Part shown: positions 1-64,000 of the stretch, in pieces
Position numbering within the stretch: position 1 is the stretch's first letter
Layout of the letters: every line of letters begins with the position of its first letter
From: Callorhinchus milii
Taxonomy: Eukaryota
Direction of reading: 5' to 3'
Assembly (NCBI RefSeq): GCF_018977255.1
Contig: NW_024704742.1
Coordinates: 108,378,001-108,442,000, forward strand
Length of the DNA stretch: 64,000 bases
Program-made: the position numbers and the translations under genes
Notes under the pieces: model-generated
What the model was told of the DNA's origin: nothing
The model's database searches: none
The model's input: only the letters and a program-made list of their open reading frames with translations

Positions 1-137
1 CAGATACACAGATTCAATGCCAGAACTTGAGAAGGAAATTTCACCTAAAGACCTGGCCGACATTGAAATTGGTCATTCACTTAATTGCCGTTTATGGATC
101 ATTGCTGTGCCAAATTGCCCCATGTTTACCTACAAGC

Positions 138-498
138 AACACAACAACAACAACAAGATTCCATTTATAAAGCGCCTTTCACGTCAGGAGGACGTCCCAA
201 GGCGCTGCACAGTTGGGTCATGACCCGAGCAGGGGGGAAATGGTCAGGGTGAGGGGAGGGAAGGGAGGGAGCGAGGAGGGGGAAGAGAGTCGAGAGGGGA
301 GCTGAAGGCTCGGTCAAAGAGAAAGGTTTTGAGACCGGCCTTGAAGGAGAAAAGGGAGGAGGCGGCGAAGGCACTGGGGGATAGAGTTCCAGAGCCTCGG
401 GGCTGAGAGGCTGAAAGCCCGACCACCGATTGTAGGGCGATTGGGGCGGGGGACGTGGAGCAGACCGGAGCCAGAGGAACGGAGGTTACGGGCAGGTA
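138..498 (-). mobile_element. 3' fragment of the same young L2 family
   Basis: Near-identical reverse complement of about 3340-3735, with a (CAA)n tail. Confidence 0.92.
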
Positions 499-1005
499 CC
501 CTCACATTAAATTATTACACAGTCACATTAAATTATGTCCTGTGAAGCGCTATGATTCAGCCCCTTGATGTGAATTGTGTTCTATCAAATGTAATTATTT
601 ATTATTTATTTATTGAGAGTGGTAGAATATAAGATCTTCTAAAAGGTATTGCTGAAACGGTACTTATTCTCCAACGCTGAGCTGCTCCTTACTACACCAG
701 CAGTAATTTTCCCACTTCCCACACCAGTCATCTTTTTGGCCTTTCTAAGCAATTTTGTGCCATGATTGTTAGCACTTCCGTGTCTAATAGGAGTGATGGG
801 GGCTCGTGTGAGTAATAAACACTAGCGTGGACTAGTTAGGCAAAATAGGCTGTTTCTGTGCCTTTTGTGTTTTGAGTTGAGTTTGTTGATTCGGTCCATT
901 AGAAACCGAATTGATGAACTGATTTCATGCAGGACACACACAACCAGCAGAAAAGGGAGTCTTTCATCCTGGGATGGATGTTAGCTTGAGTCCCAGAGGT
1001 TAAAA

Positions 1006-3740
1006 TCCCTTAAAATCCTCCTCCTCTACCGGCCCCCTAAAACCTCTCCCACCTTCATCTCTGACATTTCAACACTCCTCACATCTCTTTGCCTCTCCTC
1101 TGATCGCCTCATCATCCTGGGCGACTTTAACCTACACTTCACCCCCTCCTGCTCCATCTCCACAGACTTCTCTTCCCTGCTCTCCTCACTCAACCTTTCC
1201 CTACACATAAACTCCCCCACTCACAGTCACGGCCACCCACTCGATTTGGTGATCACCCGGGGCCTCAGTGTCTCGGATGTCACTATTACCGACAAGGCCA
1301 TCTCCGACCACTACTTCATCTCCTTCACCACCTCCACCCCCCTCCCCACCTCCACCAGACCCACCACCATCTTCTACCGCCCTTGGAAGAAGTTACCCCC
1401 ACAATCCCTAACCGATGCCTTGGAGTCCTCTGAACTCCTCTCCCTCTGGCCTTCAACCCTCACCGACCCCTCTTCTCCTCTCTCCCTCCTCCACAATATC
1501 CTCTCCTCCACACTCGATACTCTTGCCCCCATCACTTCCCGCACTGTCTCCTACTCCCGCTCCTCCCCCTGGTACACCACCCACCTCCGCTCACTGAAAT
1601 GCCAGGTGCGGGCTGCTGAGCGCACCTTTGTCAAATCCGGCTTAACGGTCCACCGACAAATCTGGCTGGACCTCCTCAAAATTTACCGCTCCACTCTAGC
1701 CTCGGCCAAGTCGTCCTTCTACTCCAGGATAATCCTGGAGGCGAAGAACAACCCCAGGCTACTGTTTTCCACCACATCCCGACTCCTCCGTCCCCCCCGC
1801 CACCCCGCGCAGGTCATCTCCTCCAACCTTCACTGCGAGGAGATGCTGGATTTCCTTGAATCCAAGATCAAGGGAATCCGCTCCGCGGTCACTTCCCCTC
1901 CAACTTCCACCCACCACCCACCCCTTCCCTCCCACACTCCGACTCCTACCCATCCTCCCCTACACACCTTCGTACCCGTTTCCCCACCCTCTGTCACTGA
2001 ACTCATCCTATCCCTAAAACCAACCACCTGCTCCCTTGACCCCATCCCCACTCCACTCCTTATCTCCCAGCTCCATTTTCTTGCCCCACACATCACTGAC
2101 ATCATAAACCTGTCCCTCTCCTCTGGCTCTGTCCCCATTCCATTAAAAACTGCCATCATCACGCCCACCCTGAAAAAACCCTCCCTTGATGCGTCGCAGC
2201 TATCAAGCTACCGGCCCATCTCCAACCTCCCCTTTCTCTCCAAGGTCTTGGAAAGAGTTGTCGCCTCCCAACTGCGCTCTTTCCTCTCCACCCATTCTCT
2301 TTTTGAACCCCTTCAGTCAGGTTTCCGTGCTGCTCATAGCACAGAAACTGCCCTGGTCAAGGTCACCAATGATATCCTGACCATCTGTGACCAGGGCTCC
2401 CTCTGTCTCCTCGTCCTCCTCGACCTATCGGCAGCATTCGATACGGTCGACCACGCTATCCTACTCCACCGCTTGTCCTCCCACCTCAACCTTCAAGGCA
2501 CTGTCCTTGAATGGTTTAGCTCTTACCTTTCCCACCGTCTTCACTTCGTCTCAACGAATGGCTTCTCCTCCACCCCCCGTACTGTCTCATGTGGTGTCCC
2601 TCAGGGCTCTGTCCTCGGTCCCCTCCTCTTCACCCTCTATATGCTCCCCCTCGGTGACATCATCCGCAAACATGGGGTTAACTTCCACATGTATGCGGAT
2701 GACACCCAACTCTACCTTTCCTCCTCTACTCTCAACTCCACGACCACCGATGTCCTGACAGCCTGCCTGTCCGACATCGAGTCCTGGACGAGAGACAACT
2801 TTCTTCAGCTCAACGTGCGAAAAACCGAGGCCCTCCTGATTGGCTCACGTCAGCGCCTCCGCACCTCAGGCGCTGACACCATCAGCATCCAAGGCTGCAC
2901 TCTCCACCTCTCAAAGCCAGTCAGGAACCTCGGCGTTTTGTTCGACCCTGAGCTGTCCTTTCTCCCTCACATCCGCACCACAACTGGCACCGCCTTCCAT
3001 CACCTCCGGAATATCGCCAGATTACGGCACTACCTCACCCCTCACGCTGCTGAAACCCTGGTTCACGCCTTTGTCACCTCAAGGCTGGACTATGGGAACT
3101 CTCTCCTCGCCGGCCTTCCCGGCACCTCCCTCCACAAGCTGCAGGTCATTCAGAACTCTGCAGCTCGTGTACTGTCCCGCACCAGGCTTCGGGACCACAT
3201 CACTCCCACCCTCGCTCGCCTCCACTGGCTCCCCATCCCCCAGAGGATTGATTTCAAGATCCTCATCCTCACCTACAAGGCCATTCACGGCCTTGCTCCC
3301 TCCTACCTCTCCAACCTACTATCCCCCTACCTACCTGCCCGTACCCTCCGTTCCTCTGGCTCCGGTCTGCTCCACGTCCCCCGCCCCAACCGCCCTACTA
3401 TCGGTGGTCGGGCCTTCAGCCTCTCAGCCCCGAGGCTCTGGAACTCCATCCCCCAGTGCCTTCGCCTTGCTTCCTCCCTTTCCTCCTTCAAGGCCGGTCT
3501 CAAAACCTTTCTCTTTGACCGTGCCTTCAGCTCCCCTCTCGACTCTCTTCCTCCTCCTCGCTCCCTCCCTTCCCTCCCCTCACCCTGACCATTTCCCCCC
3601 TCCTCTCTCCCTCCCTTCCCTCCCCTCACCCTGACCATTTCCCCCCTGCTCGGGTCATGACCCAACTGTGCAGCGCCTTGGGACGTCCTCCTGACGTGAA
3701 AGGCGCTCTATAAATGGAATCTTGTTGTTGTTGTTGTTGT
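1006..3740 (+). mobile_element. L2-clade LINE, 5'-truncated, uninterrupted ORF2 (APE endonuclease C-part, reverse transcriptase, L2 C-terminal domain)
   Basis: Open frame from about 1009 to 3588 with [39 protein letters not shown] and LHWLP; 3' UTR ends in a (TTG)n tail. Confidence 0.95.
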
Positions 3741-4498
3741 TAAAAGTCAATGTTCCAATCTATTGAGATCCCCAGGCCCCAGGATATACATTCTGCACAA
3801 ACGTTGGAGCTGTGCAATTGGAAAATGAACCAATTGCCATTTTGAGCCATTCTGTGTGACAAATGGTGACACAAACCTTGCACTGGAATTAGATTTATCT
3901 ACAAGGATATTCAATTACTTAACACCTGGAGTGGAGGTATATGGATGGGGTGGTAAGTTTTAAGAAGGAATGCGATTTTTGATGGCAAATGCTTTAGGCT
4001 GTGTGAAAAATAGAGAAATGCAGTGGTTATATTGTATTTGAAAATGGGACCAGCTAGATAAACTGCAATAACTTGACTGGTACAGTGCAACCTTATTCCT
4101 ACATCTCCAAAAATTCACTGGTTAACTTGAGCCAACCTGCTACTGAAAACAACAGCAGGGTGCCACTTAGCAACAAATTAAAATTCAGGAATCAAGTCAG
4201 TCATGTTGAAATGTAATCATGGCCTTGGTTAAAACTAACACTAAGGTCATAAAATGTCTGCACCGCATTTAGTACCTGGATTTGCAGTCACTAAGCAACC
4301 AGTCCTGCAGGAACCTCTGTAAAATGTGATGATGTTAAAATTAATGAATAATCTACATTCAAATCAATGAATAACATATTTATTTCCTCCTGCTTGATGT
4401 AAGATATACCTGTATAAATGTTATGAGGACAATAGCTATGTAGGGAGAGTGAGCAGGAAAGTGGGATTACATTAGGTGATTGTGCAGAGGAGAATTGA

Positions 4499-11625
<7,127 letters not shown>

Positions 11626-14600
11626 TTCAGGTCAAGAATGTAATAAAGATGCAAGTGGAGCAACCTAGTAAAAAAAAACTCTGTCTGACAGCAAAATGAG
11701 AACACAAGCCTCCACCTGGAACAGGTTTAGAGACAATTATCTCAACTGGTGTGGCAGGAAGCTTGTGATTGCCACAGCAACCTCTTGTAATATGTACAAG
11801 GTAGTGCTGTGAATAATTTAGGAATGCTATACAGAGAAACCTTGTAACAGTGTCACATGTTCCAATCATGCTTGTTTATATCACAGTGCTTGTATTATAT
11901 AACCATTTTCTGGACAAGCCTGGTTCAGCTGGTTTCCATTCACAAATTTTACACATTTTACAAATGAAACAAAGCCTGCCTTCACATGTACAACTTAAGC
12001 TTCATAAACACAAAAAAGTGAACTTAAAATACTCTGCTGAAACCAGAACCTCTACAAAATGGGAGTTCAATTAAATGGTGCATGGCAATCCTGTGATTGA
12101 GTCAGATATGCGTTTATACTCTGCATCACTTGAATCACAGATGCATGCATTTACTCAGATGCCATTGACTGTATTATAATTAATACAAAGCAGTTGGTTC
12201 AAATTGAATATTTTAACTTAATCTGTCCTTGAATGGGCTACTATGACCTGTATTTATGATAATATAATAATCGTTATATTTGATATAGTGCCTATAATAA
12301 CAGCATCTCAAAGCATTTCACAAATAATGGTTGTTGAGTGGGTGGTTAGGTTCAATATTTGGAGGCAAACATGGCAGCCATTTTGTTCAAAGTCCTAAGA
12401 ACAGCCATGAAGTGAATGATCAATTTATCTGTAAGATTGCTGGCTAGGACACTGGGAGAAACCCTATTCTCTTCCCGGATAATATTTCAGAACATTTTAC
12501 ATCCACCTGAACAGGCAGACAGGACCTCAATTGATGTCTCCTATGCATGACGACACTTCTAACAATGCAATGCTTCCCCAGTACTGCCCTGGAGAGTCAG
12601 CCTTGACTCTAAACTCTATGTCTTCCTGTCTGCCTGTCCATCTCTCTCTCTCTTCATATTATATGACAATAGGATAAGCTTGGTTCACATTCACTTTATT
12701 ATTCTAGCAATTCAGAACATCTAGAATTTGGCAAATTTATGAATACAGTTTTAACTTTGAAGTCAGTTTTCTGTCATTTTCAAAATAAAGGTTTCAAAGC
12801 TGAGGCAGCTTTGAAAAAAATGCCAAATCCTGGACACCATGAAACATATTCAGGTAAATGTAGACCCAGGTGGAATTTCTTCCCAGCACTGATATTGGAA
12901 AAGATGTCTGCATAAATATCTTTGTATTTCCTATATATACATTACAGGCAAATGGCCTGAACATCCAGGTCAGAGTTCTGGCAAAATCTGACACATGCAA
13001 CAAGGATGTTATGAACATTTTATTCAATTTTTAGTTTGTATATTTGGCTTGTTTCAAGGCTCATCATACCCTTGTTCATCATCCATTACCAAGCCAAGAG
13101 GGCACTTAACCCACTATTAATGACATATTATCCACCAACCTGAATTGGAGTAACTCACTTTCAGAGCTCTACTTGACTTGCCATGAGAGATGGACAATTA
13201 GGTTGCTTACTCTGTGAGGGAACATTGAAACCTATGAGATCTTTCTCTATTATCCTGCACTAACTTTTCACTGTAGTTGCTGCATCTGGGGAGGAGGGAT
13301 CTTAAAGGCTGTAATGTAATGAAATGAGATGAATAAATCAACCGTGCTTCACTTATTTAGTCCATGAGGTGTCTGATCCCTTGAATTGTGTGAGAGCCTT
13401 ATAATTCCCTCACAACATAGATACTGAATATGTGCTGGCACAGCAATAAAACCATAATACACATTGGATTTTGTTAAATCATCAGCCGTGAACAATCCAT
13501 TATAAAGTCACAGTGCTTTACTTCTTTTCAAGCTGTCCACTCCAAAATATATTCTATTGCACTTGTTATAATAGCTGAGCTCCTGGTAAGCGGTGAACAT
13601 TTAGAAATTTACTTCTGGTAAAGTCAATTGGGATGAGAGGAGCTGTCACTTGTCCTGCTCATTGCAGCTGAAGACTGATGATCAAAGAGCAGAAACTATT
13701 TGTCTTCAATATCCAATGCAGAAGATGCAGTTTGCAGCCCTGCTCAGTTTAAGCACTGAATTGCCGTTTGGGTTTTCAAAATGTGAATAATTTTTCTTTT
13801 ACTTATAATCTGTATTTTTGAAGGTTGTGAAGGGGAATTCGAACAACAATTCAAACATACAGAAACTTACAGGAATAGACAAATATCAAATTCATAGCAT
13901 TTCTCCACAATGCACTCTGCCTCTACAACTATAATATTGCCGATCACTTTAGATGCCTGGATTTAAAAATAAATCAAAATAGTGAGATTAAACAATTCTA
14001 ATATTATACATTTAAGTTCTCTAAGGCTCTAACTATGCTTTTACTAAACCCAATCTCATGCTGAATATAATATAATAATAATCCTTGTATTTGATATAGC
14101 ATCTTCAAGACGTCTCAAAGAGCTTCACTGAATACACTTCTATTTTGTGGGCGAAACATGGCAGCCAAATGCACACAGCATTGCCCCACAAACAGTCATG
14201 GATTGAGTGACCAAAGTATTATTATATTTTTNAAAAACATTTTTGTTTTTAAGGGATTATTACCCTTGGAAAAGAGATTCACCAATCAACTAATATAGAA
14301 ATCTGTTCTAAACTATTGCATTCAGAAGTGAGAAACTGAATGATTCACTTCTGGAACCTGTGGTTGAATCCAGTTTGGAGTAACATAAGAGTCAGCAGGC
14401 ACAAGTCACCAAACAAAACTGCTAAATTCAACATAAATTTGTAATACCAGTCAGAAAAGTGAGACTTCATGGAAAATCTAAATGCAACATTCCAACAGGA
14501 ATTAAGAAGTACTTTTCTTATCTTGGGGATTGAGACACTTGTGTTGGGCTGAGTTTAGATAGTTTTGCTCTGTATTTTGCAAAGCTATAACTGATGTGAT

Positions 14601-16519
14601 AGCACATGGGTCCAGTTTTGTGGCTTTGCTGACTTTGACAAAATAAAATGAAACGCTCTGTGCAAACAGGATCATAGAAACAGAAGGAAACCATTCACGC
14701 AGTCATACCTCTTACACTATCTGATTGGAACATGACAGACCTTTTGATTAATTTTCTTCATACTCTTTATTCTTAAGTGCCTATTTCCCTTTGAAACATT
14801 CTAATCAATCTGCATCTACTGCATTCCGAGACAATATATTCCACATTTTACAGCCCTTTAGGTGATGAAATATTTTCTTATCACACTTCTAACTGCTTAG
14901 CTCTGAATTTAAGGTTATGGGACAAATTTTTCATTAACCTTTAAAGCATTCCTCAATTTATTTAAGGAATGGTCTAAGAAACACAGTACCTGGTGCCCTT
15001 CTCCAGGTAAGTAGCCACTTTGTGCCCTGAGACAAATTATTTTATTTTGTAAAATTTAAGTAGAATAAAATTGATTGCGAAAGCTCTAATTCAAGAGAGA
15101 GCTCTGGCTCTATAAGTTGTTCACCTGGTACTGCAACCGATGCATTTAGCATCGCTCTTTACCATTAGCAGCCTGCAGACAAGCCATTGCATTTGACATT
15201 GTTTTATCATGAATTGCAAAACAATCTGGAAAATCGATTGTTTGTTGAAGCCAGATTGTTTTCTATAAAGACAACAGAGGATTTCATTTTTGCTTGGGGT
15301 CCCTCAGTTTTTTACGTTAACTTTGACACTCATTGAGGTTGTTAACACATTGTGTGCACTTTTACACTCATTCCCAATCATGGGAGTTTGATTTTACTCT
15401 TGTTGCATTTCAAAGGCTTGCAGTAACATGGTGCTAAACATCTATTTTATTCTAGGCGAAGGCATGGAAACAGTGCAATTGTTATAATCTGCTTCTTTAT
15501 AGCACAAATTCTGTTATGTTGGCACTGGGAACCCTATTTACTGGCCATTCACGAAGTCTGCCTGTTTGCCTCCAGCATGTTTTGACTTTCAGGTCATTAG
15601 ATTGCTGCTGTTATCACTTCATTCTTTGCTGGGCCTGTACAGCAACCAGGTAGAGATGTCAGCGGGTGACCTGATGATCTGGAAACCAGCCATTTTCTTT
15701 TACCATAGGCTACACACATACATAGTAAACCCCATCACACCTTGTTATCACACAGATTGGGATTTTATGGAACCAATTCGTCATGTTACAATGGGGCTCC
15801 ACTATATTTGTGAGGTTCATTAATTTGTCCACAAAAACTCCACTTCCAATATATCTTGTCAAGCAGTTTGGGATGCCCTCCTGACATGAAAGGCTTTATA
15901 CTAAATGCAAGGATTATTATTATTATTAATAATCTAAACTTTGGCTGGAATACCTGAAGATGATTTGCTCATACAGTGGCGGCTGATAAGGCAGTTGTTT
16001 CATGCACCAGTTACTTTTAATATTCCATTACTTTGGCAGCATTTCAGGCATTAAATTACTAAGACTTGTTTGTCGTTCACTCTCATAGTTAAGTCGGTAT
16101 CTCGGGAATTGCCACATTGAATGGCAGCTTGGGTCCCAGACTTGGAAAGAGACAGAAATCTTAAATGTGTGATATTGCCACTAAAAAGTGTCACATCAAA
16201 TCACATCTCTCAAACCCCATACAGATTCATGTTGTTGGTTTTAAATCATAAGGAAACACTTTCAAACAAAAGCAAAAACAAATTATTTAATGTAGTAAAA
16301 TGAATGAAAAAGCAATTTGTTACAATCAATTGATGGTGTCTGGTATTTGAATCATCCTGATTAGCAGTGTATATATTGCCAATTTCCAACACATTTCATC
16401 CAAATTAACATATAGTTTCAATTTGTTTTTGCCTCCAAATATAAATTGTTTGCCTTCCTATGTTTTACAATAAATCCTGTGAAGCGCTTTGATATGTTTG
16501 CCGATGTGTGACAAATAAA

Positions 16520-16846
16520 AATAATAATCCTTGCATTTGATATTGCACATTATCACATCTTCTAGAAGTCTCAAAGTGCTTCAGAGAATATACTGCAAAG
16601 TGAATTGACTGTATATTTTTGTGGGCGAAACGCGGCAGCCAATTGCGCACAGCCATGGATTAAGTGACCTCATTTTTTGTTGTTGAAGGGATTATTACCT
16701 CAGAAAAGTGACCCCCCAATTGACTAACAACTAGGTTCCTACTTACTCCTAGGTAAACGGAGGCATGTGGAGTAAGAAAACTTGCCCAACGTTTCGCCCT
16801 GCCCAGGAATCAACCCCAGGTCCACTTGCTTGCGAGGCGAGTGCTC
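16520..16846 (-). mobile_element. tRNA-derived SINE
   Basis: Reverse complement of the head, core and tail. Confidence 0.82.
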
Positions 16847-18346
16847 ACTTTTTTAAATATTATTATGATTGATTATTATGATCATATATTATGTGGTTAT
16901 TTTATTATTATGATTGTTCAATTAAAATGACATGATAATAATAATTATTGATATAACACCAACAAGATCTAACAAAAAATGCACATAAAGGTACTTTCAT
17001 GAAATAATCTTTCCCAGTTAATGAATAATGTAGTTAATCTGTGTCGAGTAAGCAGCACACTGACACAACTTGCTAGTTCACACACTCTGCCACAGAATGC
17101 TTGGCTGTGGGCTTGTCCCCACAATTCCTAGCACAGAGTTGCTGATCACAACCGTCTCATCATTAAACCATAGAAAAGAGGATAGGTGCTTGCCACAAGG
17201 ACGCATGAAGATAGTGGAGAATCATCCCAAATTGCTCAAATGTACCATCTAGTGCTCAGTTTATGAACAGCAGACACAGAGCGCGGTGGAAGCAGGTGAC
17301 CTTCACACATCTGGGTAGGGTGGGGGATGAGGTGCAAGGCAAGGGGGAAACGAAGAAGAGAAATAAATTGCATGAGTAATGGGAAGTTGTTGAAAAGAAA
17401 ATTATATTTCTATTCCCTGAAATGCACCACAAACATTGCAGAGCTTTTTAATTTGAAAATGTGTTTCCTCATTATAATTAATGACAGCAATTTGGAAAAA
17501 ATACATTATAAAATAATTGATTTCCTGATTATGGGAAGGTTTAATTGGAAATGAGCAGCTTAATTAATGTGTGCACGAATAATCCTGTTAAGATGTCAAA
17601 TCCAGACCTAATTGCATCCTGAGATCCAGGAAAGAATGAAGAATGTTTTTATAGTGAGTTATGTCGAAAGATCTTGAAGGACTTCAGAAGTAAAAACAAT
17701 ACTGTCAAATGTAATCATTATAGTCAGATACTAGTAAACCGAATGTCCAGATATGCGGATATACCATGGAAGCGTAGCACAATACAAAATGACATTTGTA
17801 TAGCGCCTTTCATGTCGGGAGGACGTCCCAAGGCGCTGGTACATCAGATGTGTAGTATACTCTCAGCTTCTGGTGCTGACAGGCTCCATACTTGCGTAAT
17901 GCAGTGATGTCAGCAGTGACCTTACGACCCATTTTATAATATAATGTCATTATGTGGGAGATGATCTTATGGACCCAATCATCACTGTATTTTGTAAATA
18001 AATGTTTAGAAATGCTTCCAATTCAAGAATTCAAGATAAAAAAAACAACTTAAGAGGAACTGATCTTTCAATTGGAATAAACAAGATATAATTGTACATC
18101 TAATTCAACTAAAGAATCTTAATCTGGAATTAAAAGACAATATGTAATCTTCTTAAGAAATATAGATGCACTTTGAGCAAAATGTGGATTACAAAAGAAA
18201 ATTAAAATTGGTATCTTAATACCAGAATCCGATGTGATCTAAATTACATTTGTTTACATTCAGTTTCACATGAATGCAACACTTCCTTGCATTATATTTT
18301 AAAATTATCTAGGGAACGTTCTGATAACAAAAGCTACATATGTCAG

Positions 18347-18503
18347 TCAACAGCTGTTTGTAAAGAGCCACGGAGGTTTTGCTTGAACACCATTGAGAAG
18401 TGGCTTCAGCAAACTTTGTCGAGCCACATGAGCCACCTCATCCCAAGCATTGCTGGTTTCACAGACATTGAAGGTGGGGTTAGCTGGATCCAAAATAAAA
18501 GGT
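18347..18503 (-). CDS. ZnF-OAS last coding exon
   Basis: [52 protein letters not shown] then TGA. Confidence 0.92.
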
Positions 18504-21500
18504 CTGGAATTGAGAAACAATGAAATCTTAAACAACAAAAAAATCACTTTATAACTTCAAAACATTATTTTTATTATAAAACATCAAAATAAATCACCTT
18601 TAGAAACATTTCAATTCATATTAATCTTAACTGAATTGAAAGTCTTCAGGAATTGAGAATCTGAATCATAGAGTAAACTTTTTTTTTGGTCAGCCTGACA
18701 CACGCGGGAAGCAAACACCGTGCTTCAGAGTGTCCGAACCAAGCTGAGATTTCCATGCATCCCATCTACACATGGAAATCCCAGAGATAGATTGTTGGAA
18801 TGGAATGCACACTTTCTCCCTGGAGGGACACATCCTGTTTACCTAATTCCAGAAACTATTAGGCGCAGTTTGGCAAAAGCCAAGGCTTGGGGACCCCAGA
18901 GTGTGCGTTGGGGTAACTGCTGGAGTCTAAAACGACATCGCTTGCCATGTGGAGTCCTGTAGCTCAGTGGTTAGAGCACTCGCTTTGCAAGCGAGAGACC
19001 TGAGTTCAATTCCAGGCAGGGCGAAACCTTGGGCAAGTTTCCATACTCCACACGCCTAATAATAATCCCTCCAAAACCAAAAACAATAATAAATTGGTCA
19101 TTTTCAATCTACGACTGTTTGTGGGACATTGCTGTGCGCAATTGGCTGCCGCGTTCACCCACAAATATAGTCAATTCACTTTACAGTGTGTTCTGTGAAG
19201 CGCTTTGGGACGTCCTCCCGACGTGAAAAGCACTATATCAAATGCAAGGATTATTATTATTATTATTGATATCACTTTCTGACAAGCTTTTCCTGCTCAA
19301 CTTCTTCTAACATAAAGAATGGACAGAGAAAATGTCATTCAGTGGACCACATATCATCAATACTATCATGACTTTCATCCCACTATCCTTGATACTTTCA
19401 CTCACAAAAACTTGCACTTATATAGCGCCCTCCACACAGAGTAGGATATCAGAGCACATCTCCTTCCTCCATCACTAGGGCTGCAGATTGTTCACGGTGG
19501 GAAAAAAATTCTGTCTATCTGTGAAAAAACCTGCTGTTCCGCACATTTCCCTCATTAACCTTGAGAGAGGCCCGCGCATGCAAAGGATCCATTATTCCTT
19601 TGGATATTTCTCCCTCTAAGTTTCCATGTATCCTACTAACCTTGATTCCAATTAAGAACAAACTGTTGTATAGATTCAGGACAGATTCCAAGTTAGCAAC
19701 AGAGGATCTAAAATCCAAGTCCTCAAATAACGAGGTTGTAAAATAATACCACATTGGCAGAATTCTTTTCTAAAAGACAACAATAACAACAGCTTGCATT
19801 TATATAGCGCCCTTCACGCCGGCCGGTGTCTCAGAGCACTTAAGTCCAAAAACTGGTGTCTTACATTGATAATCTTTGATGTACACAAAACTATTAGATA
19901 AATCTAAGCGGCTTATGTATCAACCAGAAAACACACAATACTCTCTCCTCATTGATCACCAGGAATCAAAAAGAAAAAGAAAGTATTTTAATTTTCTGGG
20001 TATAAAACTGATCGGGTCAGTACACATGCCCGCTCTCATGTTTGCTCAAAATTAGAACTGTCTTTAATATTTTTCTGAATGAAAGCAAAGACCAAACTTG
20101 AACTTAGTTCAAATTTGTACTTTGGATTTCCTGCTAGTTCACAGTGCTCACCTGGTTTGTTTCTGAACTGACTTCTTCACAATCTGAAATGTCTCATCAT
20201 AGTGTTCAAACCAAATAATGCAAATATCAGTGCAATTCACCAGGAACTTGAATACTGCTCGCAGTCCTTGGACAAAACTAAAAAATATAGGCTTTCCTGC
20301 CAGCTGCCAAACATAGATGGTCATGAGTTCCATTGCATAGGATGAAGGAAGCCTCCGGAATCTGTGAATGGATATTAAAATGGCTCAGGAATTTGTGATT
20401 TCAGTAATAGCAAGACAAAAGGATTCTTGTATCCAATATTGGCACTAGCCCAAGCTGAAAGATCAGCATCTTAATACCAATAATCTTACTGCAGAATAAC
20501 TCACCTGGCTTCAACCCAGTTTAAACACCTTTAATCTAGTAACATTCAACTTCTCTGTCTGTGGGGAGTTGGATGGGTATAATAACAACAATTTATATTT
20601 CCACAACGCCTTTCACATGGGGAGGACATCTCCACATGCCTGATAATAAACCCTCAAGAAAAAAAACAATAATAAAAAAATTGGTCACTTAAATACACGA
20701 CTGTTTGTGGGACACTGCTGTGCACAATTGGCTGCTGTGTTTCGCCCACAAATATACAGTCAACTCACTTTACAGTATATTCTGTGAAGGGCTTTGAGAC
20801 GTCTAGAAAACGTGAAAAGCGCTATATCAAATGCAAAGATTATTATTACTATGATTATTATTATCTCAAAGCGCTTCACACGCTTGAGGTGGGGGAAGCT
20901 GACCACTTGGTGAGCCAAAAAGACTAATAGTCTATTTCTGCCTGAACACGTGAACAAATTCATCATCAGGAGGACCTTGTGGTCAGGCATCTAAAATCAA
21001 TGACACTGTTTGACTAAAAGTCAACCAGCAGAGATCTGAGATGAACTCAGTAACACAGAAGGCAAACAACATGTTTCCAAGTTACAATTTAGATTTATAG
21101 AACACATTTTTCGTTCTCAAAGTGGAAAGCATTCGGTCTAATTTGGCTAATGTGGGTGAGCAGGCCTAACCTTGCTCATTTAAAAAAAAGCCTTTAAAGT
21201 CGGGAGGCCATCTCAAAGAGTTCAGTGGAATGTAAGCGCACTGAATACATCTATCGATGATGATGGTTGCTCAGGGTTACACGAGAATTGGTCGTAAAAT
21301 ACAAAATGCAGGACTGCAATGATACTAATCAATTTAATTGCAGCTGCAGGATACATTTATTGAAAATAATAATGTTATAAGTAAAACTCTGATTGCAAAT
21401 CTTGACAGACCTGTTGGTTTCACTGGGTTTAGCAAGAGAGGTTTTGAACCAATATTTAACCAGACGAATCATGTCCTTCACACCAACAGTCGATGCCTTT

Positions 21501-24500
21501 ACAAAATCCACCTGGTATTGCAGTAGAGAGACCGAATAAAGCTGTGTTTCTAAATCATCCCCACAATTGTACAGTCGTCGATATAAGCTCTTTTTAACAT
21601 CTGTATATTAATAAAATATTTGAGTTAAAATTAAACAACAACCAGGAAAGAGAGAAATAAAACAATACATGGCTGCCGCAGTCTAAACATTTCTGTCCAT
21701 TATAATAATAACAAAAATATTTGTTATACCCAATAAATAAGAGAGAGGGCTTTCATTCTTCACTCTGGGCTGATTGCAATGCAGTTCCCAGAGCAACAGC
21801 TTTTTACTAGCTTTGTATAAAAATAATTTTGAAGCTAGTGATTCTGAAAGCATGTGGGAAATAAATTAATAAAACAAAACAACTTAGATTTATATAGCAC
21901 CCTCCATGCCAGACAGCGCCTCAGAGTGCTTCACGGTAATAGATCCTGGGGCTGAGCCAGGGGGAGGGGTGGAAGGTGATCAAAGGCGCGGTCGAAGAGA
22001 AAGGTCTTCAGCCGAGACTGGAAAATAGGAAGCAAGGGGGCGAGGCGAAGGGAGTGAGGAAGGGGCATAGTGGCTGAAGGCACGGCCCCCGATGGTGCAG
22101 CGGAGGATTCGAGGGACAAGGAGGAGGCCCCCAGTGGAGCGAAGGCAACGGGCACTGTTGTGAGGAGAGAGGAGGTCAGAGGGGTGGGGAGGGGGGGTGC
22201 AGAGGAGTGGAGAGATTTGAAGACAAGAGTGAGGATCTTGAAGTCGATCCTCTCTGGGACAGGCAGCCAGCGCAGTCTGGCAAGGACTGGGGTAATCGGG
22301 GAGCGGAGTCTGGTGCGGGTAAGAATGCGGGCGGCAGAGTTTTGGAATGGTAGTGGAGGGGAGAAAGCAACTAAAGTGATGCAAAGTAGTGACTCTCAAT
22401 TCATGTCACTTGTAATGTTTATTTTAATAACTCTCACAAGTTGTTAAATCAGTGATTTCATCAGTACTGGCAGTTTAAAGAAATATATTCAGAAAGTTAT
22501 AACGTTTCAAAAAAGATTCTATGGAAGTTTCTTAATCTGAAGACAATTTGATCTAAGTGTTTGTTAAATCTTTAAAGAAAATTAACTTAATCTCATTAGA
22601 CAAATAATTGTATTTCTGTTTTCATGTGTTGACTAATTCTAGAAACTAATCATCCTCTAATTTTAATTTGTAATGGCATTAGAGTCTTAGAATCTCAAAT
22701 CCACCGGAAGTCTGAAATTCTTCATGGTTTGGGGTTTAAGATTATAGTTTTAAAATTTAACATTGTGCAAAGTTTGGAAAGTTGTTAAGTTCCGTCTTAA
22801 TCAAAGGTAAGTTTTTCACAGTTCATTTTTTGTAAGGTACAGAATACCAGCTTCCAAATTAAGACTGAAATGGAGAGATTTCTAAAATAGGCGGCAGCCT
22901 GGCTCAGTGGCTTGCGCTCTTGCCTCTGAGTCAGAAAGCTGTGGCTGAAACCCTACTTTGAGCTCATAGTTCAGGCTGACTTTCCAAAGCAGTGTTGGGG
23001 AAGGGCTACATTGTTGGAAGTTTCTCCCAATGGCTTGGCCAACAATCCCCCAAATAAAATTGGTCATTCACCTCATGGTGATTTGTGGGATATCATTTTG
23101 TGTAAATTGGCTGCTAAGTTCGCCTATGAATAGTCAATATAGATGGAGTTCTGTAGCTTTAGTAGTTAGAGCACTTGCCTTGCAAGCGAGAGGACCTGGG
23201 TTTGATTTCCGGGCAGAGTGAAATGTTAGACAGTTTCCTTACTCCACACTCTTCTGGTTACCTAGCAGTAAGTAGGAGCCCGGTTGTTAGTTGATTGGTG
23301 GATCACTTTTCCAGAGGTAATAATCCCTTCAAATTTTTTAAAAAAACAATAAGAATAATTTGGTCACTCTCCACGACTGTTTGTGGGACACTGCTGTGCA
23401 CAATTGACTGCCACATTTCGCCCACAAAATCAATTCACTTTAGTTCACTTCACAGTATATTCCGTGAAGCGCTTTGAGACATCTTGAAGACTTGATAAGA
23501 TGCTGTATCAAATGTAAGGATCAGAATTATTATTATTATAAAATGCTTTGAGGTATCTCAATGGTCTGATAGGTGGATATCAAATACAAGGATTATTAAA
23601 ATCCTGCATTATCTGAAATGTTAAAACAATAGCCTCAAGTCTAAGACGTGACCAGGCTCTTTAGGGCTCGATCAAAGAAGGGTCCTGCAGCTTCTGTTAC
23701 AGAACTTGAGATAATAAAGGAAGCCTGAGGCTTAGCCACATGGCAGACTCGCAATCTGTAGATAAAACACTCCAGCTGTTAAGCACGGCGACGAAGAGAC
23801 CATGTAGTCATTTCCTGAGCAGGTTGGAAACCTTGAGCGAAAGAGTGGGATAGAAGGGATGCAAGAGACTGACCGCATTCTCAGGTACCTGCACCCCTCC
23901 AGTTCTGTCAGTGGTAGAGTCTGATCTGTCTCCTTTAGGGATACTGGAGACCACTAAGATTTTCTTCCATATTAATAAACCACTTGGTTCGAGAACCTAA
24001 TCTGTCGCCATGTGCATTTAGGATCTGTCTGGCTCGAGTGGCTGGCAGGCATGTGTTACAGCATAAAACATGTCAACCAGATCAACAGAGTATGTTCAAA
24101 GCTTGGCAATTCCAAAGATTACAACTTAAGTTGTGTCCTTAATAATATGAATCAGCTTTAGGGATACAGTTGTGCTGGAAGAGGAGGAAATATGTTGTTA
24201 GGTGAAGAGAAGACAACACAGTGGAAAGAGAAAAATGGGACCTGACAACTTATTGGAGAGACTACCAAGAGGTAAGTGCATTGTAAATAAATTCTTCCAA
24301 AAGTTTAAAATATTTCCAGGAAAAGTGGTGATTTTAAATGGCTGGCCATCAGAAGATATTGATGAAACTCTCAGAATTGTCTCAGCCTCTCAAAACATTT
24401 TCTTTTCAAATGTTTACATTTTTCCTTTCAATGTGTTAGCTGCAGAAAAGTTCACATCACAAACGAACAATACAAACTAACACACAAACCTCGGGGAGGA

Positions 24501-27500
24501 TTGGATCCTAACATATCACAGCAAAGCATGACATCAAAATGGTGAATGTGCAGATCTTTGATGCACTTGAACTGAAATCGAAGAGAAACTGAAGCCTTCT
24601 TTTCTATCAATATCCTAAGGTGAGAACATAAGTTTAAGCAGAATTATATAAAACCAGGCACACTTGCTATTTAAGCTTTTTTTGTACATTTTCCCCACTG
24701 CACATTTTAGCCTCAGAAATGGAGAGCAAGTGTCAGCTTAGAAACAGCAACAAGAACAACAAATTGCTTTTATATATAGCACCTAACACATCAGGAGGAC
24801 GGTGTATATAGGAAGGCCCTGGACAATGAGGAGTTTGTACCCAAGCTGTGGCCTGGGATCAGAGAGGAGTGGAGGGCAAGGGGTGGGTGGAGGAGCAAAA
24901 ATGACTGAAGGAACAGTCAAAAACGTCTTGAGATAGGTGTTGAAGGAGTCAAGGGAGGCGAGGAGGAAGGGCTCTGGGATGGAGTTCCAGAGGGTGGGTC
25001 AGAATGGCTGAAGAACAAATGTTTAATAACAAAACAGCTTGAGACCTATACCAGGACTGGGTCATAATATAAAGTGACATTGCAGTGGGAGTTCTATATT
25101 GTCAGAGGTGCCATAGGCAAATGCTTTCTTGTTTTGTCACCATTTAATGCAAAGTAGCAGTTCCAGAATCTATGGTATTCACTGGGTCCTGGGATAACTT
25201 GTTAACCTCATAAAATCTGCATCAGCAAAACCAACCCTTCCAACCTCCTCTCATAACACATTATTATTAAATATCCCTTTGTCTCACCGATTTGTCAGCA
25301 GAGATTTCTTTAAATTTTTCTCCAGGCCTTCCAACATGGCTGACATTTTTTCTTTGCAGTCGCTTATGCTTGTGAACGAGTTACTGAACAACACAACATC
25401 GATATCTGACCAATCTCTGGTATCTGTGCCTTTGATATATGAGCCACCCTTTGAAGAAAGCAAAAATGTTCTCTCAAAACTGTCTCTTTACATAACTCAT
25501 CTGGCACCTGAGTAAGTAAATGCATTAACCAAAGCATGTGCATACAGACAATTTAAGTACATTACAGCGGATCAATTCCTGTACATACATTAATCAAGTC
25601 ATTCAGACATCAAATATATTAAGGATTTTGTACAGGCTAAACTACTAGGTTTATTTTGCACACAAAGATACACAGTTACTACACTTTAAATTGTTTCTTG
25701 TGAAGCTAGATGAAACATCCTCCTGATGTCAAAGGCTCAATATCAAATACAAGGATTCTTATCATTATTATTTCATACTTAATTTATAAGAAACTCTGTT
25801 TAAAATGAACACTTTTTTTTCAGAGGGATAGAGCAGATTAGATTTGATTGTTTTGAAACACATATCACCCCTTCTTGGGTTTTATTGAGAATGATAATTA
25901 CATTTACAATCTGATCAGGATTTTGTTCAAAACCCTTGAAAATGGTAATTTTCACACTATACAAGAATTGCGTGCAACAGTAAATTGCCTCTTTCCCCAT
26001 AGTACACTCTTAATTTCTTTTTAAATTAAGTAAGACTCATTGTCTACACTTGGTTACCTTGGTGAGTCGAGTCACAGATGTTGGACAACATTCTTGAATC
26101 AAGTCAATGAGTTTATCTACTTCTTCAGCACAAGCCATTCTCAGGGGTCCCATTTCTGGTCGAAGGCAAGTTTCTACGAATTTTCGTAATAGCTGCAAGC
26201 TTCTGTGATCCAATATACTGTCTGGGGAGAATGCTGTTGACATTCTTGCTACAAAAACATTATCAAAAATCCTAATTAAAAGTTTAAATGGGAAACTACA
26301 AAATTCAATTTATGATTTCTTCTTAAGAGTTTTTTTATACATTGCTGATTTGTCAATATTCAGAACATTGCCAATTTGAATCAGGATCAGATACTTCAAA
26401 TGGATCTTTCATTACCCATTGTATTTCTATCCCTATAAACTGGTTTTAGAAGAAATGATAATGATGGAATCAGAAATTTTCAAGATTGTGGATAAAAATT
26501 ATATGCTTTGTACTACAGCCCCTTTGATTCACTCATAATTCAATCTGAACAACCACCAAAAATACTGCTAAAGAAAACATATTTTACCCCAAAAATACTT
26601 CTGGGCCCAAAACAAACTGTTGCTCTTATCCAGTTAAAATTTGGCAGAGGACTGAGCGGGCGCTGACATTTCCTAAATGATCAGTTTGAAGGAGGTTTTA
26701 CTTGTGTCTGAATTTTGTATTTAAGCATTGTGTCTAGCATTATAAAAGTCTTTTACAATAGAAATTGATGGAAAGTAATCCTCTTCACAAGACTTTCGTA
26801 CCTGGATTATGTATATGATCATCACCAGCGGCAAGTCATTTATTCAGATATTCAACTTGACCCCAAAAAGAGATTTAAGTTTTGCAGATGCTATCCGATG
26901 CCACATAAGTTTATTACGACAAGGGAATGATGCTGAATTTGGAGTACCTCTTTGACAGGCTGTAAAATGATGCTCTTGTCTCTCATGTTGCTCTCTGCTG
27001 TGGACAGTTCCAAACACTCTGTGACACATCCGACAGGTCACACACTTTTCAGATGCCACAAACCTGTCCTCTCTTTCCAAGGGTTGATCCCAGTATGGGT
27101 ATTCATTTAGTAGGTTACATTTATTCTTGTAATGTACAATCTACAGAGGAAGCAGAATATATTCAGTACAAACATTTTATTGTTCACGGTTATCAAGCAA
27201 AACATTTCTCTCATGACTGTCTCTTTACATAGCTCATCTTACATCTGAGTAGGTAAATGCATCACCCAAAACAGCACAAAGCCACGTAGAAAAGATCACA
27301 GGCTTAAATCCTGTTCTGTGTTGAATTAACTGATCTCAGCTGGGGCAATGGTTTGCATGGTACAATTGGCCTCACCTCCCAGCAGTGGAGGAAAAAAAAT
27401 CAGATTACTATCCCATTCTCGATCGCTAACCAGAGTCCACTGTTAGAGCAGTGGCAGGCAAGACAGGATGGAGCTTGGCTATGATTTCCCTTGGCAGTCA

Positions 27501-28200
27501 AACAGCCTGTCAATGCTCATTGTCAGATTTCATGCACTGTATTGAATTGTTTAGAGCACTCGCCTTGTAAGCGAGAAGACCTGGGTTTGATTCCCGGGCA
27601 GGGCAAAACCTTAGGCTCTTAGTCCTCTTACCCCACACTTCTCTGTTTACCTCGCAGTAAATAGGAACCCGGTTATTAGTGGATTGCTTTTCCGGGGGTA
27701 ATAATCCCTTCAAAATAAATAATAATTTGGTCGCTCAATCCACGACTGTTTGTGGGACACTGCTGTGCGCAATCGGCTGCTGTGTTTTACCCACAAAATA
27801 TACAGTCAATTCATTTTATAGTATAATCTGTGAAGCGCTTTGATGTCTGGAAGACTTGATAAAGGGTTATATCAAAAGCAAGGATTATTATTAATAATAA
27901 TGGCCATTTGTCCCACAATTTTGAATAGTGATCTCAAATTGCTGCAAATTTAAGTTTTTGGTAATCTCTAACTTCTTGACTTGTTTGAAGTTCTTCAGAA
28001 TGTCAGAATATAAAATTGGGAGAGAGTTTCTAAGTACATACCTGCTCATGTTCCTTCAGCTTCTCTCGGAGCATTTCAATCCCACACTTGTCACAATATA
28101 CTCTTCCAATATGTTTAGCTCGAAAATGATGCTTTAAGGCTGTTTGACTGGCAAAATCATTTCCACATCGCACACAGTTGTAGGATTTAATAGCCTGCAT
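18347..28200 (-). CDS. C2H2 zinc-finger / 2'-5'-oligoadenylate synthetase fusion protein (OAS-like), 8 coding exons, about 461 aa
   Basis: Exons 28200-28042, 27140-26948, 26248-26058, 25448-25288, 24614-24490, 21600-21411, 20361-20152 and 18503-18347. All introns are GT-AG, phases 0,1,0,2,1,2,2 are consistent, and the 1386 nt frame is open. OAS motifs: [53 protein letters not shown]. Three C-x2-C...H-x4-H fingers lie N-terminally. The true start may be further upstream. Confidence 0.92.
18949..19268 (+). mobile_element. tRNA-derived SINE with Deu-like core and L2-type tail
   Basis: Head GTAGCTCAGTGGTTAGAGCAC (A box), CTCGC-TTTGCAA-GCGAG arm (Ala TGC-like) and GTTCAATTCC (B box); core gtttgtgggacattgctgtgcgcaattggctgcc; (TTA)n tail. 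Confidence 0.9.
20152..20361 (-). CDS. ZnF-OAS coding exon 7
   Basis: [55 protein letters not shown], matching the OAS1_C domain. Confidence 0.93.
21411..21600 (-). CDS. ZnF-OAS coding exon 6
   Basis: [62 protein letters not shown]. Confidence 0.92.
21876..22345 (-). mobile_element. L2 3' fragment in an OAS intron
   Basis: [11 protein letters not shown] and [10 protein letters not shown] remnants plus an L2 tail. Confidence 0.85.
23143..23540 (+). mobile_element. tRNA-derived SINE
   Basis: Head, core and (TTA)n tail as above. Confidence 0.85.
24490..24614 (-). CDS. ZnF-OAS coding exon 5 (third catalytic Asp)
   Basis: [41 protein letters not shown]; phase 2 in, phase 1 out. Confidence 0.88.
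25288..25448 (-). CDS. ZnF-OAS coding exon 4 (P-loop and DxD)
   Basis: [25 protein letters not shown]; caaag acceptor, gtgag donor. Confidence 0.93.
26058..26248 (-). CDS. ZnF-OAS coding exon 3 (OAS N-terminal helices)
   Basis: [11 protein letters not shown]...VTRLTK|gtaacc, equivalent to OAS1 LDKFIEDYLLP...VSKVVK, with the same phase-0 intron before GGS. Confidence 0.9.
26948..27140 (-). CDS. ZnF-OAS coding exon 2 (end of finger 2, linker, finger 3)
   Basis: tgtag|[64 protein letters not shown]|gtact; its IVH completes finger 2 across the splice. Confidence 0.85.
27549..27900 (+). mobile_element. tRNA-derived SINE in the intron between the zinc-finger exons
   Basis: Head, core and tail as above. 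Confidence 0.85.
28042..28200 (-). CDS. ZnF-OAS coding exon 1 (finger 1 and first part of finger 2)
   Basis: [53 protein letters not shown]; donor CAG|gtatgt; acceptor ttttagtag near 28256-28264. Confidence 0.82.
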
Positions 28201-28589
28201 TATTCTGTGATAAGTTGATCTTTCTGAAGACTGTTCCAATAATTCAGTACATCTTCTACTAAAATTGGATAAACAAAGATATTTTGAATGAAAATAGTAA
28301 AGTAACAAATTGAATGGAGATTCAATTTTATTATGGAGAAATGTTTAATATCTGCAACCTGGACAGACATTGGCTGTTCACTTCATGACTATTTGTGGGA
28401 TTGATGTGCACAAATTGATTCCCAGCTATACACAGCCATAACACGACACAGTGTTTTTGGATGAAGGACGTTACAACTTTATAGCTGTATCAAAATGAGA
28501 GGATTATTAATCTGCATTAACTTAATTGATTTTAACCAGGTTGACAGCCAAGTTGATCGACAGATTGGTAGTTTAGACACCACAACTGG

Positions 28590-30424
28590 TCTTAGTATCC
28601 ACACCGGACGGCGTCTCAGAGCACTTCACAGTAACGGATCCCGAGGCCAAGCCAGGGGGAGGGGGAGGAAGATGACCAAAGGCGTGGTCGAAAAGAAAGG
28701 TCTTCAGAAAGGACCTGAAAGAAGGAAGAGAGGGGTCGAGACGAAGGGAGTGAGTAAGCAAATTCCAGAGCCTCGGGGCATAGTGGCTGAAGGCACGGCT
28801 GCTGAGGGTGGAGCAGAGGACTCCGGGGACAAGGAGGAGGCCAGACCCGGAGGATCGAAGGCAATGGATGCTGTTTTGGCTTTTCCTCCAGCCCCCACAC
28901 CGCACCTCAGGCGCTGACAGTATTAGCATCCAAGGCTGCACTCTCCACCTCTCAAAGCCAGTCAGGAACCTCGGTGTTCTGTTCGACCCTGAGCTGTCCT
29001 TTCTTCCTCATATCCGCGCCACAACTGGCACTGCCTTCCATCACCTCCGAAACATCGCCAGACTACGGCACTACCTCACCCCTCACGCTGCTGAAACTCT
29101 GGTCCACGCCTTTATCACCTCAAGGCTGGACTATGGGAACTCTCTCCTCGCCGGCCTTCCCGGCACCTCCCTCCACAAGCTGCAGGTCATTCAGAACTCT
29201 GCAGCTCGTGTACAGTCCCGCACCAGGCTTCGGGACCACATCACTCCCACCCTCGCTTGCCTCCACTGGCTCCCCATCCCCCAGAGGATCGAATTCAAGA
29301 TCCTCATCCTCACCTACAAGGCCATTCACGGCCTCGCTCCCTCCTACCTCTCCAACCTACTATCCCCCTACCTACCTGCCCGTACCCTCCATTCCTCTGG
29401 CTCCGGTCTGCTCCACATCCCCCGCCCCAACCTCCTTACCATCGGTGGCCGGGCCTTCAGCCTCTCAGCCCCGAGGCTCTGGAACTCTATCCCCCAGTGC
29501 CTTCGCCGCCTCCTCCCTTTCCTCCTTCAAGGCCGGTCTCAAGACTTTTCTCTTTGACCGTGCCTTCAGCTCCCCTCTCGACTCTCTACCCCCTCCTCGC
29601 TCCCTCCCTTCCCTCCCCTCACCCTGACCATTTCCCCCCCAATGCTCGGGTCCTGACCCAACTGTCCAGCGCCTTGGGAGACGTCCTCCCGACGTGAAAG
29701 GCGCTCTATAAATGGAATCTTGTTGTTGTTGTTTTGAGGAGAGAGGAGGTCAGAGAGGTAGGGGGGTGCAGAGGAGTGCAGGGATTTGAATACAAGAGTG
29801 AGGATCTTGAAATCGATCCTCTCTGGAATAGGCAGCCAGTGCAGTCTGGCAAGGACTGGGGTGATCGGGGAACGTAGTTTGGTGCGGGTGAGAATGCGGG
29901 CGGCAGAGTTTTGAATGATTTGGATTTTATGGATAGTGGTGGATGGGAGACCGGCGAGGAGGGTGTTAGAATAGTCCAGCCGAGAGGTGACAAAAGCATG
30001 GACAGGGTTTCAGCGGCTTTCGGAGAGAGGTATTTGTGGATGTGGGCGATGCGTCGGAGGTGGAAGAAGGCAGTGCTGGTGTGGGACCAGATGTGGGGGA
30101 GGAAGGATAATTGGGGGTCGAACCTGATGCCAAGGTTGCATACGGGTTCAGAGAGTTTTAGGGGGACGTCGGGTTGGTGGAGGAGGTGAGAGCCGTGGGA
30201 TTTGAGATGTTGACGAGAGCCAAAGAGTATGGCTTCCGTCTTATCGACTTACAGTTGAAGAAAATTAGCGCTCACCCAGCCCCTGAGGTCTGACAGGCAG
30301 ACTGATAGAACATCAGGGGACTGGGGGTCGCAAAGAGAGGTGGAAAAATAGAGTTGGGTGTCGTCCGCGTACATGTTGAAATGTACCCCATGTCTGCGGA
30401 TGACATCCCCAAGAGGGAGCATGT
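28590..30424 (-). mobile_element. Older L2 subfamily copy split by the nested insertion (28590-28878 and 29734-30424)
   Basis: Minus-strand YADD, HWLP and FKTFLFD segments; the joined halves match the uninterrupted copy near 22140. Confidence 0.85.
28899..29733 (+). mobile_element. 5'-truncated copy of the young L2, nested in an older L2
   Basis: Highly similar to 2859-3735; TGTTTTG duplicated at 28872-28878 and 29730-29736. Confidence 0.92.
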
Positions 30425-33400
30425 GGAAGTTATATCCGTGTGTATATCAGGTAAGGAGAAGACTGGCTGTGCCATCTCTAAATTATCTGACCTTCGCTAT
30501 GGACTTATGTGTGAAGAATGGTCATATATGCAAGGTACAGGGGGCACCTAAGGAACCACAACATAGGCTGATTCAGTGCCTTCAGGAGGAAAGAAAATAT
30601 AGATGAGAGCATTTAGACCACGGGATTCACTCAAACAGACCACACAACATCTCTAACCACGGATCTACTTCTCTATTTTTTAAACTGCTAAATTTGTTTC
30701 TGACTGAAAAGTATTTATTTAGATTTACAATGTCCCATTATTTAGCCTATCCAACTGCTGTCCACATATGACATTTTCATGGTCTCGACATCACCGTGAA
30801 CTGTGTTCATTCATAATTTCTTGAAATGTCTATGTTTACCTCAAACCTGTTTCTATTACAGTATATATTCAACCTATCCTTTTTTGAAGGAATTAATTTT
30901 AAAGTTGAAAAGTTCACATTGTACACATTGCAGAAATGCAGAAGCTGACATAATAATCAAATTAGTGCAAGAATTCCTCCTTGAGGATCCCCTCCTTGTA
31001 CCACTTCTGTCAAATAAATTCATCTGAAACCGTTAGTGTAAAAGTTAAAGTTGTACATTAATGGTCTCATTGGCATACTAGTGTTTCAAAGTCCAACGTT
31101 CATCCTTCTTTTAAATCCTGTGCAGTATGTCATTTGTTTTGAAGGAAAGATGCCTAAAAACTATTTGTTTGCAATATTGCAAATAACAACAACAACTTGC
31201 ATTTATATAGCACCCTTCATGCAGGGTAGCTTCCCAGAGAGCTTTGCGTGATTTTACTTATGATTTATGATAGAATAACATGTTTAAGCTAAGATAACGT
31301 TTCAATTTATAACCAACTTATAACCCTTGAGTTGTCCCCAGCATATGATTAACCTTGTTGTTTATAGCTTTACTTATTTTGCAAATTTTCATGACTAATT
31401 AATTCTCATTTCCAATACTTAAAAAAAATCATAAACTTTGAAAAACCCTTCCAGAATAAAGTAACTACTTTTGATAAGAAATGGTGTTGGTGATATGCAC
31501 ATTTTTCAATATAATTTATACATTTCGTTTCTAAAGTATTGACCAAAACAAAAAGACAATTGCAGAATTACTAAACCTAGTTTACGTAATTATTTTGTCC
31601 AAAAATATTATTTGCAAATCGCAAGATAAAAAATTGAGGCCTTGGAAGCATTTTAAAATAAAGCCATATTTTCTACTCCTGATCAACACAGTAAGTTCTG
31701 TTAGATTTTGGGTGCCATATATTCAGGCTTAGCTGTGGATCTTCCACATTACCCCATGGAACAGTCTTGTTAACATTGGCAGATTAGACTGAGACATGAA
31801 GAATGGGCATTTTATTGAGGAACAGGTAAATCACAAGCATCCCTGAAACACTAAGTGCAGCATAATTCAGCACATTCAGGAGCTGAGAGAGAAAAGGGGG
31901 GAAATGTTAAATAATTTTTAACATTAATCTCAAAAGAAATCATACTGTACATTTAATGTAGGATTAATTTACTTGCTCCAAACTATGGGAATGAACAAGT
32001 ACTAACCACATCCAAGACCTAATTTGCACCTTCCACAAATACTCACTATTACAAGATCACAAGATTAGTTCGGTGAAGAAGGTCCTTCGGGCCATTTTAA
32101 CTTCATCCTTCCAGAATTGTTCACACTAGTGTCCTACAGGAACATGTTGGGACCCTGGAATAGAGGAGTCTTTGCTGTGTGCTGCCTCTGTTTACCTGAG
32201 GCTCAGGTGTCGCCTGGGAACCCAGGGCTCTGGCAGTCTACCATTGTAGGCAACAACACAAGCAGGAAAGGGGAACAACAGTAACCATGGCAGACAAGCT
32301 GGAGAGTCAAATACACAAAGTGAGTCAATAACAGGAGGGATCAGCTTCTTACAGGCAGAACATAGAGTTACAGCAGCAGCTGGGGCTGCCGAGGAGGTTC
32401 CAGTTGCTGTGGAGACTCTGCTCTCACTCTCACTCAGGTTGGCAGAAATTATCATATGCTTGTAGCCCAAAGTCAATCAATCACTAGCCCCAAAGTAGCC
32501 CAATATTAAGCATGACCTCCTATGCATAGCAGAGTAGCTTACAGTGATTTAGGTTTGTGCTTTTGAAACTCTATAAGAAAAGGTCTTCATAGGAAAGCAA
32601 CGTTTTGCAGGTTTAAATTCTTTTTTTAATTCGGCACTGCCCAAAGCTGTACAGTACAATAAAAACACGTCCAATTAGGTTGTAACCCAAGAGTATCCTA
32701 TTGTATTGTCAAGATTTCTCAAAGCACTTCACAAGATTTTACTGTAAGGTAAAGTGACTGTATTTGCAAGTGAATGTGGAGCCAATGAAGCCATGAAGCA
32801 AATGAACAATTTTTATCTGGGAGATTGTTGCAACTCCCAGCTGGTTTCACATTTTTACCTTCCACCTGAACACAGGCAGACAGACAGGACCTCAGTTTAA
32901 CGTCTTATCCAAAGGACGGCACCTCAAACAATGCAGCGTTCCTCCTGCATTGTTAACTACACCTTGAGCACTGCAAGTCCCAACGTGTGGCCTGACCCAC
33001 AATCTCTGACTTGAATGTTAACAATTATTGGATTGGAGATTTTGGCAGACATCTGCATTATGAAATAATGTAAGATAATAGATTGCAATGTGAAATAATC
33101 CTCATAATAGACTAAAATAGTGAAATATAGAGTTATATTTTAACCAGGGCCCAGGTCAATCTTTAATGTTTATTGAAGTAAGACTCTTCAGTAATTGGCT
33201 GCGCACAGTATCTCCCCCTTCCCTTGAACATTCATAAGGAATATCCAGACAGAAATATCAGCCTGTCTGGGACTTGAATTACTATAAATTTGGCTGGAGG
33301 AAGGGGATAAATGAAGGCAAACAGCAACCAGGCAAGTCTAGTGAATTACTTTTTTTCTACGTTCATATATCCACAATAGCAAAGCTACAGAGTATAAGAT

Positions 33401-34839
33401 GGGTATGGTGAAACACTGCAAGATGGAGAAGGAAATACACAAGATTAAAAACATTACAAGTTAGATTCAACTGAAAAAATAGCAAAGAACATATAACCAA
33501 GGATTGTGTGAATAAATAGCCACAGTATGTTACTATTTACAGAAATATAAAAGCTTCCTTTTAAGGAGTTTGCATCAAGGTTCAGGACTTTGAAGGGAAA
33601 TTGGAGAAAAAGGAAATGTAGGAAATGACTTGGTCCCAGAGATGTAAGGCTGTAATTTAATGAAGTGGTTCTGACAAGGTCATAAACTTTTAACGAATTT
33701 GAGCATTTACAGAATCTGCAGATCAAGTTACATCATTGGACACAAAGCTAGAAACTTCTCATTCAACATAAAAGGAATAATTTAAACAGCAACAAGTTTT
33801 CTGTCTCACCATTACCCCATTGGATGGGACAACAGTGTATAGTAGATTGTTCAAGTGTAACCCAATATTTTTACATTGAGAAGTATATTTCTGCAGCCGA
33901 TTTCAGAAGTTCACTCATACTAATAGTCCTTATCCTCTCCTGTTGACTTGGATTCTAGATCAGGGTTCCCATATGTGACACTTAAACCATCTGCAGAAAT
34001 TTCCACTGCCTCTCTTGTGATCAGAGACACTGTTAAAGAATCTTCTGCTCTAAATTGCTAATGTTGGAAGCAAAGCACCTTCAAGGCTAGCCATATAAAT
34101 GCACAATAGAGGTCACTCAAGAGCCAATTTCATTGTGATTTCACAGATTATTTTAACCTTTACTGTGGAGTACAATAGGAATTGAGATTTCCATTATATC
34201 CCTCAAATCATGTTTGCCTACATAAACTATACTTTTTAATTGCTTGCGAAGCATTTGAAAGCATTTTGACATGAAAAGACACAATAAAATATACATTCTT
34301 CTACACATTTACATTATAATGTCCCTTCCGGACACTTAATTCCAGACAAATATGTACGTTAGAATGTTACTTGAAACCCATGTATCAATGATGCAGTACA
34401 TTCAGACAAAATACATTGCAGGACATAGGTCATACCAGCTGATTAGAAATACTGTACCACACTACTCAATTGTCAAGACTAGAGATGATCACCGAATAGT
34501 GTTGTTTGCAGAATGCTCCTGTGGTAATCAGGACGAAAGGAAGAGATAAGTAGGGCATCTCTGTGTCTAAGGAGATATGTATGACAAATCCAAGGCAAGG
34601 TCAAATATTGACTAACTTCTATCTGAGATTTACTAGTCCTCAACCTTGCACATCAAAGCTCTGATGAGTAAGGGTGGTTCCAGCTGGATAGGTGCCACGA
34701 AACGTAGCAGTGTTTTGTACCGGTAAGATGGCATGTACATTTTAAATTGTATAGAATAGCAATTATTTAAAGTGCTTAATTGAAATATACATAACAAAAT
34801 AGACCACTTAACTAAAACATAAGGAGATAAGTGTGAGCT

Positions 34840-35260
34840 TGGCTGAGTGGTAGCACTCTTGTGGGTCCAATCCTTGGAATCACAGTCTAAGCTGACACTC
34901 CAATCCAACGCTGGGGGTGTATTTCATTGTCGGAGGTGCTGTTCTTCAGATGAAATGTTAAACCGAGGTCCCATCTGCTGTTTAATTGGTTATTAAAAGA
35001 TCCCATAGCACTATTCGAAAAGAGTGACTCCCGGTGCCCTGGTCACTAAATCCCTCAAATAAAATTGATCACTCATTTCATGGCTGTTTGTGGGACTTTG
35101 TTGTGCGCAATTTGGCAGCTGCGTTTCTCCCATCGCTGGAGAATTGCTAACATCCATAAAATACAAAGGCAATCCACTTTACAATATACCCTGTGATGTG
35201 CTTTGAGACATCTTGACGATGTGTTGAGGCGCTATATCAAATGCAAAGATTATTATCATT
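34840..35260 (+). mobile_element. Older Deu-type SINE (SacSINE-like), near full length
   Basis: cattgtcggaggtgct...gttaaaccgaggtcccatctg...aaagatcccatagcactattcgaa followed by the shared core and tail; related copies near 12270-12610 (-), 22887-23125 (+), 32690-33010 (-) and 41390-41660 (-). Confidence 0.7.
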
Positions 35261-37403
35261 AAAGATTACAAAATACACATAAGCCAAATTTCCAGAGTAA
35301 TTTATTCAGAAATGTCATTATAATCAAATACACTTAGTTCTACCTCACAGAAATGCACCACAGTGGTTTTGCATTGCATGCCTTGTTTTCAGTGCGGTTA
35401 CAAGCAAATAGGCTGAAATATAATGAAATGTATTTATCTCTTAGGGGCGGGGGAAAGAAAAGTAACAGCAAAACAGTTTTCTCATGGTTTCTAACAGTCC
35501 TCACTAATTATCAGCAAATATTGTGCAATTGTACAAGCTTAAAAGAATACAAACTAAACAAACTATTAAGGAGTTTTTATAATGGTTAAAAGATACAACT
35601 GATTTTTTTCAAAGAGTTTTTAAGATCTGATTTATACAATCCACAGTTCTATTAAAGTCTCCCAAAAATATCTTATCGACTATCAACTTATAGTACTTCG
35701 CTTTTCACTCCACAGCATTAAACTCCTGTAAACCACAAAAATTAAATTAATGATTTACCACTTTACAACCTGAGAGAGAAGCAATGTCAACAGCATCTTT
35801 TTTGAGGCTGCATGAGTAAATGCTCATTATCTTTCCTTTCTCATTTTTAAACCTATTATGAATAAGGCTCCCTTACAAAAATCTTAACTTTCAACACATT
35901 GTGTACAGTAAACCATTGACCAGGTATTTCCAATTCAGCAATGCTACAAAAATGCAAGACCTTAATGAGTAGAAATGTCATAATTCTGAAAACTTGCCAA
36001 TGAAAATTACAAAGAAAACAAAATCGCAGCTGGATCTTCAGAAGAAACAGAGTTAAAGTCACCACATGCATGTAGTTAACTATACTTCTGTACTTCCATT
36101 TCTTGTAATCAGTATTGTTTTCACAAGACTTCCCATTTGGCAATTTACTGAGAACATGATTCTTTACAATACATGTGTCCAACTTGGCTTTCAATTAATG
36201 TCCCACTTTGCACTTCTCAATACAAATTACTAATGAGATCAGTACCTGAGGTTGATATAAGTGTAACGTGGCAAAATTATTTGCAATATTTGCACACTCT
36301 TATAGTTCAAAAGCAACATCTAACTTACATTGTTTTTAAATTTATTCTGCATTTTTGACATTGGATGATTATTGCAGCGATAGCAGATTTACAGTGTAGA
36401 AGTAAAGTACCTTTTTTGACAGGTCACCTTGTGGACTCCACTAAGTGTCAAAGATATAAAGGGGATAATGGATGGCTAGAGTGAGATATAAAGCAGTAAT
36501 TCAGTTGAGTGGTTCTGATAAGATCATAAATTCTGACAGCAAAGTTCAATCTGTCTATCAATATTAGCAGAATTCTGAGACAAAAATTACTGCCATAAAT
36601 GTGGTTGGTGCTCATCACTTTTCTGTATAAGATATACATAACATCTGCAAAAAAACTGGATTCTTTCTTAAACCATCATGCACATTCTGGTGGAGCCAAT
36701 ATGATGTAGGTTATGGAAAGGAAACAAAATGGAAAATGATGTAGAAGTCAAAGATAAATGGTTTCACCTGACTGATACGATTGTATGTAGGTTGAACTCC
36801 GGCAGAATACAGAAAAAGTGCACCATGTACTATAAATTCTGAATGTTGGAAAGGCATATCTGTGCTGTACAAGCTATCCAGTCTTTGCAGACAGTGTCAT
36901 TATGATACTGACAGCCAGCAGCAATAAAGCACACAAAGCACTGCCACAATATTGTAAATCCTAACTGCAAGACATTGCCCTTTACTGTAACACACAATAG
37001 ATCCATGGTACACAACAAATGTAAAATAAAGTTAAATTGTTTTGTAAGCTGGATGTTCTCTCTTTAAACTTTATGTGGCATATATTCTTGACCTTACATT
37101 GGACACTAAATTTATATAAACCAGTAACATACAGTGAGAACATTTAGCATAACACAATTTTTTTTAATACATTCACCCATCACCAGTTTTGGTCTGCAGC
37201 TCCTCACAACTATGTAATAATTACAATTTTGACAAAAACAGGAATTCAGTTGCCCTGAGCTAACTTCACCCCTCCCCAATAGTGCAAACTGATGTTGCAA
37301 TGATAGCTGACCTCATCCTGTTTTATACTACTCCAATTTAGCATCAGTTAGCACATAGGTGTATTCAAATTACCAAAACAAAACAAAAAAGGAATCGTTA
37401 TTT

Positions 37404-37535
37404 CTATAGCCACGTTTTCAGATTATTCAGATTTCTGTCCATCCATTGAATGTTCAGATGAATTAGCTCAAGCGATTCCTGCACAGATTGCAGTTGGGAG
37501 CCCTGGTCTTTCAGCGAGTCAAAAAATGTTTGGAC
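37404..37535 (-). CDS. LNPEP: LNPEP last coding exon
   Basis: [43 protein letters not shown] then TAG. Confidence 0.93.
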   Translation of the reverse strand, partial: VQTFFDSLKDQGSQLQSVQESLELIHLNIQWMDRNLNNLKTWL

Positions 37536-40500
37536 CTGGGTGAAAAACAAAAATTTTAACAGAACAAATTAAACAACCAATTCAATAATCTTTAGAAATA
37601 GTTTCTCTTTTAGCAGCTGCTCAATTTCACATCCTTGCCTACTTTTATGCATGGGTTCAAAAAAACCCTGTATCCAATAATCAATCTCCAGGCTGATCTC
37701 AAAGCGAGACTTTGAAATATACTCTGCATTTAAGGTTGCTCTTTCAAGTTCATGACTGTCAAAGTTTAATTTTTTTTGACATTGCATTAGGTCACAAAAT
37801 GTACAGTCAATTCACTTTCAGTATATTCTGTGAAGCGCTTTGAGACGTCTCGAAGACGTGATAAGGCGCTATATCAAATGCAAGGATTATTATTATTAGC
37901 CACAGAGTCATATAATTCTACACCGAATGGAGGTCAGCTTGGAATTGTTAGAGGCTACTTACTTGTCCACCCTCTTAAATGAGGGAATGTTAGAATAGGA
38001 GGAGAAAGAAAGGCAGGGAAATACTGAAATGGATATTACTGGGAAAATATTATTTTGAGTGAAGATTTGAGACAGCCCGCCACTTTCTAGGTATTTACTA
38101 ACAGTAACCTAAGGGGTAGAGCACATATTTTCCAATTGAAACACTTCATCCTGTCCAGTACCTTCTGGCAAACCAAATGCACAAGTGGATTTATGCTGTT
38201 GGCCATAGATATGAGGTACACCTCCCACTGAATCGTGACCAGTCATCAAATTTAGCACTTACCTTGAGTTCCATAACATATACAGAACCCCATCAAGTAA
38301 TTTGACAGAGGCTTGAGTGAGTGCCTTCTGCTGTGAATCATAGAATAACGTCATGAGACTTACAGTGCAGGAGGCCAATCGGCCCATTAAATCTGCACCA
38401 GCTATCAGAGCAACAGAATTCTATGATAAATTCTATGGTATTCTGTACGAAAGAATTTTCTGATTGCTGAAATGTAATGATTTCAATAAAGTATCACTAT
38501 AATACTAATAAATGTAACTAATATATTAGTGTAATATTACTCTTTTTTCAGTGCATGAGCAAAGAACATCTGTAACCACTCAGCAAAAATGGACTGGCTT
38601 CACCAGACTGACCAAGGGTTAAAGTTAAATAACAAGTATGACTAATCTAGCAGCAAAAGGAAAGTAAAATGGTATATCAGTTAGTCACATAGTTGATATT
38701 TTGGTTTTCAGAATATTTTCTATTCCTAATTCCTAATCCTACTAAAAATACCCTTGGCCAACTTTTCATCCAGAAAATATACCTTTGCTTTACATGTTTC
38801 ATATAACCACAGATATAGGATTCCTCACTGGTGTCTGGACTGTAAACTGAACTGATTATAATTTACCTTCCAGTTCTGCTTTCAACAACTAAACACACAA
38901 TGTATTTTGAAAGAAAACATGTTCCTCTTATTTAGTCCAGCCCCAATGCCACATACAAATTTTGAACCATCCACTCAGGAATTTTATGCATCATCACATT
39001 CAGGTCATTGTTATTGCATACTCTAAAGATAAAATTCTTTCTTAAATTGAAACAAGGTTACATTCAAATTCTGGTCAAATCTACAGATAGTGTCTCTGGC
39101 AATATGTGATTATAATGGGGAAGTCCTAGTCGTAGCTGAAATCACCAAATGCGATAAGTCTAACACCAACTAGAATTTAGACCTCTAATGTCTACAGGCA
39201 CGGTTAATAATCTCCAAACCTTTTATAACCACTGACCTCTAACAGGTGCATTTTTGTTGAAAACTGTGTTGTTTCAGTGATAATCTTCTGCAAAGCAGAC
39301 GACCCAAGATGAAATCTATAATAAAATAAAATCAAAATGAAATACGTAAATGTTATAATTCATTCCAATAAGAATACTTACAAATAGTAATTCAAATCCC
39401 TTTTGTCAAGGTGCAAATTAAATTATAGGAGAGCTTCTCCTGGGAAACCCCGAATAAATATTTAGAATTATATTCTCTTTCTCAAATCACTCAGAATTCT
39501 GCTTCATAACTATAATAGCATTTATTTGTAACATAGTCACCTTATTTCACAGTAACACACCTATAGATTAAAGTTTCTTATACAGAGAATTACATTATCA
39601 TTATTCTGCTATAATCATTGCCAGTATAATGAAATTCTCTTAAGTTTCCATTTACCTATCTATAGCAATGTGTTCTATTCATCTATCTATTGCATTAGCT
39701 TAGTAAAAAGAAAATGGTCAATTGCCTTTAAGTGAGAAGGGCAGAAGAGAGACACAATTAATGAAAAATATGAACAGGAACTTACTTTTTAACTAAAGGA
39801 TCCCATTTTTCTTTAACAAAATCCCAGGTGTGGAGGTATCCAACTACATTTTTGCTTGCAATGTCAAGGATGTAGGGCAATTCATGTGCCTTTATTATAT
39901 TATTGCTCAAACTATTTTGCAATAACCTAGGAAAGAAAGAAAATAAATATCCTGTTCACATTTGCAGGTCAGTATCTTGTTGGCTTCAATACTTCAACTG
40001 GGAAGGGTTGAGCTCCATATATATTAGCCTGTTAGAACCATAACATGATCTTAATAATTTCAGAAATTTAAAAACTGTCCTCCAAACTGGGTTATATTTG
40101 TTTAACTGAAGGTCTGGTTGGTCAATTATAACTTTTGTCTAATTTTCAACCAAGCATCCATCTTTGGAAATCACCCAATCATTAATCTTAAGAATATAGT
40201 TTTCTCGCTCAAATATTGATTGGATCATTATGCATTTCCAGAATACTGTTTCTAATTTATTTTGTTCGGTCAACTTTTGAAATACTTGTTCAAACAGTGA
40301 ATGTTGCTGACATTTCTGAAGGCTTCCACTATCGGGTTCAACCCCAAAACTGCATCCAAAGAAGGAGGAAAAATGTGTTTGTTTTTTACTGCCTAGTGAC
40401 CTGCCAATCTGAATCATAGAAATTACAATACAAAAGGAGGCCATTCTCCCATCAGGCTTTTAGTTCCTCACTGGAGCTTTCTATTCTAATTCCTAATCCC

Positions 40501-43500
40501 TGCTCTTTCTCTGTACTCTGTAATACTGTTTCTCCAAAAATATTTACCCAATTCCCTTTTAAGTTAATGATCTTAGTCCAATAATGCACAAAGAATGCAT
40601 GAGCTCAAATGTTATATTTTATGTTCAGAATATAGTTGGTAAAATATGATGTTCTAAATATAAATGAATGCACCAACATTTAGCATTGTGTTATACCAAT
40701 AGGATTAATAGAATATGGAAGCCCATTTGGAAGCCATTAAAGAAGAATCTTTCTTTAAGGACGAATGCAGTCTCATATGCTCTATATCCCTCCAGAACTC
40801 AAATCTGTAGCAATCAGAAATAAGCCAGTAATCTTTCTATATTTGGAATGCTGAAGGGCATCAAAATAAACAAGGGATGTTCTCAATATTATATTCAGGC
40901 CTGGGTGTGAATAGTCTCATTTGTCAGAAATAATAAAGAACATTGTTTAACAGTGTAATTAAATGCTTGTTCAATTATTTTATTCTCATTAGCTTTTAAT
41001 GGATATGCAATCGTGGCGTGGTATCAGTTACATTCACATCAATTACCGTTTTCACAACGTGTTTCTCACATTCATTTACATGATTGTTTATTTTACCATC
41101 GCAGTTTCTAGGCATGAGAATGCATGGTAGAGATGGTGTTCTACAAACCAGACCAGCTGTTTGACGTTTTCGGTGTTTGCCAAAGCCATCAGGATTTTGT
41201 GTTTCTCTGAATCCAACTGCAAATGAGTGTACACCTTCAGAGAGAAATCCCAACCCTCTGAGGTACGAGATCCAATCATGAAGACTGTGCTTATGAGGTC
41301 CGTAGGTAAGCTGAAATTGCAAATTAAAACAACATTGAACACGTGAAAAACTGAAGAGCTGTGAAAGTTAATAAGATGTGGAGACGTTATAATAATAATC
41401 CTTGTATCAATTATCCTTGTACAGCTTTCACACTGGGACCTCTATGTCCTGTAGGAGTCTTTAATGTCTGCCGACATATTCAAGTGGGACCTTGGTTTGA
41501 CATCTCATCTGAAGGGTGACACCTTGAACAATGCAGAGCTCCCCCAGTACAGTAATGGGGTGTCAGCCTAAACTGTGAGTTCAAAGTCTTGATGCGGGGC
41601 TTGACCTTGCAACTTCCTAACTCAGAGGTGAGAGCTATCAAGTCAACCAGACTGACACCAAATTATCTATGCAGACCAGCTAAAGTAAATGTTGGGAAAC
41701 ATTGGAAACTATGGAACCTCAAAATAAGGAGTGAGCATAAAAAGTTGTATTTTAAGGTTTAATTTTACTACAAAAGACATGTTGAATTAGTGCTCATAGT
41801 CGAGACACAAGAAAATAAATAGCCTGGATTCGTATTGCTGACTCCTCAATATGTTTGATGAGGTACAATACAATATCTATGAAGCGCTGTTCATGTCAGG
41901 AGGATGTTTCAAAATGCTTAACACAGCTGGCTGGTTAACTGAGTTAAGATGGATGCGGGCGAGAGTAGGAGGAGGACACACACAGATAAAGAGGGCAGGT
42001 GGTGGGGAGGGACACATGATCAAAAGCATGGTCAAGGAGGTAGGTATTAAGGCAAGTATTGAAAATAAATAGAATATTGTTATGGTAGGAAACAGTGAAT
42101 AGGTGTTCACTACAACTCATAACTAATAAAAGTACTATGTTGATACATAATGTGTCAGTGAAAACCCCAATGCAGGAGGATGATAACCATATAGGTGAAC
42201 TGGTTACTTACAAGTCTGTGGATTGCAATTTTGTCCAATTGTTAAATAGTAAGGTTGCATTCTGGATGCATTCATTATAGTCATAATTGCAAGCAGCAGA
42301 AAGAAGTGTGGAACGAAGTTGTCGTTCAGAAAATGATCCATTGTCACTCCAGGTTTGCTTATCGATCAGCTTTCCAAATAAGTCAAAGACGTTTTTCTAA
42401 AAACACAAAGATATATTTAGTCTAAGCAGTCCGCCCTAAATTAAGTCTTAATGGTTATTCTGAACTCGTATTTAACATTTTCTTTTCTCAAATACCACAC
42501 AAAACACTGATTATTCATCACAAATGTAACTGTTGGACCACCCCGCATTCAGATACTCAGATACTGAATTAATATACATTTGATACAATTAGAATTAGCA
42601 TTTTTTCTATGTTACTCTGCATGTGGCCCACAGAGGTCGGGGGGAGCAAGGCCATGGAGGGATTTGAAGGTGAGGACCAGGATCTTAAACTCTATCCTCT
42701 GTGTGATGGGAAGCCAGTGGAGTCGGGCGAGGATGGGTATGATAGGGTCACAGAGCCTGATGCGGGAAATGACACGGGCTGCAGAGTTCTGGATGATCTG
42801 CAGTCTATGGAGGGAGGAGTTGGGGAGACCGACAAGCAGGGAGTTTGCATAGCCAAGCCTTGATGCTATGAATGCATGTATGAGGGTTTTGGTGGCCTGT
42901 GGTGTGAGACAGTGGTGGAGCCGGGCGATGTTGCGGAGGTAGGGGAAGGCAGAGCGAATCATGGCACGGATGTGAGGTAGAAAGCATAGTTGAGGGTCAA
43001 ACAAGATGCAAGGTTCCTGATTGGCTTAGTAAGGTGGAGTGTGCATCCATGGATGGTGATGCTGTCAGCGCCTGAGCTGTGGAGGTGCTGACCGCAGCCA
43101 ATCAGGAGAGCCTCGGTCTAGTTGACGTTCAACTGAAGAAAGTTAGCTCTCATCCAAGACTTGATGTCTGACAGACATTCTGTCAGGACAGCAGTGGTTC
43201 CTGGAGTCAAGGGTGGAGCCAGAGAGATAGAGTTGGGTGTTATCCACATACATTTGGACGTTGGCTCCATGTCTGCAGATAATGTCACCAAGAGGGAGCG
43301 TATAGATGTTAAAGAGTATATAGATGTGGAGTCCTGTAGCTCAGTGGTTAGAGCACTGAGCTACATAGATGTGGAGTCCTGTAGCTCAGTGGTTAGAGCA
43401 CTCGCTTTGCAATCGAGAGACCTGAGTTCAATTCCAGGCAGAGGGCGAAACCTTGGGCAAGTTTCCTTACTCCACACGCCTAATAATAATCCCTCCAAAA

Positions 43501-46500
43501 CCAAAAGCAATAATAAATTGGTCATTTTCAATCTACGACTGTTTGTGGGACATTGCTGTGTGCAATTGGCTGCCGTGTTCGCCCACAAATATACAGTCAA
43601 TTCACTTTACAGTATGTTCTGTGAAGCGCTTTGGGACGTCCTCCCGACGTGAAAAGCGCTATATCAAATGCAAGGAGTATTATATTATTAAAGAGGAGGG
43701 GACCAAGGACAGAGCCCTGAGGAATTCCTTCTTGGGGTGGGTGGGGGCGAAACTATGGCTGTGAGACCACATCCTCCACATTGCTATTGTATTTTAGTGA
43801 GTTAGCGAGTGTCAGCAGGCTATTGAACCATAATTGGTAATGCAGTTAAGCCTGACCATTACTTCACCTGATGTGCATTACAAGCAAGAGGGGCTAGCAA
43901 ATGGCAAACCTTGCCCAGCTAATATTTTTTTCCTGTTCTCGTTCTCTTTGCCTCCCCAACCTGGGATGCTGACATTATTCTTTAGCTGATCTCAGGCAAG
44001 GCTAGGTTCCAATGCTGTCCTCTCTCCTCCCTTTATGGCTGAATAGCCTGCTGATAGCAGAACTTGAGGAACAGAGGAGAAGGGGGCTGGGGAACAACAA
44101 CAAATTACATTTGTATAGCACCTTTCATGTCAGGAGGATGTCCCAAGGTGCTGGACAGTCAGGGATTCGGAGCCGAGCTGGGGGTTGGGATCAAGAGGAA
44201 TGGAGGACAGGAAGGGTAGGGGTAGGAGAGTGGCCAAAGGTGCAGTCGAGGAGGAGGGTCTTGAGATGAGCCTTAAAGGAGGTAAGGGAGAGGTCGAGAT
44301 ATGGGGTGGAGTTCCAAAGGATGGTGGCAGAGAGAGACTGAAGGCCAGACCGCTGATGGTGGGGTGGGCCGGGTGGGCGACATAGAGCAAGCCAAAGTCC
44401 AAAAAGCACAGTGAGTGGACAAGGAACTCTAAAAATTGATGAAGAAAGCAAAACTATTTCTAAGTGGGATTTTGATGTAAAGTATAGCAGCAAATACCTT
44501 CATCCGGCCAGCGAGATCCAGCAGCCCTCTCCTCTGCACAAGATTGTAGATGTAGTTGAACTGACCCAATGCTTCAGTCACCGGGGCAGTGCAAACTTCA
44601 TTCTTAAGATATTTGGTCAGGTGAAGTGCTTCTCCCAGTGGGATTCTGCCTAAGCTAAAAGAGAGAAACATCAGTTGAGACAATGCAGGGGATGCATTTT
44701 TAAGACAATGTGACATACAAAACAGTATCAATAGCTTGAATGATTTTCATTGAATCCGGACTCATTAAAATGCCACATAGTCATTAAGACTGTAGAACTC
44801 AACTTCAAGATCCTCATTCTCATCTACAAATACCTTCATGCTCTAGCACCTCACTCTCCTCTCTGACCTGCTTACTCAGCACTCCACCACTCACCGCCTC
44901 TGCTTGGCTGCCTCTAACCTCCTGCTTGTCCCTTGTTCCCTCTGTGATTTCAGCCACTACGTCCTAAAACTTTGGAGCGCTCTCTCTCAATCCCTCAGCT
45001 TTTCCCCCTCCTTCCCCATTTTCAGATCATGCCTGAAGACCTTCTTCTTTGACCGTACCCTGGCTTGGTGTCAGGCTCCACCATTGTTAAGCTCATCCTT
45101 CCAGACTACCTACTGTCTTCCCATCACAGCATCAAGCTTTTTTTTTAAATGTCCAGCATACTGAAATGAGTCCTCACCCATTTCTTACTCCCTCCCATAC
45201 CCTTCTCTTTCCCTCTCCCTCACATGAAGATCAAGCTTCCTCTTGAATGCATCTACACTGTCTGATTTGACCACTGCTTCAAGCAGCGATTTCCATAATC
45301 TCACTGCCCTCCACGTGAAGTAGTTCCTCCTAAATTCTCTTTTAGATTTCCTAGTTGCTATCTTATATTTGTGTTTTCTGGATATGGATTCCCTAATCAG
45401 TGGAAACAGCCTGTTTATGTTAACCTTATTGAATCCTTTTATAATTTTAAATACTTCTATCAGGTCCCCCCCCCTAAACGTCTCCTCTCTTGCTTTTCAT
45501 GTCAGGAGGACGTCTCGAAGCTCTTGACAAAGCTGGCTGGACAACTGAGCTGGTGGCAGATCACTGAAAGTGCGGTCTTTCTTGGTTTCAAACCCAGCTA
45601 CTGACCACACCTGACTGATACAACACAGTGGTGTCAATTAACAATTTGCAACTGTATCAAGTAGCAAGTGTGCCATAATGCATACTGAACATAGTCAGCA
45701 ATAACACGAAGGAGAAACAGAATCAAGCCAGACAATTACCTTACAAGTCCAAAAGCATTGTTGATGAGACTCGCTCGGTCGTGGTCGCTGAGTACTGTAT
45801 GATTCTTTTGTAATAATTGTATTAATTCCTCTGAACAGTTTTCATAATATACCACGTAATACCCACTTGTATTCAGATTAAACTTCACCCAGGTCACATC
45901 TGGTTCCGTAAAATCAATGGTGCCTGATGGAAGGTAAAATACATCAAAATTTTTATGAAATTCCCTGGCATCATTGCTAAGACTAGACACTGATAACTAA
46001 GAGTTTAGCTGCAATATCTTCATGATTATATTAGAGCTGTCATGTTTATCTCAAATTTGTAAAACGTACAACAATGATTCTATACTGCAATTACTTTGTT
46101 CCTTTCCCATTCTGTCCGGTACCAATATCATTTAGTGTTCGATGTGACCACGTGGGGGCAGGAAAAGAAACTGATAGATGAGACATAGTGGGGTTGACGG
46201 AACCAGTAAGGAGGTTTCATTTTGTAAAAGAATATAGCTAAAGACATCCGGAAGGAGACAGCAGTAATCAAAATATATTCTCGCGGCCTTGTTTAGCAAT
46301 GTAAACTCTGCCTCATCATCTGCCATAGCTCCAGTAAAACTTGACAAATTGCTCATCACAGCACTGGTCTAACTCGTTGAGCAGAGGCTGAAATGTATTT
46401 TATTGCCTGAAGTCACAGCCAGTTACCTGTTTTTTCCTTAAGAAGCCATTTTTTGATGCAATTGGAATCCTTATAATTGCTGCAGCTGCTGGTTATGTAC

Positions 46501-49500
46501 GTCAGTGGGATGTGCCACAGGGAGCTGAGGAAATCAAAGGCACAGGTTCAACCCCTTCCATTTTGTTCAAGCATGACGCATTCAGGATCCCGATTAAGGT
46601 ATTAGGCTGTTAAAAGGTCTAAATGAATCAAAGCACATCTCAAAATGCAGTGAACTCTGTGGTCCTTGTGATATTTATCAGGTTGAATGAGCCAGATAAA
46701 GCTTCCCCTCCACAGGCCGTGCTCAGCAGTGAAGTCCACAAAGCGTAGCCCAAGACTTGTGGTTCTGCCTCCAGCCTGTTCGATGTGTTCAAGGTCACAT
46801 GAGTAGCAAATTATACCACAATATCCTATCCTTAAACACAGGGTGGAGAATTTTGAAGTTCAAACCAGATTACACTTTATTGTACTATAGTGACTCATTA
46901 TACATTTTCTTTGAGGATCCCAGAATGTGTCCAATCTGGTTGAGTTACCTTATCATTCTTTGAGATTCTTCAGACATACTCTGCTGCTCCTGTTAAATAA
47001 TCCTGAATCAGAACTCGATGTGATATTTATCAGGTTGAATGAGCCAGATAAAGCTGCCAGACACCTCACTATAATATACAATAGTGTTGCAGTAAAGAGT
47101 TAATGAATGAAGCGCATTGCCTTAGTTCTCTCCTGTGTTTATCTGAACTAAACTGCATGTAATCATTAGATAAACCATAAAACCTTCCTTATGGGACAAG
47201 GCGGCAATTAAAGAACACCAGAGGTCAGAATTAAAGGGGAGAGGCAAAACCAATTGTTCTCAGCAGAGCAATATCATGTAGCACCGTGGAGCTCAGCAGA
47301 TCAACCTTGAACAGAAAGTCACCAAGTGTTTTCAGATAGCCAGGACACTGAGGAGTTTAATAATTTAGTTTCATTTGGGAACATTGCTTGACTCAAGATT
47401 GTTTAAAGTTTGTGTTCTTCTTAAGGTCAATTATATGTTTGGAGAATTGCTAGGTAGTGCTGGAGAATATAAGTGTGCATATTTCACTCAAGAGAGACCA
47501 ATAACTACATTAACTATTTCCTTGTCAGGGACAGTGAAGGCTGCCTACAGTGTTAGCTTCCTGCTTTCTGTTCTGGTGTGAGGGAAGTGAGTGGGCCTGC
47601 TTTGCTGACAATGAGAGAATGGCGTCCACAATACAACCACATTATTAGCAAATTTGTGCTATAGTGAAGTAATGGATCTAAATTGCATGCTGCGTTCTCA
47701 AACTCTGTGAAAAAATTGTGGGTCAGATTAACTATATACAAATATACTGGTGCTGTGAATTCTGTAATCCTTTACATTGGTTACTAATCATATAATTACA
47801 TGCACTTATATGTGTTTGCATATTGTTAACCCAACATGCAAATTAAGCCCAACAATTTAACCTTGATTTCAGAAATGCAGGCTCCCTTTGGCAGTGTTCA
47901 GCTTTTTATCCTCTCCACCAGACTTCTCAGACCACGAGTGCTCAACAGGGTGCTATGCCCAGTCTTTTTTTCTACACCAGGTCCATTTCCAGTAGGACAT
48001 GTTTCCATATTCCACATCCACTGGTAGTCCCCGGCAGCCTTGCTATAACACGCTTCACTAGAGTGCAAATTCAGTTATGATGCAGTTACTGGGGACCCCT
48101 TCACTATGCAGGTGCACTGCTGACCTGCTCACTTGCCACAAACCAAATGGTGCTAAAATGGCTGACTTATAATCCTTGCATTTGATATAGGGTTCAGGGT
48201 CAATAAGTCAGTGTCGACGTCACGTCCCGTTTGCTGCGCATTCGCAAAGCAGGAAGTAATGTTGTTGATGATTTATTGATTTTGAAGTTGCCCATTTTTA
48301 GCTTGCTGCTAAAACTGGCCAACTTTCAGATCATAAGGTCACTGCTAACATCACTTCCTGTTTCACACATGTCCAGCAAATGGGGAGGGACGTTGACAAA
48401 GACCCAATGATCCTGAAGTTTTTTTCTTTTAGCAAAGAATGCTCTACTTGAAAGGGTTTCCTCAAATCTCCAATGATAATCCTGATCTTATGCCTAACCT
48501 CAGAAGAACACTTGCAAAGCAGTTAAGACTTTTCACTCACAAAACACAGTCAAAACCACTATACAGTATATCCTGTGAAGTGCTTTGAGACATCTTGACA
48601 AAGTTATATCAGTTTCAAGAATTATTATATACTATTATAGGCATATGAAAGAGGGGAGCTTGAAGGGGTGTGGGGATAAGGCAGAGCAATGGGGTTGAAT
48701 TGATCTCCTTCTCTGTGAGTCGGTGTAGACTCGATGAGCCAAATGGCCTTCATCTGCTCTGTAGATTTCTATGTTTCTAAACTGAACGATGCAGTTAAAC
48801 CTGCTAGAGCATGGATGGGATTTTATGGAACCAGATCATCAGGACTCCATTGTAGGAGATTTGGAAAAATAACCCGTCATTAAATAAATATGTATTTTAT
48901 AAACAAAATGCATTATGCAGCACTTAGCTGAGTCGGATAGTCAGATGTATCTGACACCTTTCACTTTGATCCCAATCTCTTCAGCCAGAGAACAGAGCTG
49001 AATATTTCTAACCTCAAGCTTTAAATTTATTTTCAGCATTTGTGTGACTTGTACCTGGAATTGGTTGAAGATGCTGGATCCTGGGGCATAACTGTCTTGA
49101 GGAATCTCTCTTGGCTGATGTAAATTTTCTTGGCAGCTTTGTCCAGCTTAACAGTGACCAGGGGAAATCCAGTCTGCAGTGTCCATGTTTTCATCATTTC
49201 TTTCACATCTAAATCATGATCTTTAATCTGTGAAAGAAAACAGTGCACTGACTACTGTTGGAAATAAGCATTCAGTATTTCCATTCTTGCTTAGTATTCA
49301 GTGAGTGTTTTTTGAAAATAAGCATGCAATAAACATTGGACGAGAAAAGATGAAGTTCAACTGTTCAATTCGCTCCTGCCCTTACCTCCTTCAAAGTCCT
49401 TCTCAAGATCCTTCTCTTCAAACGTACCTTAGGTCACCCTCCTACCCCCACCTTCCCTGCCCTCCACCCCTCCTGATCCCAATTCCCAGCTCGGGCCCAA

Positions 49501-52500
49501 CTCCTTGACTGTCTGGCGCCTTGGGATGTCCTCCTGGTATGAAAGGCGCTATACAAATGTCATTTGTTGTTGTTGATTCCCTCCCCCGCCCAATCAGGAA
49601 GGTAAGCAACATTTTGGGGTAGGCGATCATGTAATCTATGTCGAGAGCTGATTATCTGCAACAATTTGGACTGGTCCCATTTTGGTTAGGAAATAGTATG
49701 GATAATTGGTCATAGCACAAAATACAAATCAACAACAATAAGTTGCATTTATATACAGTACTGCCCTTTATATACATTGATGCCCTTTATATAGAGTAGT
49801 GCCCTTTACATGGGTTTGCTGAACAATGGCGTAGTTTGATGCTGAGCTGGGGAGAGAGGAAAGGTCTTCAGGTGCGATCAGCAACAGTGTTAACCAAAAA
49901 TTCCTTCATCAGAAGTTACATCACTATGGTAGTGATCACAATGTGCATGGTCTTCTCTCTCTCACCAGTAACTCATTTTCTCTCTCTCACCAAGTCTCCA
50001 TCTCTCACTCTATTTCTAACCTTCATGTTTGCTATCTCCTTACTCCACAGGCCTGATAATAATCCCTCAAGAGAAAAAAATAATAAATTTGTCATTTCAA
50101 TCCACAACTGTTTGTGGGACACTGATATGCGCAATTGGCTGCCGCGTTTCGCCCACAAATATACAGTCAATTCACTTTACAGTATATTCCGTGAAGACGT
50201 GAAAAGTGCTATATCAAATGCAAGTATTATTATTATGATTATTATCTTTTTAACACCAGTTTGGAATGAAGGAACTGTTTAATCTTACAGAAGGAGTCAG
50301 CCAGTTACTTGGTGAAGTAAAGGCAGAAATATCATAGTCATTTTGTTTCTCATATTGTCTTCTGCAGAATAAAGATCTGCTTTAAAACACTATTTCTGTG
50401 CTGCTGCAAAGACAAACAAATAGGTATTCCATCTTCTCAAAAGAGACAAGTTTTCAATCCAGTCGGTACTCAAATTCTCAAGAGTTTTGGCACAGCTATG
50501 AATATTGTTAATCACACACAACTAGCAGCCTAGGTTAGCATTCAGCTCCTTCTAGGTCATTATGAGAAAGGCACGATCACAACCTCTTGCTCTGATTCTC
50601 TCCCCTTACTAAATAAACACTTATGAAAACTTGTGATAAACTTTGAGACGTCTTGATGATGTGAAAAGGTGCCATATCATATGTAAGGATTATTATTACC
50701 TCTGTGCTGCCAGTTTAGTGTGCTTTGTGAGTGACAGCCCTAGAAATCTTGCACGAATACATGCAGTGTTTTTGTATCTTACAATGCTGAGTTATCTGCA
50801 TTGGAGTTCAATGCTGATAAGTGGACAACAACAACAAAATACATTTGTATAGTGCCTTTCACGTCAGGAGGACGTCCCAAAGCGCTGGACAGTCAGGGAT
50901 CTGTACCCGAGCTGGTGGTTGGGTTCATGAGGGATGGAGGGCGGGGAGGGTAGGGATAAGAGGGTGACCGAAGGCAAGGTTGAAGAAGAGGATGTTGAGA
51001 CGGATCTTGAAGGCGGCAGGGGAGGGGGCGAGGATGAAGGATTCTGGGATGGAGTTCCACAGGGTGGGGGCAGAGAGACTGAAGGCCCACCCACCAATAG
51101 TGGGGCGGGTGAGGCGGGGACACGAAGCAGGCCGGAGCTTTGAAGATGAGGATCAAGATCTTGAACTGTATCCTGAAGGATGAAGATAGTTGACAAGTGG
51201 ATTCAATTTGCACATTATCAGCCAATGGGAATAGCAGAACTTTATCAGGTGCAGAGTAAAGCAGATTGCAACTTGTGTTCTGTATTAATCCAGTATTCAG
51301 CTAAATCCGTCACCAAACATCACTTTCCAGTGTAAATTAGTTTTTAGCTAATGTCATTTGGATTCTCTTCATTTCCTTATTCTCTCTTACTTGACATCAT
51401 TTTGTTGGATAGCTCTTTTTCCAAACTATTATTTTGATTTATTGATGCCTCTCTTCTAGTGATTGCTCTCTTCCTTTTCTAATACAACTAAATACAGCAA
51501 GACCCCTTTATCAGGCATCACGCTGTACGTGACTTCCATATAGCTGACTTCTGGGATGTCAGGTCACCGCTGAAGTCACTTCCTGCAGGCTGTGCATAAT
51601 CCACATGTGTGATGCACACAAAATGACATCAGTGACTCTTCCTGAATGTAGCAGCAGACGTGTAGGAAGTGTCATCAGCACTGACCTGACCAAACAGAAA
51701 GTCAGCCATTTCCTACAATTCCTTTAACGTAAGAGTCTGAGCTTGGGACGTCCTCCCGACGTGAAAGGCGCTATACAAATGTAATTTTGTTGTTGTTGCT
51801 GTCGAGCCTACAGACCCAGACCACCCCATCACAATGCAGTTGTTCTGTATTTACCTGAACATCTTCCACTACAAAATATGTGATCATAAATGAAATAAAT
51901 GTTATAAATTTTATCAGTTGATGTTGTTACAGGATTAGACATGATAGTGCTGCAAGAGCTGGAGACCAATCATCATCTACATTACAAAATATGTTGTATT
52001 CATAATAAGTATTACTAAGTACACTTACTTTCGCTATACTGTTCCACAAATCTTCATTTTTAGCACTTCCAAATTTGTGGTCCATCAGGTATCTCATAAT
52101 TCCTTGTTGGAAAGTGTCTTCAGACAGGAAGTCCTTCAGCATCAAAAGAATGGAAGCTCCCTAGTGTAAAAAGGGAAAGAACTGATCACTCGAATCAATA
52201 GTTTACTGAATTACTGAAAGGATCGATTGCAAGATCCTCATCCAACCACCTCCCTACCACTCTGACCTGCTTGTAGCTCACTCCACTGCCCACCCCCATC
52301 GTTCAGCAAACACAGGTCCCTCCATGCCACCAATGGTGACCGTGTCTTCAGTCACCTCTGGAACTTTCCCCTTACAGTTGCACATTCACAGGAAAGTTCT
52401 GCAGTACTTCTGGTAGTAATGTATTTACACTAAACAATATTGTTAATTGTTCAGGTGGATGTCAAAGATATGCTGACTCAATCAGAAAGAGAAGGGAGTT

Positions 52501-55500
52501 TCTCCCAGAGTCCTGACCTTGCAGTTAAATTGATGACTCATCTCATGGCTGTCTGCGGGCATTATCACACACTTTATAGAAACTTTGTGAAGTGCTTTGA
52601 GATATTCTTGATGTTATAGGCATTGTATTAAATGCAAGGATTGTTCATTGTCATTATTTATTGATGGCAGAAAATGCAACATGAAAATAGTTTTTCAGAA
52701 AGGCACATATAAGCCAAATGAAATTACACTTTTAAGTTGTTGGAATGATACAATGTGAGGGCTGAAATCGACAAGTGCTTGAATAATTTTTTACCCATTT
52801 TGATAGGCGGACTTTCAGCCACTTGGCACCTACTCTCTGGAACTCCATTCCCAGGTCCCTCTGACTTACTCCCTCCCTTCCCTTTTTCAAAGTACGCCTC
52901 AAAATGCACCTCTTTGACTGTGCTTTCGAGCATCTTTCTCTTGTTCGCCCTCCTTAGCTCCCACCCTCAGCTCCAGGCACAGCTAGAATTGTGAAGTGGT
53001 TTGGGACATCCTCCCAATGTGAAAGGCACTACACATATTGTATTGTAGCGTAGACATACGGAAGATGTTTCCACTTGTGGAGGAGACCAAAACCAGGGGC
53101 CATCAATATAAAATAGTCACAAATTGATCAAATAGGGAAGTTAGAAAAAATTTCTTCACACAGAGAGCAGTGGAAATGTGGGACATGCCACCACAAGGAG
53201 TTGTTGAGGAAACTAGCATAGATGTATTTAAGGGAAGGCTAGATAGGTACATGAGGGAGAAAGGAATAGAAGGTTATGCTTGAAGGCTTAGTTGAGGAAG
53301 GGCAGGAGGAGGCTCATGTGGAGCAGAAACACCGGCATAGACCAGTTGGGCCGAATGGCCTGTTTCTGTGCTGTACATTCTAATGTATTGGCCCTGTTGG
53401 TGGAAAGCCAGAATCTGAACCACATTCTTCCTCTCGTTGGCAATCCTGTCATTTACACACTATTGTATAACACACTAAGAGAGACCAGATGATTTACAAA
53501 TCCAATCGTATTGGTACCTTATCATAAGAAACTGTATCGAACATCTCCTCAATCTGTTCTGCGGTTTCAACAGGAGTGGACAATGGGTGGGATGAGTTCA
53601 GAGAATCCTTGTCCATTGCCAGGAAACGTCTTTGTAAAAATCTGTCAGCCTATAAACAGTGAACAGAAATAAAGGAATGCAATACCATTAGAGCAAGAGA
53701 AGCAATTCAACAGCAATAGAGAAAGCAATCCAGCTTCGGATAAGTGTGATTGTCACCAATCTCTGGGCAAAATCTGAAGATCATAGATATACAGATGAAC
53801 TGTGTTCAGTTTGGCGCACCCAGAAGGGTATGGGAGAGTAAGTAGTGGGTGGAGACTCATGTGAAGTATAAACACAGGTGTGAACCAGTTGGGCCGAATG
53901 GCCTGTTAATGTGCTGAATATTCTATGTAAATATGTAAATCAGTGACACATGCCAATTTTTTAAATTTCCTAACATAACTCAATATAAGGCACAACCAGG
54001 TTATACTCCTCCAAAGCAGAATGTGGTTGTAATGGATCGCACTTAGTATGATGAAAAATGATAAATTACACTTATTTCACTCACCACTTGGAGTTCTGGG
54101 TATATCTTTTCAAGTGAGAGAAATTCCATAAAGGTGGCAAAGCCTTCATTTAACCAAAGGTCGTTCCACCATTCCATTGTCACCAAGTTACCAAACCACT
54201 GAGAAGACAAAACAGTCCAGGTAAAAACAGCTCTTGCATATGACAAGTAATGTTAAAGAGCAATCAGAAGACGACTGCTGCGGAAAGAACTTGTTTCATA
54301 CGGTCTGGAATATAAAAGTAAGGAGGTGTTTCTCCATTTATATAGAGGGCTTGGTAGACCTCATTTGGTAGTTATTGTTGTGCCCAAAACTGAACACAGA
54401 TATACCCGGAAATGTATTCAGTTTAGGGCACAGCAACATCAAATTACATTAAATAATGCCTCTCACGTCGGAAGGACGTTCCAAGGCACCTGTCTTAAGG
54501 ATAAACTAGCCTTGGAGGGTGTCCAGCAATGGTTCATTAGATACCAGATTAATACCTGGGCTAAAGGTCTATGATGAGAGGCTGTTTTCACAGGGATTAT
54601 ATTCCTTAGAGCAAACAAGATTAATAGGTGATTTGATTGAGATGTTGAAAATAATTACCAAAATTAACAGATTAGTGGACAACTCTTCCAGGCGCGGAAC
54701 ATGGAGTAGGCCAGAACCCACTGAGTGGAGGGAGCAGATAAGTTGATATGGGGTTAGCAGGTCACAGATGTAGGGAGGAGCAAGGCCATGGAGGGCTTTG
54801 AAGAGTTCTGGATGATCTGCAGCTTGTGGAGGGAATAGTTGGGAAGGTCGACAAGCAGGTGTTAGCATAGTCAAGCCTGGATGTGATGAATGGCTCCTAA
54901 AATAGGCATTAGCATGGTCTGAACGTTGCCCCCTCTCCATCCATCTTTATATCCTGCCTTAAAACCTCCCTGTTCGACTGTGCCAAAGGCTACCTCCCAT
55001 TTTCTCTCCCCTTTCTCTTTTCTTCCTTGCTTGGCTTCCGAACCAGTCATTGTTAAACGCTCCAAGACATTATCCTATGTGAAGTTGTTGTCACTGTTAT
55101 TGTAATTATGTGTAGGAAAGATTGGAAAGCATATGCTAAAACTTCAACTAGTTCCTGTGATGTAGAGCAGGTTAAGGTCAGAGCTAAGATAATTAATTTT
55201 TTTAGCAACAATGTATTTCATTAGTGTGGTACAAACATGAGTTTGGTGAGTTTTATCAAGTGTTCAGATTTGCTGGAGTCGTCAAGCTCCAGTGAGATTA
55301 CCGGGCAAACCACCCACTCATTCTACACACTTCAGATGTTCAACTTCAGAAGTTTGAAGCATATTGTTCATGTCCCTCACCGGTTCCCTTTCACGTCCAA
55401 CCTATTGAATTCTATCAATCTTTGAATCAAATCGTAAATTATAAGCCGCAGCTGCACACTAGAGCAATATAATAATCCTTGCATTTGATCTAGCACCTTA

Positions 55501-58500
55501 TTACGTCATTGAGACCACTCAAAGTGCTTCACATATACTGTAAAGTGGACGGCTGTATTTTGTGGGCGAAACACGGAAAGCATGAGTCCCATCTGCAGAA
55601 ATGATGTAAAGAAAAATTATAAAACATTTCCCAAAAAATAAAACTCATCAGAAATTGGGAGACTTCATCTCAATTAGGCTCCAGTTTTAGTAGGAAGGAT
55701 CATTTAAAGTATAACTTACTTTGCCAAATCTAAAAGAAAATTGAAATGTATTTATTATCACAGTAGAAATATTTGGCACAGGCCAAAGATCTGCTTCCAC
55801 GTGAATAACCATTGCAAGGTTGTTATATACCGGTCATTTCATTAGAAGTTGGTTGCATACAAGACAATTCATTCCTTGCTAACAAGCATGGGATATGGAA
55901 TAAATGAGCTGTTCATGTCACAGCACATGATATCGCTGCTCTGTAATTAACATAGAAAGAGTCAAAGTGCCATAGCTCAGACAGAAACTTGCAACAGTCA
56001 AATGTTGTTAGAATGTGGAGGATTACTAAAATCACTGTTTTGTTTCTGAAAAAAAATATTGGGGGTAAATTTGTGACAATCCATAACAGATTCATGTTGA
56101 AATCGGTTTAAAACAGCAAAATTTCAGTTCTAAATATCTCCCACAGCTTAGGGAATCAACAACAACAATAACGAAATTACATTTGTATAGCACCTTTCAC
56201 ATTGGGAGGACATCCCAAGGCGCTGGACAGTCAAGTATTTCGGACCCAAGCCGGGGGTCAGGATTGCGGAGGGTGGAGGGCAGGGGGAGGAGGATGAGCC
56301 AAGGCAGGGTCGAAGAGGAAGGTCTTGAAACATGTCTTGAAGGAGGCAAGGGAGGGGGTGAGGCGGGGGGACTGCAGGATGGAGTTCCAGAGGGTGGGGG
56401 CAGAGTGGCTGAAGGCCCGGTCGTCAATGGTGGGGCAGGCGAGGTGGGGGACATGAAGCAAGCCAGAGCCCGCTGAGCGGAGGGAGCAGGCAGGTTGGTA
56501 GGAGGTTAGGAGGTCGTAGAGATAGGGGGAGCAAGGCCATGGAGGGCTTTGAAAGTGAGGATCAGAATCTTGAGCTGTACCCTCTGTGTCATGGAAGCCA
56601 GTGGAGTCGGGCGAGGATGGGAGTGATAGGGTCGCAGAGTTTGGTGCGTGAGAGGGCACGGGCTACAGAGTTCTGGATGATCTGCAACCTATGGAGGGAG
56701 GAGTTGGGGAGGTCGACAAGCAGGGAGTTTGTGCAGTCGAGCCTGGATGTTATAATAATAATCCTTACATTTGATATAGCGCTTTTCACGTCTTCTAGAC
56801 GTCTCAAAGCGCTTCACAGAATATACTGTCAAGTGAATTGACTGTATATCTGTGGGCGAAATGCACAAAGCGAGTGCTCTAACCACTGAGCTACACGACT
56901 CAACTGAGCTACAGGACTCGATAAATTATATGTTATGAATGTATGTATAAGTGTCTTGGTGGCCTGTGGTATGAGACAGTGGTGGAGCCGGGCGATGTTG
57001 CGGAGGTGGGGGAAAGCAGAGCAGGTCATGGCACAGATGCGGGGTAAAAGGATATTTGAGGGTCAAACAAGATTGGCTCAGTGAGGTGGAGTGTGCCTCC
57101 CTGGATGGGATGCTGTCAGCGTGTGAGGTGAGGAGACGCTGATGAGAGCCAATCAGGAGAGTCTCGGTCTTGTTGATGCTGATGTAGAAAGTTAGTTCTC
57201 ATCCAGGACTTGTTGTCTGACAGACATTCTGTCAGGACAGCAGTGTTCCTGGAGTCAAGGGCGGAGGCAGAGATAGAGTTGTGTGTCATCCGCATAAATG
57301 TGGAAATGACCTCATGTCTGCGGATGATGTCACCAAGAGGGAGCATTTAGACATTGAAGAGGAGGGGACCATGGAAAGAGCCCTGAGGAACACCGCACGA
57401 GAATGATGCAGGGGTTAGAGGAAAAGCCGTTTGTGGAGATGAAGTGGAGACAGTGTGAGAGATAGGATCTGAACCATGAAGGTTGAGGTGAGAGAGGCAG
57501 TGGAGGAGGATAGATTGGTCTGTATATATGCATACACCCATTATTACATTTTGAATATTCATTTTCTGAGTACTATCTCTTACCTAAACTAAGGTAATCT
57601 GCTCCACTCTATTTGGTCCTCCTCATAACACTACAAAAATCTTTCCCTCACTTTCATTCTTTGTCTTTGGTATATTTGATTGCTGAAGGTGAGAGGTGTG
57701 AGTGACAGGATCTCACTGTTATTTCAGTTTTATATTTAGCGATTAGGGTCAGATACCTGATGGGCCAGTTCATGAGCTATCACCATGGTAATCATTTGTT
57801 TGTCCATTATCGATGAATAGTTATAACTGTACAGGAGCAATGATTCTCGGAAAGTGATTAGACCCCAGTTTTCCATGGCTCCTGCTTGGAAATCAGGAAT
57901 ACCGACCAAATCTAGGAAGAGAATACATACACACTATCAATGTAAGAAATGCCATGTTACTGTAAATCTAATACATTCATTAGGCTCCGTTTAAATAATA
58001 ATCCTTGTATTTGCATATAACGTTCGCCCACAAATATACAGTCAATTCACTTTACAGTGTGTTCTGTGAAACGCTTTGGGACGTCCTCCTGACGTGAAAA
58101 GCGCTATATCAAATGCAAGGATTATTATTATTATAACAACATCTTTCACATGGGAGGACGTCTCAAAGAGCTTCACGGAATTTACTGTAAAGTGTGGTCA
58201 CTGTTTATTTTGTAGGTGAGTGCACAGATAAGAGATGAGACTGTTTCTCATCTTCCCTCCCCTCACCCTGACCATTTCCCCCCTGCTTGGGTCATGACCC
58301 AACTGTGCAGCGCCTTGGGACGTCCTCCTGATGTGAAAGGCGCTTTATAAATGGAATCTTGTTGTTGTTGTTCAATTAGCCTCAGTGTCTTGAATCCAGG
58401 GGAGGGAAAGAAATAAAAATGAAGCCAGGGTTACCATTCTCCATTACAATATAATTTACATTCATATAGCACCTTTCACATCGGGAGGACGTCTCAAAAC

Positions 58501-61500
58501 TCTTACTACAATAATGACAACTTGGAATTATACAGCACCTTTCATATAGGATGGCATCTCAGGCCGCTGTACTATCTAATATGCCCTGGAAGTGCAGATG
58601 TGTAAACATTAGATAAGAGCGGGATCAGGCTCAGCTTGGACAACTCCACCACACTCTCCCCTTATGTGCACAGAGTTTGCTGACTGGCAAGGCTTACATG
58701 AACATGAACATTACACATGAACACCTTTGAAGGCTTCAGCAGAACTGTAGTGAAATGGTGAAATGAAAAAAAGGTCAAACACTTTAGATAGAGGAGCTGA
58801 GGGAAGGCAGGAAAATTGGTGAGAATCACAAAACTATCCTCTATCACTAACTTTTATGGAACAGCATCGTAGCATTGGCAACAAAACAACAACAACAAAA
58901 TTACATTTGTATAGCGCCTTTCACGTCAGGGGGACGTTCCAGGGCGCTAGACAGACAGAGTTATGGACCCAGGGTGGGGGAGGGTGGAGGGCAACAGGAG
59001 AAGCTTGGAGATCGAAAGCACGGTCGAAGAAGAGTCTTGAGGTGGGTTTTGAAGGTGGTGAGGGAGGGGGTGAGACGGAGGGACTGCGGGATGGAGTTCC
59101 AGTGGGTGGGTGCAGAGTGCCGGTAGGCCAGCCCGCTGATAGTGGGGTGAGCAAGGCAGGGGAACATGAAGTAGGCCGGATTCTGCTGAGCAGAGGGAGC
59201 GAACAGGGGTTAGGAGGTCGGAGAGGTAAGGGGGAGCAAGACTGTGGAGGGCTTTGAAGGTGAGGACCAGGATCTTGAAATGTATCCTCTGTGTGATGGG
59301 AAGCCAGCGGAGTTGGGCAAAGATGGGGGTGATAGGGTCGCAGAGCCTAGTGCGGGAGAGAACACGGGCTGCAGAGTTCTGGATGATCCACAGTCTGTGG
59401 AGGGAGGAGTTGGGGAAGCCGACAAGCAGTGAATTTGCATAGTCGAGCCTCGATATAATGAAGGTATAACAGGTATAAAGCAATAATAGTCAGAGGGAGG
59501 CACATTGTCATGGACTCCTTATTTGGATACTACTATAATTTGTAGCCCAGTGGCACAGCAGCCTTCTGCTGAATGAGTTTCTTATACAGGGAAAGTGAAC
59601 AGCAGGGATTTTGAGGGTCTAATGTTGTTGCTGCAGCAAGCCGACCCAGCTCAAACTGCTCAGCAGAGCAGCACATTCCTGCATTCCACACAGCCTCTGA
59701 AGCAGTCAGTTTTACTGATGACACACACAGAACCATAACTAAACTGCACTCAAATTCATAAAATGCAGATCTTATACAAGTACAAAATCTAGATGTTTGC
59801 AAATTATTTGCAGTATTCCTTGTTCAAAAATTCCACTGGTGATGCTGCCAGTGTCTGAGGTGTGGAGGCACTGACGAAAGCCAATCAGGAGAGCCTCGGT
59901 CTTGCTGATGTTCAACTGTAGAAAGTTGGCTCTCAATCAGAACTTGATGTCAGGGCATCAGTGGTCCTGGGGTTGAGGGTGGAGGCCGAGAGATAGAGTT
60001 GGGTGTCATTTGCGTACATGTAGAAGTTGACCCCATGTCTGCAAATGTGGGTTAGCCCGGTGTTATGCAATACATCTTGATGACACAGCTATGTTTCAGT
60101 GTCTATCAAAGACATGGAGGTTAAAGACTGGTCTTCTTATTGTGTATGACTCGTCAGTGGACAAGGAAATGGATTGACTCTGGTTCAGCAACCAGGAATG
60201 ATGCTAGTGAGGCCATCAGGTTTATTCAGACAGTTCACACAGAGGCTCCATAACTCACACAGAGGCTTCACTGTTGCCCAGTAAACTATCAGAAAGAAAA
60301 TAAATAGCACAACGTTAACTACGTCACAGAACTAGTGAAAACAGAGAGGCTGGTTGTTTTCTCTTATTTCCTTAGAATCTTTACCAAGTTCACTTCACTC
60401 ATCATTGCATTCTGCCTTAAATCCTCAAGCGTAGGTTTCAACTTTATATCCTTCAACCTCTTCCGAGTAAACATTTGCATCGGAAACAACTCTGTCTGCC
60501 CCAAGCAGGGGGCAAAAAGAAGGTTTCTTTCCCAAGCTGTAACCTCTCCCCCTCCCCCAGCTCGTTCTCTCACTAACACGCATGTTCTGAGCACCATAAG
60601 TCTGGTGATAAATGGACAGTATTTGAAAGAGACAAGGAGTCCCTTAGAATGCTGAGGATATTGTTCATTACTCGTGACATCAATAAATTGCTCATTCTGT
60701 TTCTTTCCAGGACTGACAAAAACAAAGTTAGATTATTGGAAGCATCCTGTAATGACTTAGAAAACTACATCCTTAGAGAAGATCTGGGAACGAGCGAGGG
60801 AAGTCGTTGCGAACCCTAATTCCATTAACAGTATTAAGGTCCATTAGCATTGCCCCAGCAGCTGCCTGGTGTACTCGGGTGCATAAACAACAGGATGTGG
60901 TATAATATTTGGAAATAATATTTAAAATCACAATTTAAACCACTGTTCCAAAGATTTTCTTCGGCATTGATATTGAGGCTTTAGAGGAACAGCATAAAAG
61001 GATAACCATATGAATATCTCCTCTCTGTCAGCTGTGCAGGTGCTGGTAGATGCAGAAAAAAAGTTTGAGTCATTGCTAAGGCTTGTTTTGGTCAGCCAGG
61101 TGTCTGACACATGTGGCAACCCATCACCATGCTTAACAGTATCCAAACCAAACTGAGATTTCCATGCATTCCACCTACACATGGAAATTCCCATGTCTGG
61201 AATGGAATGTTCATTGGTAGCTAATCGCAGAGAGTATTGGGGTGCAGATTGGCAAGTATTTTTGAATGAAAAGTATTCCGAGACACCGTCCGGCGTGAAG
61301 GGAGCTATATAAAAGCAAGTTATTATTGCTGAATGAGGTAAAATAACTTGTGTGCTGTAAGTGAGGATAGTCAGTCCTAGAACAACCCATAGTCAAATAA
61401 TGCCTAAATTAACTCAGAAAAAGCCTCCAACATCTTTGCCACAAAATAGACCTCAACCCAACCCTCTCAAAGCACCACTTCCTCCACCAGATGCCCAAAG

Positions 61501-63374
61501 GCTGCTCAGAGCAACGCTGTCACTTGGAAATTATTTGCCTGAATTATGACTTGTTTGTGTGTATGGGGAGGAGAAGGATGTTGTTGCTTTTCCACAGGAA
61601 ATTAGATCAAGAGCGCCCACATTAATGTCTTTTAGAATTTCTACAGTTCACAGAGAGGAGTGTTTCATCTCATCTGTCTGGCCTGGATTCAGGTCCTGGT
61701 CTGACATATAAAAGGCCAATGCTCTAACTCACTGCACCACTCACTTCCTTGCTCATAACTCTATTCAATCTCAGTACAAATTGAACAGATCTCAGCTAAG
61801 TCTGTGTGACGGCTGGTGACAATTGTAATCTGGAATTGCGGAATCTACAATTCCTCTTTTTGTGGGTTGCATTTAGTCTTGAAATAGTCCGTTCATGGGA
61901 AACGTGTTCAAGGCTCTCTTAGGTTTTAGGTTGTTTGCTGCATGCAAGAAAAAGAATATCATTGGAAAGATGGTTTAAAATGCTGAGACTTCAGTATGCA
62001 TTCAGCACACAAAACTAAAGATTTATAAGTAAATCACAAACTGTGAATGGGCCACTGTTTCAACTCTATCCTGCATGAAGGCCACGATATAAATGCAAGT
62101 TGTTTTTGCTTGTTGGTGTTTAATGGAAAGATCCTCCGACAACCATATTCTGATGCTCCTACAAATGTGGATTAGGCTTAAGATGAACCATAGGCGTGAC
62201 ATGAGATCATGCCATTGTTGATATGTACAGGAATGTACATTCCCCGAGGATAGAGTTCAAAATCCTCCTCCTTGGCTTCAAGGCCCTCCACGGTCTTGCT
62301 CCTTCCTATCTCTGTGACATGCTGACCCCATATCAACCTGTCCTCTCCCTCCGCTCAGCAGGCTCCGGGCTGCCACGTCCACCATCGACAGTCGGGTCTT
62401 CGGCCCCTCTGCCCCCACCCTTTGGAACTCCATCCTACATTCCCTTCGCCTTGCTGCCCCCCTTGCCTCCTTCAGGGCACGTCTCAAGACCCTACTCTTC
62501 AACCGTGCCTTGGGCCACCTTCCTGCCCTCCACCCTCTCTGATCCCACCACCCCCCCAGCTCGGGTCCAAATCCCTATCTGTCAAGCAACTTAGGATGGC
62601 CTCCTGATGTGAAAGACACGTTACAAATGTAATTTTGTATTGTATAAGATGGGCAGTTTATGACATTACTACTCCCAAATTCAAATTAAACAAAACAAAA
62701 ACATTTCCCTGAAAGCCAGTGCGTAGAGACACTGGCCAGGTCCCAGGTATGAATCCCAGGCTGTGCTGAGTTAGCTGAAATTATAATTGGACTCTGGTGA
62801 AGCCTGGGTTAACCAATGCTCTCTGTGACTCAGTATCCGACACTTAATGACTAAGCTCACACCCGAACGCTTGATTAGCTGCTGAGAGTGACCCACAGCA
62901 AAGAGTCAGTCCCTTCAGGAGAAAAGGCCTTCCAACCAAAATAAAAAGAGCATTATTGGATTCATTTTACCACTTTGTAAAAATCATTCATCCAATTGAA
63001 CCTTTGCCAAATGCATTGCACACACACACCACAAAGACTTATGTGGTCACACTAGTACAGGACAGTGTTTTAAATCTTCCCAATTACAGCAGAGACTAGA
63101 ATTCAGTTTGAAGTGAAACTGCATTGCAGTCTAACACTTCAATAAATGTCATTCATACAGCGGAGATTTAGGCGATACAGTATTTTGAGTCTCAGTTGCA
63201 CACAGTAGCAAAGAGCACTGGCAGACCTCAGTGAGGATTGTCTTTAAACTTACCCAGTTTCTTTAAGGGGTAGGAGATATTGAAGTAGCTCTCATAAAAA
63301 TCAAGCAGCTTCACTGCTGCTTCCAGGGCGTAATGGATTTGCTCCATCTTGTGAGGAACAGCGTGTACTGATAC
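37404..63374 (-). CDS. LNPEP: Leucyl-cystinyl aminopeptidase-like M1 zinc aminopeptidase (IRAP), 5'-partial, 14 coding exons
   Basis: The 14 exons total 1965 nt in one open frame, all GT-AG. Motifs [51 protein letters not shown]; ends LKTWL-stop. No ERAP1/2-type extra loop exon after LWNSIAK. Convergent with LIX1. Confidence 0.88.
39237..39315 (-). CDS. LNPEP: LNPEP exon
   Basis: [26 protein letters not shown]. Confidence 0.88.
39786..39926 (-). CDS. LNPEP: LNPEP exon
   Basis: [20 protein letters not shown]...[13 protein letters not shown]. Confidence 0.92.
41149..41310 (-). CDS. LNPEP: LNPEP exon
   Basis: [24 protein letters not shown]...[11 protein letters not shown]. Confidence 0.92.
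42212..42396 (-). CDS. LNPEP: LNPEP exon
   Basis: [36 protein letters not shown]...LFNNW. Confidence 0.92.
42625..43725 (-). mobile_element. Degenerate L2 ORF2 fragment interrupted by a SINE
   Basis: [19 protein letters not shown] and PQGSVLGP remnants on either side of the SINE. Confidence 0.85.
43326..43690 (+). mobile_element. Same SINE family, with duplicated head, inserted in an L2
   Basis: Close match to 18949-19268; flanked by TTAAAGAG at 43309-43316 and 43688-43695. Confidence 0.9.
44094..44385 (-). mobile_element. L2 3' fragment
   Basis: L2 tail and [11 protein letters not shown] remnant. Confidence 0.8.
44498..44654 (-). CDS. LNPEP: LNPEP exon
   Basis: [29 protein letters not shown]...DLAGRMK. 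Confidence 0.92.
45740..45923 (-). CDS. LNPEP: LNPEP exon
   Basis: [26 protein letters not shown]...[13 protein letters not shown]. Confidence 0.92.
46427..46524 (-). CDS. LNPEP: LNPEP exon
   Basis: [32 protein letters not shown]. Confidence 0.9.
46667..47055 (+). repeat. Exact 37-bp direct repeat (46667-46703 and 47019-47055)
   Basis: TGTGATATTTATCAGGTTGAATGAGCCAGATAAAGCT occurs twice. Confidence 0.9.
48193..48417. repeat. Imperfect palindrome of about 225 bp (MITE-like)
   Basis: The two halves are reverse complements (ttcagg..tca/tga..cctgaa, tttgctg/cagcaaa, caggaagt/acttcctg) around tttagcttgctgctaaaa. Confidence 0.7.
49055..49227 (-). CDS. LNPEP: LNPEP exon
   Basis: [26 protein letters not shown]...QERF. 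Confidence 0.92.
50826..51180 (-). mobile_element. L2 3' fragment
   Basis: FKILILIFK remnant and L2 3' tail. Confidence 0.8.
52029..52160 (-). CDS. LNPEP: LNPEP exon
   Basis: [44 protein letters not shown]. Confidence 0.93.
53055..53388 (+). mobile_element. CR1-like LINE 3' end
   Basis: TRGH..K / FFTQR remnant and 3' UTR ttgggccgaatggcctgtttctgtgctgta; related pieces near 9340-9640, 790-860 and 53830-53930. Confidence 0.75.
53518..53649 (-). CDS. LNPEP: LNPEP exon
   Basis: [44 protein letters not shown]. Confidence 0.93.
54085..54198 (-). CDS. LNPEP: LNPEP exon (third zinc ligand)
   Basis: [38 protein letters not shown]. Confidence 0.95.
56157..57510 (-). mobile_element. Degenerate L2 (RT C-part to 3' tail) with an internal SINE fragment at about 56749-56919
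   Basis: [15 protein letters not shown] and LHWLP remnants; (CAA)n tail. Confidence 0.88.
57757..57911 (-). CDS. LNPEP: LNPEP exon (GAMEN, HEXXH)
   Basis: [51 protein letters not shown]. Confidence 0.95.
58883..59460 (-). mobile_element. L2 3' fragment
   Basis: [18 protein letters not shown] and FKILVLTFK; tail present. Confidence 0.85.
62241..62642 (+). mobile_element. L2 3' fragment
   Basis: [22 protein letters not shown] and tail. Confidence 0.8.
63254..63374 (-). CDS. LNPEP: LNPEP exon
   Basis: [40 protein letters not shown]; 121 nt. Confidence 0.9.
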
Positions 63375-64000
63375 CTATTAGAAAGGTAAGGAAATCATGT
63401 CACCAGAGGTCATCAGCATTCTCTAGCCACTTTGTGAAATTGGAAAACTTTTCAAGTTTGTCAAAGGTCAGGGTTTATTAGCCCAGGGCTTCAGACTGCT
63501 CCATCCCAACACTTCTCAGTTTTCCTTTTTCACCTGCAAAATCCAGTCACTACACATTTCAATAAATTTGGTGAAGATGACGGTTCCATGTGAAAAGTGC
63601 TATATCAAATGCAAAGATTATTCTTTATTCATACTGTACTATATTCAACCCGGCACAGGCCAACCCTCAACATTGCCAGCTCAGAGCAGAGGGTGAGACC
63701 AGATCATCTGCATACTGTCAGAAATTAATACAGTAAACCTTGCATTTAATATAGCACTTTTCACATGGAACCGTCATCTTCACCAAATTTATTGAAATGT
63801 GTAGTGACTGGATTTTGCAGGTGAAAAAGGGAAAACTGAGAAGTGTTGGGATGGAGCAGTCTGAAGCCCTGGGCTAATAAACCCCTGACCTTTGACAAAC
63901 TTGAAAAGTTTTCCAATTTCACCAAAGTGGCTAGAGAATGCTGATGACCTCTGGTGACATGATTTCCTTACCTTTCTAATAGGTATCAGTACACGCTGTT
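63357..64000. repeat. Fold-back inverted duplication (arms 63357-63614 and 63740-64000, running off the window)
   Basis: The right arm is the reverse complement of the left, with three 1-nt homopolymer insertions and one substitution near the turn. Confidence 0.95.

Follow-up and report, generated by a model that had tools for sequence, protein, structure and literature searches.

Three N-terminal C2H2 zinc fingers and an OAS unit in one protein: an OAS4-type gene of Callorhinchus milii

Mammalian OAS1, OAS2 and OAS3 consist of OAS units only, and OASL adds C-terminal ubiquitin-like domains. In a window of 64,000 nt from Callorhinchus milii (contig NW_024704742.1; all coordinates below are positions in this window), a minus-strand gene is found in which zinc-finger exons precede the exons of an OAS unit. 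This locus raises the question of whether fingers and enzyme are parts of one polypeptide, to which OAS family such a protein belongs, and what the fingers may do. The locus is almost certainly an ortholog of OAS4 that encodes a single finger-OAS polypeptide of 461 aa. The wider explanation, in which this OAS4 ortholog has an added nucleic-acid-binding finger module, is favored here as reasonably probable.

Gene structure and splicing of the finger exons

The first-pass annotation had proposed eight phase-consistent exons forming one frame of about 461 aa, and this was reproduced by an independent exon model. The coding exons run from 28200 to 18347, 7/7 introns are GT..AG, and the coding sequence of 1386 nt is translated into 461 aa followed by TGA. 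Exon 1 (28258-28042; coding 28200-28042; residues 1-53) is the first coding exon. It is preceded by an acceptor AG at 28260-28259 and contains 5'UTR (28258-28201), the ATG at 28200, finger 1 (C9 to H30, 28176-28111) and most of finger 2 (C36 to H51, 28095-28048). Exon 2 (27140-26948; residues 54-118, final codon split) carries H56 (27134-27132), linker residues 58-84 and finger 3 (C89 to H110, 27035-26970). The N-terminal helices of the OAS unit are encoded by exon 3 (26248-26058), within which Met120 (26243-26241) is located, and the nucleotidyltransferase core by exon 4 (25448-25288), with GGSYIKGT at 25448-25425, D196 at 25406-25404 and D198 at 25400-25398. Exon 5 (24614-24490) contains the third catalytic Asp, D262 (24535-24533), as part of FDV. 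The OAS1_C domain begins in exon 6 (21600-21411; IRLVK at 21469-21455), has its middle part in exon 7 (20361-20152) and ends in exon 8 (18503-18234; coding 18503-18347), which holds ILDPANPT (18496-18473), the stop TGA (18349-18347) and 3'UTR to at least 18234. The first transcript exon and promoter were not located. Interferon control is not indicated, since the window contains no strict ISRE (GAAANNGAAAC; 0.94 expected).

Splicing of the finger exons to the OAS exons, at the junctions 28042/27140 and 26948/26248, had been proposed from the sequence and is present in a 1876-nt intron-less C. milii contig of the minus strand (run X1, presumed RNA). The listed matches of this contig cover seven of the eight exons, including the pieces 28042-28258, 26948-27140, 26057-26248 and 18234-18503 as well as pieces for exons 4, 6 and 7, with 8 differing letters within the listed pieces. 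The record numbering is consecutive across the listed junctions, and the exon 2 piece continues straight from exon 1. A record stretch outside the listed pieces (1083-1206) is sized like exon 5, and 1557 nt of the record equal the summed exon lengths from 28258 to 18234. Exons 4 and 5 are also seen in record 8 of run X2, in which 24490-24613 is joined to 25287-25447. Run X6 is DNA-like and colinear with the window through the introns. Because the X1 contig joins all eight exons at exactly the modelled borders, the finger exons are spliced to the OAS exons.

The only C. milii protein in the collection searched is a public 342-aa model that begins at Met120 (26243), is identical to residues 120-461 and has no fingers. 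This would fit a main product translated from Met120, with the upstream frame serving as an untranslated leader or a minor isoform. Such a product is highly improbable and already largely refuted: exons 1 and 2 are joined in frame to exon 3 in the intron-less contig, the 5' coding region stays open and the zinc ligands stay invariant from Ciona and amphioxus to mammals, and a 1959-nt contig from another shark encodes the full 461 aa.

The OAS unit, its family and its locus

All five OAS motifs quoted in the first-pass annotation are present in the spliced protein (GGSYIKGT, residues 182-189; SDID, 195-198; FDV, 261-263; IRLVK, 321-325; ILDPANPT, 413-420). The catalytic set consists of G183, S184, D196, D198 and D262. 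In per-exon Pfam scans, exon 4 matched NTP_transf_2 (3.3e-5, 24.6 bits, cut-off 21), and exons 6, 7 and 8 matched OAS1_C (5.2e-7, 3.1e-14 and 3.6e-6; 29.9, 53.4 and 27.1 bits, cut-off 19.9). The claim of a complete OAS unit with intact catalytic residues held, as both Pfam domains and the G-S, D-x-D and D residues are present. Whole orthologs match OAS1_C at 1e-32 to 1e-34, and PDB matches of an ortholog include OAS2 (2.2e-49) and pig OAS1 (5e-35); the alignment brings the catalytic motifs, FDV among them, into register. All 24 orthologs retain the catalytic G, S and K, and the D-D-D set is retained in 15 of 16 non-mammals and the C. milii protein; in all eight mammalian members examined, the first and third catalytic residues are Glu. 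The fold was tested on an AlphaFold model of the catshark ortholog, which is 78% identical (pLDDT 80.6, pTM 0.73), and the top Foldseek matches of this model were pig and human OAS1 (E 1.6e-17, TM 0.76-0.80). The protein ends 41 residues past ILDPANPT with no C-terminal ubiquitin-like domain of the kind that marks OASL and the ancestral OASa form, and no ubiquitin-family Pfam match was obtained for the C. milii exons or the orthologs scanned. The OAS part is more likely than not an active nucleotidyltransferase in C. milii.

The family position was examined using an IQ-TREE quick search of 55 OAS units, giving an unrooted tree with long-branch warnings in which a branch (SH-aLRT 99) sets off 28 chordate finger-OAS rows, including C. 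milii. Together with 10 invertebrate OAS rows, they are split from the 17 classical vertebrate units by another branch (SH-aLRT 100). The tree thus places the C. milii protein outside the classical OASa group (OAS1/2/3/OASL). Together, tree and splicing support the proposal of a distinct OAS subfamily in which an N-terminal three-finger module is combined with a catalytically intact OAS unit.

This subfamily has been named before. OAS4 was described in amphibians, sauropsids and mammals as an 'as-yet-uncharacterized' protein (PMC9964502, Vaccines 2023), and the same family is, as relayed in that paper, the 'OAS1 in the ERAP2-RIOK2 region' of Wang et al. (2022, Sci China Life Sci). Dog (XP_038516678.1) and mouse-lemur sequences are labelled '= OAS4' in Fig. 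S1 of PMC9964502. The three fingers stand at the start of both, and full-length identity to the C. milii protein is about 50-55%. The dog accession is a member of cluster P0011, which matches the catshark ortholog P0002 over the full length (E 7.2e-159). In a second paper (PMC10400998, PNAS 2023), OASb denotes OAS outside the classical jawed-vertebrate clade OASa, with a patchy distribution across animals that includes jawed vertebrates, C. milii and Rhinatrema bivittatum being named. A full-length finger-bearing ortholog is present in Rhinatrema, and judging from tree position the OAS4-type C. milii gene very probably is OASb. The word 'zinc' occurs 0 times in the text and supplement of PMC9964502, and neither zinc nor C2H2 is mentioned in the main text of PMC10400998. 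The question of whether the architecture was an already characterized family is thus answered in two parts: the family had its names, OAS4 and OASb, and it was uncharacterized, with the fingers unmentioned in those sources.

The flanking genes also identify the locus. LIX1 (4499-11622, plus strand) is represented by three ORFs with Pfam LIX1 matches, at 4499-4777 (4.9e-23), 6952-7395 (9.6e-21) and 11302-11622 (1.2e-30). An ERAP/LNPEP-type M1 aminopeptidase (41091-57933, minus strand) is indicated by ERAP1_C on the ORFs 41091-41441, 42211-42396 and 45739-45996 and by Peptidase_M1 on the ORFs 51930-52160, 54046-54252 and 57739-57933. RIOK2 is not in the window. LIX1 and the aminopeptidase serve as synteny markers for a locus of the ERAP2-RIOK2 type. 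These LIX1 and ERAP-like flanks match the published 5q15-type OAS4 locus (PMC9964502).

Full-length orthologs with the same fingers are found in sharks, bichir, coelacanth, caecilians, newts, reptiles, many mammals, amphioxus and Ciona. A search with exon 1 gave five matches, all of them shark OAS proteins with fingers, and all ten matches of the finger region were OAS-annotated or OAS-containing (sharks, coelacanth, caecilians). The dog protein gave 57 matches, and all the named ones were from mammals, reptiles, amphibians, bichir, sturgeon, coelacanth, cartilaginous fish, amphioxus and Ciona. The earlier statement that mammalian OAS proteins have no N-terminal fingers is correct for human OAS1/2/3/L but not for mammals in general, as orthologs of 458-463 aa with fingers are present in dog, cat, stoat, horse, whale, deer, hedgehog and mouse lemur. 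Finger-OAS is conserved from lancelets to dogs and lost in humans, and the family is here extended to cartilaginous fish, bichir, coelacanth, amphioxus and Ciona. A chondrichthyan innovation is ruled out by the three fingers and OAS unit of amphioxus and Ciona.

The zinc fingers and their proposed role

The three C2H2 patterns were found as claimed, including the completion of finger 2 across a splice junction. Finger 1 (residues 9-30) reads C9-x2-C12-x12-H25-x4-H30, finger 2 (36-56) reads C36-x2-C39-x11-H51-x4-H56, with H56 supplied by exon 2 across the 28042/27140 junction, and finger 3 (89-110) reads C89-x2-C92-x12-H105-x4-H110. The pattern is far beyond chance, since none of the 12 zinc ligands varies across 10 vertebrate sequences. 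Among 24 orthologs, the ligand sets of finger 1 (24/24) and finger 3 (23/24) are intact nearly throughout, and that of finger 2 in 16/24; being degenerate in the other eight, finger 2 cannot be essential everywhere. Its C-[DE]-K-C-G opening is nearly invariant. The finger region and the OAS part are similarly identical to the window in catshark (81/78%), dog (50/53%) and amphioxus (45/46%). Finger 3 is the best-kept piece of the N-terminus: together with a tether of about 15 residues, it shows 58-85% identity to the window, versus 16-63% for the linker, in which residues 58-84 are poorly conserved. Finger 3 has a second His one residue further on, which is not conserved in Ciona, amphioxus and bichir. 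The finger module is mildly basic (K+R 20, D+E 15).

Residues 1-57 make up a tandem pair of C2H2 fingers, followed by a linker of about 30 residues that is predicted to be disordered in the catshark ortholog model (F2-F3 linker pLDDT < 50). A tether of about 15 residues connects the highly conserved finger 3 (89-110) with the N-terminal helix of the single OAS unit, which keeps its G-S...D-x-D...D catalytic set. The fingers may add a module for binding nucleic acid, with RNA as the likeliest target, and through it the enzyme would be recruited to, or activated by, some ligand different from the plain dsRNA that is sufficient for OAS1. RNA binding itself is put forward tentatively and falls somewhat short of an even chance. 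The leads are weak: the mildly basic character of the module, the RNA-editing protein MP42 in a PDB profile search (1.8e-5), and the nearest ESM-Atlas feature clusters, which include zf-met and zf-C2H2_jaz (scores 0.89-0.91), with matches sharing 93-120 of 256 features, below the reliable level of the tool. Against RNA, fingers 1-2 have their best profile matches among tandem C2H2 proteins of a generic DNA-binding kind. JAZ-type fingers are defined by a long His spacing, H-x5/6-H. The suggestion of JAZ/ZNF346-type fingers was not upheld: all the fingers are H-x4-H, zf-C2H2_jaz and zf-met were matched in 1/24 and 2/24 members, respectively (E <= 0.05), and both were absent from the C. milii exons at E <= 1.

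Other functions of the fingers can be considered. Binding to DNA, as in a cGAS-like, DNA- or hybrid-sensing nucleotidyltransferase or a nuclear factor, is suggested by the matches of fingers 1-2 to Aart (5.5e-9), ZNF568 (5.9e-8), SNAI1 (6.4e-6) and ZBTB17 (1.4e-5) and by the classical Y-x-C-x2-C-x3-F-x5-L-x2-H of finger 1. However, such profile matches to C2H2 arrays are generic, and the finger 1 helix positions -1, 2, 3 and 6, read by eye as S, T, A and H, are poor base readers. As the first-pass annotation had noted, there are no TGEKP-type linkers and one linker is long: fingers 1 and 2 are separated by 5 residues (I-G-R-V-Y) and fingers 2 and 3 by 32, predicted to be disordered in the ortholog. 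DNA binding is regarded as unlikely, and a classical DNA-reading array, with its 7-residue TGEKP-like linkers, is rejected in spite of the generic profile similarity.

Slightly less likely still is an adaptor role, in which a UBZ-type finger 2 would dock the enzyme on ubiquitin chains or a signalling partner, as a counterpart of OASL. The best-scoring family for finger 2 on exon 1 is the ubiquitin-binding finger zf_UBZ (E 1.1e-5, residues 34-52); exon 1 also matches zf-C2H2_4 (7.7e-5), and both matches are below their cut-offs. The zf_UBZ match stops at the exon end and, at 25.4 bits, falls under the curated cut-off of 25.6; zf_UBZ is also matched in 2/24 orthologs at E <= 0.05, and the nearly invariant start of finger 2 would fit this role. 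The other 22 orthologs have no match, the His spacing is H-x4-H, and the constrained fingers are 1 and 3, with a finger 2 ligand lost in 8/24. The fingers could also act without any external ligand, as an intramolecular module that packs on the OAS unit and gates its activity or drives oligomerization. The conservation of finger 3 with its tether and the pTM of 0.73 for the whole ortholog chain agree with this, but the low-confidence linker separates fingers 1-2 from the rest and packing on the OAS unit is conjectural. This role is the least probable of the three.

For the preferred nucleic-acid-binding module, RNase L would not be the downstream effector, judging by the negative yeast test of ghost-shark and caecilian OASb: in PMC10400998, neither growth arrest nor rRNA decay was seen when OASb of C. 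milii or R. bivittatum was combined with RNase L. This result could also mean low or no activity or a finger-less construct. A ghost-shark construct built on the 342-aa public model would have lacked the fingers. A broader scenario, considered rather unlikely, is that the three-finger module is the ancestral animal OAS state, that OAS4/OASb senses a class of ligand other than plain dsRNA and signals, by its nucleotide product, through a receptor other than RNase L, and that classical OAS lost the fingers. In that case, the ligand could for example be an RNA with a particular structure or modification, an RNA:DNA hybrid or a complex marked by ubiquitin, classical OAS would have arisen through finger loss and gain of ubiquitin-like domains, and the activity may have escaped the RNase L test because of a finger-less construct or the wrong ligand.

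Comparison with known systems

The closest known proteins are OAS4 of dog and mouse lemur, which share the three fingers, the tree group and the LIX1/ERAP-adjacent locus. Mammalian OAS4 differs at two catalytic positions, the first and the third, which are Glu in the eight members examined and Asp in the C. milii protein. The same place in the tree, outside OASa, is taken by the OASb group. With OAS1 (human 4IG8, pig 1PX5/4RWN), the C. milii protein has in common one OAS unit of the same predicted fold, and the motifs G-S, D-x-D, D, IRLVK and LDPA-PT align via the ortholog. In contrast, OAS1 has no N-terminal fingers and is separated from the C. milii protein by the deepest split in the tree. 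OAS1 is activated by dsRNA alone, and its product feeds RNase L.

OASL is similar in that a non-catalytic accessory module is fused to an OAS unit, but this module is C-terminal and ubiquitin-like, whereas that of C. milii is N-terminal and made of zinc fingers. Human OASL is without activity according to PMC10400998; unlike OASL, the C. milii protein keeps all catalytic residues. C2H2 fingers ahead of a Pol-beta-type nucleotidyltransferase fold are also known from the DZF proteins ZFR and NF90 and from TUT1/4/7. With the catshark model, Foldseek matched the catalytic module of TUT7 (E 1.7e-5) and, more distantly, the DZF domains of NF90-NF45 (E 2.5e-5). The ortholog scans gave no Pfam match to DZF or TUTase at the thresholds used, and the C. 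milii protein is therefore not considered a member of either family. DZF domains have no catalytic activity, and TUTases extend the 3' ends of RNA; the C. milii protein differs from both in having a complete OAS signature.

OAS4 gene model, splicing and chromosomal surroundings

The window contains a genuine and intact OAS4 gene that is probably expressed as the fusion, with the runs X1-X5 only guessed to be RNA. Rebuilt from the sequence, its coding part consists of eight exons on the minus strand (28200-28042, 27140-26948, 26248-26058, 25448-25288, 24614-24490, 21600-21411, 20361-20152 and 18503-18347), with GT..AG borders in all seven introns and a CDS of 1386 nt that encodes 461 aa followed by TGA. 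These borders are identical to those proposed in the first-pass annotation. The three C2H2 fingers that it had claimed were found with the same patterns in the rebuilt protein (C9-x2-C12-x12-H25-x4-H30, C36-x2-C39-x11-H51-x4-H56 and C89-x2-C92-x12-H105-x4-H110), as were all five of the OAS motifs that it quoted. Since H56 is the third codon of exon 2, the second finger is completed across a splice site, as had been proposed. In a Pfam scan per exon, the curated cut-offs were exceeded by NTP_transf_2 (exon 4) and OAS1_C (exons 6-8), and exon 1 gave C2H2-type matches only, which stay below them (zf_UBZ, 25.4 bits vs 25.6; zf-C2H2_4, 23.5 vs 27). No second OAS copy was found within the window by tblastn with the model, which gave eight exon matches at E <= 2.7e-23 and 13 others at E >= 2.1. 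Coding exon 1 is preceded by an acceptor of its own (AG at 28260-28259), and its 5'UTR part holds a two-codon upstream ORF (ATG TAC TGA; 28253-28245, minus strand) in a frame other than that of the main ATG (28200). The strict pattern of an interferon-response element, GAAANNGAAAC, has no match in the window against 0.94 expected, a count that applies to the strict pattern only.

Splicing was studied in sequencing runs of one organism (13 runs, none recorded as RNA; the RNA status of X1-X5 is a guess), and contigs of X1, X2, X3 and X6 were placed on 17800-28700. X1 contains an intron-less contig of 1876 nt on the minus strand (depth 25.3), with listed pieces at 28042-28258, 26948-27140, 26057-26248, 25287-25447, 21411-21600, 20152-20361 and 18234-18503. 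The numbering of this contig is unbroken over the exon 1/2, 2/3 and 3/4 junctions; its positions 1083-1206, which are not among the listed pieces, have a length that fits exon 5, and a separate contig of X2 joins exon 5 to exon 4. Positions 320-1876 amount to 1557 nt, the exact total of the eight exon pieces. In this contig, from a run whose RNA status is a guess, the finger exons are joined to the OAS exons over the junctions 28042/27140 and 26948/26248, as claimed. A retrocopy of the gene could in principle give rise to an intron-less contig too, but the X1 contig differs from the window by just 8 letters in the listed pieces. In X6, 0.79 of the sampled words are present, and contigs are colinear through the introns, for example over 24969-27557 in one contig. 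The first 319 nt of the X1 contig match nothing in 17800-28700, indicating at least one more 5' exon upstream of 28700.

The gene lies in the published OAS4 neighbourhood, between LIX1 and an ERAP/LNPEP-type gene. The neighbourhood scan covered 210 of 246 stop-to-stop ORFs of at least 62 aa, the 36 inside the OAS gene region being excluded. Exons of LIX1 (limb expression 1) are found at 4499-11622 on the plus strand (Pfam LIX1, 4.9e-23, 9.6e-21 and 1.2e-30 on three ORFs), and LIX1 and the OAS gene converge, with the 3' end of the latter towards LIX1. An ERAP/LNPEP-type M1 aminopeptidase gene (41091-57933; three ERAP1_C and three Peptidase_M1 exon matches) shares the minus strand with the OAS gene and lies upstream of it; its 5' end may extend past the scanned matches.

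Multiple repeats are also present. A LINE-type retrotransposon copy with an 867-aa open frame (985-3585, plus strand; RVT_1 1.6e-36, Exo_endo_phos_2 1.4e-6) lies within a G+C-rich block (GC 0.52-0.55). The introns of the OAS gene contain four copies of a very high-copy interspersed repeat with an 83-nt core (18954-19272, 20659-20861, 23335-23417 and 27704-27786), which reaches word depths of up to 1e5-1e6 in every run placed (X1, X2, X3 and X6). One copy has a tRNA-Ala-like head (ARAGORN, 18954-19023), and the family looks like a tRNA-derived SINE. A second, G+C-rich family, with copies 81-92% alike, occurs in intron 5 (21960-22344) and just upstream of coding exon 1 (28656-28758 and 29761-29913), and the stretch 29102-30003 contains inverted repeats of 266 nt.

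Orthologs and position in the OAS family

The architecture was regarded in the first-pass annotation as non-canonical and potentially new; the protein is instead an ordinary ortholog of OAS4, a named but uncharacterised paralog. Searched alone against longer proteins, exon 1 retrieved 5 proteins of 7 candidates, all of them OAS proteins of sharks, 365-466 aa long, that share this N-terminus. One of the five sits on a contig of 1959 nt, too short for introns. With the finger region (residues 1-117) of the catshark ortholog P0002, 10 proteins of 13 candidates were matched, from sharks, three caecilians and coelacanth. Full-length P0002 in an exhaustive phmmer search resulted in 416 matches at E <= 0.001, several of which align from the first finger to the C-terminus; by name, these are from canids (459 aa, 53% identity), abalones, the hemichordate Ptychodera and Ciona intestinalis (473 aa). 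The dog protein as query matched 57 proteins at E <= 1e-20 among 7051 candidates: mammals (cat, stoat, whale, horse, mouse lemur, moles, hedgehog, deer, goat, yak, camel, panda and an armadillo fragment), reptiles (turtles, alligator, lizards and snakes), amphibians (two newts and caecilians), fishes (bichir, a sturgeon fragment, coelacanth, sharks and Callorhinchus) and the non-vertebrate chordates amphioxus and Ciona. No named human, mouse, bird, frog or teleost entries are among these 57 proteins at that threshold and candidate set. A shark-specific innovation is ruled out by the finger-OAS orthologs in coelacanth, caecilians, mammals, reptiles, amphioxus and Ciona.

Public protein models of some species are truncated at the N-terminus. 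The Callorhinchus milii protein XP_007891343.1 (P0215, 342 aa), the sole protein of this species found in the collection searched, is exactly residues 120-461 of the window model, which identifies the window as the locus of this species. It begins at the internal Met120 (26243-18347, minus strand), without the finger exons, and this is the same Met (26243) at which initiation had been named as a possible refutation of the fusion. The camelid OAS4 isoforms in Fig. S1 of PMC9964502 are likewise without fingers there. Some database orthologs have been automatically named 'C2H2-type domain-containing protein', so the fingers are visible in public annotation.

In structure, the spliced protein was represented by the catshark P0002, folded with a 24-sequence alignment (mean pLDDT 80.6, pTM 0.73). 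In the model, three fingers of the beta-beta-alpha type, with helices at 19-30, 45-56 and 100-111, are followed by a linker (59-87, pLDDT < 50), a short helix (115-122) and the OAS unit. Pig and human OAS1 were its best Foldseek matches (E 1.6e-17, TM 0.76-0.80), followed by OASL, OAS3 and OAS2, with CD-NTases, TUT7, CCA-adding enzymes and the DZF domains of NF90-NF45 as remote matches. By sequence, the OAS part matches OAS2 (2.2e-49) and OAS1 (5e-35), with the catalytic motifs aligned.

A tree was built from 55 OAS units cut from named proteins with the family HMM (IQ-TREE quick, LG+G4, SH-aLRT only, unrooted, with long-branch warnings). In this tree, the 17 classical vertebrate units (OAS1, OAS2, OAS3, OASL and shark multi-unit proteins) fall on one side of a branch with support 100. 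On the opposite side are 10 invertebrate OAS rows and the 28 chordate finger-OAS rows, the latter as a single group (99). N-terminal C2H2 fingers were found by pattern search in several of these invertebrate proteins, those of Ptychodera (3), abalones (2-3), Mercenaria (1) and one further contig (2); the same pattern gave none in those of Saccoglossus, Amphiura and Mytilus. Two very large proteins were also observed: P0013 of Carcharodon carcharias (2277 aa) has four classical-type units, and P0012 of Amphiura filiformis (1247 aa) has three near-identical OAS units on the OASb side of the tree.

Conserved fingers and the predicted working of the protein

The protein is shown to be one polypeptide in which three zinc fingers under long-term constraint are attached to an OAS unit whose active site is complete. 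In 24 full-length orthologs aligned with the window's protein, the ligands of finger 1 are intact in all, those of finger 3 in 23 (broken in mouse lemur) and those of finger 2 in 16, a ligand being missing in dog, cat, stoat, deer, a tortoise, a snake and both newts. Judged by identity to the window, the finger region is about as conserved as the enzyme part (catshark 81% vs 78%, dog 50% vs 53%, amphioxus 45% vs 46%, Ciona 40% vs 42%). Within the N-terminal part, conservation is highest in finger 3 and lowest in the linker 58-84.

The catalytic G, S and K are retained in 24/24 orthologs. The three catalytic carboxylates are D-D-D in the window and in 15/16 non-mammals; the caecilian Geotrypetes seraphini (P0010) has Asn at the third Asp (L-N-I for F-D-V) and retains the ligands of fingers 1-3. 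All eight mammals (P0011, P0178, P0179, P0180, P0181, P0182, P0185 and P0186) have Glu at the first and third carboxylates (E-D-E), and hedgehog OAS4 additionally has Ala at the second (E-A-E). This shift points to catalysis being altered or lost in mammals, a branch from which the gene itself has often disappeared.

In ghost shark, the OAS unit would be an active nucleotidyltransferase, and the fingers would contribute a further binding surface, determining the place at which, or the target on which, the enzyme switches on. RNA is the favoured ligand of the fingers, a tentative assignment at somewhat less than even chances, because RNA activates the OAS enzyme family, a tether of ~15 residues links finger 3 to the OAS N-terminal helix, the finger module is mildly basic, and the only family-specific leads are fingers of the RNA type. 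These leads are the zf-met and jaz clusters of the ESM Atlas (residues 1-120, at 0.89-0.91) and MP42 in the profile search (1.8e-5). They are weak, since the Pfam jaz and zf-met models match few orthologs (1/24 and 2/24 at E <= 0.05), the spacing is H-x4-H, and the strongest profile matches are generic DNA-binding arrays. Finger 2 looks just as much like a ubiquitin-binding finger, judging from the zf_UBZ match on exon 1.

OAS4 in the published record

The OAS enzymes form a textbook branch of antiviral defence. The name OAS4 was given to 'an evolutionarily ancient OAS paralog' in PMC9964502 (Vaccines 2023), where the protein is termed as yet uncharacterized, its locus is placed at the region corresponding to human 5q15, and 'OAS1 in the ERAP2-RIOK2 region' is credited to Wang et al. 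2022. According to that paper, humans, bats and pangolins have lost OAS4, as have rodents in a report that it cites; mouse lemur, elephant, dog, camelids and other cetartiodactyls retain it. Two proteins labelled '= OAS4' in its Fig. S1, dog XP_038516678.1 and mouse-lemur XP_012629210.1, start with fingers. In PMC10400998 (PNAS 2023), OAS proteins are divided into OASa, OASb and OASc, with OASa found in jawed vertebrates and ancestrally fused to ubiquitin-like domains, and OASb patchy across animals, jawed vertebrates included. When OASb of R. bivittatum or C. milii was co-expressed with RNase L in yeast, neither growth arrest nor rRNA decay resulted according to that paper (PMC10400998), which suggests that the output is not read by RNase L. 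The N-terminal truncation of public models may have a bearing on this negative coupling test.

In the papers that name OAS4 or OASb (PMC9964502, PMC10400998), the protein is treated as a bare OAS unit. Neither 'zinc' nor 'C2H2' is used in the main text of PMC10400998, PMC9964502 or PMC6307210, and 'zinc' is absent from the PMC9964502 supplement as well. By titles and abstract starts, no paper describing C2H2 fingers on OAS was found, and Wang et al. 2022 or the PMC10400998 supplement may mention them; a literature search on mollusc OAS enzyme activity gave nothing useful. The conserved three-finger module provides a concrete experimental handle, in the comparison of full-length with finger-less protein.

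The result in the window is ordinary in that it is an intact ortholog of a known gene in the expected chromosomal neighbourhood, and the OAS4 paralog is older than OAS1-3 and has been kept from amphioxus to dog and horse. New here are the finger module as a family-wide, ancient and unremarked feature, the truncation of the public ghost-shark model and the mammalian Asp-to-Glu shift.
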